DNA from: Nitrospirota bacterium
GTDB lineage: Bacteria > Nitrospirota > Thermodesulfovibrionia > Thermodesulfovibrionales > Dissulfurispiraceae
Direction of reading: 5' to 3'
Length of the DNA stretch: 64,000 nt
NCBI GenBank assembly: GCA_040754455.1
Contig: JBFMCP010000005.1
Coordinates: 32,001 to 96,000, forward strand
Position numbers and translations under genes: made by a program. Below the pieces are notes generated by a model. That model searched no databases. It had not been told where the DNA came from and was given only the letters and a program-made list of their open reading frames with translations. Shown here in pieces: positions 1 through 64,000 of this stretch. Positions within the stretch are counted from its first letter, which is position 1. Each line of letters opens with the position of its first letter.

Positions 1-1
1 A

Positions 2-70
2 GATACGTTCGGTATCACCGCTATAGGAGTAAAGAATGTCGAGGAAGTCATTGAACATCTCAAAAACTAG
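2..70 (+). CDS. C-terminal end of an upstream gene (partial), possibly DNA repair protein RadA/Sms
   Basis: Frame from base 2 reads DTFGITAIGVKNVEEVIEHLKN-stop, which resembles RadA C-termini; only 22 codons are visible. Confidence 0.35.
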   Translation, partial: DTFGITAIGVKNVEEVIEHLKN

Positions 71-809
71 AAGTCAGAATTCAGAATCCAGAATTCAGAA
101 TAAAAGACAAAAAACTACGAATCTGTTATTCTGGCTCTTGGCTTCTATATTCTGTATTCTGTTGTTATCCTCCTGTGCTCCGAAGATTGTCGAGAGACCC
201 GCGCCTGCACGGATAACGCTCAATGACCTGCTTGCCCGGCTCAACACGATACAATCGGTCGAAGCGGTACTGGCAATCGATTATGAAAAAGGTGATTCAG
301 TCATGAGCGGCGACGGGTTCTTAAACGTTTCTGATGACAGTCTCAATCTGAGAATCTACTATCTCGGGTTTCTTGCCGGCGAGGTTAATGAAGAACATGG
401 CGTTGTAAAGAGCAAACCAAAGCTCGACAAGAATAAGAGCGCAATCCTCATCGACGGCCTGAAGAACAGTTTCCTCTGGTGGAACATCAAAGATTATACC
501 GTACAAGAACGGGATGACACCTATGTCCTGAAAAACTACAGCAGAACAATCGTGCTCAGCAAAGAGACCTTATTGCCGGTGCAGCAGACAATCGAGCTCG
601 ACAACGGCAACCAGCTGAACATCCACTATGAGGAACCCGTCAAGAATATCCCAAAGTCAGAAATAAAAGCTCCCCAGCCGCAGCAGGATACCCTCGTGCC
701 CTGGTACCAGTCACGGCTCACCATACAGCTCAAAAAGCATCTGGTAAAAGTTAAGGTGAAGTCTTATACAATCGCAAAAGCAAAGGATCCGGAAGTCAGG
801 AGTCAGTAA
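36..809 (+). CDS. Putative lipoprotein (possibly LolB/DUF4292-like)
   Basis: 257-aa ORF with hydrophobic stretch and lipobox LLSS-C; beta-rich mature region; family not certain. Confidence 0.6.
   Translation: MSRKSLNISKTRSQNSESRIQNKRQKTTNLLFWLLASIFCILLLSSCAPKIVERPAPARITLNDLLARLNTIQSVEAVLAIDYEKGDSVMSGDGFLNVSDDSLNLRIYYLGFLAGEVNEEHGVVKSKPKLDKNKSAILIDGLKNSFLWWNIKDYTVQERDDTYVLKNYSRTIVLSKETLLPVQQTIELDNGNQLNIHYEEPVKNIPKSEIKAPQPQQDTLVPWYQSRLTIQLKKHLVKVKVKSYTIAKAKDPEVRSQ
68..162. repeat. Hairpin cassette of degenerate heptamer repeats (CAGAATT/CAGAATC ... TTCTGNN)
   Basis: agtcagaattcagaatccagaattcagaataa followed by the complementary arm ttattctggctcttggcttctatattctgtattctg. Confidence 0.75.
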
Positions 810-874
810 TCAGAATAAAAACACTCATCAATAAATTTTTATTCTGGATTCTGAATTCTGGCTCCTGGCTCCTG
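788..874. repeat. Heptamer hairpin cassette between convergent genes (probable bidirectional terminator)
   Basis: gaagtcaggagtcagtaatcagaataaaaa ... tttttattctggattctgaattctggctcctggctcctg. Confidence 0.75.
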
Positions 875-2089
875 TTTTTCAATGTTCGGTCCTCCCGCCT
901 TTATACCCCGAATAAGGGTGAGCCCGGCAATGAAGAAAAGAGCCACTGAGAGCACCGCGGGCCGCTGGCTTCCAAAGGTCGAGGAGAAGTAGCCGAAAAC
1001 GAGTGGCCCGATGATAGCGGATGATTTGCCGACAAGCGTATAGACGCCGAAATATTCCGACTCCTGGCCCTCCGGAATGAACTGTGCAAAAAACGCCCTC
1101 GATGCCGCCTGAACAGTTCCGAGTCCGAGGCCGGCAACGCAGGCAACAAGAAAAAAGCCCGCTTTAGAGGACGTGAAATACGCTGTAACGGAGACAACAG
1201 TCCAGAGTGCCAGTGAGAGCATGACCACCCTCCTGGGGCCCCGGTAATCAATGGGGCGGGCCATAATAAACGCCCCTGCAAGGGCGGTGGCCTGCACGAT
1301 GAGATAGAGGAGAATCAACTCCTGCGGAGTAAATCCAAGCGTCACCGCAGCAAAGATGCTCGAAAAAACAATCACGGTATTCACGCCGTCCTCATAGATC
1401 AGGTACGCAATCAGAAATCGACGCATCTCTTTCTGTTTCCCTATTCCCCTCAGCCGCTCTATCGTCTGTTTGAAACCACTGACGGCCGCATCGGCGAAGG
1501 GTATCGCTCCTCTGCTGTCGCGAGGGAGAAAGAGAAAGGCAGGAAGGGAAAATATCCCGAAGAAAAGGGCCACCATCGGCCAGGTCATGTTCAGCATATT
1601 GTTATTGATAAGGATGAGAGCGAACAGAAGCGAAAGGATTGATCCCGCATAGCCTATTGCAAAACCCCATGCGGAAACTCTCCCCTGATAGGAGGGCTCG
1701 GCAATCTCGGGGAGGTAGGAATTGTAGAAGACGATGCCACCCTCCAGACCGATGTTGGCGAGAATAATAAGAACAAAGCCCTCACATGCCATACCTTCTT
1801 GCAAGAGCGAAAGTGAAGCCACAGCACCGATGCAGAGGAGCGTATAGAAGGCGAGGAGCCTCTTTCTCACCCGTGCGTAATCCGCTATTCCTCCGAGAAA
1901 CGGCGAGGTGACGGCAACAAACCCCATGCTTACGGCAATCGCCCTCCCCCACCAGAGATCACCCAGTCCGTGTACATTGCCGACAATGTGATTGACATAA
2001 TAAACGGGAAAAATGACCGCCGAGATGACCGCTGAATAGCTCGAGTTGGCAAAATCGAAGAGGCACCAGGAGAGGACTTTTTTATTCAT
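839..2089 (-). CDS. MFS transporter, UMF1/Atg22-like family
   Basis: SWCLFDFANSSY, GGIADY, GRVSAWGFAIGYAG and GKSSAIIGP motifs; ~12 TM segments; start placed at MNKKVLSW. Confidence 0.85.
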   Translation of the reverse strand: MNKKVLSWCLFDFANSSYSAVISAVIFPVYYVNHIVGNVHGLGDLWWGRAIAVSMGFVAVTSPFLGGIADYARVRKRLLAFYTLLCIGAVASLSLLQEGMACEGFVLIILANIGLEGGIVFYNSYLPEIAEPSYQGRVSAWGFAIGYAGSILSLLFALILINNNMLNMTWPMVALFFGIFSLPAFLFLPRDSRGAIPFADAAVSGFKQTIERLRGIGKQKEMRRFLIAYLIYEDGVNTVIVFSSIFAAVTLGFTPQELILLYLIVQATALAGAFIMARPIDYRGPRRVVMLSLALWTVVSVTAYFTSSKAGFFLVACVAGLGLGTVQAASRAFFAQFIPEGQESEYFGVYTLVGKSSAIIGPLVFGYFSSTFGSQRPAVLSVALFFIAGLTLIRGIKAGGPNIEKQEPGARIQNPE

Positions 2090-2149
2090 TACCGCTCGCT
2101 CTACTGAGTCCCTATTTGCCATCATAGCGAACATGGGACAATTAAGGTT

Positions 2150-2232
2150 GAGAAAAGCAACGATCAAAAAGCAAAAATAAAAAAACAAGGAATCCTTATA
2201 TTTTCATCTTGCTCTTTAGTTTTTGATTTTTC
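2150..2232. repeat. A/T-rich heptamer hairpin cassette
   Basis: caaaaagcaaaaataaaaaaacaagg ... ttttcatcttgctctttagtttttgattttt. Confidence 0.6.
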
Positions 2233-2971
2233 TCTCGGTCTGTTCTTTTTCTTTGACCTCGGCTTTGACGTAACGCAATTGCTCGAGCGCGCCTTTTGCC
2301 GCGGCCATCTGGGCCTCTTTCTTGCTTTTGCCGATACCGCTTCCGTACAGGGTATCTTTGATATACACCTCGGCGGTAAAGACCTTCTTGTGCTCCTCAC
2401 CTTCCTGCTTTACGATCTTGTAATCAGGCAACATACCGAACATGCTCTGGCATCGCTCCTGCAGCTCACTCTTGTAATCGTAGCCCTCCTGTTTCAACAT
2501 TACCGCGGGAATCCTCTCCCTGAAGAGGCCGAGTACCACTGCCTTTGCCGTCGGATAATCACTGTCGAGGAAGATCGCGCCGACGAGGGCTTCAAAGGCA
2601 TCGGAGAGGACCGATTTCTTTGTGCGTCCGCCTGTCGACTCCTCTCCTTTGCCGAGTCTAAGATAGGTGCCGAGCGAGAGCTTGGAGGCCATCTCAAAGA
2701 GCACCGACTCTTTCACCAGATAGGACTTCATCTTGGACATGTCCGCCTCGGTAAGCCCCCCCTGCTCGAGATAGAGGGCTTCGGCGATGATGAGCCCCAG
2801 CACGGAGTCGCCGAGGAATTCCAAACGCTCATTGTGTGCCGGGTTCTTACTGGCATTCTCGTGATGGAACGATTTGTGGGTAAGGGCGTTCAGTAAGAGC
2901 TTCTTGTTCTTGAAGACATAGCCTAAAGAGGCTTCAATTTCCTTTGTATATTCCGAAGATGAGGGAGGCAT
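2216..2971 (-). CDS. rnc: Ribonuclease III
   Basis: [12 protein letters not shown] signature, [15 protein letters not shown]-terminal dsRBD (YKSELQE...[12 protein letters not shown]); follows fabF; start approximate. Confidence 0.95.
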
Positions 2972-4184
2972 TCGTTCCACCAAAACCAAAGGAGTTTGAA
3001 AGTGCATAGGAAACTTCCCGGTGTCTCGCTACCTTGGGGACATAGTCGAGATCGCACTCCGGATCAGGGGTGTCAAGATTGATCGTCGGCAGCACCATAC
3101 TATGGTGAATGCTCAGAATCGAAAAGATCGACTCTACGCCGCCGGCAGCGCCCAGGAGATGGCCGGTCATGGATTTGGTAGAACTGACGCATAATTTATA
3201 GGCATGTTCACCGAATACCGTTTTTATCGCCGCGGTCTCAAGCTCATCTCCGTATTTTGTCGAGGTGCCATGGGCGTTGATATAGTCGATCTGCTCAGGG
3301 CTAAGTCCGGCATCCTTCAAGGCTGCTCTCATGCAGCGCACCGCCCCCTCGCCGCCGGGCGCCGGCGATGATATGTGGTATGCATCACCGGACATACCAT
3401 ATCCCAATATCTCTGCATAGATTTTTGCCCCGCGCGCCCTGGCGCTCTCGAGGCTCTCAAGGATGATAATCCCTGCGCCCTCTCCCACGACAAAACCGTC
3501 CCTGTCCGCATCGAATGGACGGCTCGCCCTCTCCGGCTCGCCGTTGCGCGTCGACAGCGCCTTCATCACGGCAAAACCACCGACACAAAGGGCAGTGATT
3601 GCCGACTCGGTGCCCCCCGCGATCATGGCATCGGCATCGCCCCTCTGGATGATCTTGAAGGCGTCGCCGATGGAGTGGCTCCCGGTCGCACAGGCGGTCA
3701 CCACCGCAGAGTTGGGGCCTTTTGCTCCGAACTTGATCGATACATTGCCGGACGCAAGATTGATGATGAGCATAGGAATGAAAAAGGGAGATATTCTCTT
3801 ATATCCCCTTTCCAGATAGGCCTTATGGTAGTGCTCGATCGCCGGCAGTCCGCCCATTCCTGCGCCGATGATCACTCCGACGCGCTCGGCATTCTCATCG
3901 GTAATCTTCAGGCCCGAATCCTCGATCGCCATCGTCGAAGCCGCCATGGCCAGATGGATAAAACGGTCCATCTTCTTGATCTCTTTGGCCTCGATATAGG
4001 GAGCTGGGTCGAACCCTTTCACCTCGCCGGCGATGCGCACAGGGAGCGGAGACGCATCAAATTGCGTAATCGGGCCAATCCCGGAGCGGCCTTCGGTCGC
4101 AGCCTTCCATGATGCCTCCACCCCAATGCCGAGCGGTGTAATAAGCCCCAACCCGGTAACGACGACTCTTCTTTTTACGCTCAT
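2934..4184 (-). CDS. fabF: 3-oxoacyl-ACP synthase II
   Basis: [26 protein letters not shown] and [10 protein letters not shown] motifs. Confidence 0.97.
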
Positions 4185-4411
4185 CCTGCTTTTTTGGTTA
4201 TGTAATCGACAGCGTCTTTGACTTTTACGATCTTTTCAGCATCCTCATCCGGGATTTCGATATTGAAGGCTTCTTCGAACGCCATGACCAGCTCGACCGT
4301 GTCGAGCGAGTCGGCACCGAGGTCCTCCACAAAGGATGCTTCGGGGGTCACTTCTGCCTGATCCACTCCCAGCTGCTTCGATATAATTTCTTTTACTTTC
4401 GCGTCTACCAT
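4181..4411 (-). CDS. acpP: Acyl carrier protein
   Basis: [14 protein letters not shown] phosphopantetheine site; start at MVDAKVKE with GGAGG SD. Confidence 0.97.
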
Positions 4412-4431
4412 TATTACCTCCGTTTTTTGTT

Positions 4432-4514
4432 GCGTTATAGCGTTTATTGCGTCGTGCGTTATAGCGTAGAGAATTTTCCGCGATAAACGCGGCACGCTAT
4501 AACGCTATAAACGG
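4432..4514. repeat. Hairpin cassette of degenerate ~8-mer repeats (GCGTTATA / TATAACGC)
   Basis: gcgttatagcgtttattgcgtcgtgcgttatagcg ... cgcgataaacgcggcacgctataacgctataaacg. Confidence 0.7.
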
Positions 4515-5249
4515 CTACATGTACATTCCACCGTTCACATGGATCACCTGTCCGGTGACATATCCTGATTCCGGGGAAGCGAAAAAGAGCACTGCATTGG
4601 CGACATCCTCGACGGTGCCGAACCGGTTCATCGGGATGGCTTTAAGCATTTCTTGGCGTACATTCTCGGAGAGGGCGTCGGTCATGGCGGTGGTGATGAA
4701 GCCCGGAGCCACGGCGTTGACCGTGATCCCCCTGCCCGCATATTCCTTGGCAGTGGTCTTGGTGAGACCCACGATCCCTGCCTTTGAGGCGCTGTAATTG
4801 GCCTGGCCCGGATTGCCCATAAAAGCGACGACGGAAGCGATGTTGATGATCCTGCCGTAGCGCTGCTTCGACATAATCCTCACCGCCTCCTTTGAGCAGA
4901 GGAACGTGCCTTTCAAATTGATATTGATCACCGCGTCCCAGTCTTCCTCTTTCATCCTGAGGAGCAGGCCGTCTCTCGTAATGCCAGCATTATTCACTAC
5001 AATCTCCACCTTGCCGAACTCTGTCGTCGCCTGTTCGAAGATGGAGGCGACATCAGACGAATTCGAAACATCGGCTTTGAGCGCAATACTCCTGACGCCC
5101 ATTTTCTCAAGGTCTGCCGATGCCTCCCTGGCAATATCAGGGTTCACATCGACCACCGCGATGTTCACCCCGCGTTTGGCAAGAGATTCGCAGATCGCCT
5201 TTCCGATGCCGCGACCACCGCCGGTGACAAGTGCTGTATGTCCGTTCAC
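4515..5249 (-). CDS. fabG: 3-oxoacyl-ACP reductase
   Basis: TGGGRGIG, NNAGITRD and YSASKAG SDR motifs; fab operon context. Confidence 0.96.
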   Translation of the reverse strand: MNGHTALVTGGGRGIGKAICESLAKRGVNIAVVDVNPDIAREASADLEKMGVRSIALKADVSNSSDVASIFEQATTEFGKVEIVVNNAGITRDGLLLRMKEEDWDAVININLKGTFLCSKEAVRIMSKQRYGRIINIASVVAFMGNPGQANYSASKAGIVGLTKTTAKEYAGRGITVNAVAPGFITTAMTDALSENVRQEMLKAIPMNRFGTVEDVANAVLFFASPESGYVTGQVIHVNGGMYM

Positions 5250-5369
5250 GTGGTGTCTACCCCCAACAAAAATTCGGCTATCATTCTAACAGAGAGCCGG
5301 TGCCATTTTCCAGACCACTTGAATCGTACACAATACCATAAAGTACTGAAAAAGTACAAATGAAAGGCG

Positions 5370-5867
5370 CTACCGGTAGTTGGAAAACTGGAGGTGAATG
5401 CCGAAGTCCTTGTTTTTAAGCTGCGCCATGACCGCCTGCAGATCGTCGATCTTCTTTGCCTTCACCCGCACCTGGTCCTTCTGGATCTCGGGGCTTACCT
5501 TGAGCTTCATATCTTTAATGAGCTTCACGATCTCCTTTGCCTTGTCCTGGGGAATTCCCTGCTGCAGCGTGATGGTCTGGCGGACTGTGTTGGCCGCTGC
5601 GGGCTCCAGTTTGCCGTAGTTCAATGCCTTGAGAGAGATACCGCGCTTAACCATTTTTGATTGAAGGATATCGATGACGCTCTTCATCTTCTGCTCGTCA
5701 TCGGACGTAAGCGTTAGGGTCCCCTTACCTTTGTCGAGCTCTATAGTGCTCTTGCTCCCCTTGAAGTCAAACCTCTGGCCGATCTCCCGCATCGCCTGAT
5801 CAACGGCATTAGTGACTTCCTGCATACTTACTTCGCATACAATATCAAAAGAATGCTCATCTGCCAT
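5370..5867 (-). CDS. yajQ: YajQ family nucleotide/c-di-GMP-binding protein
   Basis: SFDIV...QEVTNAVDQA..EI.QRFDFKG, DDLQAV and QFSNYR patterns. Confidence 0.93.
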   Translation of the reverse strand: MADEHSFDIVCEVSMQEVTNAVDQAMREIGQRFDFKGSKSTIELDKGKGTLTLTSDDEQKMKSVIDILQSKMVKRGISLKALNYGKLEPAAANTVRQTITLQQGIPQDKAKEIVKLIKDMKLKVSPEIQKDQVRVKAKKIDDLQAVMAQLKNKDFGIHLQFSNYR

Positions 5868-5957
5868 GGTTTCCTCCTCTTATAGCGCTGCGCGCCGAGC
5901 GTTGTGCGTCAAGCACAGCAGACATTCTGTCTCTTGACACCCAACGTCTAACGGTCG

Positions 5958-6404
5958 TTATTGTTCCAACTTCTGCGCCTTGATCGACAAATAATAGGCG
6001 ATCATCAGGGTGATGATTATTGCAGCACTCAGCCCCAGCTCGTAGAGCTTTTCAACAGGCACGTGCTCCATGAAGGAAGTCTGCGCCTCGATCAGAAGTA
6101 TTCTCCTCACTGCAGCGATGATGCCGATCGCCAGAAAAGGGCCCAGGACGAATTTCTGCTTCTTGAGAAACCGTATGACGGTCCACAAGAGTTCAAGAAT
6201 GATCAAGGCCAGGAGCACATCATTTACCAGGTGAATAATCGCATTCCGCGAGGGACTGATGATATTGAGCGCTGCAAAGTACATGATGAAGCTGCAGGCG
6301 CCAAGCAGCAGCAGCGCCGCAATAATGTGAAAAATCATATCAACCTTTACGAGCCACCGGCGGAAATGTTCCGTCAGATCAATGCTACTCTTGGTTTCGT
6401 CCAT
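5958..6404 (-). CDS. PsiE-like (phosphate-starvation-inducible) membrane protein
   Basis: 4 TM segments; LLALIILELLWTV and PFLAIGIIAAVRRIL motifs. Confidence 0.8.
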   Translation of the reverse strand: MDETKSSIDLTEHFRRWLVKVDMIFHIIAALLLLGACSFIMYFAALNIISPSRNAIIHLVNDVLLALIILELLWTVIRFLKKQKFVLGPFLAIGIIAAVRRILLIEAQTSFMEHVPVEKLYELGLSAAIIITLMIAYYLSIKAQKLEQ

Positions 6405-6751
6405 GGTTCTCTTCCGTTGTCTCTTTTACATTCTTTAATGCTTCAGCAGTTGCCTTGATCATTTCGGCAGGATCGGGTTTACATACGGGGCAGTAGGGTT
6501 CCCCCAAATCCAGGGGGCAGACATGCCCTCACTCGGGGCAGCAGGTACATTGGCTCACCGGCCGTTCACACACAGGGCACCACTCCATAACGTTACCATT
6601 ATAACATACCGGAATTGCATCATTAATAAGCTGCCGGCCCGATACGTCCTCCCGGCAAACGCCATCGACAGGAAAATTTGCTGCCGTTTAGCTTAAAATG
6701 AATGTCATGCACGTTCGCAACCCCGGTAATCTGAGAGGGAGAGAAGCGCCA

Positions 6752-8320
6752 ATGGGTCCCGAGTATATCGATTTCCAGTCGTTGACTGGTCTTCTGAACT
6801 CCCTTTCCGCCCTTACCGACCTCGCTTTCACCCTCTATCGCCACAACGGTGAACTGCTGCTCACTGCGCGCACCGAGGACCGGCTGATGACACAGCTTAT
6901 CTCGTATATGGCGGGCAAGGATGAGTATAAGATGTTTATTCGCAGCGGCATACACATGGCAGCCGAGAGGAACGACATCCTGGTGCTCAAAGGGCCCGCC
7001 CACCAGCACCATCTGTTTATCCCTCTCTCCCTCTCCTCGGTGCTGCTCGTCCTCGTAAGCAATCCCTTCTATCTTCATCAGAGCGAATTCGAGCGGTTCA
7101 TTCTCGAAAGGGGCCGCCGACTCAGCATCTCCCTCAAGGATGTCGGGCCGTGGCATACAATGATCCCTCTCAAAGAGCACGCGGCAGTCCGGAAAACAGC
7201 AGAACAGGTAAGATTCATTTTCGAGACGGTATTGAAGAACTCCCATGAGAGCGCGATCCAACTGCTCTCACTACAGCATACCTACTGTGAATGTCTCGCC
7301 GATCTCGAGAGACTCTCCGCCGCTCCTGAGCAGATAACGCCCAGCCTCTCTCATCCGGATGCGCTCCATGAGAGAATTATCAGCACCGCCGCCGAGCTTA
7401 CCAAAGCGGAAAGGGTATCCCTGATGCTTCCCGAAAACGACGGTTTGCTGATTAAGGCGGTAAAGGGAGAGGACACGTCGCTTACACAGGGCATGAAAAT
7501 CAAAATGGGGGAGGGAGTTGCCGGAAGGGTATTCAAGGAAGGAAAGCCCCTGATTGTCACCAACACGGAGATGCTCCGCCGGCTCGCCATTAAACCGAAA
7601 AAGCACTACAAGACCGATTCATTCATCAGTGTACCCCTCACCTTCGAGGGCGAAAGGATCGGCGTGCTCAACGTCGCCGACAAGTCCACCGGCGAAGGAT
7701 TTACCCCTATCGACGCACACCTGCTCAACTATTTTGCCTCCTATGCCGCCCTCGCCCTGAAAGTAGCGAGCTGCCATATTCTGACAGAAGAGTTGCGGGC
7801 GCTTTCCATCACCGATCCGCTCACCGGCCTCTTCAACAGAAGATATCTGGAGGAGCGCTTTACCGAGGAGATACGCCGTTCCGAGCGGTACCATCTCTCC
7901 TGTTCGCTGATATTGTTTGACATCGATGATTTCAAACTCTTTAACGACACTGAGGGGCACCTTGCCGGCGACGAAGTCCTCAAGGAGGTTGCGAAGGGGG
8001 CACAACGGAGCGCGCGCGTCCACGACGTGTTCTGCCGGTTCGGCGGTGAAGAGTTCGCGATCATCATGCCCCAGACGAGCAAGGAAGAGGCATACCTCGT
8101 TGCGGAGCGGATACGGAAAAACGTCAAATCCCTGCCGCCCATGAAAGTAAAAAAATCCCCCCGCGCCTACGTTACCATAAGCCTTGGAGTAGCCGCCTTT
8201 CCTGAAGACGGAAGGACGGTCGAGGAGCTGATCAACAACGCCGATACTGCCCTTTACCAGGCAAAGTCCCTGGGTAAAGATAAATCCTGCATGTACCGTC
8301 CCTCCACGCCTGCATTATAG
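6752..8320 (+). CDS. Diguanylate cyclase with N-terminal PocR-like and GAF domains
   Basis: TDPLTGLFNRRY, DIDDFKLFND, RxxD (RVHD) I-site and GGEEF; GAF (GEGVAGRV...SFISVPL...IGVLNVAD); start placed at MGPEY behind a purine-rich SD. Confidence 0.9.
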   Translation: MGPEYIDFQSLTGLLNSLSALTDLAFTLYRHNGELLLTARTEDRLMTQLISYMAGKDEYKMFIRSGIHMAAERNDILVLKGPAHQHHLFIPLSLSSVLLVLVSNPFYLHQSEFERFILERGRRLSISLKDVGPWHTMIPLKEHAAVRKTAEQVRFIFETVLKNSHESAIQLLSLQHTYCECLADLERLSAAPEQITPSLSHPDALHERIISTAAELTKAERVSLMLPENDGLLIKAVKGEDTSLTQGMKIKMGEGVAGRVFKEGKPLIVTNTEMLRRLAIKPKKHYKTDSFISVPLTFEGERIGVLNVADKSTGEGFTPIDAHLLNYFASYAALALKVASCHILTEELRALSITDPLTGLFNRRYLEERFTEEIRRSERYHLSCSLILFDIDDFKLFNDTEGHLAGDEVLKEVAKGAQRSARVHDVFCRFGGEEFAIIMPQTSKEEAYLVAERIRKNVKSLPPMKVKKSPRAYVTISLGVAAFPEDGRTVEELINNADTALYQAKSLGKDKSCMYRPSTPAL

Positions 8321-8395
8321 AGCGCCTCTGTCGTTCCTGTCCTTTAAGGGACGCCGGCAATTTTGTTATACTTCTACGAGAGGTATGAGGACCAG

Positions 8396-10147
8396 ATGAA
8401 GATGCCCTTCCTACATAGGTGGCCCCCTCCGCTCCCCCTGAATCTCAAGTTTATTATAGGGTGCAGCCTGACGCTGATCATCGCCCTCGGCATCTCCTTC
8501 TCCATCATCGCCCGGCGCCAGGAACAGCTGATCATGAAACAAATAGAGAATGAGGCACGCATCGTCTTCAAACAGATTGTCCTCACCAGAAGCTGGATCG
8601 CTGATCACGGCGGTATCTTCATAGAAAAGCTTCCCTGGGTGAAACCCTCTCCCTTCCTCGAAAAACCCGAAATAGTGGACATGAAAGGGAAAAGGTATGT
8701 CAAAGAAACGCCGGCCATGGTCACCAAGGAGCTCTCGAACTATGCAAAGGACCGGGGATTTTACTGGTTCCATATCACCAGCCTCACCCTTACCAACCCC
8801 AGCAATGCTCCCGACGAATTCGAAAAAGGGGCGCTGCAGCAGTTCGAAAGGAGCAGTATAGAGGAGATCATCTCTATTGAGACCATCGACCGGTCGAAAT
8901 ACCTCAGGTACATAGCCCCGCTCTATGTGGAAGAGGCCTGCCTTGGCTGCCATACGCACCAGGGATACAAGGTTGGCGATGTGAGAGGGGCAATCAGCGT
9001 TACCATCCCGATGGACAAGACCCTTGCAGAGATCGCCGCCAACAAAAAGAGAATGCTTATTGCCGCGCTCCTTACCGTTCTCGCCCTTATGTCCGCCATG
9101 TTCCTCATGATGCGGAATCTCGTTCTCACGCCGATGCGGCGGCTGAAATCAGCGATAACAGAGTTCTCCGAGGGTAGGTACAACCCGGCACGGCGGTTAA
9201 GGACAGGCGACGAATTCGAAGACCTCTGCACTGCCTTTTCCGAGATGGCACGATCACTCACCGAATACCATCATTCCCTGAACGACAAGATTCGTGCCGC
9301 AACGGAAGATCTTGAGGAGACAAACAAAAAGCTGCTCGAGGCGAACCGGCTGCTCAACGAATCGAACATCAGGAAATCCGATTTCATTGCCAGGGCATCC
9401 CATGAGCTGCGGACGCCGCTTACCTCAATCAAAGGCGCGATGGACTATATCGCTGCACGGCTCTCTGCAATTCCCCAGGAGAAGATCGCGGGCACCTCCT
9501 TCGAAGATCTCTCCGTCTTCTTCGAGGTAATCAAGAAGAACGCCGAGCGGCTCATCCGCATGGTCACCACCATGCTCGATCTCGAACGGATCGAGATGGG
9601 CGTTGCCGAATTCAACTACACTGCCGCCAATCTCTCCTCTCTCATTGTGGAAACCATGACCTCTCTCCAGGTGAACGCCGATGAAAAAAGCATTATTTTC
9701 TATGCCGACTTGCCCAATGCGCTCCCTGTGTACGCCGATGAGGACAAAATAAAACAGGTTCTGGTGAATCTCCTGTCCAATGCCATAAAATTCAGCCCAG
9801 AAGGTTCTGAAATCACTATCCATGCCTCAATCGAGCATGATTATGTGCTCACAAAGCTCTGTGACAGCGGTCCCGGCGTGCCCGAAGCGGAACAGGAAAA
9901 AATTTTTGAGAAATTCTATAAAAGGGACAGCAAAGAGGGCACCGGGCTCGGTCTCGCCATCTGCAAATCCATTATTGAGGCACATCGCGGTACTATCGGC
10001 GTTGTCAGCGATGGAAGGAAGGGGAGTTGCTTCTATTTCGAGCTGCCATGTCTCAAGGGGGGCCGGGGATGCGGCACTCAGGAGAACGACGGGGACAAAG
10101 CCCACCATCCCACGCAGAAGGGCAACATAGTATCTGCGCCATGCTGA
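8396..10147 (+). CDS. Sensor histidine kinase with periplasmic heme-c-binding DUF3365/Tll0287-like domain and HAMP
   Basis: Two TMs flanking a domain with NPSNAPDEFE and CLGCH; HAMP; H-box SHELRTPL; N, G1 and G2 boxes. Confidence 0.9.
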   Translation: MKMPFLHRWPPPLPLNLKFIIGCSLTLIIALGISFSIIARRQEQLIMKQIENEARIVFKQIVLTRSWIADHGGIFIEKLPWVKPSPFLEKPEIVDMKGKRYVKETPAMVTKELSNYAKDRGFYWFHITSLTLTNPSNAPDEFEKGALQQFERSSIEEIISIETIDRSKYLRYIAPLYVEEACLGCHTHQGYKVGDVRGAISVTIPMDKTLAEIAANKKRMLIAALLTVLALMSAMFLMMRNLVLTPMRRLKSAITEFSEGRYNPARRLRTGDEFEDLCTAFSEMARSLTEYHHSLNDKIRAATEDLEETNKKLLEANRLLNESNIRKSDFIARASHELRTPLTSIKGAMDYIAARLSAIPQEKIAGTSFEDLSVFFEVIKKNAERLIRMVTTMLDLERIEMGVAEFNYTAANLSSLIVETMTSLQVNADEKSIIFYADLPNALPVYADEDKIKQVLVNLLSNAIKFSPEGSEITIHASIEHDYVLTKLCDSGPGVPEAEQEKIFEKFYKRDSKEGTGLGLAICKSIIEAHRGTIGVVSDGRKGSCFYFELPCLKGGRGCGTQENDGDKAHHPTQKGNIVSAPC

Positions 10148-10839
10148 AACAGAAGGAAAACTATACCACACTGGTCATTGATGACGATAAGGATATTCTG
10201 AAGGTCCTCAAGGCGAACCTTGAGCTCCACAACCTCACTGTTCTCACCGCCGATTCCTGGACAGCAGGGCAAAAAATACTAGCAACAGAGAGGCCGGATC
10301 TCATGATTCTCGATCTCATGCTTCCCGACGGCGACGGCATAGAGATCTGCCGGACCATCAGGAAGTTCGACCCCACCCTGCCGATCATCATGCTCACCGC
10401 CAAGGACAAGATTTCCGACAAGGTCATCGGCCTCGAAAGCGGCGCCGACGACTATGTGGTCAAACCTTTTGAAACCCTCGAGCTGATTGCACGTATAAAG
10501 GCATGCCTGAGGAGAGTAAAGCCCGCGGAGAAAGAGGACCATATTACCATAGGCGACCTGAGCATTGATTACAAAAGGAGAGCCGTCAAAATAAGAAATC
10601 ACGAAGTTGTCCTCACGCCAAAGGAGTATGACCTGCTCTGCTTTCTGGCCGCCCATCGCCATAGAGTCGTGAGCAGGGAGGATATCAAGAAATATCTCTG
10701 GAAGGAATCGAAGATCTATTCCTGGAGCAGGGTCCTAGATGTGCATATCCAGCATCTACGCCACAAGATAGAAAAGAACCCTTCGGAGCCAGAATATATC
10801 ATCACTGTCCCGGGCGTGGGATACAAATTCAAAGAATAA
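10141..10839 (+). CDS. OmpR/PhoB family response regulator
   Basis: REC domain (DDD, LDLMLP, KPF) plus winged helix (LTPKEYDLL, DVHIQHLRHKIE, TVPGVGY). Confidence 0.95.
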   Translation: MLKQKENYTTLVIDDDKDILKVLKANLELHNLTVLTADSWTAGQKILATERPDLMILDLMLPDGDGIEICRTIRKFDPTLPIIMLTAKDKISDKVIGLESGADDYVVKPFETLELIARIKACLRRVKPAEKEDHITIGDLSIDYKRRAVKIRNHEVVLTPKEYDLLCFLAAHRHRVVSREDIKKYLWKESKIYSWSRVLDVHIQHLRHKIEKNPSEPEYIITVPGVGYKFKE

Positions 10840-10955
10840 GTTCGAAATCCTAAGCACTAAATCCTAAACAAATTCAAAATTCAAATAAATTGAGAGGTTT
10901 TGAATTTTGATCATTCGGATTTGTTTCGGATTTAGGATTTCGAATTTAGAATTTG
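10840..10955. repeat. Heptamer hairpin cassette between convergent operons (probable terminator)
   Basis: ttcgaaatcctaagcactaaatcctaaacaaattcaaaattcaaat ... tttgaattttgatcattcggatttgtttcggatttaggatttcgaatttagaattt. Confidence 0.8.
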
Positions 10956-11740
10956 AATGAGAGCGGTTTCCCTTTCCCCTTCATTTTCTCGCAGGCAGCG
11001 ATGCACTCTCCGCAGTTGTGGCAGAGCGGATAGATTTGTTCTCCCATCGGGTTCAGACCAAGTTGGCATGCCTCTGCGCATTCGAGACACCTGCCGCAGA
11101 CATGCACGGCGTCTTCGGAAAAGACGACCTTCATGGTTGATCTCATCCTGAACAAGCCCAGGAAGCCACCTACAGGGCAGATATAGTTGCACCAGACTCT
11201 CCGCGCAATAAACATCTCAGCAAGGACAATAATTCCGATAAGAGCGAGCTCCCATCCCACTACTTCCTCGTAAAAATATTTCGATATCTGGACGGAGATG
11301 ATCCCCGGCGCCGAAATGAGGTTCGCTGCCGGAAAGCCGATCAGCGGTGCAGCAATGAGCAGGCATACCATCACTGCATACCGCGGTACTGCCGTAGGAG
11401 GCAGCGTAAGTATTCTCCTGATGCGTCCCCTCCGGGAGAAGCAGTCGACTATTTCGGAAATCGTATTCTGCGGGCACATCCAGCTGCAGAAGACCCTCCC
11501 GAATACCAGAGCCAGAAGCAGCGGAAGGAGCATCGAGAGTAAGAGCACCCGGTCTGCGCTCAGCGATGCCATAACGGTCTGAACGCCGCTCAGGGGATCG
11601 GTGATCCAGAGCGGTCCGACAGCAAAGGAATAAAGGCTCCCTGTTATGGCCGTTATCCCCCTTATATTCAGCAGGGGAATAAGCACTATCATGAGCAGCG
11701 TCGCTCCCTGAGACAGCCTGCGCAGCAGTTTCAGTTTCAT
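10946..11740 (-). CDS. napH: NapH/MauN family quinol dehydrogenase membrane ferredoxin
   Basis: GRVFCSWMCP, RVWCNYICPVG and two C-terminal Cys clusters; nap operon context. Confidence 0.88.
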   Translation of the reverse strand: MKLKLLRRLSQGATLLMIVLIPLLNIRGITAITGSLYSFAVGPLWITDPLSGVQTVMASLSADRVLLLSMLLPLLLALVFGRVFCSWMCPQNTISEIVDCFSRRGRIRRILTLPPTAVPRYAVMVCLLIAAPLIGFPAANLISAPGIISVQISKYFYEEVVGWELALIGIIVLAEMFIARRVWCNYICPVGGFLGLFRMRSTMKVVFSEDAVHVCGRCLECAEACQLGLNPMGEQIYPLCHNCGECIAACEKMKGKGKPLSFKF

Positions 11741-12216
11741 TCCCTGCCTCCTGGTTGCACGGCAATCGCAGCGGGATCGACAGGACAGACATTTTCGCAG
11801 ATGCCGCAGCCGACGCATTTGCTATCATCGACCACCGGCCTCAATTCACCATCCATCTTTATTGCCTCATCGAAAATGGGACAGCTCTGGTAGCAGCTCC
11901 TGCAGATGGTTCCCTGCCAGGCGAGGCACTCTTTCTTGTTGATGCGCGCGACCCCCATCTTCACTTCCTGTTTTCTTTTCAGGCTGCGGTCGAGCGCACC
12001 GGATGGGCAGACAGGAGGACACTTCATGCAGAGATAGCAGGGGACCTCCCGCGCCCTGATATACGGCGTCCCCATGGCCGCCACCCCATCGAGAAGAGAA
12101 GCGGTCTTTATCGATTTATAGGGGCAGACCTGCATGCATTTGCCGCACCGCATGCACCGGGCAGCAAATTCGATCTCATTGAGAGCGCCGGGGGGACGAA
12201 GTAATTTTTTATTCAT
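11737..12216 (-). CDS. napG: NapG/MauM family 4x[4Fe-4S] ferredoxin
   Basis: LRPPGA...CMRCGKCMQVCP, PCYLC.KCPPVCP, CLAWQGTICRSC and CVGCGICENVCP. Confidence 0.85.
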   Translation of the reverse strand: MNKKLLRPPGALNEIEFAARCMRCGKCMQVCPYKSIKTASLLDGVAAMGTPYIRAREVPCYLCMKCPPVCPSGALDRSLKRKQEVKMGVARINKKECLAWQGTICRSCYQSCPIFDEAIKMDGELRPVVDDSKCVGCGICENVCPVDPAAIAVQPGGRE

Positions 12217-12436
12217 AATCTCCGGCAAAAACCGGGTATACTCCGACGACGTCTTCAAGAACGTAGAGTTCCTTTATCGTATCCTCTACGATGCTGAGGT
12301 CGTCTCCATCTATAACAGCGACAATCTGGTTGTCCTTAACACCGTAGACGCTCACCCTGTCGAGATCGGCGAGGCGGTGCAGCACCGCCTCGCTCATTCC
12401 CTCCTGAATTTCAATAACCACGCTGGCCACCGCCAT
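12209..12436 (-). CDS. napD: NapD chaperone
   Basis: 75-aa ferredoxin-like fold pattern (MAVASVVI...QIVAVID) directly after napA. Confidence 0.8.
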   Translation of the reverse strand: MAVASVVIEIQEGMSEAVLHRLADLDRVSVYGVKDNQIVAVIDGDDLSIVEDTIKELYVLEDVVGVYPVFAGDYE

Positions 12437-12444
12437 GGCTTCAC

Positions 12445-14748
12445 CTACACCTTCTCGACCTTCACCGCGCAGATCTTGAATTCAGGCTGCTTCGATTGCG
12501 CATCGTAGGCATCGGTGGTAAGGATGTTGATGAGTCTGTCGGGATAGTGCATGGGCACAAACACCAGCCCCTGCCGCGGCACATCGACCACTTTCGCCTC
12601 AAGGACGATCGATCCCCTCCGCGAAGTAAGCCTTACCTTATCCCTGCTCTTGATACCGAGCTTCTGTGCATCCTTCGGATTGATCTCAACGTAGGCGTCG
12701 GGCGCCGAGCGCTTCAGTTCGGGCACTTTGAGGGTCATCGTGCCGGTATGCCAGTGCTCGATCTGTCTTCCCGTAGTCAATACAAACGGGTACTCTGCAT
12801 CGGGCGGCTCAGCAGGACCTTTGTAAGGCCTGAGCCACACGGTCGCCTTGTTGCCGTCGGCCTTTGCGCCATAGAACGAGACATCCTTTGCATTGGGATC
12901 GAACTTCTTCAGGAGCGGGTCGCCGTATTTCGCCGTATACCGTCTCAGCGTACCGGGATGGTCCTCGGTCGGGCAGGGCCACAAAATACCGTGGGCCTTC
13001 TTCATCCGTGCCCTTGTCATTCCCATGAAATCATACGCCGTGCCTTTCGAGCACTGTCTGATTTCATTCCAGACATCTTCGGTATTTTTATAATTGAAGA
13101 GCCGCTTTGCTTCAGCCTCTCTGCCCAGGGCCTTGAAGAGCTTGTTCGCAAACTCGACCATCACCATCAGGTCAGGCCGGGCCTCGCCCTGCGGCTCTAC
13201 CGCTTTTTCGAGATATTGATAGCGACGCTCCGATTGGCCGTAGGTGCCGTCCTTTTCTACCCACAATGCAGCGGGAAGGACGAGATCGGCGAGTTCGGAG
13301 GTTCTGGTGGGATGATATGCCTCGGAAACCACAAGGAAGGTATCTTTCGATTCCATGCCCTTTCGGTAAGGTGAGAGATTGGGAAGGCTCTGTCCCGGAT
13401 TGGTACAGGCGATCCAGAGCGCCTTGATTTCGCCCCTGTTGAAACCTCTGAAGATATCGACTGCCGTCGGTCCTGGTTTCGGCTGTATTCTGCCCCTGGG
13501 AACGCCCCAGAACTTCTCCATATCCTCTCTGTCTTTTTCATTAGCGATGAGCCTGCCGTAAGGGAGCAGATGGCTCAGCAAGCCCGTATCTCTTATACCG
13601 CCGCAGGCATTCGGCTGTCCGGTGAGGGAGAAGGAGGTTGCGCCGGGCCTGCAGATCTGGCCGGTGAGGAGGTGGAGATTGTGAACGAGATTGTTCACCC
13701 ATACGCCGCGCGTCCTCTGGTTCAGACCCATGCACCAGAAGCTCATCGTCGCCCTGGACTGGGCGAACCAGCGTGCTGCCTTTATAATCTCTTCCTTCGG
13801 GCACTGCGAAACCTTTTCGGCCATTTCCGGCGTGTACTCTTCGAGAAATTTCACGTATTCCTCAAACGTGACCTTTGCCGGCTTATCGTCCTTTACTGTC
13901 TTGAATACAAGATGATTACCTACATAATCCTTGCTGTAAAGATTCTCTTTCACGATTACATGGGCCATGGCGTGGAGAATGGCGAGATCAGTGCCGGGAG
14001 TAAAGCTCATGTGCAGGTCGGCGATTCTCGCAGAAAGCGTCTTTCTCGGGTCGGCCATGATGATCTTTACGTTCTTATCTTTGTTCTTTCTCTCATTCAC
14101 CAGCCTGAAGATGACCGGGTGCGCCTCCGCCATGTTCGAGCCGATGATGAAGAAGCAGTCGGCATGATTGATATCGTCATAGGAACCCATAGGCTCGTCC
14201 TTGCCGAAGGTCGAGACATAGCCGACAGCTGCCGATGCCATGCAGAGCCGCGGGTTGCCGTCGATGTTGTTGGTGCCGAGGCCGCCCTTGAAGAATTTAT
14301 TCATGAAATAGGATTCCTCGGTGTAGGCCTGTCCCGACCCATAGAAGGCAACGGCGTTTGCACCGTTCTTCTTGATCGCGTCAGCAAACTTTTCAACCAT
14401 CAGGTCCATCGCCTCTTTCCAGGAGATGCGGACGAACTTGCCGTCTTTCTTCAGCATCGGTGAGGTTGCCCTGTCAGCGGCATAGAGGATCGGCGGCAGG
14501 TAATAGCCCTTAACGCAGAGGAATCCCTTATTCCAGTTATCCTTGTCGCCCTGTACGGCAACGACCTTGCCTTTGCTTACACCGGCATAGACACCGCAGC
14601 CTGCGCCGCAGTATCTGCAGACCGCCTTTACCCACTTCTCGGCATGCACTGCTTGAAGCTCCTTCGGCAGCGGCAGCTCAAGTCCGATAGCAGAGGCTGC
14701 GGCAAGAGCGGCGGAATATTTGATCAATTGTCTTCGTGTCATTTGCAT
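12445..14748 (-). CDS. napA: Periplasmic nitrate reductase catalytic subunit
   Basis: Tat signal TRRQLIK; CRYCGAGC...C Fe-S motif; NPRLCMASA Mo-ligand; SLTGQPNACG; HWHTGTMT; SKQPEFKICAV. Confidence 0.95.
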   Translation of the reverse strand: MQMTRRQLIKYSAALAAASAIGLELPLPKELQAVHAEKWVKAVCRYCGAGCGVYAGVSKGKVVAVQGDKDNWNKGFLCVKGYYLPPILYAADRATSPMLKKDGKFVRISWKEAMDLMVEKFADAIKKNGANAVAFYGSGQAYTEESYFMNKFFKGGLGTNNIDGNPRLCMASAAVGYVSTFGKDEPMGSYDDINHADCFFIIGSNMAEAHPVIFRLVNERKNKDKNVKIIMADPRKTLSARIADLHMSFTPGTDLAILHAMAHVIVKENLYSKDYVGNHLVFKTVKDDKPAKVTFEEYVKFLEEYTPEMAEKVSQCPKEEIIKAARWFAQSRATMSFWCMGLNQRTRGVWVNNLVHNLHLLTGQICRPGATSFSLTGQPNACGGIRDTGLLSHLLPYGRLIANEKDREDMEKFWGVPRGRIQPKPGPTAVDIFRGFNRGEIKALWIACTNPGQSLPNLSPYRKGMESKDTFLVVSEAYHPTRTSELADLVLPAALWVEKDGTYGQSERRYQYLEKAVEPQGEARPDLMVMVEFANKLFKALGREAEAKRLFNYKNTEDVWNEIRQCSKGTAYDFMGMTRARMKKAHGILWPCPTEDHPGTLRRYTAKYGDPLLKKFDPNAKDVSFYGAKADGNKATVWLRPYKGPAEPPDAEYPFVLTTGRQIEHWHTGTMTLKVPELKRSAPDAYVEINPKDAQKLGIKSRDKVRLTSRRGSIVLEAKVVDVPRQGLVFVPMHYPDRLINILTTDAYDAQSKQPEFKICAVKVEKV

Positions 14749-14750
14749 GA

Positions 14751-15104
14751 TTATTTCCCTCCCTGCGTGTGGAACTTGCCGGTCACCGCATGCGCATCAT
14801 GGCACAAGAAACAATCTCTCACCTTCGGCGGCAGTTTCTTCTCCACATCCACAACCTTTTCTCCATGGCAGCCGCGGCATCTGTAGATGTCGGGCTTCGC
14901 CATGAAGTTCTTGTCCGTTGAACCGTGGCATACCACACACTTTACATTCATCAGTCCGTGTTTGCCGTCCTGCCACACCTGTGTCTGTGTCCCGTGGCAT
15001 TCATAACACTCCTGATCCTCAGGTGTCTTTATGTGCTTTTTCTCCTTTGCGGGAACAGCGACCGGCAGGATAAGGATCAGGATGAGCACTATAAGTTTTT
15101 TCAT
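14751..15104 (-). CDS. Periplasmic tetraheme cytochrome c (NapM-like)
   Basis: Sec signal plus four CxxCH motifs (CYECH, CVVCH, CRGCH, CFLCH), immediately upstream of napA. Confidence 0.85.
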   Translation of the reverse strand: MKKLIVLILILILPVAVPAKEKKHIKTPEDQECYECHGTQTQVWQDGKHGLMNVKCVVCHGSTDKNFMAKPDIYRCRGCHGEKVVDVEKKLPPKVRDCFLCHDAHAVTGKFHTQGGK

Positions 15105-15175
15105 AAAACCCCCTCGGAATTGCACCACAGAGAGCACAGCGCGTTGCTCCATGCTCTCCGTGGTCAGGTCGTTAA

Positions 15176-16849
15176 TTATTTTGCCGATGCGGTCTTGAGA
15201 GCCATCGCGTCGTTCAGAAGCTTGATGCCCTTCTGCGACTCGTCAATGGATCTCGTAAGCGACTCTCGTGCCATATCAGGGTTATGGAAGCCGTCGGAAT
15301 TCTCCGCAGTCCAGAACTCCCAGAGAATATGCGCCCTCAAGTGCTGATCCTGTGCCTTCTTAATGGTCTCGGCATCAACGCCTGCTTTCTTCGCCTCGAG
15401 GATCTTGTCGATAAGTGCCGAGAGGTTGAACTCAGCCTTTCTCATCTTTCCTCTTATATACGCCTTAACGGAATCAATAGCATACTTTGCCTGCTCTTCG
15501 GTCCACTTCGGATGGCACTTGAGGCAGGTCTCTTTGAGCTGCACCTTTGGAGTGACAGCAAAGTGCGACGTATAGAGCTTGCCGGTCTTCTTGTCCTTTA
15601 CCTTAGGCGTATGGCATCTGTCGCAGCCGACGCCGGCCTTGCCGTGCTTTGAGTTGTAGTAAGCTTCTGCTTCGGGGTGCTGCGCCTTCCAGAGCATGCC
15701 GCCGGTCAGAGCGTGCTTGAAATCGACAAAATTGATTTTGTTCACATAGTGCTCATAGAGTTCGAACACATCTTTGTAGGGGAAGTGGTTGGTCCTTCTG
15801 TCGGTCATCTTCACCGGCTCGCCCGTCTTGGTGTCGGTGCCGGGGTTGCAGTTATACTCCACATGGCATTGGCCGCACTGGAGTTTCGTATCGTATTTCT
15901 CGAGCAGCGCAATCTTTCTGGTGTAGCCCCTTACCCCCATATCGATAACAGTGATCTTGGTCCTCTTCGGGTCTTTGTGCCAGAGCGTATCGCCGTCAGG
16001 CCTGGTGAGCGCATCGATGAGACCGTCTCGCACGATCCTCGGCTTTGCTGCATGCGGATCGTGGCAGGTGTAGCAGTTGAGGCCATGCTGTACCGACTTG
16101 GCTACTTCGACGACATTCGATGTCCTCGAAAATTTTGCACCCTGCACCGGATCGCCCATATATGCCCAATCAAGGATCTGGTCCTGGGTCTTGCACTGCA
16201 GGCAGACCGGGTTGGCCGCTGCCGCGCTTTGGGTGATATACGCTTTATGCTCTTTGCTATCCGGATACTTGTCCATCAGGATGTCCCAGGCCTTGCCGGT
16301 CTCGAAGATATACTGCCAGCCGTTCTTGCCCTGAAACCTGCCGCCGTACGCCCTGTCAACAACCAGGTGATCCACCAGCATCGAGACATGGCTCCTGGTC
16401 AGCGCATGCTCTTTGGTGAAGCCGTGACCTGCCATGAGCTTGTCCCAGAACGGATTGGGCGCCCTGTTGGTGAGCTGTGATTTCTCATCCCTTGCAGGGC
16501 GGTGATAGGCCTGCTTCATAAAGGACTCCATCTGCTCTTTATGGCACTGGCCGCAGGCTTGCCAGGACATATCGGTAACCGGTCTCGTGTCAGGTCCGGG
16601 AGCCTTGAGATGCTTGTCGAGCCCGCTGTGGCAGTTTACACAGTTGATCTTTGCATGCTTGCCCATCTTGTGCAGGTCCTTCACCTGTGCATGGCACATA
16701 TAGCATGCATCCACCTTAACCGGTTTTTCCGCTGCTGCCTTCCTTGCATCGGGATTCTTATACTGCGCGTCGGCATTGCTGTAAAAACCAAATCCCGCAA
16801 GCGCCATGATAAAAATTGTTGCTACTACGAAATACCCTCTCCTATTCAT
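15176..16849 (-). CDS. Octaheme cytochrome c nitrite reductase (ONR/TvNiR type, ammonia-forming)
   Basis: 7 CxxCH plus one CxxCK (CLQCK) active-site heme; CGQCHVEYNC (Tyr-x-Cys), KAQHPE and AENSDGFHNP. Confidence 0.93.
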   Translation of the reverse strand: MNRRGYFVVATIFIMALAGFGFYSNADAQYKNPDARKAAAEKPVKVDACYMCHAQVKDLHKMGKHAKINCVNCHSGLDKHLKAPGPDTRPVTDMSWQACGQCHKEQMESFMKQAYHRPARDEKSQLTNRAPNPFWDKLMAGHGFTKEHALTRSHVSMLVDHLVVDRAYGGRFQGKNGWQYIFETGKAWDILMDKYPDSKEHKAYITQSAAAANPVCLQCKTQDQILDWAYMGDPVQGAKFSRTSNVVEVAKSVQHGLNCYTCHDPHAAKPRIVRDGLIDALTRPDGDTLWHKDPKRTKITVIDMGVRGYTRKIALLEKYDTKLQCGQCHVEYNCNPGTDTKTGEPVKMTDRRTNHFPYKDVFELYEHYVNKINFVDFKHALTGGMLWKAQHPEAEAYYNSKHGKAGVGCDRCHTPKVKDKKTGKLYTSHFAVTPKVQLKETCLKCHPKWTEEQAKYAIDSVKAYIRGKMRKAEFNLSALIDKILEAKKAGVDAETIKKAQDQHLRAHILWEFWTAENSDGFHNPDMARESLTRSIDESQKGIKLLNDAMALKTASAK

Positions 16850-16949
16850 TGCTTCCCTCCTCATCCTGTGTTTTAAAAAGTGCCTTTCCCCTCGAAATGA
16901 GTGGTCCATACCGACTCCCCGTACATTTAAAATTTTCAACAACCTGACT

Positions 16950-17011
16950 ACATGGTACTTACAAATCAGGTAAATTTCACATTAATCCGCGTAAATTTTT
17001 TGTAAATTTTG
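16950..17011 (-). promoter_or_regulatory. Candidate OmpR-type tandem direct-repeat site and promoter upstream of the onr-nap operon
   Basis: GTAAATTT at 16970, 16991 and 17002 (21- and 11-bp spacing); TACCAT -10-like hexamer downstream on the minus strand. Confidence 0.5.
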
Positions 17012-17108
17012 AGGGGAAGGAGAACGTGCAGAAAGCATAGGCAGCAGGAGCAAAAAGAACTGCACTATTCATAGTAAAAACCCAGCGGGACCGAACTCTT
17101 CGGTGTCT

Positions 17109-17597
17109 CTAGAAAGAGGCCTCTTTCTGCTCGAGCTGAAAGCCGATCTTTCTCAACTCAGCAGCGATCATTTCGACGAACTTGCCGATGTTATTCTGAA
17201 TTTCCTCTGACATTGCGAGGCCGGTATCCATGCATTTCGGTTCGATGCCGAGAAGCACAATGTGCTTCGGCATCTTCTCGGTAAGCTGTGCTGCGGCGAG
17301 GAGGTCGGAGAGGCCGAGCTGGTGGGGAGAAATTTTACTATAGAAAAAAGCGGGGACTTCATCGCCCTCCATGCGCACGATGGTGCCGGGAGGGTTTCCG
17401 TTCTTTACGACATCAATGACAAAGACGTAATCTCTACCCTCAATGTAATGGAGAAGCTCTATTCCCATAGTGCCGCCGTCGATAACTTCGACGCCTTCGG
17501 GGATACGGTATTTCCTCTGGAACTCCTCCACCACCCGCACCCCTGCTCCCTCATCCATCAGGAGCAAATTTCCTATTCCCATTACTAAAACATTCAT
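17109..17597 (-). CDS. hybD: Hydrogenase maturation protease HyaD/HybD
   Basis: GIGNLLLMDEGAGV, DGGTMG and SPHQLGL motifs. Confidence 0.92.
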   Translation of the reverse strand: MNVLVMGIGNLLLMDEGAGVRVVEEFQRKYRIPEGVEVIDGGTMGIELLHYIEGRDYVFVIDVVKNGNPPGTIVRMEGDEVPAFFYSKISPHQLGLSDLLAAAQLTEKMPKHIVLLGIEPKCMDTGLAMSEEIQNNIGKFVEMIAAELRKIGFQLEQKEASF

Positions 17598-17645
17598 AAA
17601 TGATCACCCTTTTATAATTTAACATACGTAGGAATGACACACCCT

Positions 17646-17700
17646 TAAAAAGGGGGCAGGGCAAAGTACTGAGAAAAATTCCAAGTACCATGCCCCTCTC
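17646..17700 (-). terminator. Possible intrinsic terminator after hybC
   Basis: Minus strand GGGGCATGGTACT...AGTACTTTGCCCTGCCCCC followed by TTTTT. Confidence 0.45.
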
Positions 17701-17716
17701 AAATAATTTATACCCC

Positions 17717-19417
17717 CTAAAACGCTTTGACTTTTACGACCTCCCTCTTCTTCGCATCCACCACATGGATTGCGCACGCAAGACACGGATCGAAAGAGTG
17801 GACGGTCCTCAACACCTCGAGCGGCTTTTCGGGATCAGCGACAGGATTGCCGATAAGAGATGCCTCATAGGGGCCGAGCGCATCCCCATCGTTTCTCGGG
17901 CCGGCATTCCAGGTCGAAGGCACCACTGCCTGATAGTTTTTAATCTTCCCCTTATCGATCACCACCCAATGGGAGAGTACGCCCCTCGGCGCTTCGTGGA
18001 ATCCGAAACCTTTGATCTCCCCCTTCGGAAATTCGGGACGATTGAAGGTTGTCATATCGCCTTTTGCAATGTTATTAACCAATGCCTCCCACTGACTCTT
18101 GAGGGTCTCATACATCACCGCGCAACGCACTGCTCTCGCTGCATGGCGGCCGATGGTCGAGTGGAGCGCCGTTACCGGCACCTTAGCGCCGGCGAGGCTG
18201 CTCACTGTAGCAAGCGCTTTATCCGTATATTTCTTGGTGGGTGCATGTCCTGCGGCATACATACACAAAACATTTGCAAGCGGACCGACCTGAGCCGGCT
18301 TTCCATTAAAGCTGGGTGCCTTCACCCAGGAATACTTGCCGTTGTCCTGGAAATTGGTATAGTGCGGGATCGTCTCCTCCTCCCACGGATGGCGCGTCCA
18401 GTTGCCTTCGTACCACGAATGTTTAATGCTTTCTTTGACGCCTTTCTTGAAGGTCTCGTCCTGGAAGCTCGTGATCGGCTTGAAGCGGCCGATATCGCCG
18501 CCCTCGATGTAGCCGCCGGGATGCGCAAACACGGTTCCTCTGGAATCCATCGGGAAGTCGGGAACAGAAAGATAATTCGTTACTCCTGCGCCGTACTTGG
18601 TCCAGTCGGCATAGAAGGCGCCTACTGCACAGACATCAACAAAATAGACATTGTGTACGAAGTCGCCGATCTCATCGATGATCGATTTGATGTAGTACAG
18701 CCGCTCCATCGTCAGTGTCGAGGGGCTGTCGGGGTTGATCGGATTGGCGACGCCGCCTACTGCCAAATTCTGGATATGCGGGGTTTTGCCGCCGAGGATC
18801 GAGACGATCATGTTTGCCTTGCGCTGGTACTCGAGCGCCTGGAGGTAGTGCGCTGCAGCGAGCAGGTTGACCTCGGGCGAGAGCTTCATGGCAGGATGAC
18901 CCCAGTAGCCATTGGTAAAGATGCCGAGCTGGCCGGTGCCGACAAAGGCCTTGAGTCGGTCCTGCACCTCTTTGAAGTGCTGCGAGCTGTTCATCTTCCA
19001 TGAGGAGACGCTCTGGGCGATCTGCGCTGTCTTCCTGGGATCAGCTTTCAACGCCGAAACGATATCCACCCAGTCAAGAGCGGAGAGATGATAGAAGTGA
19101 ACAATGTGATCATGGATTGCATGAGCAGCGATAATGAGATTTCTTATATACTGTGCATTGACCGGCACCTCGAGGTTCAATGCGTTCTCGACGGCTCTTA
19201 CTGACGCAATCGCATGCACCGTGGTGCAGACACCGCAGATTCTCTGGGTAAAGAGCCATGCCTCGCGCGGGTCTCTCCCCTTGAGGATGAGCTCGATGCC
19301 GCGCCACATCTGGCCCGACGACCAGGCGTTCTTCACCACCCCGCCGTCGATCTCGCAGTCTATCCTCAAATGACCTTCTATTCTTGTTACCGGATCGATG
19401 GTTATTCTTTTTGACAT
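17717..19417 (-). CDS. hybC: [NiFe] hydrogenase large subunit, group 1 (Hyd-2/HybC type)
   Basis: DPVTRIEGH, L1 RICGVC, L2 DPCLACAIH plus C-terminal extension. Confidence 0.93.
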   Translation of the reverse strand: MSKRITIDPVTRIEGHLRIDCEIDGGVVKNAWSSGQMWRGIELILKGRDPREAWLFTQRICGVCTTVHAIASVRAVENALNLEVPVNAQYIRNLIIAAHAIHDHIVHFYHLSALDWVDIVSALKADPRKTAQIAQSVSSWKMNSSQHFKEVQDRLKAFVGTGQLGIFTNGYWGHPAMKLSPEVNLLAAAHYLQALEYQRKANMIVSILGGKTPHIQNLAVGGVANPINPDSPSTLTMERLYYIKSIIDEIGDFVHNVYFVDVCAVGAFYADWTKYGAGVTNYLSVPDFPMDSRGTVFAHPGGYIEGGDIGRFKPITSFQDETFKKGVKESIKHSWYEGNWTRHPWEEETIPHYTNFQDNGKYSWVKAPSFNGKPAQVGPLANVLCMYAAGHAPTKKYTDKALATVSSLAGAKVPVTALHSTIGRHAARAVRCAVMYETLKSQWEALVNNIAKGDMTTFNRPEFPKGEIKGFGFHEAPRGVLSHWVVIDKGKIKNYQAVVPSTWNAGPRNDGDALGPYEASLIGNPVADPEKPLEVLRTVHSFDPCLACAIHVVDAKKREVVKVKAF

Positions 19418-19438
19418 GGAATATTCCTCCTATAAAAA

Positions 19439-20575
19439 TTATGCGTGCTTCACATCTGGCAGCACCGGAAGGGTTTTGACAACTACCAGATACAACAGCA
19501 CCTCCAGCGCTATGATGCCCAAGGTTATCATTGTCTCGGAAAAGGACGGGAAATAGTGCCACCCCGGACCGGGATCGAATCCTATTAAAAACGCGTTAAA
19601 ACGGTAGACCGCTCCTGCAAGCAGCATGAGCACCGCACCGATGAAGAGCATGCGCGGCCGTTCCCTGTTGACAGGCCTGAAGAGTATTACCATAGGTGCG
19701 ATATACAATATATTTTCGATGATGAACATGAAGCTTTTTATATCCAGCCTGAGAATTGCGCCGAGCTGTCCTCTCCAGAGGAGATCGCCGAATCTGAACA
19801 CCAGATAGAGCAGGATAAGCTTGGGAATAATTGCCGAGAGCTTTGACAGCAGCGGGGTCTCCATCGGCCTCCTGAACCCGAGGGAGGAGATAATCGACTC
19901 GAACACCACAATCGCGTATCCCATCGTAATCGAAGAGATCAGGAAGAGCAGCGGGATGAAGTCGGTCTGCCACAGGGGTGAAACCTTCTGCCCCGCGATA
20001 TAGATCAGCAATCCCAGTGATGACTGGTGCATGGTCGGCAGGAGCACGCCGATGGCGATAAATGCAAAGAGGACTTTTTTCAATACCTTGAGTACCTTCT
20101 CCTTGTTCCAACGCTCAAGGAATGCGGGGGTGAATTCTATCCAGAGCACCATGATGTAGGTCGTGACGCAGAGAGCCACCTCGAACATGACCGAGTTGAG
20201 CTGTGCGTACCACGGCAGGATGAGATTATAGGCCTGCCAGTAGCGCCCTACGTCGAAAAAAATTGATACTCCCGCGAGCGTGTATCCGAACATGCTCGCA
20301 AGGATTGCAGCGCGTATGAGCGGATAATAGGTCTTCTTGTTGAACACATAGATCAGCAGTGCCATCGCATACCCGCCGCAGGCAAAGGCGGTACCCACCA
20401 CAACGTCATAGGCGATCCAGATACCCCACGGATAGCCGTCGCTCATATTGGATACCGCACCGATACCAAAGATGAATCTCTTGATGATCAGAATACCCGC
20501 AAAGAGCGCAAAAGCAGCCAGGACCAGAAAAGGCTTGGTGATGATTTTTCCTCCCAATGGCTTAAACCCTCCCAT
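19439..20575 (-). CDS. hybB: HybB, NrfD-family membrane subunit
   Basis: GYPWGIWIAYDVVVG, SVMFEVALC and LPTMHQSSLG motifs; ~10 TM. Confidence 0.92.
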   Translation of the reverse strand: MGGFKPLGGKIITKPFLVLAAFALFAGILIIKRFIFGIGAVSNMSDGYPWGIWIAYDVVVGTAFACGGYAMALLIYVFNKKTYYPLIRAAILASMFGYTLAGVSIFFDVGRYWQAYNLILPWYAQLNSVMFEVALCVTTYIMVLWIEFTPAFLERWNKEKVLKVLKKVLFAFIAIGVLLPTMHQSSLGLLIYIAGQKVSPLWQTDFIPLLFLISSITMGYAIVVFESIISSLGFRRPMETPLLSKLSAIIPKLILLYLVFRFGDLLWRGQLGAILRLDIKSFMFIIENILYIAPMVILFRPVNRERPRMLFIGAVLMLLAGAVYRFNAFLIGFDPGPGWHYFPSFSETMITLGIIALEVLLYLVVVKTLPVLPDVKHA

Positions 20576-20592
20576 ATCTCTCTCCTTTATCG

Positions 20593-21546
20593 CTACTCAT
20601 CTTTTTTTGTATTTCGATACACTGCATACAGAAGGCCGCCCAGAAGGGCAACGGGTGCGATCATTCCCTTGTAGATCGTATGCTGGAGCCCTTCCGACCG
20701 TGCTGCATCAGACACCTCCGAGAGCTTCGGCATGCCGAGCTTGTCGAAGGGCACTCCCGCGAGCATAAGGATCTGCGTGCCGCCGCCGTCCTTTTCCCCG
20801 TAAAGGTAGGGATAATACTGTTCGACAGCGCGTAACGATTTCTGGTCCGAGTTGATATGGGCCACAGGGAATTCGTACTCGTCTCCGGGTCTCAACGTCA
20901 ATCGGCGGCGTGCCTCCGCCTGCAGATCGGTGACCTTTCCGTACAGCGAGGCGCCGGTGGGACAGAACTCGCAGCATGCCGCATATTTGCCCTCTTTGAG
21001 ACGGTGCGAACAGAGCTGGCACTTCCTGATCTGCGGGAACGGTTCGTCCCATTCGAACTTCGGGATGTTGTAGGGACAGGCGACCTGGCAATATCTACAT
21101 CCGATACAGGCATCCTTGTTATAACTCACAATGCCGGTCTTCGGGTCTTTGGTCAGTGCCGAGACCGGACAGGCCGAAACGCAGGAAGGATCGATGCAAT
21201 GCATACACTGCCTTTTGACATAGGAGAAACCGTTCTCTTTATCTTTTTCAACTCCCGCGCCGTGCGTGTAGAGCTTGATGATGTTGAGCGTCTTTCCGGA
21301 AAGATCGAGGGGATTGTCATAAATGTTGTCCGTCGTCGAATGCTCGGGGGGCATGTTGTTGTACTGCTTGCATGCCGCAACGCAGGCCTTGCATCCGATG
21401 CAGAGGGTTGCATCATATAAAAAACCGACAGCTTCGGGAGGCAGGGCTTTGGGAGCCCTCGCTGCCAGTGCAGAAGGGACATCCGCCGCGAGCAGCAGTC
21501 CGCCATAGGCTACTCCTTTCAAGAAGTCTCGTCTCTTCATATCCAT
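20593..21546 (-). CDS. hybA: HybA periplasmic ferredoxin subunit
   Basis: Tat KRRDFLK; four Fe-S Cys clusters; YGEKDGGGTQ; C-terminal TM. Confidence 0.92.
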   Translation of the reverse strand: MDMKRRDFLKGVAYGGLLLAADVPSALAARAPKALPPEAVGFLYDATLCIGCKACVAACKQYNNMPPEHSTTDNIYDNPLDLSGKTLNIIKLYTHGAGVEKDKENGFSYVKRQCMHCIDPSCVSACPVSALTKDPKTGIVSYNKDACIGCRYCQVACPYNIPKFEWDEPFPQIRKCQLCSHRLKEGKYAACCEFCPTGASLYGKVTDLQAEARRRLTLRPGDEYEFPVAHINSDQKSLRAVEQYYPYLYGEKDGGGTQILMLAGVPFDKLGMPKLSEVSDAARSEGLQHTIYKGMIAPVALLGGLLYAVYRNTKKDE

Positions 21547-21549
21547 GGC

Positions 21550-22722
21550 CTACTTCTCCTTCTTCCTGGGGTGCTCTTCCTTCTTCTCCGCATCCCTCTC
21601 ATGCTCGCCGAGCCTCTTTGCCAGGGTAGCACCCGCTCCGATCGCAGCACCCGCAACCCCTGCCACCACAGCAGCGCCGAGCACGGTGGCGCCGCCGCCC
21701 TTCTCCTCATGAATACGGGGATAGGTCGAGGGGGGAGTAACGGTATGCAGCCTGGCGAGGGTGTGGAGCGGTGTACTGAATCCAACGCCCTTTTCAGAGC
21801 AGCCGAAGCAGGGATGGCCCGCACCGACAGGCCATGTGCCTGCACCCGTGTCGCCGAATTGCAGGGTCGAGCAGTTGTTGAAGGTCTCTGGTCCCTTGCA
21901 CCCTAGTTTGTAGAGGCAATAGCCTTTTCTATGGTTTTCATCACCGTACTGGATGGCAAATCTTCCTGCGTCGAAGTGGGGCCGCCGCTCGCAGTTCTCG
22001 TGGATAACACGGCTATAGGCGAACGTGGGCCTGCCTTTTTCATCGAGCTCGGGGAGTTTTTTGAGAGTCAGGAAGTGGATAACGGTTGAGAGTAAATTAT
22101 AGGGGTTCGGAGGGCATCCGGGAATCGTGACAACAGGTTTGCCTTTCACAAGCTCTGTTATTCCTTTTGCGCCGGTGGGGTTCGGTCCGGCAGCGGGTAT
22201 GCCACCCCAAGATGAGCAGGAGCCCATGGCGATCACCGCTGCTGCGTGCGGATAGGTTTCATTCAGAATTTCAAGGGCGGTCTTACCACCGATCTTGCAG
22301 TAGATACCTCCCTCTTTTGTTGGCACCGAGCCGTCGACCACGAGGATGAATTTGCCTTTGTTTTCCTGGATCGATTTCTGCTTCGCTGCCTCGACCTGAT
22401 GGCCTGCGGCAACGCTGAGCGTTTCGGAGTAATCGAGCGAGATGAGATCGAGAAGGAGATGCTCCAGTGTAGGATGAGTGGAGCGCAGGAGAGATTCGAC
22501 ACATCCGGTGCACTCCTGGAAAGAGAGCCAGATCACCGGCGGACGTTTGGGGTTGGTAATTGCTTCTGCGATCTTCGCCCCCATGCCGAGGGGCAATCCC
22601 ATACCGGCAGCCATGACCGTACAATACCTCAGGAAATCCCTTCGCGATATGCCGCCGAGCTTCTTTCTGACTTCAGCCTCATGCTCTTTCATAGTCTCCT
22701 CCGTCCTCTTTTCTTTGTTCAT
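21550..22722 (-). CDS. hybO: [NiFe] hydrogenase small subunit (HybO type)
   Basis: Tat SRRDFLR; ECTGC, GSCSSWGG, PGCPP, HENC, CLYKLGC and HPCFGC; C-terminal anchor. Confidence 0.93.
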   Translation of the reverse strand: MNKEKRTEETMKEHEAEVRKKLGGISRRDFLRYCTVMAAGMGLPLGMGAKIAEAITNPKRPPVIWLSFQECTGCVESLLRSTHPTLEHLLLDLISLDYSETLSVAAGHQVEAAKQKSIQENKGKFILVVDGSVPTKEGGIYCKIGGKTALEILNETYPHAAAVIAMGSCSSWGGIPAAGPNPTGAKGITELVKGKPVVTIPGCPPNPYNLLSTVIHFLTLKKLPELDEKGRPTFAYSRVIHENCERRPHFDAGRFAIQYGDENHRKGYCLYKLGCKGPETFNNCSTLQFGDTGAGTWPVGAGHPCFGCSEKGVGFSTPLHTLARLHTVTPPSTYPRIHEEKGGGATVLGAAVVAGVAGAAIGAGATLAKRLGEHERDAEKKEEHPRKKEK

Positions 22723-22765
22723 TTGCCTATGAATTCCATAATTTCAATGATTTTCTTCTTTTTCG

Positions 22766-22803
22766 TGTTATTAACATTATACTGTCAATAAATTTGTTGT
22801 CAA
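22766..22803 (-). promoter_or_regulatory. Sigma70-type promoter of the hyb operon with an overlapping dyad
   Basis: Minus strand TTGACA (22803-22798), 16 bp, TATAAT (22781-22776); TGTTA-T-TAACA dyad at 22766-22776. Confidence 0.65.
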
Positions 22804-23002
22804 GCATTCTTTAATGATAATGAATATTTCTTATTTTATTATTTTTTTATCTGAAAGTACGGCTCAAACAGGAAAGAATCATTCACAATGAATGCTTTTT
22901 ATGCAGACGGGGCGGGATTATCGCTACAGCACATTAAGGTCCTTCTGTCTGGTTGGTGCAGACAGTTAAAGAGTTGCTTGCAGCGAAAAGGGTGTGGGAG
23001 GA

Positions 23003-23116
23003 TTATCTCCCGACAAAGTACATCTTCCAATAGATGAGGAAGATACTGTAGATGAGCAGCAGTGCGATGATACCCAGCGCAATCTTTGCAAACCATTTCG
23101 ATCCCTTTTCCTTCAT
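23003..23116 (-). CDS. Small single-pass membrane protein (37 aa), below the ORF-track cutoff
   Basis: MKEKGSKWFAKIALGIIALLLIYSIFLIYWKMYFVGR-stop; GGGGGA SD-like sequence upstream. Confidence 0.55.
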   Translation of the reverse strand: MKEKGSKWFAKIALGIIALLLIYSIFLIYWKMYFVGR

Positions 23117-23248
23117 CTTGTCCCCCTGCGAATACAACAAAAGGTTACTACAATTGCACCATGCGCGTTAAGCGCCCCTCTTATCTTATATTCAGGATAT
23201 ATCCGGGGAAGAATGTCAAGTTAATTCTTCTGTCAAAAAAAGAAACGA

Positions 23249-23728
23249 TTACGGGTGAGAGAGCATCGGCTCCAAAGCAGTGACAAGCAAAGATACTACG
23301 CGAGGCATGGCTGCAGCCACCGCATCTGTCATTGCATCACCGAAGTGCACTACATCTTCCGCCTCTACGGCCCAGATGGCGATGTCCTCCGGAAGGTCGA
23401 ATCCCATGCGCTTTCCGGCTTCGAAGGCGCAGGCGAGTGTCGTATCGTGCATCGACGAACTATGGAGGGTTGCCGGGACGTTGCGGAGGCTCAGCCGGTA
23501 TACAGTACCGGCCGGCGCATTCCCGGTGCAGATCGCATCGATGAGGAACACCCTGTCATAGCCGATCATCTCTTCCATGAGTCTCAGTCCGCCTACGGAT
23601 AATTCCTTTATATCGATCCCCTCATGTTCCCGAACATGCTTCCTCAATTCCCGCGCAACGGCGATGCCGATGCCGTCATCACGAAGAATCGGGTTACCGA
23701 GGCCGATGATTAAGGTTTTTTTTATCAT
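23249..23728 (-). CDS. Hydrogenase maturation protease (for Mvh)
   Basis: GLGNPILRDDGIG, IDAI and SMHD motifs; follows mvhA. Confidence 0.9.
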   Translation of the reverse strand: MIKKTLIIGLGNPILRDDGIGIAVARELRKHVREHEGIDIKELSVGGLRLMEEMIGYDRVFLIDAICTGNAPAGTVYRLSLRNVPATLHSSSMHDTTLACAFEAGKRMGFDLPEDIAIWAVEAEDVVHFGDAMTDAVAAAMPRVVSLLVTALEPMLSHP

Positions 23729-23734
23729 AGTAAT

Positions 23735-23823
23735 AGAATCATAGAATTCAGGAGCCAGGAGTCAGAAGCCAGAATAAAAGCTTTCCTTCCCCTTCTAGCT
23801 CCTGACTTCTGGATTCTGGCTCT
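23735..23823. repeat. Heptamer hairpin cassette
   Basis: agaattcaggagccaggagtcagaagccagaataa ... ttctagctcctgacttctggattctggctct. Confidence 0.75.
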
Positions 23824-23828
23824 ATGCT

Positions 23829-25313
23829 TTAATATTGCGACAGCTCCCTGATTACCTCTCCTGCTTGATTACGTATTCTGACCCTGAGCGGCATCTGTCC
23901 CGGCAGCGCATGGGTTGCGCAGGAGAAGCAGGGATCGTAGAGTCTGAACGCCATCTCTATCCTGTTCAGCAGCCCCTGTTCGATGATGGTGCCCTTGCTG
24001 ATAAGGGTCTGGGCCGCCTTCTTAACGGACATCGCAATCGGCGCGTAGTTGTTGGTAGTACCGACAACGAGATTGACTTTTTGCAGGATTCCTCGCTCAT
24101 CGGTCCGGTAATGGTGCGTGAGCGTACCGCGGGGCGCCTCCACAGCGCCGACTCCTTCAACGGGTGTTTCGGTAGGAATGACACGCACATGGGGATCGGT
24201 GATTTCAGGATCGACGATCAGCTCATGCATGCGCTCCGCAGCATAGAGGAGCTCGATCAGCCGCGCCCAGTGTGTTGCGAGGCGGTAATGCACCGGCCCG
24301 TAACTGCCGTCGTCCCTTTTCGTGCCGAGCGTTGCATAGAACTGTTCGAAGGCCTCCTGTGCGCGGGGTGTGGCCATGCCCTTTGCAACATTGAGACGCG
24401 CCAGCGGCGTTGCACAATACACGCCGCTCTGAGCTCCATCGACAAAGCCCTTCCAGCCGACCGCCTTCAGATAAGGGAATTTAAGGTACGTCCAGGATTC
24501 GACACGCTCGGTAATGTGATCCCGGTAATCGCGGGGATGATAGTTCACCAATTCGTTCCCGTCGGGGTCAACAACGCGCACCCGGCCATCGTAAAAGTTG
24601 ATATAACCTCTTTCATCAACAGTGCCCATGTAATAGGTACGGTGGGTATAGGCATCGGACACCATGAGGTCATGGTACTCGGGGTTCTGCAAAACGACCG
24701 AACGGAACAGATCGAGGCTCCGGAGCGCAAAAGCGATATTCTTTTCCGCTATGAGCTGAATCTCTCTCTGCTCCTCTCCGGTGAGCGCCTTGCTCCATCC
24801 GCCCGGAAGCCCGGCGCAGGGATGGATCACTCTTCCGCCGACCAGCTGAATGGCGTGGTGGTTCCTTTTTCTGCACTCGATCACCTCTCTGCCGATATCG
24901 ATGCCGATCTTCTGCAATACGCCGAAGATATTTCGCTCGGCAGGCGGCGCATCGGGCCCCACAATGAAATCAGGTCCTCCAAGGGCATAGAAGTGGGTCG
25001 TGTGGTCGGCAACGAAGAAGGCAGAGTAGAACATCTCCCGCAGCTTCTTTGCCGCAGGAGGAGGATCGACCCTGTACAAATCATCGAGCGCCTTGGTTGA
25101 TGCTATGTGATGGGCTTCGGGACAGATGCCGCAGATGCGGCTGGTGATATTCGGCATATCCTCTGCGAGGCGTCCGACACAGAACTGCTCGAACCCCCTC
25201 AACTCGGGGACAATGAAATAGGCATTCGCTACCTCACCTTCGTCGTTGAGGAATATCTCAATCCTGCCGTGGCCTTCCAGCCTCGTCACCGGGTCAATGC
25301 TGATCTTCTTCAT
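23829..25313 (-). CDS. mvhA: [NiFe] hydrogenase large subunit, group 3c (MvhA)
   Basis: [28 protein letters not shown]2 [17 protein letters not shown] extension. Confidence 0.92.
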
Positions 25314-25319
25314 AATCGA

Positions 25320-25398
25320 TAAAGATAAAAAATCAAAAAGAAAAAAGCAAAATTAATAAATTCATTACTTTTAATCTTTTCTTTTTGCATTTTAATCT
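25320..25398. repeat. A/T-rich heptamer hairpin cassette
   Basis: taaagataaaaaatcaaaaagaaaaaagcaaaat ... acttttaatcttttctttttgcattttaatct. Confidence 0.65.
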
Positions 25399-26393
25399 CC
25401 CCTGAAGGGGTGCCGCGCCCTCTGTAGCAGCGAATGCGCCAGACTGAATTTATAAAAAGTCCCTGCCGGATCAAGAAGGGAATTGAGCGCATCTTCGATC
25501 TGCCTGCTTATCGCATCATCACCGTTCCCTTCGATATCGACCTCTACGATTGACGCCAGTGCAGAGAGCATCGCCGCGCCCTGATCGATGACGCCTTCGG
25601 CCGGCCCATAGCATCCGATGCAGGGCATGCCTGCCTTCGGACAGAGGGCTGTACAGCCGCTCCTGGTGGCTGGGCCCATGCAGACCATGCCCTGGTCGAT
25701 AAGGCAGTTCTCTTTATCCGGGATGATTTCGTGGAGGCGATAAAGCTTTCTGACCCGCTTTTCTCTTCGTAGGCGGGGACACTCTTCACAAAGGGCCTTT
25801 GCGCCTGCACCGATCACTGAACCTTTCGGAGGAAGATCACCGCCTTTCATCACCATATCTATGACCGTCTGAATCTGATGCGGTTCAGGAGGGCAGCCGG
25901 GAACCGAGTAATCCACATCAACGGTCTGCCGCAGACTTTTTACAGTGTCATGAAACGAGGGCAGATGGAGCTCCCCCTCATCGACTGTAGTAGTTACCCT
26001 GGGTGTTATCGAATAAGGATTATCGGTACTCGGATTTTCGAGATAGATGGAAGCAGCATGATCACGTGCACTCGACAGGTTCGACAATCCGGGGATACAC
26101 CCCTCATACGCGCATGAGCCGAAGGCGACGAGCAGCCTCGATTTTGCTCTGAGCAGACGGGCCATTGCCACGTCATCATCATTACGGATAGCGCCGTTGA
26201 AAAAGGTGAGCGCTATAGCACCATCGGAAAGCGCTTCCACATCGCTTCGCTTGCCGTCCATGACACAGGGCCAGAAGACCGGCTCGAAGACAGTAGCAAA
26301 ATCGAGTAGCTCCTCATGTATGCCGAGGAGCGCGATCTCGCACCCGCCGCAGGCAGAGGCCCAGTACATAGCGAATTTCGAACGTTCCTGCAT
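25392..26393 (-). CDS. mvhG: MvhG hydrogenase small subunit
   Basis: YWASACGGCE, GSCAYEGCIPG, PGCPP, CEEC, CMGPATRSGC and PCIGCYGP; ATG overlaps the mvhD stop. Confidence 0.92.
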   Translation of the reverse strand: MQERSKFAMYWASACGGCEIALLGIHEELLDFATVFEPVFWPCVMDGKRSDVEALSDGAIALTFFNGAIRNDDDVAMARLLRAKSRLLVAFGSCAYEGCIPGLSNLSSARDHAASIYLENPSTDNPYSITPRVTTTVDEGELHLPSFHDTVKSLRQTVDVDYSVPGCPPEPHQIQTVIDMVMKGGDLPPKGSVIGAGAKALCEECPRLRREKRVRKLYRLHEIIPDKENCLIDQGMVCMGPATRSGCTALCPKAGMPCIGCYGPAEGVIDQGAAMLSALASIVEVDIEGNGDDAISRQIEDALNSLLDPAGTFYKFSLAHSLLQRARHPFRGD

Positions 26394-26827
26394 CACTGCC
26401 TCCTCCCGCTGATCACCTGAGGCCACTGCAGCGGTCCCAGTGCCCGCAATGCCGCAGTCATCCTGTTTATCTTTTCTGAAAGAGCAGCTCCCTCTGAAGC
26501 AGAGACCCAGGCAAGCTGTATGCGCTCGCGCTCGATGCCGAACTGTCCGGCAAGATTTCGTACGAGATGAAAGCGTCCGAGGGTTCTTATATTGCCTGCC
26601 TCATAGTGGCATTCGCCGGGATGGCATCCGGCAATGAGAACGCCGTCCGCTCCCTCCCGCAGTGCCTTGAGCACCAGCTGCGGCTCGACTCTTCCGCTGC
26701 ACATGACCCTGATGATGCGGAGGTTCGGAGCAGAATGGAGACGCAGCGTGCCGGCGCGGTCCGCTGCGCGGTAGGCGCACCAGTTGCAGAAGAAACCGAC
26801 AATAACAGGCTCGAAAGAATTAATCAT
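26393..26827 (-). CDS. mvhD: MvhD/FlpD [2Fe-2S] subunit
   Basis: FFCNWCAY, RVMCSGRV, GCHPGECHY and WVSASEG motifs. Confidence 0.95.
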   Translation of the reverse strand: MINSFEPVIVGFFCNWCAYRAADRAGTLRLHSAPNLRIIRVMCSGRVEPQLVLKALREGADGVLIAGCHPGECHYEAGNIRTLGRFHLVRNLAGQFGIERERIQLAWVSASEGAALSEKINRMTAALRALGPLQWPQVISGRRQ

Positions 26828-26889
26828 AAGCCTCTACTCTATTGAGAGCGTTTTCGCATTAAGCAGTGAAGACCTGAACCCCTTGTGGC

Positions 26890-26975
26890 AGATTAAAAAT
26901 TAAAAAGAAAAATGAAAAATTGAGGATTCCTTATTTTTGAATTTTTCTTTTTTATTTTTAATTTTACCTTTTTAT
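26890..26975. repeat. A/T-rich heptamer hairpin cassette
   Basis: attaaaaattaaaaagaaaaatgaaaaat ... atttttgaatttttcttttttatttttaattttacc. Confidence 0.65.
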
Positions 26976-27011
26976 TCTGTACAACCGATGAGCGCATCCG
27001 TCAGGTTTGTA

Positions 27012-28994
27012 TCATATCTTCCTGTCTCGATCATATAATATGCCTTCGATCTCCGCCATCATCTGTTCGTCGGTAAAGTGATCACTGGTGATCGCCCTGG
27101 CAGGGCACGCAGCCACACAGGCGCCGCACCCCTGGCAGAGGGCAGCATCGATGTCCGCCTGATTGCTCTTCTCATTCATAGAAAGAGCACTATAGGGACA
27201 AAGATCAAGGCACATCCGGCATCCGCTGCACCGCTCCTTGTCGATGCTCGCCCGTATCGGCTCGAGCTCGATAGTCCCTTTATTAATAAGAGAAAGGATC
27301 TTTGCTGCAGCAGCGCCTGCCTGTGCAATGGTCTCGGTTATATCCTTCGGTCCCTGGCAGGCTCCTGCTACGAATATCCCCTCGCGCAGGGTAACGACCG
27401 GATCGAGCTTGGGATGCTTCTCTGCAAAGAATCCCTCGCTGTCGCATTCAACACCGAGCAGCCGGGCAACAGAGCGTGCATCGGCCCTCGCTTCCATGGC
27501 GGTGCTCAATACCACCATGTCCACGGGGATACGCCGCTGGATGCCGAGCAGTGTATCCTCAGCCTGGATGACGAGCTTGCCTTCTTCTTCAGGATAATAT
27601 GCCGAGTCCATAACAGTCGCCACCCGTCCCCTGACGAAATGGATCTTTTCACCCAGGAGCTTCTGGTAGAACTCCTCATAGGTCTTCCCCCCTGCCCTCA
27701 TGTCGATGTAAAAATTGTAGACAGAAGCCCCGGTCTTCTCCTTTATAAGGTGGGCGAACTTCAGCGAGTACATACAGCAGACCTTTGAACAATAATCGTG
27801 GTAGTTCTTATCGCGGCTCCCGACGCAATGGATAATCGCAACACTTTCAGGCTCGGCGACCCGGTCTCTGAGCATGACCTTTCCGCCGGTAGGCCCGGCA
27901 GCGCTCAGCATACGTTCAAGCTCGATACCAGTAAACACATTGGGGTATCTGCCGTACCCGTACTGCGGGATCCGCAGGGGATCAAAAAGATCAAAGCCCG
28001 TCGCAATAACGATATTCCCCACCGTAAGGGTAAGCGTTGTATCGCTCTGGTCGAACCGGACCGCCTGGGCAGGACACTCTTTCTCGCAGATCCTGCACTG
28101 GCCCAATTCGAAAAAGGAGCAGATGTTCCGGTCGATTACCGGATAACGGGGGACCGCGCCGGCAAAGGGAATGGCGCATGCCTTCCGCAAACCGAGTCCT
28201 GCCTCGAAATCGTTATCGTGCACCTCCTGCGGGCACTTCTGCTGGCAGATGCCGCATCCTATGCAACGGTCCTCGTCGATAAAGCGTGCCTTCTTTCTCA
28301 CTTTTATAGTGAAGCTGCCTGCCCTCCCCTTCGCTTCCTCAACCTCGCTATACGTCAGGAGCGTTATATGCGGGTGCCGGCGTACTGCTGCCATGCGCGG
28401 ATCGAGCATGCAGTCGGCGCAATCGAGGGTAGGAAAAGTCTTATCGAGCTGTGCCATGCGGCCACCGATACTCGGTGCCCTCTCCACCAGATAGACCTGC
28501 CTGCCCGCATCGGCTATCTCGAGTGCCGCCGTGATGCCGGCGATGCCTCCTCCGATGACAAGCGTATCAGGATTGACCGGCACCGATATCTTCGACAGAG
28601 GTTTGTGATGCAGGACCCGATGGACAGCAGCCGAGACCAGTGCCTTGGCCTTCTCGGTCGCAGCCGCCGTGTCGCCGGCAGTCCATGCATCATGCTCCCG
28701 CACATTGACGATCTCGCAAAAGTAGGGGTTCAATCCCGCCCGTGCACAGGCCTTCCTGAAGGTTGGTTCGTGCAGATGCGGCGAGCAGGCGACGATGACA
28801 ATACGGGAGAGACTGTTCTCCTTGATATCACGCTCGATCAACCCCTGCCCGTCGCCTGAACACATGAAACGGTCATCTCGGACAACAACGACATTGCCCA
28901 GCGTCGATGCAAAAGATGCGAGGGCTTTGATATCGAGACCCTCGGCGATATTCGTCCCGCAATGGCAGAGATAGACGCCTATCCTCTCACTCAT
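27012..28994 (-). CDS. hdrA: Heterodisulfide reductase subunit A (FAD, Fe-S)
   Basis: IGVYLCHCGTNI, IGGGIAG, KTFPTLDC, HCVGSRD..YCSKVCCMYSLK, AGACQGPKDI and C-terminal 2x[4Fe-4S]. Confidence 0.95.
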   Translation of the reverse strand: MSERIGVYLCHCGTNIAEGLDIKALASFASTLGNVVVVRDDRFMCSGDGQGLIERDIKENSLSRIVIVACSPHLHEPTFRKACARAGLNPYFCEIVNVREHDAWTAGDTAAATEKAKALVSAAVHRVLHHKPLSKISVPVNPDTLVIGGGIAGITAALEIADAGRQVYLVERAPSIGGRMAQLDKTFPTLDCADCMLDPRMAAVRRHPHITLLTYSEVEEAKGRAGSFTIKVRKKARFIDEDRCIGCGICQQKCPQEVHDNDFEAGLGLRKACAIPFAGAVPRYPVIDRNICSFFELGQCRICEKECPAQAVRFDQSDTTLTLTVGNIVIATGFDLFDPLRIPQYGYGRYPNVFTGIELERMLSAAGPTGGKVMLRDRVAEPESVAIIHCVGSRDKNYHDYCSKVCCMYSLKFAHLIKEKTGASVYNFYIDMRAGGKTYEEFYQKLLGEKIHFVRGRVATVMDSAYYPEEEGKLVIQAEDTLLGIQRRIPVDMVVLSTAMEARADARSVARLLGVECDSEGFFAEKHPKLDPVVTLREGIFVAGACQGPKDITETIAQAGAAAAKILSLINKGTIELEPIRASIDKERCSGCRMCLDLCPYSALSMNEKSNQADIDAALCQGCGACVAACPARAITSDHFTDEQMMAEIEGILYDRDRKI

Positions 28995-29910
28995 TCTTTG
29001 TCCTCATCCGTTTTTTCGGCTCTTTTGTTTCAGGGCGCCCTACTTTCATTTTCGTGAGCACCGGTTCAGCGGAAACAATCTCTTTTCCGATGCCGAGGAC
29101 AAGCGGGTCAAGCCCGAAGGCCAGTCCCATGAGCTGGGTAAAGAAGAGGACAGGGATGTTGAAATGAGTATTAAAATGCTTATTCACATCATCCTGGTAG
29201 GCGTCGAGATTGATCTGGCATACCGGACAGAGGACCGCAATGGCGTCCGCTCCGCTCTTCTGAGCGCTCTTCAGTATCCTGCGCAGGAGCTCGTAGGCGG
29301 TGATCGCTTTTATATGGGGCATATGTCCGCCGCAGCAGTTCGATTTCATCGAGAATTCGGCCACTGTTGCGCCGAGTGCAGTGAGGATTCTATCCATAGA
29401 GGTCGGATGCTCGGGATGGTCGAACCCGTCACCCGGCCTCGTCAGCATACATCCGTAGAACGGGGCGATGCGCAGATTGCTGAGAGAGGTAGTCACTTTG
29501 GTGAAGAGTGCATCCACTCCCACATCGTTGAGAAAGATGTCGAGGAAATGGCGAATCCTGAGCACGCCAGGATTGTAGTGAAGTCCGCCTTCAGCAAGGG
29601 CGTCATTGACCGCCTCATTGATGTCAGGATGCTCATGCATCACCTTATCGGTCCTCCGCAGATTCGAAAAACAGAGGCTACAGGAGGTAATCACCTGGCT
29701 ATGCCCCTGAGGGACCAGAGCCAGGTTGCGCGCCGAGAGCGCGTAGTGGGCAAGACGGTTGATCGAGAGATACTCCGTAGCACCGCAGCAGTTCCAGTCG
29801 GGGATGTCGGTCAGCTCGATATTGAACAGCTCCATCACCGCTCTGGCCGACTGCGTGTAGGCTGCAGCCATGTGCTCTGAGGAGCAGCAGGGGAAAAGGG
29901 CGTATCTCAC
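28987..29910 (-). CDS. hdrB: Heterodisulfide reductase subunit B (CCG domains)
   Basis: DWNCCGA, SCSLCFSNL, FYGCMLTRP, NCCGGH and CPVCQINLD motifs. Confidence 0.93.
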   Translation of the reverse strand: MRYALFPCCSSEHMAAAYTQSARAVMELFNIELTDIPDWNCCGATEYLSINRLAHYALSARNLALVPQGHSQVITSCSLCFSNLRRTDKVMHEHPDINEAVNDALAEGGLHYNPGVLRIRHFLDIFLNDVGVDALFTKVTTSLSNLRIAPFYGCMLTRPGDGFDHPEHPTSMDRILTALGATVAEFSMKSNCCGGHMPHIKAITAYELLRRILKSAQKSGADAIAVLCPVCQINLDAYQDDVNKHFNTHFNIPVLFFTQLMGLAFGLDPLVLGIGKEIVSAEPVLTKMKVGRPETKEPKKRMRTKNE

Positions 29911-30836
29911 GGTTTTCTTTCTCTCTCTTTAGCCTTGTTCACAATACGTCGCAGTTGCTCAATACCCTCGATCTTCGAGGGACCCAGGACGATCCGCTCC
30001 TTTTTGTAGAGTTTCAGTGCCAGCGAACCCCAGGAATGCCGGTCGGCGGGATTATGGTCCAGACGGTAGCGCATGGCGAGACCGAAATCGAAGCTGCGGC
30101 CGTACTTCTCGATGAGATTGATAAATGTCTTCGAGAAGTCATAGGCATCGGTGATCTTGACAATCCCCTCGCGCACTGCCATTTGCTTGAGGGTGTACAT
30201 GATATCGGTGATTGGGATCTGCTGGGGACATCGCACGGTGCAGTAATAGCAGGAGACGCAGAACCATGGAGTATTGCTCAAAAGGACCTCCTGCTTCAGC
30301 CCGGCCAGCAGCATGGCAAAGAGGTGGCGCGGCGTGTAATCCATGTCTTCGGCAGAAGGGCACGAGCCGCCGCATGTTCCACATTGCAGGCACCTCGTGA
30401 GCGTGCTCCCCTCCGGCGTTTCAGCCATAACCGCCTCCAGAAAGCTGCGGCCCTCTGTGGTTTCCCTATCCATCGCAATCCGCAGCCGTTCGCTTTTTTT
30501 CCTGAAGGGATTGTCGATCTGGTCAGCCCCGCTGACGAGCCGCTCTTTCTCGGCAGACACATCTTCCTGGTACATCTGAAAGGTCTCTTTTATTTCAACG
30601 AGATTGAACCCCTTGCTCTTGAGCGCGAAGATCCACTTTATTGTCTCGATAACGCTCTGGGGATAGAAGAATTTGACGCCGCCCGTACCCTGCCCTTTTC
30701 TGATCCCCTTGGGAAGCAGGCCCGACTGCACATAAAATTGGAAAGTCCTCTTGGTGAGCTTGTACCCCTCATCAGAGAGCAGTCTGATAATCTCGTCGAG
30801 CGTATAAAAAGGGATGGCATCCAAAGATGTTTCCAT
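29907..30836 (-). CDS. hdrC: Fusion of a MerR-type HTH DNA-binding domain and heterodisulfide reductase subunit C
   Basis: N-terminal YTLDEI...LTKRTFQFYVQSGLLPKG...FFYP...IKWIFALKSKGFNLVEIK (MerR pattern); C-terminal CLQCGTCGGSCP...DYTPR...WFCVSCYYCTVRCPQ (HdrC); one uninterrupted ORF. Confidence 0.88.
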   Translation of the reverse strand: METSLDAIPFYTLDEIIRLLSDEGYKLTKRTFQFYVQSGLLPKGIRKGQGTGGVKFFYPQSVIETIKWIFALKSKGFNLVEIKETFQMYQEDVSAEKERLVSGADQIDNPFRKKSERLRIAMDRETTEGRSFLEAVMAETPEGSTLTRCLQCGTCGGSCPSAEDMDYTPRHLFAMLLAGLKQEVLLSNTPWFCVSCYYCTVRCPQQIPITDIMYTLKQMAVREGIVKITDAYDFSKTFINLIEKYGRSFDFGLAMRYRLDHNPADRHSWGSLALKLYKKERIVLGPSKIEGIEQLRRIVNKAKERERKP

Positions 30837-30841
30837 CACTA

Positions 30842-30872
30842 TATATATACTGTTAGTAACAGCATCTGTCAA
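30842..30872 (-). promoter_or_regulatory. Promoter with a dyad operator in the -35/-10 spacer
   Basis: TTGACA (30872-30867); ATGCTGTTA-C-TAACAGTAT dyad at 30847-30865; TATATA at 17- or 19-bp spacing. Confidence 0.65.
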
Positions 30873-30937
30873 GGAAAAAACACCATGGCGTGTAAAAAAG
30901 TAATATGACTTGCTGATTCAACATATTTTTTCGATAG

Positions 30938-30966
30938 TTGACAATATCATAGGGTATGCGTAAACT
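30938..30966 (+). promoter_or_regulatory. Sigma70 promoter of argS
   Basis: TTGACA, 17 bp, TAAACT; ends 8 nt before the ATG. Confidence 0.65.
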
Positions 30967-30974
30967 TAAAAGTT

Positions 30975-32594
30975 ATGGAAAAAACTTTAAGAGAAATTCT
31001 CACGAAGATCGGGTATGCCGAGGTCGAAATCGAGGTACCGAAAGAGGAATCCTTCGGCGACCTGTCGACGCCCCTGCCGATGAGCCTCACCAAAGTCCTC
31101 AAAAAAGCGCCGCGAAAAATCGCCGAAGAGCTCGTTGCCAAAATCGAAGGCAGTGATATATTCGAAAGGGTCGAAATTGCCGGCCCGGGGTTTATCAACT
31201 TCACGTTCAAGAGATCATTTATTTTTAACGAGCTGAGAAGGCTCATTGCCGAACAGGAGGCCTTCTTGAAAGAGGATGTCGGCAGGGGCAGACGGATACA
31301 GATCGAATTCGTGAGCGCCAATCCCACCGGCCCTATGCATCTGGGCCATGGAAGGGGCGCAGCACTCGGAGCAGCGCTTTCCAACCTCCTTCAGGAGGCC
31401 GGCTTCAGTGTTGAGAAGGAATTCTATATCAACGATGCAGGACGCCAGGTCAGGCTGCTGGGACTTTCGGTCTTTGCAAAATACAAACATCTTTACGGCA
31501 TGAACTATTACGCCTTTCCCGAGGACGGCTACCGTGGAGCATACGTGGAAGACCTCGCACGGGAACTGCATGAAGCGTACGGCTCAAGCTTTGCGGACAA
31601 GGAGTTTGAGGAAGTAGCACCGACAGTGATCGATTTCGCCTATCAGAAGATGCTCGCAGTGATAAAAAAAGACCTCGAAGACTTCGGCGTCATCTTCGAT
31701 ACGTGGCAGAGCGAGAGAGAGCTTTATGCCAACGACGAGGTCAACAAGGCAATCGCCGATCTCAGAGAGCGCGGTTACATTTACGAAGAAGAAGGCGCCA
31801 CATGGTTCAGATCAACCGCCTTCGGCGATGACAAAGACAGAGTCATCATAAAGAAAGACGGCGAATACACCTATTTTGCGCCTGACATCGCTTACCATAG
31901 AAAGAAAATCCAAAAAGGTTTTGACGAGCTCATCGATATCTGGGGGGCCGACCACCACGGCTACATCCCGCGCATGCAGGCGGTCATACAGGCATTGGGC
32001 TACCCGAAAGAGAGCCTGCGCATAATCCTCGTACAAATGGTCGCGCTCCTGAAAGGCGGTCAGCCGGTGCAGATGTCGAAGCGCGCCGGTGAATTCATCA
32101 CCTTGCGAGAGGTCATCGATGATATCGGAGCGGATACGACCAAGTTCCTCTTCCTGACGCGGAGATCGGACAGCCACCTCGAAGTGGATATCGAAGTCGC
32201 AAAGGCACAGTCGTCGGAGAACCCGGTCTACTATGTCCAGTACGCCCACGCACGTATCAACAGCATTTATGAGAAGGCGAAACAGGAATCAGTAGCACTC
32301 GATTTCACCGATTTCAATGGCGAGGTCTTCAATGATGAGGAAGTGCGCATCATTAAAAAGCTGCTGCTCTATCCGCTGATGTTCAGAAGCGCCGCGCTGG
32401 CGCATGAGCCGCACCGTATCACCTTTTACTTACAGGAACTGGCAGGCATGTTCCATCCCTATTACCACAAATACAAAGTCGTTTCCGAAGATGCGGAACT
32501 CACCAGGGCGCGCCTCGCCCTCTGCGAAGCAGTTCGGATCGTCCTGAAACACGGCCTGAAAATCCTCGGCGTCAAAGCGCCAGAGAAGATGTAA
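30975..32594 (+). CDS. argS: Arginyl-tRNA synthetase
   Basis: EFVSANPTGPMHLGHGRG, WGADHHGY, MSKRAGE, YYVQYAHAR and APEKM. Confidence 0.97.
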   Translation: MEKTLREILTKIGYAEVEIEVPKEESFGDLSTPLPMSLTKVLKKAPRKIAEELVAKIEGSDIFERVEIAGPGFINFTFKRSFIFNELRRLIAEQEAFLKEDVGRGRRIQIEFVSANPTGPMHLGHGRGAALGAALSNLLQEAGFSVEKEFYINDAGRQVRLLGLSVFAKYKHLYGMNYYAFPEDGYRGAYVEDLARELHEAYGSSFADKEFEEVAPTVIDFAYQKMLAVIKKDLEDFGVIFDTWQSERELYANDEVNKAIADLRERGYIYEEEGATWFRSTAFGDDKDRVIIKKDGEYTYFAPDIAYHRKKIQKGFDELIDIWGADHHGYIPRMQAVIQALGYPKESLRIILVQMVALLKGGQPVQMSKRAGEFITLREVIDDIGADTTKFLFLTRRSDSHLEVDIEVAKAQSSENPVYYVQYAHARINSIYEKAKQESVALDFTDFNGEVFNDEEVRIIKKLLLYPLMFRSAALAHEPHRITFYLQELAGMFHPYYHKYKVVSEDAELTRARLALCEAVRIVLKHGLKILGVKAPEKM

Positions 32595-32623
32595 GTCGGT
32601 CGTTAATAAGGGACGGAAAAAAG

Positions 32624-32822
32624 CTACCCGACAGCCACACGATCTCTGCCTTCTGCTTTTGCACGCGTGAGGACTTCATCAGCAGTGAGCAGCGGCGTTT
32701 TGCTGGTTTCTCCGTGTTTCGGGAACACCGCGATCCCCATCGTGACGGAGATCGGATCAAGGATCTCGCCGCGGTACCGAACGGGCATCTCTTTACCCCC
32801 CTTTTGAGCTGTTTGGCCCGCC
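32624..32822 (-). pseudogene. Remnant of the C-terminal part of a GGDEF domain
   Basis: RAKQLKRGV, frameshift, then KEMPVRYRGEILDPISVTMGIAVFPKHGETSKTPLLTADEVLTRAKAEGRDRVAVG-stop; matches the post-GGDEF strands and helix; no GGDEF motif remains. Confidence 0.7.
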
Positions 32823-32828
32823 GGAATG

Positions 32829-33671
32829 CTAAAATATCCCCCGTTTCACGGCATCGGCAACTTTTGCCACTCTCACCATCTCCTTCACATCATGGACCCT
32901 GACAATGTGCGCGCCGTTGAAGATGGAGATCGCCACAGCTGCGGCGGTGCCTTCGAGCCGCTCGGTGGCGGGGACATCGCCGAGGATCTTGCCAATAAAG
33001 GCCTTCCGCGAGACACCCATGACGATCGGCTTGCCGAGCTGCGTGAATTCCCTAAGATTGCAGATGATCTCCAGATTGTGTTGAAAGGTCTTGCCGAAAC
33101 CGATGCCGGGATCGATGAGAATCTTGTCCTCAGCGATGTTGTGCTCGCGGGCGATCTGGATGCTGCCCCGCAGGTAATCCATGACTTCGGGAATGAGCGC
33201 TTCATAAACAGGGTTCTGCTGCATGCTCTTCGGTGTGCCCTTGATGTGCATGACCACCACTGGTACGCCGTATGCGGCAGCGACCTTGGGCATCTCGGGA
33301 TCGAATCGCAGTCCGCTGATATCGTTCACCATCGAAGCGCCTGCATCGAGGGCACGCCGTGCAACCTCTGCCTTGTAGGTATCGATGGAGATAGGAACAT
33401 TTATCTCTTTTGCAATGGCCTGTATGACGGGAATGGTGCGATTGATCTCTTCTTCCAGGGGCACGGGGTCGGACCCCGGCCTTGTCGATTCACCCCCGAT
33501 ATCGAGGATATCGGCGCCGTCCTGGATGAGCTTATAGGCATGTTCGACCGCCTTTTCCCTGTCGAAAAAGAGCCCGCCATCGGAAAAGGAATCGGGGGTG
33601 ATGTTGAGCACCCCCATGATGTAGGTTCGGTTGCTGAAATCCAGCGCAAACTTCGACCACGCGATCTTCAT
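32829..33671 (-). CDS. folP: Dihydropteroate synthase
   Basis: MGVLNITPDSFSDGG, DIGGESTRPG, DPGIGFGK, SRK and RVHDV. Confidence 0.97.
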   Translation of the reverse strand: MKIAWSKFALDFSNRTYIMGVLNITPDSFSDGGLFFDREKAVEHAYKLIQDGADILDIGGESTRPGSDPVPLEEEINRTIPVIQAIAKEINVPISIDTYKAEVARRALDAGASMVNDISGLRFDPEMPKVAAAYGVPVVVMHIKGTPKSMQQNPVYEALIPEVMDYLRGSIQIAREHNIAEDKILIDPGIGFGKTFQHNLEIICNLREFTQLGKPIVMGVSRKAFIGKILGDVPATERLEGTAAAVAISIFNGAHIVRVHDVKEMVRVAKVADAVKRGIF

Positions 33672-33731
33672 AGCTCAAAAATAAAGGCCGAGACCTTATC
33701 GATCTCAGCCTTATCCTTAATCCTAAGGTTT

Positions 33732-35564
<1,833 letters not shown>

Positions 35565-35612
35565 AGTACCACCTGCTATTTTTTCAAAACATTTTTCTTT
35601 ATTCTACCACAT

Positions 35613-36338
35613 TTATTTCAAACTATCCCGCTGGAGTTCGACCAGCTCTGCTATACCCTTTTCCGCAAGGGAGAGCATGGAATCCAGCAACGACCTCGAA
35701 AAAGCCTCTGATTCGGCAGTTCCTTGAATTTCAACAATTTTGCCGCTTCCGGTCATTACCACATTCATATCGACCTCTGCGGAAGAATCTTCAATATAAC
35801 AGAGATCAAGGCGCGGCTCTCCGCTCACCATGCCGACGCTCACCGCTGCAAGATAATCTTTAATAGGGTTCTTCTCGATCACCTTGCTTCTCATCGCCCT
35901 TTCTATTGCATCACTAAAGGCGATGAATGCGCCGGTTATGGAAGCAGTCCGCGTACCGCCGTCCGCCTGGATAACGTCGCAATCGAGCCAGACGGTCCGT
36001 TCGCCGAGGAGCTCGAGGTCGACAATTGCCCGCAGGGACCTTCCGATCAGGCGCTGGATCTCCTGGGTCCTCCCTCCCACCCGCCCGGTAGAAGCCTCTC
36101 TGGTCATCCTGTTCTGGGTGGAGCGGGGAAGCATACCGTATTCCGCGGTCACCCACCCCCGTTTTTGATCCCTGAGGAAAGGAGGCACTCTATCCTCAAT
36201 GGATGCGGTGCAGATAACCCTCGTATTGCCGAAGGTGATAAGCACCGACCCTTCGGCCGATGAAATAAAGTTCCTCACCACCGTCACTTTTCTCAATTCA
36301 TCATTTTTTCTTCCATCCGGCCTCATCCATTCCTCCAT
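35613..36338 (-). CDS. rph: Ribonuclease PH
   Basis: [30 protein letters not shown] and [13 protein letters not shown]. Confidence 0.97.
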
Positions 36339-36344
36339 TTAAGG

Positions 36345-36466
36345 GCAAATTCTAAATCCTAAACACGAAACTCTAAACAAATCCAAAATTCTAAACAGAA
36401 ATACCTATATTTTGGGTTTTGAGCATTCAAATTTATTTAGAATTTCGAAATTCGAATTTAGGATTT
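36345..36466. repeat. Heptamer hairpin cassette (same family as 10840-10955)
   Basis: aaattctaaatcctaaacacgaaactctaaacaaatccaaaattctaaac ... ttttgagcattcaaatttatttagaatttcgaaattcgaatttaggattt. Confidence 0.8.
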
Positions 36467-37268
36467 ACAGTTGTATCCTTTCTATATCCTCAATCTTTTT
36501 CTGCAGGAACCGCTCGCCGACGGCAATGAATTTTTCAGGAGTGTCGGTGACAAAAAACTTTTTACGTTCCGGCTGTCCATTCCCGCTCATCAGGCCCATC
36601 TCCGCGAGCATCTGCTGCACCACCAGGGCCGTCTCGACCGCCGAATCGATAAGACTGACATCGCCCATCGCCTCCTGAATGACGCCCTTCAGGAGCGGAT
36701 AGTGGGTACAGCCGAGGACAAGGGTATCAACGCCCTTCTCTCTCATATCCTTTAAATACCGCTCCACCACCATTTGTGCGATGGCCCCCTCTGTCCACCC
36801 CTCCTCGACCAGCGGTACGAGGAGGGGACAGGCCAGACCGAACACTTCGATGGCAGGGTCCAGCGCCTTGATCGCTTTAACATAAGCGCTGCTCCTGATG
36901 GTCGTCTCTGTCCCGATGATTCCTATCTTCCCGCTCTTTGTTGCCCGTACCGCAGCGCGTGCACCGGGCTCGATAACGCCGACAACCGGGATCGCTACCC
37001 GCTCCCGTATCTTCACAAGGCTGATGGCAGAGACCGTGTTACAGGCCACCACCAGAAACTTTATATGCTGCTTCAGCAGAAACTCTGTACATTCAAAGGA
37101 ATAGCGCGTCACTGTTTCGGGCGACCGTATGCCGTAGGGGACTCTCGCCGTATCACCGAGGTAAAAAATGCTTTCGCCCGGCAATATCCTGGTCACCTCC
37201 TTGAGAACGGTCAGTCCTCCGATTCCTGAATCAAAAATACCTATAGGGTTTCCGTTGTTATTGTTCAT
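36465..37268 (-). CDS. murI: Glutamate racemase
   Basis: FDSGIGGLTV, VVACNT and LGCTHYP. Confidence 0.97.
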   Translation of the reverse strand: MNNNNGNPIGIFDSGIGGLTVLKEVTRILPGESIFYLGDTARVPYGIRSPETVTRYSFECTEFLLKQHIKFLVVACNTVSAISLVKIRERVAIPVVGVIEPGARAAVRATKSGKIGIIGTETTIRSSAYVKAIKALDPAIEVFGLACPLLVPLVEEGWTEGAIAQMVVERYLKDMREKGVDTLVLGCTHYPLLKGVIQEAMGDVSLIDSAVETALVVQQMLAEMGLMSGNGQPERKKFFVTDTPEKFIAVGERFLQKKIEDIERIQL

Positions 37269-37295
37269 TAACCTTGTGCAAGGATGCGCGCGCTG

Positions 37296-37892
37296 TCAGT
37301 TCAGCTGAACGGTATCGACTGTCGAGGGCTGATGCTCTTCCTTGATGACGTCGCGGAGCGGATAGAGCAGGGTAAAGTGCCCGCCCAGACTCTCCACTTC
37401 TTTCCCCTCTATGAGCACTTTAACATCCTCTACGCCGACGATATTCGTCATTACCGTTTCGTAAAGAGAGCTGAGGAGTGCGTACTCCTGTCGTACATCG
37501 CCTGAAAAGCCTTTCCTGAATTCATCCGACAGGTCTATATAAAGGATATTCCTTTTGTCCCTGTAAACGCCGAGCAGTTTTGTGTCTTTGATATCCTGCT
37601 CCAGTCCCTTCAAGTACTCAATTATAACATGCTCGGTCATTTTCACCAGCACCGGACTGTTGGGAACCTTTCGCTCCACCCCTCCCTCCGAGGGATAGAA
37701 TATCTTCACCGCTACCGTATCCTCGCTGTTACCGAACATTTCGGGGTTCTTCGGCAGTTCTCCCTTCAGCTCGATCAGCGGCTGCATGAGAGGATCGTCC
37801 TGAAAGAGATACACACGTGTCGCCCACCAGCCGGCTGCTCCGGCGAGGATGAGAACGGCAATCGCTATCGCTATGGACTTCTTTTCGATCAT
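37296..37892 (-). CDS. GerMN domain-containing membrane-anchored protein
   Basis: N-terminal TM; LYIDLS.EF...VKVLIEGKEVESLGGH pattern; amidase-GerMN-murI order. Confidence 0.75.
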   Translation of the reverse strand: MIEKKSIAIAIAVLILAGAAGWWATRVYLFQDDPLMQPLIELKGELPKNPEMFGNSEDTVAVKIFYPSEGGVERKVPNSPVLVKMTEHVIIEYLKGLEQDIKDTKLLGVYRDKRNILYIDLSDEFRKGFSGDVRQEYALLSSLYETVMTNIVGVEDVKVLIEGKEVESLGGHFTLLYPLRDVIKEEHQPSTVDTVQLN

Positions 37893-37901
37893 TCGGCGGG
37901 C

Positions 37902-39101
37902 CTACATTTTATAATCAGATTCGCCTGCAGAAGATGCTATCCCCCTCAGCAGCGCCTGTATCAATCTTTCTTTGTTCTTTCCTTCATAGCTGAACTTTTC
38001 AGGGCTCGGCAGCTCTATCAGAAGGGCAGGGCCCCCGATCTGGGTAAGAACGCGTATCGGCAGCCTTTCGTACCGCGCTTCTGTCTTGAATTCATTTCTC
38101 ACCTGGCGGGCAATAGCACTGGCAAACACAGCGTTCATGTCCTTTGCTTCTGTTCCCGCTCCCTCATTCGGAGCACTCGCAGCGGGACGCACCGCCTTTT
38201 TCGTAGCACTGTAAATGATAAAGGCATTTTGAGAAGAGAGATGGAAGCTCAGAAAAATATCGGGTGACTTCTGGTTGGCAATCCTGGCCCTCTCCTTTAA
38301 TGACAGGGCCTGGTCGGCCTTCCTGGTAAGGAATACCCTCTTCCCTTTTTTGCTCAATACGGTCGCCACATCTTTGGCAAAAGAGAGAGCGATATCCTTT
38401 TCCGTCACCTTGCCGTATTGTATTCCGGTGTCAGAGCCACCGTGACCGGCATCGAGCACAAAGGATGAAAAAGGGATATCAACCGGCTCGGGTGGAGGCT
38501 GGACCGCACCACTCTCCTTTGAGGAGGAGTGCTCTTGGGGCGGCGCGCTCCCCTGCTGTTCCTTGGCAGGGGGGGCAGAAACAGCAATAAGAGAGGCATC
38601 GATGACAAGCCGTGGGGGTGCCGTGAGCTTTGAAACATTGATGTCATCAAGATTATTGACGGTAATCAGGCATTTGCTTTCGTTTACCGCAATGGTCACG
38701 CCCTTCTCGACCTCATAAGACTTTCCTTTCCCCGCGGCCTTTTCAAACGTGAGAGCACCCTTCGAGGGACCCTTGAGCGCAACCTTGAAGATGAGCGGCG
38801 ACGGGAAATCGACTTTTATCGTAGCGCCCCCGACGATCATTACTGAGGCCTTTTGCACAAGACTCTCCGGTGCTTCGAGAACAATCCTCACAAAAGCCGG
38901 ATGTTTACCGACCCGAATCGTGGCGGCAGGTACCTGTCCGTTTTTTGCAGGTCTCTTCAGATCGACTGCAGAAGACTGAGGCACGATCGTGAGCAGGGTG
39001 AGAATAAGGCCGCTGAGCAGCAGGAGCGAGGCCGACCGTCTGCTCTTTCTTATGAAAGCAGTGTCACTAGTAATCACAATAAAAAAGAATACTCGATACA
39101 A
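37902..39101 (-). CDS. N-acetylmuramoyl-L-alanine amidase (Amidase_3) with AMIN-like N-terminal region
   Basis: LDAGHGG, TEKD, LTR, LSFH and LLIEL (zinc and catalytic residues); start uncertain. Confidence 0.85.
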   Translation of the reverse strand: MYRVFFFIVITSDTAFIRKSRRSASLLLLSGLILTLLTIVPQSSAVDLKRPAKNGQVPAATIRVGKHPAFVRIVLEAPESLVQKASVMIVGGATIKVDFPSPLIFKVALKGPSKGALTFEKAAGKGKSYEVEKGVTIAVNESKCLITVNNLDDINVSKLTAPPRLVIDASLIAVSAPPAKEQQGSAPPQEHSSSKESGAVQPPPEPVDIPFSSFVLDAGHGGSDTGIQYGKVTEKDIALSFAKDVATVLSKKGKRVFLTRKADQALSLKERARIANQKSPDIFLSFHLSSQNAFIIYSATKKAVRPAASAPNEGAGTEAKDMNAVFASAIARQVRNEFKTEARYERLPIRVLTQIGGPALLIELPSPEKFSYEGKNKERLIQALLRGIASSAGESDYKM

Positions 39102-39358
39102 TAAGGAAGATTCAAGTCATGCATCCCGGACACTAATTCCCGGCTACTCCACATTTCATTGAGATTGCCACGCTTCGCTTCTTAATGAGCGAGACAGTCT
39201 GTCATTGCAAACGGAGTGAAGAAACCCGACTTTTTCCATCGGGAGTTGCTGCCCCATCCGGACCGTGCTTTTGTTGCTGCTTGAAAAACCTGCCGTGCGT
39301 ACCGTACAATTTATTGTTATTGAGATCAAATTGCAGTTAAAATAAAAAGGAGCATCCT

Positions 39359-41332
39359 GTGAGTGCAGCAACAGCAGCAAAAAAACAGTCCACCCTTCTC
39401 GAAAAAATTGCTCTCCTCGGCAATCCGAATGTAGGGAAGAGTGTGATATTCGGTTTACTTACTGGCAAATACGTCACCGTCTCCAACTACCCCGGCACCA
39501 CGGTGGAAATAACCCAGGGGAACATCTCGCTCAACGGCAAACGGCTGGTGCTCATAGACACGCCCGGCGTAAACAGCCTCATCCCCATGAGCGAGGATGA
39601 AAAAGTGACCCGGGACATCCTTCTGCACCAGTCGCCCTCTGCCGTCGTGCAGGTCGGTGATGCAAAAAACCTGAAAAGAACCCTGCTCATCACGCTCCAG
39701 CTTGCCGAAATGGACATCCCCGTGCTCCTCGATCTGAATATGATTGATGAGGCCATGGACAGGGGAATCACGATCGACACCGAAAAACTCAAGCACCTCC
39801 TCGGCATCGATGTCGTCACGACCATAGCTCCCCAGCGGAAAGGAATAAAGGAGCTCAAGGAGGCCATGCTCTCTCCCAAACGACCTTCGATCCGGATACG
39901 CTATGCCCCGATTGTCGAGGAGTACATCGAAAAAATTGCCGCCCTCCTCCCTGTAGTCCCTATTTCAAAGCGCTCTCTCGCGCTCATGATCCTCGCGGAA
40001 GATGAGAGCCTCAGAGATTGGCTCAAGGCGAATCTCAAGGAAAATGTCCTCCTCGAGATCGAACAGCTGCGTGATGAATGCAAACTGCACATGAGGGAGT
40101 CGATCGGCTATCTCATCAATAAAACACGTTTCGAGGCAGCTGAAGAAATCGCCGCTGCCTGTATGATGAAAGCAGGCGCACAGGGAGGAAAACTCCTCAA
40201 CGTCATCGGCAAATACAGCATGCATCCTGTCTATGGCATCCCGATCCTGCTTGCAGTGCTCTATGCGATCTATCAGTTCGTCGGCGTCTTCGGTGCGGGG
40301 ACTTTGGTCGATTTCGTTGAAGAGACTATTTTCAACGGCTATATCAATCCCATGCTCACCAAGGTTGTCCATCTCCTTATCCCTGTTCCGATTATACAGG
40401 AGCTGCTCGTCGGCGAATACGGTCTCATCACGGTGGCGCTCACCTATGCTATTGCGATCATTCTTCCTATTACGGCAACGTTCTTCATCGCTTTTTCGAT
40501 TCTTGAGGACAGCGGCTATCTCCCGCGGCTGGCGATCATGAGCAACAGGGTATTCAATATCATGGGACTGAACGGCAAGGCCGTCCTGCCGATGATTTTG
40601 GGACTCGGCTGCGGCACCATGGCGGTGATGACCTCGCGAATACTCGAAACCACGAGAGACAGAGTCATTACTACATTCCTCCTTGCCCTCGCCATTCCCT
40701 GCTCTGCACAACTGGGAGTGATCCTCGGCATACTCGGCGCACTGTCGCTCAAGGCCGCTGTCATATGGACTGCGAGCATCATTATCATTCTTCTGATCTC
40801 CGGATTCCTCGCTTCAAAAATCGTGAAGGGGGAGAGGACGGAGTTTTTTCTCGAGATACCCCCTATCAGAATGCCTAACGTAACCAATATCCTGGTCAAG
40901 ACCGTCGGAAGAATCGAATGGTATCTGAAAGAGGCGGTCCCCCTCTTTATTTTGGGGACGCTCATCCTCTTTTTGCTGCATAAGTTGAATCTCCTCGCTG
41001 TTCTCGAGAGGATCACCTCGCCGGCCGTCGTCGGTCTCCTCGATCTGCCTCCAAAAACTGCCGAATCTTTCATCCTCGGATTTCTCCGGAGGGACTACGG
41101 TGCAGCTGGCCTCTTCAAGATGGCGCAGGAAGGAGAACTGACTGCAGTACAGTCGATCGTGAGTCTCGTAACGATAACGCTCTTTATTCCCTGCCTCGCC
41201 AACTTCTTCATGATCATCAAAGAGCGTGGGCTGAAGACAACGCTCTGGGTTGTAGGAATCGTCTTTCCCACGGCGTTTCTGTTCGGCGGACTGCTGAACT
41301 GGGCGCTCCGGTACTTTAATGTTGCGCTTTAA
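39359..41332 (+). CDS. feoB: Ferrous iron transporter FeoB (copy 1)
   Basis: GNPNVGKS, NYPGTTVE, DTPG, LEDSGYLPR, GLGC and IPCSAQL. Confidence 0.93.
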   Translation: MSAATAAKKQSTLLEKIALLGNPNVGKSVIFGLLTGKYVTVSNYPGTTVEITQGNISLNGKRLVLIDTPGVNSLIPMSEDEKVTRDILLHQSPSAVVQVGDAKNLKRTLLITLQLAEMDIPVLLDLNMIDEAMDRGITIDTEKLKHLLGIDVVTTIAPQRKGIKELKEAMLSPKRPSIRIRYAPIVEEYIEKIAALLPVVPISKRSLALMILAEDESLRDWLKANLKENVLLEIEQLRDECKLHMRESIGYLINKTRFEAAEEIAAACMMKAGAQGGKLLNVIGKYSMHPVYGIPILLAVLYAIYQFVGVFGAGTLVDFVEETIFNGYINPMLTKVVHLLIPVPIIQELLVGEYGLITVALTYAIAIILPITATFFIAFSILEDSGYLPRLAIMSNRVFNIMGLNGKAVLPMILGLGCGTMAVMTSRILETTRDRVITTFLLALAIPCSAQLGVILGILGALSLKAAVIWTASIIIILLISGFLASKIVKGERTEFFLEIPPIRMPNVTNILVKTVGRIEWYLKEAVPLFILGTLILFLLHKLNLLAVLERITSPAVVGLLDLPPKTAESFILGFLRRDYGAAGLFKMAQEGELTAVQSIVSLVTITLFIPCLANFFMIIKERGLKTTLWVVGIVFPTAFLFGGLLNWALRYFNVAL

Positions 41333-41351
41333 CGCGATGAGGTGATCCACC

Positions 41352-41774
41352 ATGGCAAAAGAAAAGTTCAAAGAGTTCCTCTGCACAAAAGGGCTCAAAT
41401 CAACGAAAGAGCGTGATGAAATCATCAATGAAATAATGGGCATGAAAGGGCATTTTGATCCCGATGAACTCTTCACCAAATTGAAGACAAAGGGATCAAA
41501 AGTCTCCCGGGCTTCCGTATATCGGACCATCCCACTGCTCGTCGAATGCGGGCTTATAGAACAAGTGGAAAGAACCGATAAGCACGCCCATTATGAAATC
41601 GTCTCGGGCAAATCGCATCACGACCATATGATCTGCCTCAAATGCGGTAAAGTCATAGAATTCTATTCCCCTACTCTCGAGATGCTGCAGGACGAGCTGT
41701 GTCACAAGGAGAAATTCAAAAAGGTGCGGCATAACCTCGAGATCTTTGGCTACTGCAGCAAGTGCGGCGGGTAA
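41352..41774 (+). CDS. fur: Fur family transcriptional regulator
   Basis: SRASVYRTI, HHDHMICLKCG and GYCSKC. Confidence 0.88.
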   Translation: MAKEKFKEFLCTKGLKSTKERDEIINEIMGMKGHFDPDELFTKLKTKGSKVSRASVYRTIPLLVECGLIEQVERTDKHAHYEIVSGKSHHDHMICLKCGKVIEFYSPTLEMLQDELCHKEKFKKVRHNLEIFGYCSKCGG

Positions 41775-41821
41775 TCATAACTCGCGATGAAAGGCCTCAC
41801 AAATCATAACATCTGTCATCC

Positions 41822-41953
41822 TCAATCCTTTTTGTGGCACATCCCAGAATCACATCCCTGACAATACCCTTTTTTCTTCCATACCGCGCGGTAGAGGAGA
41901 TACACCGCGCCGCTCAAAATCACTACCATCCATATGATATCCGCAAAACTCAT
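41822..41953 (-). CDS. FeoB-associated Cys-rich small membrane protein
   Basis: 43 aa; TM followed by KKKGYCQGCDSGMCH; downstream of feoB; GGAGG SD. Confidence 0.8.
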   Translation of the reverse strand: MSFADIIWMVVILSGAVYLLYRAVWKKKGYCQGCDSGMCHKKD

Positions 41954-42061
41954 GATGACCTCCTTTAGACTTAAATTGTGAAGCGCCAGAGCAAGGCATT
42001 TTGGGGGAAGGTAGCCTTTACCCCGGATCTTCACACTCGATAACGCACTTGGCTTGTAACG

Positions 42062-44320
42062 CTATCCGAGTCCTATAAACTTTCCGCCTTGATAAATTGC
42101 AAACGCCACCACCCATGCAAGCACCATCTGGTAGGCAAAGGCGATGCCGAACCACTTCCAGGTGCCGAATTCATGCCGCATGGCGACGGCCACCACAACG
42201 CACGGCATGTAGAGGAGGACGTAAACAATAAACGCGTATGCCGAGAGAGGGGTAAACTGATTCTTGATAGCGTTCCTCAGCGATGCACGCTCCTCTGTTT
42301 CCTCCGTTGATTCCTCGGCAGACATGCTCGAAACGCCGAACGCCGAAAAGACATTATTGAACGAGTCCGTTACCGCGCTGCCAAAGGAAGTCCCGATCTC
42401 TTTCAGGTCTTCCGTGAGTGTGGGAGCCGGTCCCTTCTCTTCCTCTGCACCCTTGGGAGCATATATCTCGCCCATAGTTCCCACGACAATCTCTTTCGCG
42501 ATCAGGCCCGAAATCAGTGATGATGACGCTTCCCAGTTTCCGAAGCCGAGCGGCTCAAAGATCGGAGCGATCACCTGGCCTGCCTTGCCGAGGTAGGAGT
42601 CCTTCTTATGCTCAACGCCCCAGGGCAGATTGAGGAGGAACCATACCATGATGGAGACTGCAAGGATATACGTTCCGGCCTTGATGAGAAAGTGCTTTCC
42701 CTTCTCCCATGTGTGTATCATGAGACTCTTGAAAGATGGCATCCGGTACGGCGGAAGCTCCATAATAAACATCGGCGATTCGCCCTTAAAAAGAGTTCTC
42801 TTGAAGGCAATGCCCATTACTACTGCCAGCACGATACCCATCACATACAACGACCAGAGGACCGTTCCCGCATTCGAGGTAAAAAATGCTCCGATGAAGA
42901 CGACGTATACCGGCAGACGCGCACCGCAGGACATCAGGGGTATCAATAATGCGGTGAGCGCCTTATCCCTGGGGTTTTCGAGTGTTCTCGTTGCGTAGAT
43001 AGCAGGCACATTGCAGCCGAAGCCGAGCAGCATCGGGATGAATGATTTGCCGTGGAGCCCTATGGTGTGCATTGCCCTATCCATCACGAAAGCGGCTCGT
43101 GCCATATACCCGCTTCCCTCGAGAAAGGTAATAAAAAACATCATGGCGAAAATCACCGGGACAAAAACGAGCACCGAGCCGACACCGGCAATAATTCCCT
43201 CGGTCACGAGTGAGGCCACCCATGCAGGCGCATTGATAAATCCGATGGCTGCTGCTATCCACCGTTTGAAAGGCCCCGATGTCATACTATCGAGCCAGTC
43301 GGCAAAGGGTGATGACATATCAAAGGTAAGCTTGAACACCAGCCACATTGCGACGAGAAAAATGGGAATGCCCAGAAACCGGTTGAGCACTATTTTATCG
43401 ATCTGCTCGGTGAGCTCCATTTTTCTGATATCAGGCTTTTTCATGACCTCATGGGTCAGGCCCGATGCTCTCGCATAACGCTCATCGGCCATCAGGGATT
43501 CGATATCTTCTCCATGCGCCTCTTTCAAATGCGCCAATGCTTCAGCAAGGAAACCGTTGCTCAGGACTCCGGTCTCCTGCAGTACATGGCTGTCCCCCTC
43601 CATAAACTTGAAGGCAAGCCATCTGTTCGGATACTTTGTTGTAAGATGAGGATACATCTGCTGCAATATATCCTCCACGCGCTCTGCAGCGGATTCGATG
43701 TCGCTGCCGTAGCTGAGCTGTTTCGGCTGGTGAGAGGATGGTCGTTCGGCACAGGCAATTGCTGCCGTTATCAGCTCTTTCAAGCCGACCTTTCTCGTCG
43801 CGACCGTCGGAATGATCGTGGCACCGAGCATCTGCTCCATAGCATTCACATCGATCTTGTACCCCTTTTTTTCGGCCTCGTCATAGATATTCAATGCCAA
43901 AACAATCGGTATGCCGAGCTCCATGAGTTGCACCGTGAGGTAGAGATTTCTCTCGAGGTTGGTGGCATCGACCACATTGATAATGACATCAGGCCTCTCA
44001 CGGACGAGATAATCTCTTGCAACAACCTCTTCTTGGGTATACGGGCTTAGGCTGTAGGTGCCGGGCAAGTCGACCAGTTTGATCTTTGTGCCCTCGTGGT
44101 CGAAAAGCGCCTTTTTCTTTTCTACAGTAACGCCCGGCCAGTTGCCCACCTGAAGGCGCGTGCCAGCGATGGCATTGATAAGCGTAGATTTGCCGGAATT
44201 GGGATTACCCGCGACAGCAATGGTAATAAATCCGCGCCGGGTGTCGCGCGTCGTGTGCCCGGCGATTGACGCCCGACGCTCAGCGGATCCAAAATCCTGG
44301 CTCCTGACTCCTGTGCTCAT
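42062..44320 (-). CDS. feoB: Ferrous iron transporter FeoB (copy 2)
   Basis: GNPNSGKS, GNWPGVTVE, DLPGTYSL, GFGCNVP, MSCGARLP and YMPC. Confidence 0.95.
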   Translation of the reverse strand: MSTGVRSQDFGSAERRASIAGHTTRDTRRGFITIAVAGNPNSGKSTLINAIAGTRLQVGNWPGVTVEKKKALFDHEGTKIKLVDLPGTYSLSPYTQEEVVARDYLVRERPDVIINVVDATNLERNLYLTVQLMELGIPIVLALNIYDEAEKKGYKIDVNAMEQMLGATIIPTVATRKVGLKELITAAIACAERPSSHQPKQLSYGSDIESAAERVEDILQQMYPHLTTKYPNRWLAFKFMEGDSHVLQETGVLSNGFLAEALAHLKEAHGEDIESLMADERYARASGLTHEVMKKPDIRKMELTEQIDKIVLNRFLGIPIFLVAMWLVFKLTFDMSSPFADWLDSMTSGPFKRWIAAAIGFINAPAWVASLVTEGIIAGVGSVLVFVPVIFAMMFFITFLEGSGYMARAAFVMDRAMHTIGLHGKSFIPMLLGFGCNVPAIYATRTLENPRDKALTALLIPLMSCGARLPVYVVFIGAFFTSNAGTVLWSLYVMGIVLAVVMGIAFKRTLFKGESPMFIMELPPYRMPSFKSLMIHTWEKGKHFLIKAGTYILAVSIMVWFLLNLPWGVEHKKDSYLGKAGQVIAPIFEPLGFGNWEASSSLISGLIAKEIVVGTMGEIYAPKGAEEEKGPAPTLTEDLKEIGTSFGSAVTDSFNNVFSAFGVSSMSAEESTEETEERASLRNAIKNQFTPLSAYAFIVYVLLYMPCVVVAVAMRHEFGTWKWFGIAFAYQMVLAWVVAFAIYQGGKFIGLG

Positions 44321-44544
44321 CCCGTCACCTCCACCGCTATTCCTTCCGCCTCTTTTTTCCTGAGAGAGAGCTTATAGTTTTTGATAGTCACTTCGATGGG
44401 GTCGCCGAGCGGCGCCACTTTTTCCACCTTTACAGCCTCGCCGACCAGCACCCCCATGTCCATCAGCCGCCTCTTTAATGGACCGGTTACTCCTATATTG
44501 GTGATTTTCCCGCTCTCTCCTGGTTTCAGTTTTGCGAGGTTCAT
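44317..44544 (-). CDS. feoA: FeoA
   Basis: RRLMDMG...APLGDPIE...LSLRKKEA. Confidence 0.95.
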   Translation of the reverse strand: MNLAKLKPGESGKITNIGVTGPLKRRLMDMGVLVGEAVKVEKVAPLGDPIEVTIKNYKLSLRKKEAEGIAVEVTG

Positions 44545-44816
44545 TATTGTTGTCTCCTTACCATGACCTTCATCGCCATTCCTCGGCCTATCGCGATTCT
44601 TGTCTCATCGATTTTTACCAACAGCGCGCCTCTGCCTTCGTTGCTCAGCATTTCGACAATTTTGCCGGCGCGCAGCCCCATATCCTCTACCCTGCAGGTC
44701 GAGCCGCATGCCCCTGTTGCGCCTTTCGTAGCGCAGCATTGATGAATCTGGGTTGCTCCGCGGATTTCCATCACCTCAGCCATTTCACCTGTACTTAAAA
44801 GTCCCAACGGCATCAT
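44544..44816 (-). CDS. feoA: FeoA family protein with a Cys/His-rich insertion
   Basis: MMPLGLL...RVEDMGLRAG...RIAIGRGMAMKVMV; insert QIHQCCATKGATGACGSTC. Confidence 0.85.
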   Translation of the reverse strand: MMPLGLLSTGEMAEVMEIRGATQIHQCCATKGATGACGSTCRVEDMGLRAGKIVEMLSNEGRGALLVKIDETRIAIGRGMAMKVMVRRQQ

Positions 44817-44830
44817 AGTGTCTCCTCCTT

Positions 44831-45601
44831 TTAGAACCGCCATGCCATGCCTGCAAGAAACGTGTAGTCGGTTTCGGGCTTGTTAAGAGCTCCCTTAATG
44901 CCAACATCGATGTCAAGGTTTTCATTTATCGAATAAATAACGCCACCCAGAACAAAGGCGGGATGATCATTCGATGCTTTGTCTCCGTTCCGCTCGATCC
45001 CGATATTGGCAACGGCCCTGAGATTCTTAATGACCTCGACCTCCGATGCAATGGATGCGTGCCATAAATCCTTCCGCTCATCGGCCTTATTTTCATTTCG
45101 AATATAGCCCAGATTGAGATGGAATGCCCAGGGCTCAAGCTCTTTTGTAGAAATAAAGAACAGGCTGGAGGTAGCTCTTCCCGTTCCCAACCCATCTTCA
45201 TCATCTCCTGTCGGCAGGGTAGTGCCGGGCTTCAGCGCAAAGCCTAATCCGTCTTTTTCGTAAAATCTCCACTTTACTTCGAGGGATATATCCGAAATAC
45301 CGTCAACCGATGTCGTCACACCGTCCTCTTTCGTCCGTATCCACTGATAAGGAACTACGAGCACGACATCAACATTGTCCACAATGCCGTAAGAAAGTAT
45401 GGTCGACAGTTCGCTCATTCTCTCTTTTGTTGTGATACCGTCTTCTTTTTCTTTGTCGTAGCTGAACTCACTGTTCACCTCAACCTGGAATTTCCCTTTG
45501 CCCATTGTGCCCGTGTCATCGGTGATCAGCGGGTGTGCGGCATAGGTCAGCGTTGTTGTTGAAAACACCATTGCCAAAGCCACTACCATCTTTTTAAGCA
45601 C
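44831..45601 (-). CDS. Outer-membrane beta-barrel 'transporter' (Phenol_MetA_deg-like)
   Basis: Signal peptide; HPLITDDTGT, DGISD..L.VKWRF and TLPTGD...GLGTG; terminal WRF. Confidence 0.8.
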   Translation of the reverse strand: MLKKMVVALAMVFSTTTLTYAAHPLITDDTGTMGKGKFQVEVNSEFSYDKEKEDGITTKERMSELSTILSYGIVDNVDVVLVVPYQWIRTKEDGVTTSVDGISDISLEVKWRFYEKDGLGFALKPGTTLPTGDDEDGLGTGRATSSLFFISTKELEPWAFHLNLGYIRNENKADERKDLWHASIASEVEVIKNLRAVANIGIERNGDKASNDHPAFVLGGVIYSINENLDIDVGIKGALNKPETDYTFLAGMAWRF

Positions 45602-45899
45602 CTCTTACTCCTCCTTTTTGTTTTTCAATACAACTTAAGCAAGCCCTCAGCGTGCATACGCCGCAGGAGTGGTACATTAAGACAGGAATATTTCGAGCGT
45701 TCGCAACATCCATTGCTTCTTTTTTAATCTGGTGGGATGTTTTATTGGTAAAAATTACTACGGCATCGACATTCCTGATCCTCGAAGCCATATCAGCAGC
45801 CGACTTTGTGAAGACCCTGAGATCGATACCTCTTTTTTCCGCCTCTTCTTTATAGTGCCGTTCAAGCCTGTCCATCCCGCCGATAACCGCTACACACAT
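45594..45899 (-). CDS. DUF2325 family protein
   Basis: VAVIGGMDRL..HY, DAVVIFTNKTSH and HSCGVCTL; commonly found near feo genes. Confidence 0.8.
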   Translation of the reverse strand: MCVAVIGGMDRLERHYKEEAEKRGIDLRVFTKSAADMASRIRNVDAVVIFTNKTSHQIKKEAMDVANARNIPVLMYHSCGVCTLRACLSCIEKQKGGVRGA

Positions 45900-46078
45900 G
45901 GCAACCTCCTCACGTTTCTTGCGACACTGTCTCATTATCGCGTTTTAAAAAAGCTGAACTTGCATTCAGCATGATGTCCTCGTTTAGCCTCAGCCTCTTG
46001 CCCTACGCATTGGTGAGAAACATCGTTCCATCCGGTTCACCTTTGTCAATTTCCTTTTACTGCCGTTGCAAGAGCCTT

Positions 46079-46124
46079 ACTGAGACAGCGTCTCAGTTTA
46101 AACGAACATGCCTTTTCTTGTCAA
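46079..46124 (-). promoter_or_regulatory. Promoter with an overlapping perfect dyad (candidate Fur-family box)
   Basis: TTGACA, 18 bp, TAAACT on the minus strand; ACTGAGAC-AGC-GTCTCAGT at 46079-46097; second copy TGCGACA-C-TGTCTCA at 45920-45934. Confidence 0.6.
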
Positions 46125-46231
46125 GGGATTTTTTCAATGTAATAAGTGCCTGTTTTATTTTAGTTATCGAGGAAGCTATTAAGTCCGACACATTGAACTA
46201 ATCAGAAGGATTCAACTATAATTCAACTATT

Positions 46232-46486
46232 ATGTCGAATATAGTAGTAATAACACTGTTTTCTTTTATTCTTAACATCCCATTCGGTTACTTCAGAAAA
46301 CGTTCAAGAAAGTATTCCCTGAAATGGTTCCTCTATATACACTTGCCTGTTCCGCTCGTCATTCTTGTCCGACTTGTTTCACATGCTGAATATAAATATA
46401 TTCCTCTCTTTATTGCAGCAGCGGTGGCCGGGCAATTCTGCGGGGGGAGATTAGATTTCAACAATGATTGCAAGCTATCTGATTAG
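46232..46486 (+). CDS. Small hypothetical membrane protein
   Basis: 84 aa, ~3 TM; LNIPFGYFR...KWFLYIHLPVP. Confidence 0.7.
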   Translation: MSNIVVITLFSFILNIPFGYFRKRSRKYSLKWFLYIHLPVPLVILVRLVSHAEYKYIPLFIAAAVAGQFCGGRLDFNNDCKLSD

Positions 46487-47477
46487 GCCCGGCGCTATCG
46501 AAATGCGAGAAGGCGCCACCCCCGTCCCCTCAAGAGGAGAAGTACTGGTAAGGATCAAAGCCGCCCTCACCTGCGGCACCGATCTGAAGGCATTCCTGAG
46601 AGGCCATCCCATGATTCCCATGCCCGGCGTCTTCGGCCATGAATTTTCCGGGATTGTCGAGGCGGTCGGCAAAGGTGTTACCAAATTCAATCCAGGCGAT
46701 GCAATTATGTCAGTCCACAGCGCGCCCTGCCTCTCCTGCCGATACTGCAAGAAGAAGCTCTTTAACCTCTGCGAGCATATCATGCAGACAAAAGCCATGG
46801 GCGCCTTTGCTGATTACATTCTTCTGCCCGCACATATCGTTAAGCAGAACATCTTCCATAAACCCGCTCATATCAGCTTTGAGGAGGCTGCTTTTCTCGA
46901 ACCCCTGGCATGTGTCGTCCACGGCATGCAGGGGCTGAAAATTGGAAAAGGCACGACGGCATTAGTTATAGGGACCGGTCCGATCGGCCTGCTCCACCTC
47001 CTGCTGTTGAAACGCAAGGGAGCAAGCGTCATCATAACCGGACTGGAACAGGAGCGGCTCAATGTGGCACAGCAGCTCGGCGCTGATATGATTGTAGCTC
47101 CATCGGAGCTCACCAGCGCTGTTCCCGAATATACCAATGGTATCGGTGTCGATATGGCATTCGAGTGTACGGGACAGATCGACGTTTGGGAGACATCGGT
47201 CAATTATGTACGGCGGGGGGGAACCGTTGTCCTCTTTGGGGGCGTGAAACAGGGCACGGTCGTCAGTTATGACACTTACCGGCTCCATTACGATGAGCTG
47301 ACGTTAAAAGGTGTCTTCCATTTCACGCCCCACGATGTGAGAGCTGCCTATGACCTTCTGAAAACAACGCTGAACGTTGCGCCGCTTATTACCGGCGCTC
47401 ATCCGCTCAGGGATCTTCCCCTCGCTCTTGAAAAGCTTTCGAAAGGCGAAGGGATCAAATATGCCATAATCCCCTAG
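46464..47477 (+). CDS. Zn-dependent (sorbitol/L-iditol-type) dehydrogenase
   Basis: CGTD, GHE, CxxCxxC..C, EPLACV and GTGPIG. Confidence 0.9.
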   Translation: MIASYLIRPGAIEMREGATPVPSRGEVLVRIKAALTCGTDLKAFLRGHPMIPMPGVFGHEFSGIVEAVGKGVTKFNPGDAIMSVHSAPCLSCRYCKKKLFNLCEHIMQTKAMGAFADYILLPAHIVKQNIFHKPAHISFEEAAFLEPLACVVHGMQGLKIGKGTTALVIGTGPIGLLHLLLLKRKGASVIITGLEQERLNVAQQLGADMIVAPSELTSAVPEYTNGIGVDMAFECTGQIDVWETSVNYVRRGGTVVLFGGVKQGTVVSYDTYRLHYDELTLKGVFHFTPHDVRAAYDLLKTTLNVAPLITGAHPLRDLPLALEKLSKGEGIKYAIIP

Positions 47478-47798
47478 ATTCGGCCAACGCCTGAGGTCAC
47501 AGGGAGGTGGGGCAGTTCCCCGCCGGTCCTATGAAGTGAAATGTTATGTGCTTCGGATATCGCCGCAGATTATCAATAGCCATCCATCAGGACTGCAAAG
47601 AAGAAACCGCGAATTGTCATATTTTCTTAAAATTGCCTAAAAGCACATTCGAAGAATTTTTAAACAGAAATTGTTGTAAAATCAATCGCATAACATTTTC
47701 ATATTTTGTGTTTTGTGATATTATGGATACAAAATGAGATAGTGTAACATGGCAAACACGCCCCGGAGTCCACTGGATGCACTTTATGGAGAGAGCAA

Positions 47799-48857
47799 AT
47801 GAAAGCCGCTAAACTCTACAGCTTCACCGATATACGTATCGAGGAGATACCCATCCCAGAAGTCGGCCCGCGCGATGTATTGATCAAAACAAAGGCCTGC
47901 GGCATCTGCTCCGGCGATGTGATGCCCTGGTATATCGAAAAAAAGGCGCCTCTCGTCCTCGGCCATGAACCGGCTGGCGAGATCGTCGAGCTCGGCAAGG
48001 AACTTCTTCAGCCGCCAGCCGCCAGCCGTCAGCCATCAGCCTTTAACATAGGCGATCGGGTCTTCGTGCACCACCACGCGCCGTGTATGGCCTGTCTCTG
48101 CTGCGAGCGGGGCGACCATGTGCAGTGCGAGACCTGGCGCACCACAAAGATCGTTCCCGGCGGCATTGCCGACTATATCCTCATTCCTGAGATGAATCTG
48201 AAGCATGACACCTTAAAGCTTCCGGATGGCATGAGCTATGAAGACGGCACGCTCGTCGAGCCCACTGCCTGCGTCGTCAAATCACTGCGGCGTGCGGCTG
48301 TCAAAAGAGGAGATACGATGCTCGTCATCGGACTGGGCGTCATGGGACAGATGCATGTGCTCCTTGCAAAGGAATTCGGAGCAAAGACGGTCATCGGCGC
48401 CGATATGATTCCTTTCAGGCTGAACAAGGCGCTGGAGTTCGGTGCGGATCATGTCATTGATGTAGCGAAAGCAGACCTCCTCGATGAGGTCAAACAGCTC
48501 ACGTCGGGGAGAATGGCGGATATCGTCATCGTCGGTCCGAACAGCGCAGCAGCAATGCAACAGGGTATCTACGCGGCTGCGGCGGGAGGAACGGTCGTGT
48601 TTTTCACCCCTGCAAAACCGGACGAGACGCTGACGCTCGATCCCAACTATCTCTACTTCAAGGACATCAGCATTGTCACGAGCTATTCCTGCGGCCCTGA
48701 TGATACCAAGGAGGCACTACGACTTATCAACAAGGGACTTGTTACGGCAGAAAAACTCGTGACGCACCGGTTCGGCATCAATGAAACAGCACAGGCCTAC
48801 AAAATAACCGCCGAAGCGCGGGACTCCCTGAAATGCCTCGTCACCTTCGGCGGCTAA
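47799..48857 (+). CDS. Zn-dependent (sorbitol/L-iditol-type) dehydrogenase, second paralog
   Basis: CGICSGD, GHE, HHAPCMACLCC..C, EPTACV and GLGVMG. Confidence 0.9.
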   Translation: MKAAKLYSFTDIRIEEIPIPEVGPRDVLIKTKACGICSGDVMPWYIEKKAPLVLGHEPAGEIVELGKELLQPPAASRQPSAFNIGDRVFVHHHAPCMACLCCERGDHVQCETWRTTKIVPGGIADYILIPEMNLKHDTLKLPDGMSYEDGTLVEPTACVVKSLRRAAVKRGDTMLVIGLGVMGQMHVLLAKEFGAKTVIGADMIPFRLNKALEFGADHVIDVAKADLLDEVKQLTSGRMADIVIVGPNSAAAMQQGIYAAAAGGTVVFFTPAKPDETLTLDPNYLYFKDISIVTSYSCGPDDTKEALRLINKGLVTAEKLVTHRFGINETAQAYKITAEARDSLKCLVTFGG

Positions 48858-48885
48858 CGATCCCGTTGATCCTTTTACGGAGCGC

Positions 48886-49857
48886 TTACACCGGCTTGAT
48901 GCAACGCGCCGTTTCCTGCAAGAGCTTCGTAACGTCGAATTTCACCAGGTAGCCCTCGGCGCCGACGCTCTTCGCCTTCTCCTTGTTTTCCTCGCCGCTG
49001 AGTGAGGTGTTGATGATGATCGGTATTGTCTGCAGCTTGGGATTGTTCTTTACATTCTTGGTAAAGGTGAGCCCGTCCATCTCGGGCATCTCCACATCGG
49101 AGATGATCAGCTGCACAAAGCTGGTAATGGGCTGGTCGCCGATCTTCGGGAGGAAATCATTGAGGATATCCAATGCCTGCTTACCGTCCTGCGCCTCGAT
49201 GACATGGAGCCCTGCGTTTTCGAGGGTATCTTTGAGAATTCTTCTGGCGACGCCGGAATCATCGGCGATCAGTACGGTGCCCTTCAGCCTCTTCTTCTCG
49301 ACCTTCTCTATTTCTTCGAGCGCTATTTCGTGCTTCGGTACAAAGCCGCCCATCTCCGAAATAATGCTTTCGAGGTCGAGAATAAGCAGCAGCGATTCGG
49401 AATCCTCGTCGAGCTTTGTTACGCCGGTAATCCTGCCGCTGTGCTTTGCCTGGAGCATGGAGGGCGGGGGCTTTATCTGATCCCACTTGACGCGCCGTAT
49501 CCGCTCCACGTCATGGACGATCATGCCGACCGTATTGCCGAACATTTCAAGGACGATCACCTTGAGCCGTATATCCATAGAGGAAGGAGGGTTTATCTGC
49601 ATCCATTTGCCGAGGTCAACAACCGGGATCACCTCGCCGCGCACCTCGGCAAGGGCCTCGGCATAGGCGGGCATATCAGGCACTTTGGTAAGGGTTGGCA
49701 TAGGGATGATCTCCCTTACTTTTGCCACGTTCACTCCATAATCAAGGACTTCCTGGGTGCCGTCAGGATGGGTACCGTACATCCTGAAGACTACGAGCTC
49801 CATTTCATTGGTCCCGACTTTCAAGACTTCCGGCAAAGCACCTGCGTTCTGAGCCAT
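48886..49857 (-). CDS. cheV: CheV (CheW plus receiver)
   Basis: GTNEMEL, YGVNVAKVREI, RGEVIPVVDL; REC with ADDS and SDVEMPEMDG. Confidence 0.93.
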   Translation of the reverse strand: MAQNAGALPEVLKVGTNEMELVVFRMYGTHPDGTQEVLDYGVNVAKVREIIPMPTLTKVPDMPAYAEALAEVRGEVIPVVDLGKWMQINPPSSMDIRLKVIVLEMFGNTVGMIVHDVERIRRVKWDQIKPPPSMLQAKHSGRITGVTKLDEDSESLLLILDLESIISEMGGFVPKHEIALEEIEKVEKKRLKGTVLIADDSGVARRILKDTLENAGLHVIEAQDGKQALDILNDFLPKIGDQPITSFVQLIISDVEMPEMDGLTFTKNVKNNPKLQTIPIIINTSLSGEENKEKAKSVGAEGYLVKFDVTKLLQETARCIKPV

Positions 49858-49967
49858 GTTGCCTCCATTATGCTTACTTTTCAAAAGATTTTGACCGGCT
49901 GCCCGTATATGTATATATGTATAATCGGGTTTTTGCATGAAAATCTTGAATTGATTTATAATGTGCT

Positions 49968-50468
49968 ATGGCAAAAATGAAAAACAGAGCAACTACTCAG
50001 GAAAACACCGCCCCGTCCTGCGACTGGAGACGTCCGACAAAAAGAGCGGTAGACGGTAACAAGAACCGCCTTTGCAAGCACAAAGGGGCATTCACCTGGA
50101 GCGGCGTCAAAACCGATCGTTACAAGCAGAAAGAGGGGGGGTGGTCATCAATCGTAAGAAATGTGCTTATCGGCGAAAACGGAGAGACCGCCCGATTCCA
50201 TCTGCGCTATTTCGAGATTGCGCCAGGCGGCTTCAGCAGCCTTGAACAGCACCGCCACGAGCACGTCGTGGTATGCATACGCGGCAAGGGAAAAATCAGA
50301 ATGGGGCGAAAGGTACATACCATCAATTACCTCGACACCGCCTATGTAGCGCCCGACACGGTCCACCAGTTAACAAATCCCTACGACGAGCCGTTCGGCT
50401 TTTTCTGCATCGTGAATGCAAAACGGGACAGGCCGAAGCTGGTTAAAGCCGCATCAAAAAGAAAATAG
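49968..50468 (+). CDS. Cupin, resembling MTXu-5P methylsulfurylase-type cupins
   Basis: W.GV...YK, LRYFEIAPGGFSSLEQHRHEH, HQ and PFGFFCIVNAKRDRP. Confidence 0.75.
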   Translation: MAKMKNRATTQENTAPSCDWRRPTKRAVDGNKNRLCKHKGAFTWSGVKTDRYKQKEGGWSSIVRNVLIGENGETARFHLRYFEIAPGGFSSLEQHRHEHVVVCIRGKGKIRMGRKVHTINYLDTAYVAPDTVHQLTNPYDEPFGFFCIVNAKRDRPKLVKAASKRK

Positions 50469-50513
50469 CCCATCGCACCCATATCGCAGCACCATACGCA
50501 TAAACAATCCTTA

Positions 50514-51818
50514 TCACTTTACCAGGTTCGACAATACCAGCACCGTCCAGTACGGCGAGATCATGAGGATGGCAATAGCAATAAGATACGAAGGAATATA
50601 ATAGAAGCCTCCCTTGAAGACCGTGGCAAGAGGAATGTCCGCCATGCCGGCGACGACATAGCAACATATGCCGATCGGCGGCATGATCGAGCCCATGGTC
50701 GTCACAATCGTGATCACTTGGCCGAACCAGACCGGATCGTATCCCATCTGTATCACCAGGGGATAGAAAATCGGCAGCGAGATGAGCAGAAACGCAAGGG
50801 CATCCATAACGCACCCGCCGATAATATAAAAGAACAGGATGACCCAGAGCACCACCCATTTCGGCAGGGCGAGGGCACCGATCCACGCCGCTGCCTCGAA
50901 GGGCAGTCTCGTCAGCGTGAGAAAACGACCGAAGATGACCGCGCCGGCAACGATCATAAAGACCATACAGGAAATTCGTAGGGTATCGACAATCGAGGAC
51001 TTAAACCCTTTCCACGAGAGCTTGCCCCGTGCAACACAGATGATGAGGGCAAGGGTGCAGCTCGCTGCTGCTGCCTCGGTCGCTGTCACCACGCCGGTAA
51101 AAAGCGCGATCATGATAATGGCGAACAAAACAAGAATATCCAGAGCTTCAGGGAGCGCCTGCAACCGCTCTTTCCATGAGCTCCTCGGTCCCTTGGGCCC
51201 CCAATCAGGATGACGATAGCAAACGAAGAATACTGTCGCAGCAATTAAGACGGTAAGAATCGCACTGGGAATAACATTTCCGTAAAAGAGCTTGCCTATG
51301 GACTGTCCGGTATAGAGGCCGTACACCACAAGCACAATGCTCGGGGGAATAAGAACACCAAGCGTTGCTCCGGCGGCGACAGCCCCGGCATTGAGGGTGG
51401 GATGATAGTTGTACTTTTTCATTGCTGGGATCGCCACGGCACTCATGGTTGCGGCAGTCGCCGTATTGGAGCCGCTGATGGCGGAAAAGGCAGCGGACGC
51501 CATGATCGTCGTAATGGCGAGGCCGCCGCGATAGTGGCCGAACCACCGGTAGGTTGCATAGTACAAACTGTTGTTGTACCCTGCGTAATGAACAAACTCA
51601 CCGACGAGAATAAAAAGCGGAATAACAGTGAGGCCGTAATTGGAAAAAATATTCCAGAGTTCCGAGCCGATCAGGCCGAAGGCGGCTTGCCATGAGGTAA
51701 CGTACGCAATTCCGGCGAAGCCTACCAGCGCCATGGTAAAGGCCGCCGGTATCCTGAGCAGGAACAGGACGGCAAACATGATGACAATGCCCCAGATGCC
51801 GACGAGAGGACCGCTCAC
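50514..51818 (-). CDS. dctM: TRAP transporter large permease
   Basis: IPLFIL, AISGS, GVLIPPSI and TATEAAA; ~12 TM. Confidence 0.93.
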   Translation of the reverse strand: MSGPLVGIWGIVIMFAVLFLLRIPAAFTMALVGFAGIAYVTSWQAAFGLIGSELWNIFSNYGLTVIPLFILVGEFVHYAGYNNSLYYATYRWFGHYRGGLAITTIMASAAFSAISGSNTATAATMSAVAIPAMKKYNYHPTLNAGAVAAGATLGVLIPPSIVLVVYGLYTGQSIGKLFYGNVIPSAILTVLIAATVFFVCYRHPDWGPKGPRSSWKERLQALPEALDILVLFAIIMIALFTGVVTATEAAAASCTLALIICVARGKLSWKGFKSSIVDTLRISCMVFMIVAGAVIFGRFLTLTRLPFEAAAWIGALALPKWVVLWVILFFYIIGGCVMDALAFLLISLPIFYPLVIQMGYDPVWFGQVITIVTTMGSIMPPIGICCYVVAGMADIPLATVFKGGFYYIPSYLIAIAILMISPYWTVLVLSNLVK

Positions 51819-52309
51819 TGGTGCTCTCCCTCGTTCCTCTGGAAGGTCTTCAGGAAATCGACGACAAGCGTAAAGGTCTGCACGGCAAACCCGAGGGCAA
51901 CGCAGAAGATAAAGGGATAGAAGACAATCTGCAGCGTCTCGGAGAGCTCGCCTGCTTCCCTGATCTTCTGCCCCCAGCGGTATACCTGCCAGGTGATGAC
52001 AGCGAAGAGGACTGCGGTAATGAAATAGTTGAAGCGGTCGAGGGCCTTCTTCACCGGCGGGGGAAACTTATCCGTCAGGATATCGACGACAATATGGTCC
52101 TTCTTTTCCTGGGTAAACCCGAGCGCAAAAGCGGTAACGAGCGCGCCGAGAAAGGCGACGACTTCATACGTCCCTCTGAAAGGTGCATGGAAAATCCTGG
52201 AGAGCACGTTTCCCGTAGCAAGAAAGGTGAGGCACAACAGCGCTGCCCCGCCCAGAACTATCAGGAGTCTGTTGAGATATTTGCTTATTTTTTCGAGGAG
52301 TAAAAGCAT
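51815..52309 (-). CDS. dctQ: TRAP transporter small permease
   Basis: 4 TM, HIVVDIL; lies between dctP and dctM. Confidence 0.9.
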   Translation of the reverse strand: MLLLLEKISKYLNRLLIVLGGAALLCLTFLATGNVLSRIFHAPFRGTYEVVAFLGALVTAFALGFTQEKKDHIVVDILTDKFPPPVKKALDRFNYFITAVLFAVITWQVYRWGQKIREAGELSETLQIVFYPFIFCVALGFAVQTFTLVVDFLKTFQRNEGEHQ

Positions 52310-52418
52310 TCTTTGTAAATTTGCACCATTCTTATTGACAATCGAGGGAATAGAAAAGCCAGCAGTCGAAATGAATAATATCTTTTATTCTGACTTCCGG
52401 CTCCTGAATTCTGACTTT

Positions 52419-53453
52419 TTATTTGTGCTGCTTCTCGTATTTCTTCTTCAGCAGATTCACGTCTTTGACGATCTGATCTCCGGGCAACCCGAGGGCGTTC
52501 ACCTTCTTGATGTATTCACCGACCATCGGGTGCAGCAGCTTCTGAATCTCGGCCCTGTCTTTTGCCGGCAGCTGGATCACCTGGTGCTTGTATTCCTTCC
52601 TTGACCACTCGAGCGCCTCTTTTACATGTTTGTCGACATAATCGCCGGTCCAGAGCGCCTGCTCTTTCCTCAGGTCATCGATGACTTTTTTGACATCAGC
52701 GGGGAGGCTGTTCCACTTCTCCTTGTTCATTACGACTGCAAAAGAGACGACAGGAAGCTCTGCAATAGTTGCATACGGGGTATAGGCCGCAAATTTGAAG
52801 TCCTGCAGTATTTCGAGCGATGAGAGCATGCCTTTCACGACACCTTTCTGCAGCGCTTCGGGCACCTCTGATTGCGGCATGGCCACCGGGATGCCGCCGA
52901 GGCGTTTCACTACCTCTGCTCCCGTAGCCGCTGCACGCACCTCCATTCCCTTCAAATCAGCCAGTGATTTCACCGGCGTTTTGGTCATGAGATTGGTCGG
53001 CGGGCAGGTAAACAGCGTAATGATTTTAACCTTCTCGAATTCCTTCGGATTATATTTCTCGATGAGATCATAAAGCACAAGGCTCGCAACCTTTGCACTC
53101 TTGAAGCCGACCGGAAGATCGACCGCCTCGGATACGGGGAAGCGGCCCGGCTGATAGCTCATCGCAAAGTTACCGATATCGGCTGCCCCGGAAATGACGC
53201 CGTCGAAAATGTTCTTTGCCGGGAGCAGCGTGCCGCCGGGGAATGTCTGGACCTTCACTTTCCCCTTTGTCCGCTTCTCCACCTCTTTGGCCCAGCGTTC
53301 CATCTGCACGCTCGGAAAGGTCGATGCAGGAGGGAAATTGGCATACGTAAGGGTTATGACCTGCTCCGCCGATGATGTCACCGGCGCCATAAGGAGAGCA
53401 CCCAGAAGAGACATCAGTGCCGTAGCAACCACTGCAGCTTTCTTGATATCCAT
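52419..53453 (-). CDS. dctP: TRAP transporter substrate-binding protein
   Basis: Signal peptide; FPGGTL, YQPGRFP, DLKGMEVR and ALQKGVV. Confidence 0.92.
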   Translation of the reverse strand: MDIKKAAVVATALMSLLGALLMAPVTSSAEQVITLTYANFPPASTFPSVQMERWAKEVEKRTKGKVKVQTFPGGTLLPAKNIFDGVISGAADIGNFAMSYQPGRFPVSEAVDLPVGFKSAKVASLVLYDLIEKYNPKEFEKVKIITLFTCPPTNLMTKTPVKSLADLKGMEVRAAATGAEVVKRLGGIPVAMPQSEVPEALQKGVVKGMLSSLEILQDFKFAAYTPYATIAELPVVSFAVVMNKEKWNSLPADVKKVIDDLRKEQALWTGDYVDKHVKEALEWSRKEYKHQVIQLPAKDRAEIQKLLHPMVGEYIKKVNALGLPGDQIVKDVNLLKKKYEKQHK

Positions 53454-53699
53454 ACACTACCTCCCTGTTTGTTTACTGGTAAGTTTTTTTTGCAAAAGCA
53501 GCGCGTTATCATATCATGTTTGCATGCCTTTTGCCCACCTCACAGGCGCTGAAGTGATGATTTCATCAGCCTGCGCTCCCACATTGAAGGTGTTTGCTTG
53601 ACAAGCTTTCTTAAAGGAACGTAGTATAAAAGCTCATCCCATGTACTGCATTTTGCGTGGCAAAAACGTAAACTATCCTTATTTCGGAGCGTTTCTGGA

Positions 53700-55517
53700 G
53701 TGAATAACCGCATTCTGATGATGGGCAACGAGGCGATTGCGCGGGGACTCGTCGAGGAAGGCTGCTCCCTTGCAACATCCTATCCGGGCACACCTGCCTC
53801 CGAGATACTCCCCGGTATCGCAAAATGGAAAAGCGAGCTCTCCCTCCCGCTCCATGTCCAGTGGGCGGTCAATGAAAAGATCGCCTTCGAAATCGCCTAT
53901 GCAGGGAGCATCGCCGGGCTCCGCACCGCCGTAAGCATGAAGCAGGTCGGGCTCAGTGTCGCATCGGACCCGCTCATGAGCGCTGCCTACATGGGCGTAA
54001 AAGGCGGATTCATCATTATTAGCGCCGATGACCCGGGGCCCCACTCATCGCAGACGGAGCAGGACAGCCGTCTGATGGCGATGTTTGCCAAAGTCCCGGT
54101 GCTCGATCCCTCAACTCCCCGGGAGGCAAAAGAATGCATCGCGCTCGCCTATGAGCTCTCCGAAGCGTTCGAGATACCGGTTCTGCTGCGCCCTACCACA
54201 CGGGTCTGCCATGCATCGCAGGATATAGCCCTGGGAGAAATTCATACCATCAATCGGGAGCGCGGCTTTCAAAAGGAACCTGCCCGCTGGGCGGCAACAC
54301 CGAAATTCCGCTACCTGCTGCATCGCGCCCTGAATGACAAGCTCGCCGCCATAGCCGGCTGGCAGAAGACCGCCCCGAGACTGCTCAACCCGGACGTAAC
54401 ATCGACAAAAGCAATCGTCACCAGCGGTGTCGCAGCAGCGCATACCAGGGATATCATGGGTGACCTCGAGCTCTGGGAAAAGGTTGCCGTATACCAGGTC
54501 ATTCAGCCCTATCCGCTCCATACCGGATTCATCAGCATGCTCCTCAAAACGTATAATGAAATTCTCGTACTGGAGGAAACAACAGGCGTCATCGAAATGC
54601 AACTCGCACGCCGTGACAAAATCCGCGGCAAGATGGCCAGTGCGGTGCCTGAGGCAGGAGAACTGCTGCCGGAGGTTATCGAACAGCTCATCGCTGATTT
54701 TGCGCAGGTCACACGCCGACCGCTCCCGGCACCGCCGGCCGTTCCCGGGAGAAGACCGAGCCTCTGTCCGGGATGTCCCCACCGGGCGAGCTTTTTCGCC
54801 ATTAAAAAGGCGATACCGCACAGCACGAGCATTTATGCAAGCGATATCGGGTGCTATACGCTCGGGCTGAACCTCGGCGCTATCGATACCTTCCTCTGCA
54901 TGGGGGCATCGATCAGCGAGGCTGCAGGCTTCTACCACGCCTATCGTCAGATGAACAAGGAAACCAATATCGTCGCGACCATTGGAGATTCGACTTTTTT
55001 CCATGCAGGCATTCCGGCACTGGTCGATGCGGTTGTGCAGGATGCCCGTTTTGTCCTTGTCATTCTCGACAATTCGACCACTGCCATGACCGGGAACCAG
55101 CCGACTCCCGCAACAGGGGTTGGTGCATGCGGCGATGCAACGAGCAAGGTTGCGATCGAAGATATCGTCAAGAGTTGCGGAGTGACGTTCTGCGAGATAG
55201 GCAATCCTTATCTCCTGCCTGAGTTCACCGACCTTCTCAAGAAGGCGAACAAGCACAGCACAACAGAAGGGCTTGCGGTGGTCATTGCGCGTTATCCCTG
55301 CCTGGTCGATAAACGGAGCAAAGGCAGCCGATTACCCGGCGCTCCCATAACCATTTCCGAAGAGTGTGACGGCTGCAGGTACTGCGTCAAGGAATTCGAG
55401 TGCCCTGCCCTTGAATTTGATGAGCAGACGAAGAAGACCCATGTTAATACATTGCTGTGCACCGGGTGCGGCATCTGCATCCATGTCTGTCCCAAAAAAG
55501 CAATCGGGAAAGGATAA
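53700..55517 (+). CDS. iorA: Indolepyruvate:ferredoxin oxidoreductase alpha subunit
   Basis: MGNEAIARG, YPGTPASEI, DDPGPHSSQTEQDSR, LCPGCPHR, IGDSTFFH and C-terminal ferredoxin. Confidence 0.93.
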   Translation: MNNRILMMGNEAIARGLVEEGCSLATSYPGTPASEILPGIAKWKSELSLPLHVQWAVNEKIAFEIAYAGSIAGLRTAVSMKQVGLSVASDPLMSAAYMGVKGGFIIISADDPGPHSSQTEQDSRLMAMFAKVPVLDPSTPREAKECIALAYELSEAFEIPVLLRPTTRVCHASQDIALGEIHTINRERGFQKEPARWAATPKFRYLLHRALNDKLAAIAGWQKTAPRLLNPDVTSTKAIVTSGVAAAHTRDIMGDLELWEKVAVYQVIQPYPLHTGFISMLLKTYNEILVLEETTGVIEMQLARRDKIRGKMASAVPEAGELLPEVIEQLIADFAQVTRRPLPAPPAVPGRRPSLCPGCPHRASFFAIKKAIPHSTSIYASDIGCYTLGLNLGAIDTFLCMGASISEAAGFYHAYRQMNKETNIVATIGDSTFFHAGIPALVDAVVQDARFVLVILDNSTTAMTGNQPTPATGVGACGDATSKVAIEDIVKSCGVTFCEIGNPYLLPEFTDLLKKANKHSTTEGLAVVIARYPCLVDKRSKGSRLPGAPITISEECDGCRYCVKEFECPALEFDEQTKKTHVNTLLCTGCGICIHVCPKKAIGKG

Positions 55518-55597
55518 CAACAGTGCCAATGCCAGTTGACAACAGAACAGAGCAATATCCCCTTTTAAACTGACACTAACCACTGACACTGATACTA
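55517..55597. repeat. Hairpin cassette of degenerate hexamer repeats
   Basis: cagtgccaatgccagttg ... actgacactaaccactgacactgatact. Confidence 0.55.
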
Positions 55598-55601
55598 AAA
55601 G

Positions 55602-56150
55602 ATGAGACAACAAATATTATTGAGCGGCGTCGGGGGACAGGGAATCCTCTTCATTACCCGCCTGCTCGCAGAGGCAGCCATCTACAAAGGTTTTCCTGTG
55701 TTGACTTCTGAAACGCACGGTATGGCCCAGCGCGGCGGCACCGTGCTGTCCCATTTGAAGGTGGGACCTTTCACCAGTCCTTTGATCCGCCCCGGCCAGG
55801 CTGACGGCCTGATCCTCTTGAAGGCGGAAAACCTCGCCCGGCACCGGTTCTTTCTGAAGCCGGGAGGATGGATTGTGGTAAATGCACCGTCCCGCCCCGA
55901 AGGCGCTGAAGATATTTACTGGATCGATGCCGATACACTTGCGGAACAGACCGGCAATCATCAATCGGTCAATCTGATTGTGCTTGGATGCGCTCTTTCC
56001 CGCGTCGAGCAACAGTCGAAGGGACAGCACTCTTTGTTTTATTCTCTCAACGATGTCACTGCTGTCCTGCGTCAGCGCCTGGCGCAACGAGAAAGGCTCC
56101 TCAACAACGCCCTCCATGCCCTCACGCTGGGGGCCGAAGAGGGGAAATAA
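55602..56150 (+). CDS. iorB: Indolepyruvate:ferredoxin oxidoreductase beta subunit
   Basis: GVGGQGIL and SETHGMAQRGG. Confidence 0.92.
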   Translation: MRQQILLSGVGGQGILFITRLLAEAAIYKGFPVLTSETHGMAQRGGTVLSHLKVGPFTSPLIRPGQADGLILLKAENLARHRFFLKPGGWIVVNAPSRPEGAEDIYWIDADTLAEQTGNHQSVNLIVLGCALSRVEQQSKGQHSLFYSLNDVTAVLRQRLAQRERLLNNALHALTLGAEEGK

Positions 56151-56177
56151 TTTGACCATACACGGAGGAGAAGGCAC

Positions 56178-57470
56178 GTGTTAAAGAGGTTTCCGGCGAA
56201 ATTCAAAACACCTGACGAATTACGGGAACACCAGACCAGGGGATTGCGGTGGACCGTAACGCATGCGTATGCACGTTCTACCTTCTACCGGAAGAGAATG
56301 GAAGCGGCGGGTATAACACCTGATGACATCAGGACATTGGATGACCTCGAGAAGCTGCCCTTCACCACTGCCGACGACCTGAGAAACGACTATCCTTTTC
56401 CTTTGCGGGCTGTCGAGTACCATAATATTGTAAGAATCCACTCCTCTTCCGGCACCACGGGAAAGCGAAAAATCCTCTGCTATACGCAGAAGGATATCGA
56501 AGATTGGGCCTACATGTTCGGCAGGTGCTACGAGCTGGCCGGCGTCACGAGAGAAGATAGGGTCCAGATATGCGTCGGCTATGGTCTGTGGACCGCAGGG
56601 GTCGGGTTCCAGCTGGGATGCGAGCGGTTCGGCGCCATGGCAATCCCCATCGGTCCGGGCAATATGGATATGCAGTGCACCTTTCTCCTCGACCTGCAGC
56701 CCACGGTCGTCTGCTCGACGGCGTCCATGGCGCTCCTCCTCGCTGAGGAAGTTCACAGGCGAGGAATACAGGATCGGCTCAAGTTGAAAAAGGTCATCTG
56801 CGGCGCAGAACGGACGAGCAGTGCAATGGTCAAAAAGATAAAAGAGCTCCTGGGCATTGAGGAGCTCTACGATATCTCCGGCCTCACCGAGCTCTACGGT
56901 CCCGGGACCGGCCTCAGCTGCAGACATGAGAACGGCATCCACTATTGGGCCGACTTCTATATTCTCGAGGTGCTCGATCAGGAGACCCTGAAGCCGGTGA
57001 AACCCGGCGAAACAGGAGAGATGGTCTTTACAACGCTGACCAAAGAGGGCGCCCCGCTCATCAGGTACCGCTCACGTGACCTCACAAAAGTGATCGAAGG
57101 CGACTGCCCTTGCGGCTGCATCCTTCCCCGCCACGACAGGATCCTCGGCCGGTCAGACGACATGTTCATCATCAGGGGGGTAAATGTCTACCCCGGCCAG
57201 ATCGACGCCGTGCTCTCGGAGGTGCAGGGAATAGGAAGCGAATACCAGGTCATCCTCGAGCACGGCAGCGACGGAAAGGACTATATGACCCTGAAAGTAG
57301 AACGGGCAGAGGGCGTCCATGGGAGTGCCGATAAAAACCTCTGCGACCTCGTTGCCCGGGAAATAAAGCATGATCTCATGGTCTCGTGCAAAGTCGAAGT
57401 CGTGGAGTACGGCAGCCTCCCGAGGACCGAACGAAAAACAAAACGGGTGTTCGACAACAGGATCTTCTAA
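56178..57470 (+). CDS. paaK: Phenylacetate-CoA ligase
   Basis: HSSSGTTGK, GYGLWTAG, GLTELYGPG, PLIRYR and GRSDDMFIIRGVNVYP. Confidence 0.9.
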   Translation: MLKRFPAKFKTPDELREHQTRGLRWTVTHAYARSTFYRKRMEAAGITPDDIRTLDDLEKLPFTTADDLRNDYPFPLRAVEYHNIVRIHSSSGTTGKRKILCYTQKDIEDWAYMFGRCYELAGVTREDRVQICVGYGLWTAGVGFQLGCERFGAMAIPIGPGNMDMQCTFLLDLQPTVVCSTASMALLLAEEVHRRGIQDRLKLKKVICGAERTSSAMVKKIKELLGIEELYDISGLTELYGPGTGLSCRHENGIHYWADFYILEVLDQETLKPVKPGETGEMVFTTLTKEGAPLIRYRSRDLTKVIEGDCPCGCILPRHDRILGRSDDMFIIRGVNVYPGQIDAVLSEVQGIGSEYQVILEHGSDGKDYMTLKVERAEGVHGSADKNLCDLVAREIKHDLMVSCKVEVVEYGSLPRTERKTKRVFDNRIF

Positions 57471-57482
57471 CCCGGCCACACA

Positions 57483-58217
57483 CTAATCTTCGATCTTCAG
57501 TATCTTTTCGGAAGGAAGACCGTCGACCAGTTGCCGAAAGGCGGATTCCAGCTGCGCCTCATTGTACGACTCCATGGTGATCATCACTGAATAGTCCTTT
57601 CTGTCGACCACAGGATAGGAGCCTATCTTCACCTCCTGATGGCACTTGACGATTTCATTGAGGAGCGGTGCGATTTTCGTCTCGTATTCCGCCACATAAA
57701 TCCTCTTGAAGAGCGGCGGCTTTTCGCTGAACAGCAGTTTCGAAATAACGGAGAATTTTCCTTCGAGATATGTTGGGATGCCGGGGAGAATGTAAATATT
57801 CCTGAACCGTATAAGCGGAAGTCCGATGGATTCGTCCTTTATGACGCTCGCTCCTTCCGGTATTTCCGCCATTCGCAGCTGAGCAGGAGTAAGATCGCTG
57901 CCGTAATGCTTTTCGAGGAACGCCCGCAGATCCCTGTCGATGACAACCGGCACCCCGAATGCCCGGGCAATCCCCTCTATCGTGACATCATCATGCGTCG
58001 GACCGATGCCGCCGGAGGTAAAGACATAATCAAACTTATCTGAAAACGCCTTTGCTTCCTGAGCAATCTCATCGACCTCATCTCTGATCACCGAGATACG
58101 GCGGACCTCGATTCCCATCTGCCGCAGCGCGCGCACCATAAAGAGTGAATTGGTGTCCTGCACCATTCCCGACAGGATCTCATCGCCGATAATGATAATA
58201 CCCGCTGTCTGCCTCAT
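57483..58217 (-). CDS. CinA-like molybdopterin-binding domain protein
   Basis: IIIGDEILSG, TSGGIGPTHDDVT, ILPGIP and IGSYP. Confidence 0.85.
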   Translation of the reverse strand: MRQTAGIIIIGDEILSGMVQDTNSLFMVRALRQMGIEVRRISVIRDEVDEIAQEAKAFSDKFDYVFTSGGIGPTHDDVTIEGIARAFGVPVVIDRDLRAFLEKHYGSDLTPAQLRMAEIPEGASVIKDESIGLPLIRFRNIYILPGIPTYLEGKFSVISKLLFSEKPPLFKRIYVAEYETKIAPLLNEIVKCHQEVKIGSYPVVDRKDYSVMITMESYNEAQLESAFRQLVDGLPSEKILKIED

Positions 58218-58353
58218 AGATCATCTCCCTATCCGGGAGATTTTATCATACAGAAGGGAGTAATTGGTGGTATGGAGAATAAAAAAGCGAGACCATCACC
58301 GGACAGTCCCGCTCGGAAACAAAATAAAAACTATCAAGACGCGTACGTCCAAA

Positions 58354-61029
58354 CTATGTCGCCCCGCAGCATTTCTTGTGCTTCTTGCCGCTGCCGCAGG
58401 GGCAGGGATCATTCCTCCCTACCTTTTTGTCCTTGTGCACCGGGTGCGGCGTTCCCCCGCCGTCACCCCGGTTGTAGACAAGCGGCTGCCGGGACAGCTC
58501 TCTCTCCCTGACCTCGGCCTCACTCTCATGCTTCACCTGTATCCTGAAGAGCCGCATGAGGACCTCGGAATTGATCCTCTGGGACATCTCGGCAAAGAGA
58601 TCGAATGCCTCCTTTTTGTACTCGACGAGAGGGTCTTTCTGTGCATAGCCTCTCAGACCGATACCTTCTTTAAGATGATCGATGCCGAGGAGATGGTCTT
58701 TCCATTGTGCGTCGATTACCTGGAGAAAAACCACCTTTTCCATGTAGCGCATGACTTCGGCGCCGGCCTCCTGCTCCTTGCGCTCATACAGTTCTTTGGC
58801 GCGTGCGATGATGGCGTCTTCCAATTCGCTGCTGCTCTTCCCGTCAGCAGAAGGCAAGGTGACGGAGAATGTTCCATATACCGCATCCCTGAGCCCGTTC
58901 ATATCCCACTCATCAGAGCTGCTGTTCTCGGGGCAGTAGACAGAGACCAGCATATTCGCTTCATCTTCGATCATTTCGAAAACCCTGTCTTTCAGGGACT
59001 CACCTTCGAGCACCTCGCGCCTGAAGGAGTAGATTTCTTTCCGCTGCTTGTTCATGACATCATCATACTCGAGCAGATGCTTTCGTATATCGAAGTTGTG
59101 CGCCTCCACCCGCTTCTGGGAGTTCTCGATCGCCTTCGAGACCATCTTGTTCTCGATGGGGATATCCTCATCCATCTTCAGAAGGTTCATCAGGCCCGTA
59201 ATCCTGTCCGATCCGAAGATCCGCATCAGGTCATCTTCGAGAGAGAGATAGAACCGCGACGAGCCCGGGTCGCCCTGACGCCCTGAACGGCCGCGCAGCT
59301 GGTTGTCGATGCGTCGCGCTTCGTGGCGCTCGGTACCGATGATATGGAGCCCACCAGCGGCAATGACTTGCTCTCTTTCTTTTGCGCATATTGCCTTTGC
59401 CTGTTCGTAGGCTGCCTTGAAGTCTTCTTCAGTATATTCGGGCTTATCCTTCAGGAGTTCCCGCGCCAGTCCGTCCGGATTGCCGCCGAGGACTATGTCC
59501 GTTCCCCTTCCCGCCATGTTCGTTGCAATGGTGACCGCCCCTACCCTTCCGGTCTGCGCCACGATCTCGGCTTCCTTTTCATGGTACTTGGCGTTGAGCA
59601 CCGAGTGCTTTACCCCCTGCTTTTTGAGGAGATGGCTGAGGACTTCGGATTTCTCGATAGAGGTAGTACCGACAAGCACCGGCTGCCCCCGCTTGTGGGA
59701 TTCCACAATCTCGTTGATGACCGCATTGAACTTTGCCTTTTCGGTCTTATAAATCATATCAGCGTAATCAACCCTGATCATCGGTTTGTTGGTCGGAATA
59801 ACCACCACATCGAGATTGTAGATCTTCGCAAACTCCTCGGCTTCGGTGTCGGCAGTACCGGTCATACCGGCAAGCTTGTTGTACATCCTGAAGTAGTTCT
59901 GGAAGGTGATCGTGGCAAGGGTCTGATTCTCGCTCGCGATCTTCACGCCCTCCTTCGCCTCGATCGCCTGGTGGAGCCCGTCGCTCCACCGTCTGCCCGG
60001 CATGAGCCTTCCGGTAAACTCATCGACAATGATGACCTCGCCGTCCTTCACAACATAATCAACATCCCGCTTGAAGAGGTGGTGGGCGCGCAGCGCCTGG
60101 AGCGCATGATGCACCAGCTCGATGTTCGAGGGATCGTAGAGATTGCTCAGGCCGAGAGATTTCTCGACCTTTGCACTCCCCGATTCGGTAAGGACAACAT
60201 TCTTGAGCTTTTCATCGATTTTGAAATCCTCGTCGATCTTCAGAGAGGGAACGATTTTGTTGATCTTAAAATATTTATCGGTCGACTCCTCCGAAGGCCC
60301 CGAGATAATCAGCGGCGTCCTTGCCTCATCGATGAGGATGCTGTCGACCTCGTCCACAATGGCATAGTTCAATTCCCTCTGGGAATAGTCGTCGAGATCA
60401 TACTTCATGTTATCCCTGAGGTAATCGAAGCCGAACTCGTTGTTCGTACCATAGGTGATATCCGCACGGTATGCTTCTTTTCTTGAGCACGGCCTGAGAT
60501 GATTGTACCGTTTATCGAGGACAATATACGTCGGATCGTAAAGAAACGAGCTGTCGTGCTGTATAACGCCAACGGAAAGTCCAAGGGCATAGTAGAGCGT
60601 ACCCATCCATTGGGCGTCTCTCTTGGCGAGGTAATCGTTGACAGTCACGACATGAACACCCCGTCCGTCGAGGGCATTGAGATAGACCGGCAGTGTCGCA
60701 ACAAGCGTCTTACCCTCACCGGTCTTCATCTCGGCGATCTTGCCCTCGTGGAGCACCATGCCGCCGATGAGCTGGACATCGAAGTGCCGCATGCCGAGCA
60801 CCCGTTTCGACATCTCTCTGGCTACGGCAAAGGCTTCGGGAAGGATCGTGTCCAGGGTCGTCCCCGAGGCCAGTCGGTTCCTGAATTCGTCCGTCTTTGC
60901 CCTGAGCTGATCGTTGCTCAAGGCCTCCATTGAACTCTCCAGCCTGGTGATCTCATCTATTTTATGAAAGAGCCGCTTCAGCTCCCGTTCGTTCTTCGTA
61001 CCGAAGAGTTTCTTTAACACATTGACCAT
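58354..61029 (-). CDS. secA: Preprotein translocase SecA
   Basis: [47 protein letters not shown] and C-terminal [22 protein letters not shown]. Confidence 0.98.
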
Positions 61030-61279
61030 ATACAATATTTCTCCTTATATGCTAACTTTTATACTAACAGCGAGGCACAATTTATGCAAGCAACACGCCG
61101 TCTTAATAGTATAACATCTCAATAAGACAGAGCTATATAGAATTCCGTGGTAAACTTTTTATCCCTTCAGCCGAAAACCCATAGTAGCGGGTTGCACAAA
61201 CCGCTTTCCTTGACAAAAAATCAGGGGGTTTGCTATACCACCCTCACACGCTTAACATCATCGTACCAGGAGTGGCGCA

Positions 61280-62353
61280 ATGGCAAAGATCGATGCGTTT
61301 TTCCAGCTGATGCACGAACAGGGAGCCTCGGACCTGCACATGGTTTCCGGCTCGCAGCCGATTCTCCGTATCCGGGGAGAGATGGAGCGGGTCGAGTACA
61401 AACCTCTCGATAACGATGAATTGAAGGCGATGCTCTACGAGATCGCTCCCGAAGACAAGGTGAAAGTCTTTGAAGAGACCGGTGATGTCGATTTCGGCTA
61501 CGAGATTCCCGGCCTTGCGAGGTATCGTGCCAACTTCTTCATGCAAAAGTATGGAATAGGAGCGGTCTTCAGAGAGATACCGAGCGATATACTCACCATA
61601 GAGCAGCTCGGACTCCCTCCGGTGTGCAAGAAATTCGCCATGCTTCAAAAGGGGCTCGTGCTCGTCACCGGCCCTACCGGAAGCGGTAAATCCACGACCC
61701 TCGCCGCCATCATCGATTATGCCAATAAGATGCGCAAGGATCATATCATCACGGTTGAGGACCCGATAGAGTTCGTTCACAAAAGCCAGGGCTGCATCGT
61801 CAACCACCGTGAGATCGGGACCCATACCAGATCATTTTCCGCTGCCCTCAGGGGCGCCCTCCGCGAAGACCCTGATATCATCTTGGTCGGTGAGATGAGG
61901 GATCTGGAGACCATCCAGCTCGCCCTTGAGGCCGCCTCAACGGGGCATCTCGTCTTCGGCACCCTGCATACGACCAGTGCGCCGAAGACCGTGGACAGAG
62001 TGGTCGACGTCTTCCCGGCAAACCAGCAGGCCCAGATCAGGACTACCCTGGCGGAGTCCCTCAAAGGCGTCATTGCCCAGAATCTCTTCAAGAGGATCGA
62101 TAAAAAAGGCCGCTGCGCGGCTCTCGAGATACTGGTGGTCACGTATGCAGTCTCAAACCTGATTCGGGAATCGAAAACGCACCAACTCCCCTCGGCAATG
62201 CAGACAGGAAAGAAATACGGTATGCAGACCCTCGACGATGCCATCATGGAGCTGCTCATGAAAAAGTGGATAAGCCCCGAGGATGCGTACGACAAGGCGA
62301 TCGATAAACAGAAGTTCGTGCAGTTCCTGAAGGAGCCGCCGCCGGAGTTTTAA
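61280..62353 (+). CDS. pilT: Type IV pilus retraction ATPase PilT
   Basis: GASDLH, GPTGSGKSTT, EDPIEF, LREDPDIILVGEMRD and AVSNLIRE. Confidence 0.93.
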   Translation: MAKIDAFFQLMHEQGASDLHMVSGSQPILRIRGEMERVEYKPLDNDELKAMLYEIAPEDKVKVFEETGDVDFGYEIPGLARYRANFFMQKYGIGAVFREIPSDILTIEQLGLPPVCKKFAMLQKGLVLVTGPTGSGKSTTLAAIIDYANKMRKDHIITVEDPIEFVHKSQGCIVNHREIGTHTRSFSAALRGALREDPDIILVGEMRDLETIQLALEAASTGHLVFGTLHTTSAPKTVDRVVDVFPANQQAQIRTTLAESLKGVIAQNLFKRIDKKGRCAALEILVVTYAVSNLIRESKTHQLPSAMQTGKKYGMQTLDDAIMELLMKKWISPEDAYDKAIDKQKFVQFLKEPPPEF

Positions 62354-62356
62354 ATA

Positions 62357-62415
62357 AGCACTCAGCGCTCAGCAATCAGCTATCAGCATGGAGGGGAAAC
62401 TGAATGCTGACGGCT
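62357..62415. repeat. Heptamer hairpin cassette (TCAGCNN)
   Basis: agcactcagcgctcagcaatcagctatcagc ... ctgaatgctgacggct. Confidence 0.6.
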
Positions 62416-62434
62416 TTAATAAAGGAGATCGATT

Positions 62435-63613
62435 ATGCGCAGAGCGGAATTGGATTACCTGTTAGTCACCATGCTCGACAGCCACGACAATGTTTCAGAC
62501 CTCAATCTCACGGTCGGCAAGCCGCCGCAGGTCGAGTCGGCAGGGCATCTGACACCGGTAACCTTTGCCGAGGTGCCGCTGGAAACCCTTACTCCCTTCC
62601 AGACCGAAATCCTGGCAATGAACCTCATTAATTCCGACCGCCGCCTTACCGAGACCCTGATCAGGGAGGGGTCCTGCGACCTTTCCTATTCGCTCCCTGA
62701 AAAGGCCCGGTTCAGAGTGAACGTCTTCTCACAGCGGGGCTCCTACTCCATTGTATTAAGAAAGCTATCAACGGTCATTCCTACTCTCGCCGACCTACGA
62801 GTGCCTGAAGTACTGGGCCAGATTGCAGAGGAAAAGAACGGCCTGGTGCTCGTAACCGGAGCAACGGGAAGCGGTAAGTCATCCACACTCGCAGCCGTCC
62901 TCAGGCTTATCAACGAGAACAAGGCAGTTCATGTCATTACACTCGAAGATCCCGTTGAGTTCGCCCATCCCCATCAGAAGGCAACTTTCAACCAGCGGGA
63001 AATGGGCATCGACTTCGATACTTTTGCCAACGGCCTTCGGGCAGCCCTCCGTCAGGCACCGAAGGTGATTCTCGTCGGCGAGATGAGAGACCGCGAAACC
63101 GTCGAGATAGGCTTGTCCGCTGCAGAGACAGGACACCTCGTCCTTTCAACGCTCCATACGATCGATGCAGGGCAGACGATCAGCAGGATCGTCGGCATGT
63201 TCGAGCAGGAGGAGGAGAAGCAGATCAGGAGCCGGCTCGCCGATACCATCCGATGGGTCGTAAGCCAGCGGTTGCTGCCGAAGGTCGGCGGCGGGAGAAT
63301 CGCCGTTGTCGAGATCATGAAAACCAACCTCAGAGTGAAAGAGTCCATTCTCAACGGTGAAACGGAAGGAAAAACGTTCTATGAGATCATCGAGGCGGGA
63401 GAGGCCTTCGGCATGCAGACCTTTGATAAGGCAATCATCAAGCTCTATCAGGAGGGCCTGATCACCGAGGAGACCGCACTGGCCTATGCCTCCAAAAAGC
63501 CCATCGTCGGCAGGGGCATCGATATGTTCAAGAGCGCCAAAGGTGAAAAGACCACGACGATAGAAGGTTTGAGGATGGACAAAACCTACGATACGAAACT
63601 AAAGATGAAGTAG
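62435..63613 (+). CDS. PilT/PilU family ATPase (second paralog)
   Basis: GATGSGKSST, EDPVEF, LRQAPKVILVGEMRD and GMQTFD. Confidence 0.9.
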   Translation: MRRAELDYLLVTMLDSHDNVSDLNLTVGKPPQVESAGHLTPVTFAEVPLETLTPFQTEILAMNLINSDRRLTETLIREGSCDLSYSLPEKARFRVNVFSQRGSYSIVLRKLSTVIPTLADLRVPEVLGQIAEEKNGLVLVTGATGSGKSSTLAAVLRLINENKAVHVITLEDPVEFAHPHQKATFNQREMGIDFDTFANGLRAALRQAPKVILVGEMRDRETVEIGLSAAETGHLVLSTLHTIDAGQTISRIVGMFEQEEEKQIRSRLADTIRWVVSQRLLPKVGGGRIAVVEIMKTNLRVKESILNGETEGKTFYEIIEAGEAFGMQTFDKAIIKLYQEGLITEETALAYASKKPIVGRGIDMFKSAKGEKTTTIEGLRMDKTYDTKLKMK

Positions 63614-63627
63614 CGGGGAGGACACTC

Positions 63628-64000
63628 ATGGATATGCATATTGCACATACAGAAGAGTACGAAGAGGAATTGAAAAGTGCGCTCATCTGCGAAGAGAGCG
63701 CCGAAAACAGAAATACCATTACCGCTGCCCTGGAGAGCATGGGCTACAGGACTGAAAGCGCAACGAACGCTGATGAGACCCTCGAAAAACTGAAATTCAA
63801 TCAATACAGTGTCATTATCCTGAATGAGAGCTTCGGCGGCGCCCCTGAGAGCAATACGGTGTACAAGCATCTGCAGTTCATGCCCATGGGCATCCGACGT
63901 CATCTCTTTCTTGCTCTGGTGGGCCAGGACCTTAAGACCCAGGACCACATGACCGCGTTCGCCAAAAGTGCCAATCTGGTAATCAATGAAAGGGATCTGC
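63628..64000 (+). CDS. Receiver-like domain protein, partial (runs off the window)
   Basis: Open frame MDMHIAH...SALICEES...MGY...YSVIILNESFGG...MPMGIRR; GGAGG SD. Confidence 0.65.
   Translation, partial: MDMHIAHTEEYEEELKSALICEESAENRNTITAALESMGYRTESATNADETLEKLKFNQYSVIILNESFGGAPESNTVYKHLQFMPMGIRRHLFLALVGQDLKTQDHMTAFAKSANLVINERDL

Follow-up and report, generated by a model that had tools for sequence, protein, structure and literature searches.

Complexes of the Hdr/Mvh type play a central role in the flavin-based electron bifurcation of methanogens, sulfate reducers and sulfur disproportionators. To our knowledge, the control of their abundance in bacteria is poorly understood. PutA is a trigger enzyme with a ribbon-helix-helix domain and a flavin. 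For the hdr genes themselves, the available part of PMC11218639 describes HdrR of Methanosarcina barkeri, a helix-turn-helix (HTH) protein that binds the promoter of the hdr operon and controls hdrBCA. In TnrA and GlnR, as the available part of PMC4335299 has it, a MerR-like winged HTH without a coiled coil acts at promoters with optimal spacing, and DNA binding is set by an enzyme. The same text describes their dimerization through an extra N-terminal helix, α1′, of 11–20 additional residues, and a 17-bp site, TGTNAN7TNACA.

Here we analyze a stretch of 64,000 nucleotides from a Nitrospirota bacterium (the window), in which the first gene of an hdrCBA–mvhDGA operon encodes an HdrC joined to a MerR-type domain. 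The design recurs in related genomes, and a palindrome is conserved within the operon promoter.

A MerR-type domain joined to HdrC

The merR–hdrC fusion gene occupies positions 29907..30836 of the minus strand, from an ATG at 30836 to a TGA stop at 29907–29909. It is the single 309-residue reading frame reported in the preliminary description, which left the strand unstated, and a database protein with 99% identity (P0003) also has 309 residues. A longer product starting from a TTG at 30872 is possible on paper, but this TTG begins at the first base of the TTGACA −35 box described below.

The N-terminal domain (codons 10–86; 30579..30809, minus strand) is identified as a MerR-type winged HTH by profile, model confidence, fold and sequence motif. 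Pfam MerR_1 (PF13411) matches residues 26–87 with an E-value of 7.5e-6 and 26.4 bits, above the cut-off of 21.6, which bears out the HTH assignment made earlier by eye; fusions from two related loci, L002 and L001, score 28.2 and 23.0 bits. The secondary structure comprises a strand, helices at residues 13–22 and 29–37, a two-stranded wing (45–59), a helix at 60–74 and the start of a further helix from residue 79. An AlphaFold model of residues 1–100 has a mean pLDDT of 86.3 and a pTM of 0.72, with pLDDT values of 90–96 across the winged HTH, while residues 1–9, before the first strand, are unconserved, low-confidence and unstructured. The best matches of this model to PDB entries in Foldseek are MtaN, GlnR, CvkR, HiNmlR, TnrA, CadR, CueR and BmrR, with probabilities of 0.98–1.00 and TMq values of 0.52–0.66 for the MerR-family entries. 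Compared with DNA-bound domains of the family, the fold superposes on CadR with an rmsd of 1.4 Å over 80 columns and reaches TMt values of 0.69–0.76 with GlnR and TnrA.

The motif [KR]RTF.YYVQ.GLLPKG.R.G...GGV.F.YP is present in all 27 fusions of the Nitrospirota type and in 11 of the 12 of the Thermosulfurimonas type, the twelfth having Ile for Leu. The recognition helix and the wing are nearly invariant among the fusions, including the basic residues Arg30, Lys43 and Arg46, whereas identity between the two types is only about 33–42% in the HdrC half; by this comparison of sequences, the N-terminal domain is therefore the more constrained half of the protein. The C-terminal coiled-coil dimerization helix of MerR is absent, as judged from the alignment of the 27 fusions and the pLDDT of the model, and neither the model nor the alignment predicts the extra N-terminal helix α1′ of the TnrA/GlnR type. 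The domain is best explained as a minimal winged HTH of the MerR superfamily without a coiled coil, as in GlnR and TnrA.

A charged, disordered linker follows (codons 87–130; 30447..30578, minus strand). Its residues 97–118 have pLDDT values below 50, and its length varies between 17 and 47 residues across the 27 fusions, with a composition rich in Ser, Ala, Glu, Gly and Pro and without a single conserved column after residue 86 in their alignment.

The remainder of the protein (codons 131–309; 29910..30446, minus strand) is a complete HdrC domain, in agreement with the preliminary description. Two [4Fe–4S] motifs, CxxCxxCxxxCP, begin at Cys149 and Cys193 (30357–30392 and 30225–30260, minus strand), and both motifs, with all eight cluster cysteines, are found in 39 of 39 fusions; the Cys columns are invariant in the alignment. 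The NCBIfam HdrC model TIGR03290 matches residues 147–228 (E 1.2e-25, 90 bits, below its equivalog cut-off of 160). Solved HdrC chains match the C-terminus at E-values of about 1e-19 in sequence searches, and the top seven Foldseek matches of the fusion are HdrC chains with a probability of 1.00. The C-terminal part thus clearly has the HdrC fold and belongs to the HdrC family, without being an equivalog of the methanogen enzyme.

The architecture is common to 27 protein clusters of the Nitrospirota type and 12 of the Thermosulfurimonas type; the latter include cultured isolates with complete or large genomes, among them T. dismutans (probably TDIS_0910) and T. marina, the genome of which is complete. 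With taxa taken from a few source names and the titles of the two related loci, the merR–hdrC design is conserved in two bacterial phyla. The HdrC halves of the Thermosulfurimonas type are equally distant from the other fusions and from plain HdrC. The preliminary description knew of no account of this architecture, and we likewise found no published description in the literature searched. However, an automatic annotation (a JGI name) already names both halves, and published Thermosulfurimonas genomes carry the same architecture without remark.

The fusion gene is the first of hdrCBA–mvhDGA and is translationally coupled to hdrB (28987..29910; two CCG domains), whose GTG start overlaps the TGA stop in the sequence GTGA; across the window and the related loci this overlap reads GTGA or ATGA. 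Pfam scans of the reading frames assign the following genes, all on the minus strand, as hdrA (27012..28994), mvhD (26393..26827; FlpD, E 4e-48), mvhG for the [NiFe] hydrogenase small subunit (25392..26426), mvhA for the large subunit (23829..25313) and a hydrogenase maturation protease (23249..23728). In L001 and L002, hdrB and hdrA also follow the fusion gene, and the order differs: mvhGA comes first, then the promoter, then hdrCBA–mvhD. No second hdrC is present among the long reading frames of the window scanned (11 against Pfam; 46 of the 55 picked against NCBIfam), in line with the earlier claim that the fusion is the only hdrC of the operon. The fusion protein is best explained as a working HdrC, that is, a two-cluster ferredoxin-like subunit of an H2-oxidizing Mvh–Hdr complex. 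From the bacterial host and the Nap/Nrf-type genes near the operon (NCBIfam scan), we infer that the disulfide substrate of this complex is not CoM-S-S-CoB.

The operon promoter and its palindrome

The promoter, read from the minus strand, consists of a TTGACA −35 box (30867..30872), identical in L001, and a TATATA −10 box (30844..30849). The latter lacks the conserved final T (position 6 is A) and is therefore not listed by an automatic promoter scan; in both L001 and L002 the aligned sequence is TATACT. The spacer measures 17 bp in the window and in L001, where the promoter is a clean TTGACA-17-TATACT, and 18 bp in L002. Because the ATG lies 7 nt downstream of the −10 box and has no Shine–Dalgarno sequence, the operon mRNA is probably leaderless. 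No Rfam family matches in the window.

The spacer contains a perfect 13-bp palindrome, CTGTTA-C-TAACAG (30850..30862, minus strand), which is a candidate operator. It falls within the region 30840–30880 that had been named beforehand for DNA-binding assays, so a conserved palindrome within the core promoter is indeed present there. L001 and L002, two Nitrospirota loci retrieved by an N-terminal sequence search of genome contigs, carry CTGTTA-N-TAACAG at the same place of the core promoter, with a variable center base and variable flanks. The window has one copy without mismatches, L001 has two copies with one mismatch each, and L002 matches without mismatches. The upstream regions were aligned by eye on the −35 box; MAFFT mis-registers L001.

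Outside the palindrome, the upstream DNA is not conserved between the window and both related loci, and the site is kept at the promoter despite the differing gene order. The palindrome is also the longest word common to the upstream regions of L001 and L002, with 1 of 1000 shuffles giving a word as long. Among 20000 mononucleotide shuffles of each region, at least one match with no more than one mismatch occurred in 16 for the window, 15 for L001 and 10 for L002. Shared ancestry may inflate the apparent conservation, because only three loci are compared, all from Nitrospirota and with 68–74% identity in the N-terminal domain. TAACAG, the right arm, borders directly on the −10 box, and ACAG or ATAG together with TATAAT also occurs at the neighboring hydrogenase promoters; the motif may in part reflect the promoter itself. 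Another factor could also own the palindrome; none of the LexA-, Fur-, Rex- and FNR-type boxes is known to fit. Typical MerR operators are longer than 13 bp. The 17-bp TnrA/GlnR site, as given in the available part of PMC4335299, is longer as well.

A weak second candidate site, aTGTTAaTAACAc (22765..22777, minus strand), lies over the −10/+1 region of the promoter of a hybOABCD-type operon and is a 5-1-5 version of the palindrome. With up to two mismatches, the pattern matches four times where 0.89 matches are expected, a result reached in 2 of 100 shuffles. The homologous hyb promoters in L001 and L002 have weaker sites at a different position, so the position of aTGTTAaTAACAc is not conserved. 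These matches hint weakly at a possible hydrogenase regulon.

Proposed regulation and alternative readings

Our preferred reading, to which we give about an even chance (roughly 0.5), is that this HdrC also serves as an autoregulator, probably by repression, and that its binding to DNA would depend on the availability or assembly of the subunit. What we infer about DNA binding, the site bound, the direction of regulation and the signal is as follows. The HTH would most likely bind the palindrome in the spacer of its own promoter, and the subunit would feed back on transcription of hdrCBA–mvhD(GA). Repression by occlusion would be the likeliest output, since the spacer has the optimal length as it stands and RNA polymerase covers the site. 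Control would run through the amount of DNA-competent subunit available rather than through rigid allostery, because the linker is disordered and has no fixed length. Two options would be a difference between unassembled or nascent HdrC and HdrC locked into the complex, or the pairing of two HTHs.

A bolder version, which we put forward tentatively and consider somewhat unlikely, is that the electron-bifurcating hydrogenase/heterodisulfide reductase complex reports its own assembly or Fe–S status to its own promoter. Being the N-terminal part of the first protein encoded by an operon that is probably leaderless, the winged HTH would emerge from the ribosome close to the promoter of its own gene and repress in cis. 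This nascent-chain repression would end once the HdrC half has gained its clusters and been captured by HdrB, made from the overlapping next gene. If true, it would constitute a new class of 'subunit-as-regulator' control for Fe–S respiratory complexes, with a possible extension to the neighboring uptake hydrogenase. More generally, by carrying a DNA-binding domain itself, HdrC would provide a compact feedback from complex assembly or iron–sulfur supply to transcription. The idea is testable, with the architecture present in cultured Thermosulfurimonas species and the predicted operator being a defined 13-bp sequence.

Alternatively, the N-terminal domain may not bind DNA and may be a protein–protein module, either a docking partner or an assembly aid, with the palindrome belonging to another regulator. 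The fold matches include, with a probability of 0.98–0.99, CbpM (3ucs), whose MerR-like fold is bound to the J-domain of CbpA. Both known dimerization devices, those of MerR and of TnrA, are missing, and a protein interface would be expected to be conserved just as strongly. We nevertheless consider this reading unlikely: conservation falls on the recognition helix and the wing, conserved Arg and Lys residues included, 45 of the 50 nearest relatives of the domain scanned are MerR_1 proteins, and each of the three loci examined has the palindrome in the promoter of the fusion gene itself.

The preliminary description drew an analogy to SoxR, by which the HdrC clusters would sense redox and a conformational change passed to the MerR domain would activate transcription by untwisting the promoter. 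A MerR-type domain and Fe–S clusters do share one chain here, and an operator-like palindrome lies inside the spacer, where MerR systems have it too. A 19-bp spacer register is even possible for the run TATATATATA of the window, but in neither related locus. However, there is no rigid path from a cluster to the HTH, because the coiled coil is absent and the linker is variable and disordered; a linker of 17–47 residues without sequence conservation cannot relay such a signal rigidly. The spacers of 17 bp (L001) and 18 bp (L002) also differ from the 19–20 bp of MerR-type promoter distortion given in the available part of PMC4335299. The analogy is weakened accordingly, and we regard this mechanism as distinctly improbable.

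The gene might instead yield two products, a long form acting as the regulator and a short form, started in the linker, as the real Hdr subunit. Met123 of the window protein is near where plain HdrC proteins begin, and a few relatives (P0007–P0009) have a Met at a similar place. Against this, a Met occurs in the linker of only 12 of the 27 fusions, at no single position, and by eye there is no clear Shine–Dalgarno sequence before Met123; we hold two products to be very improbable. The same lack of conservation speaks against translation starting only at the internal MDRETT, a possibility raised in the preliminary description.

That merR and hdrC were joined by a mistaken assembly, a frameshift error or a single loss of a stop codon is refuted for practical purposes by the 39 independent protein clusters from many assemblies, cultured Thermosulfurimonas genomes included, even though three plain HdrC proteins (P0027, from a 996-bp contig, P0031 and P0032) nest among the fusions in a FastTree tree and short N-domain-only proteins (P0124 and P0126) exist; P0123 leaves the frame within its HdrC part and by eye looks like a frameshifted fusion, which P0124 may be as well.

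Comparison with described systems

The C-terminal 180 residues, with their two CxxCxxCxxxCP motifs, resemble the HdrC of MvhAGD–HdrABC (5odc/5odh, 8rvu and 7bkb), and the neighboring genes hdrB, hdrA and mvhDGA are those of the same system. Solved and plain HdrC proteins, of about 184–192 residues, begin where the linker of the fusion ends and have no DNA-binding domain. With the canonical MerR family (MerR, SoxR, CueR, CadR, BmrR and MtaN), the fusion shares the winged-HTH fold, the profile and a palindrome between the −35 and −10 boxes. In contrast to that family, it lacks a C-terminal coiled coil and a packed effector domain, and its promoter has a spacer of 17–18 bp instead of 19–20 bp.

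TnrA and GlnR, in the features described in the available part of PMC4335299, are similar in their minimal winged HTH, in a flexible C-terminal sensor tied to an enzyme and in optimally spaced promoters, and their structures (4r4e, 4r22, 4r24 and 7tea) are among the best matches. The half-sites TGTTA and TAACA of the palindrome fit their TGTNA and TNACA, but stand 1 bp apart, not 7. In place of α1′, the fusion has about nine unconserved residues before its first strand and helix. The enzyme is a separate partner in TnrA and GlnR, whereas it is fused to the domain here. HdrR, in the available part of PMC11218639, is a separate, archaeal activator not fused to an Hdr subunit, while the window gene is bacterial and fused.

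As in PutA, a component of a redox enzyme and a putative DNA-binding regulator of its own operon form one polypeptide; the fusion differs in carrying a MerR-type winged HTH on an Fe–S electron-transfer subunit of a multi-subunit complex. The architecture and the promoter palindrome are consistent with the trigger-enzyme class. If the proposed regulation holds, an Fe–S electron-transfer subunit would join the few known enzyme/regulator hybrids, which include PutA-like trigger enzymes and the GS–GlnR/TnrA circuit.

Domain structure and genomic context of the fusion

The merR-hdrC fusion gene lies on the minus strand and encodes 309 aa, with an ATG at 30836 and a TGA at 29907–29909. A mechanical ORF list gives a longer start at an upstream TTG (30872), whose first base is that of the TTGACA −35 box; P0003, a database protein 99% identical to the window fusion, likewise has 309 residues. 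On the same strand follow hdrB (28987–29910), whose GTG start overlaps the fusion stop as GTGA, hdrA (27012–28994), mvhD (26393–26827), mvhG (25392–26426), mvhA (23829–25313), and a maturation protease gene (23249–23728). The divergent argS starts at 30975, upstream of the fusion gene. No second hdrC was found among 11 long window ORFs (Pfam) or 46 of 55 picked ORFs (NCBIfam), and the preliminary description of this gene as the only hdrC in the operon holds. An Rfam scan of the window gave no match.

Beyond the maturation protease gene, a hybOABCD-type uptake hydrogenase adjoins nrfA-, napA-, and napH-like genes (10946–22722). In this organism H2 oxidation may be linked to nitrate/nitrite ammonification, much like in Thermosulfurimonas dismutans as its genome paper presents it (PMC4911364). 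An iron-uptake island (39359–44320), with two feoB genes around a fur-family regulator (41352–41774), lies about 10 kb from the Fe–S-rich Hdr/Mvh operon.

The MerR-type HTH proposed for the N-terminus is borne out by profile and fold. Pfam MerR_1 matches residues 26–87 (E 7.5e-6; 26.4 bits, cut-off 21.6), and the homologous fusions of two related Nitrospirota loci, L001 and L002, score 23.0 and 28.2 bits. In an AlphaFold2 model of the whole protein (pTM 0.45), block pLDDT is 82–96 for residues 11–90 and below 50 for residues 97–118; a separate model of residues 1–100 has a mean pLDDT of 86.3 and a pTM of 0.72. The modelled domain comprises a short strand, helices 13–22 and 29–37, a two-stranded wing (45–59), helix 60–74, and a helix starting at 79. 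Nearly all Foldseek matches of the 1–100 model in the PDB are MerR-superfamily winged HTH domains, including MtaN, GlnR, CvkR, HiNmlR, TnrA, CueR, BmrR, and CadR (rmsd 1.4 Å over 80 columns), with probabilities of 0.98–1.00 and TMq of 0.52–0.66. Their E-values are modest (at least 0.017), as is usual for a small domain, and sequence-only PDB matches are weak (MerR 4ua1, E 0.22; GlnR 7tea, E 0.78).

The C-terminal half matches NCBIfam HdrC (TIGR03290) with E 1.2e-25, its 90 bits lying below the equivalog cut-off of 160, and solved HdrC chains with E ~1e-19 by sequence. HdrC chains are also the top seven structural matches of the whole model. By motifs, fold, and context the protein is an HdrC, though under the NCBIfam equivalog score. 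The L001 fusion (L001 5983–6990) has 335 aa, with about 26 more charged C-terminal residues than the window protein.

Distribution of the architecture

A homologue search of a protein collection clustered at 90% identity returned 3747 proteins at E ≤ 0.001. Among the best 120, 27 clusters (P0003–P0026 and P0028–P0030; 279–340 aa, 49–99% identity to the window protein) cover at least 94% of the fusion query, and 24 of them carry a precomputed PF13411 assignment. The source names of these Nitrospirota-type fusions include Nitrospirota, Dissulfurispiraceae, and 'Proteobacteria bacterium', and one entry from JGI is named 'heterodisulfide reductase subunit C/DNA-binding transcriptional MerR regulator'. 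An alignment combined the window protein, 26 of these fusions, and four plain HdrC (those without the N-terminal domain). In the fusions the N-terminal domain is strongly conserved; the HdrC part is conserved too, and every Cys in it is invariant. The S/A/E/G/P-rich linker (window residues 87–129) has not one conserved column and varies from 17 to 47 residues among the fusions.

An exhaustive HMMER search with residues 1–95 yielded 136 representatives at E ≤ 0.001, seven of them at ≤ 1e-10. Only P0123 and P0125 among the 135 newly found contain a ferredoxin Cys motif; by Pfam, 45 of the first 50 have MerR_1, and P0125 alone has Fer4 as well. Inspected by eye, P0123 resembles a fusion with a frameshift, its reading frame being lost within the HdrC portion. 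P0128, P0131–P0133, P0139, and others, of roughly 250–320 aa, have this N-terminal subtype in common (35–45% identity), and Pfam found no match in their C-terminal parts. For Thermodesulfobacteriota and Nitrospinota, the ESM Atlas lists fusion proteins in which a MerR_1-like domain is joined to a guanylate-cyclase or a receiver domain.

P0125 led to a second fusion lineage of 12 clusters (257–264 aa, very short linker), which includes the cultured T. dismutans, T. sp. F29, and T. marina. The fusion of T. marina, encoded on a 1.76-Mb contig, is annotated 'MerR family transcriptional regulator'. In T. dismutans, hdrCBA-mvhDGA is TDIS_0910–0915, in the gene order of the window, and 'MerR' has no occurrence in the accessible part of the genome paper (PMC4911364). 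P0125 may correspond to TDIS_0910. Identity across the two lineages is 42–57% in the N-terminal domain and only 33–42% in the HdrC half. The recognition-helix/wing motif [KR]RTF.YYVQ.GLLPKG.R.G...GGV.F.YP occurs in 27/27 Nitrospirota-type and 11/12 Thermosulfurimonas-type fusions, the remaining one having L→I, and two CxxCxxCxxxCP motifs are present in all 39.

A FastTree phylogeny computed on the HdrC region of 28 fusions and 93 plain proteins (121 rows in total, without bootstrapping) has a branch with support 92 that separates 90 plain HdrC from 27 fusions and three 'plain' rows, with P0125 on a long branch. The fusion/plain state needs a minimum of 3 changes, against 25 in shuffles. One nested plain row, P0027, derives from a 996-bp contig; a loss, a split, or a mis-called start may account for the other two, P0031 and P0032. 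Judged from these sequences, the fusion is a conserved architecture and not an accident, genuine in 27 + 12 protein clusters including cultured isolates.

A palindrome in the fusion promoter

The window promoter reads, on the coding strand, TTGACA gatg CTGTTAcTAACAG TATATA tatagtg ATG. Its counterparts are TTGACA tctt aTGTTAaTAACAG TATACT followed by a 43-nt leader in L001, and TTGCAT tgg CTGTTAaTAACAG tt TATACT cttgga ATG in L002. At all three loci, all Nitrospirota and the only ones compared, a 6-1-6 palindrome occupies the −35/−10 spacer, and a second copy lies in the L001 leader (CAGTTAaTAACAG, L001 5954–5966). Only the centre base, the outermost bases of the left arm (in both L001 copies), and the flanks vary. 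A pattern search found 0 mismatches in the window, 1+1 in L001, and 0 in L002; hits with at most one mismatch occurred in 16, 15, and 10 of 20000 mononucleotide shuffles for the window, L001, and L002, respectively. The longest word common to the upstream regions is TGTTAATAACAGT for L001 and L002 (1/1000 shuffles as long) and TAACAGTATA for the window and L001 (35/1000); the window and L002 have no exact common word above chance because the palindrome centre base differs. The palindrome stays with the fusion gene although the gene order of L001 and L002 (mvhGA, promoter, hdrCBA-mvhD) differs from that of the window.

The window −10 box lacks the final T and was not listed by an automatic promoter scan. 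The ATG lies 7 nt past the −10 in the window (30834–30849) and 6 nt in L002 (5963–5979), with no Shine-Dalgarno sequence, which suggests a leaderless operon mRNA in both. Just 5′ of the L002 hdr promoter, direct repeats of ACTGTCAATT (L002 5897–5930) are overlapped by a palindrome, TGTCAATTG/CAATTGTCA, found by repeat search; these may form another candidate binding site.

The hyb promoter (22776–22803, minus strand) is a perfect consensus, TTGACA-16-TATAAT. A 5-1-5 palindrome, aTGTTAaTAACAc (22765–22777, minus strand), lies over its −10/+1 and has the half-sites of the candidate hdr operator. The homologous hyb promoters of L001 and L002 have weaker versions, placed in the spacer instead. As a caveat for the hdr palindrome, ACAG/ATAG immediately 5′ of TATAAT also occurs at the neighbouring hyb promoters, and some of the palindrome may belong to the promoter itself. 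An H2 regulon common to both promoters is a weakly supported possibility.

Proposed role and relation to known systems

The fusion protein is most probably the HdrC subunit of the Hdr complex, given its HdrC identity, its translational coupling to hdrB, and the lack of another hdrC among the scanned ORFs. Since both the DNA-reading surface and the promoter palindrome are conserved, the N-terminal domain most likely binds the palindrome and autoregulates the operon. We put the probability that the protein is a DNA-binding autoregulator at about 0.5. If it is, we favour repression by the free or nascent subunit over MerR-type activation, because the spacer is 17–18 bp and the candidate operator would lie under RNA polymerase; GlnR is a precedent for such repression (PMC4335299).

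The preliminary description was right about the fusion, and its interpretation is partly borne out. Its suggestion of SoxR-like redox sensing through the protein's own clusters is unlikely, since a mechanical relay of cluster state is ruled out by the missing coiled coil and the disordered, variable-length tether. As the N-terminal domain lacks both known dimerisation devices, HTH pairing, and hence DNA affinity, would instead be set by the state of the HdrC half: free, nascent, or assembled.

Our literature search, with most subscription journals outside its scope, found no description of a MerR-HdrC fusion, although absence is not proven. The architecture is conserved, has no explanation in the literature searched, and occurs in cultured organisms, where its role could be tested. 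The Methanosarcina barkeri hdr operon is controlled by HdrR, a separate HTH protein (PMC11218639), whereas the HTH domain described here is part of the HdrC chain. The fusion has the winged HTH of the MerR superfamily; the coiled coil and long promoter spacer that define the MerR family are both absent, and the α1′ helix and 17-bp site of TnrA/GlnR are both missing. The closest functional likeness would be to trigger enzymes such as PutA, together with the GS–GlnR/TnrA circuit, in which the enzyme is separate from the regulator rather than fused to its DNA-binding domain.
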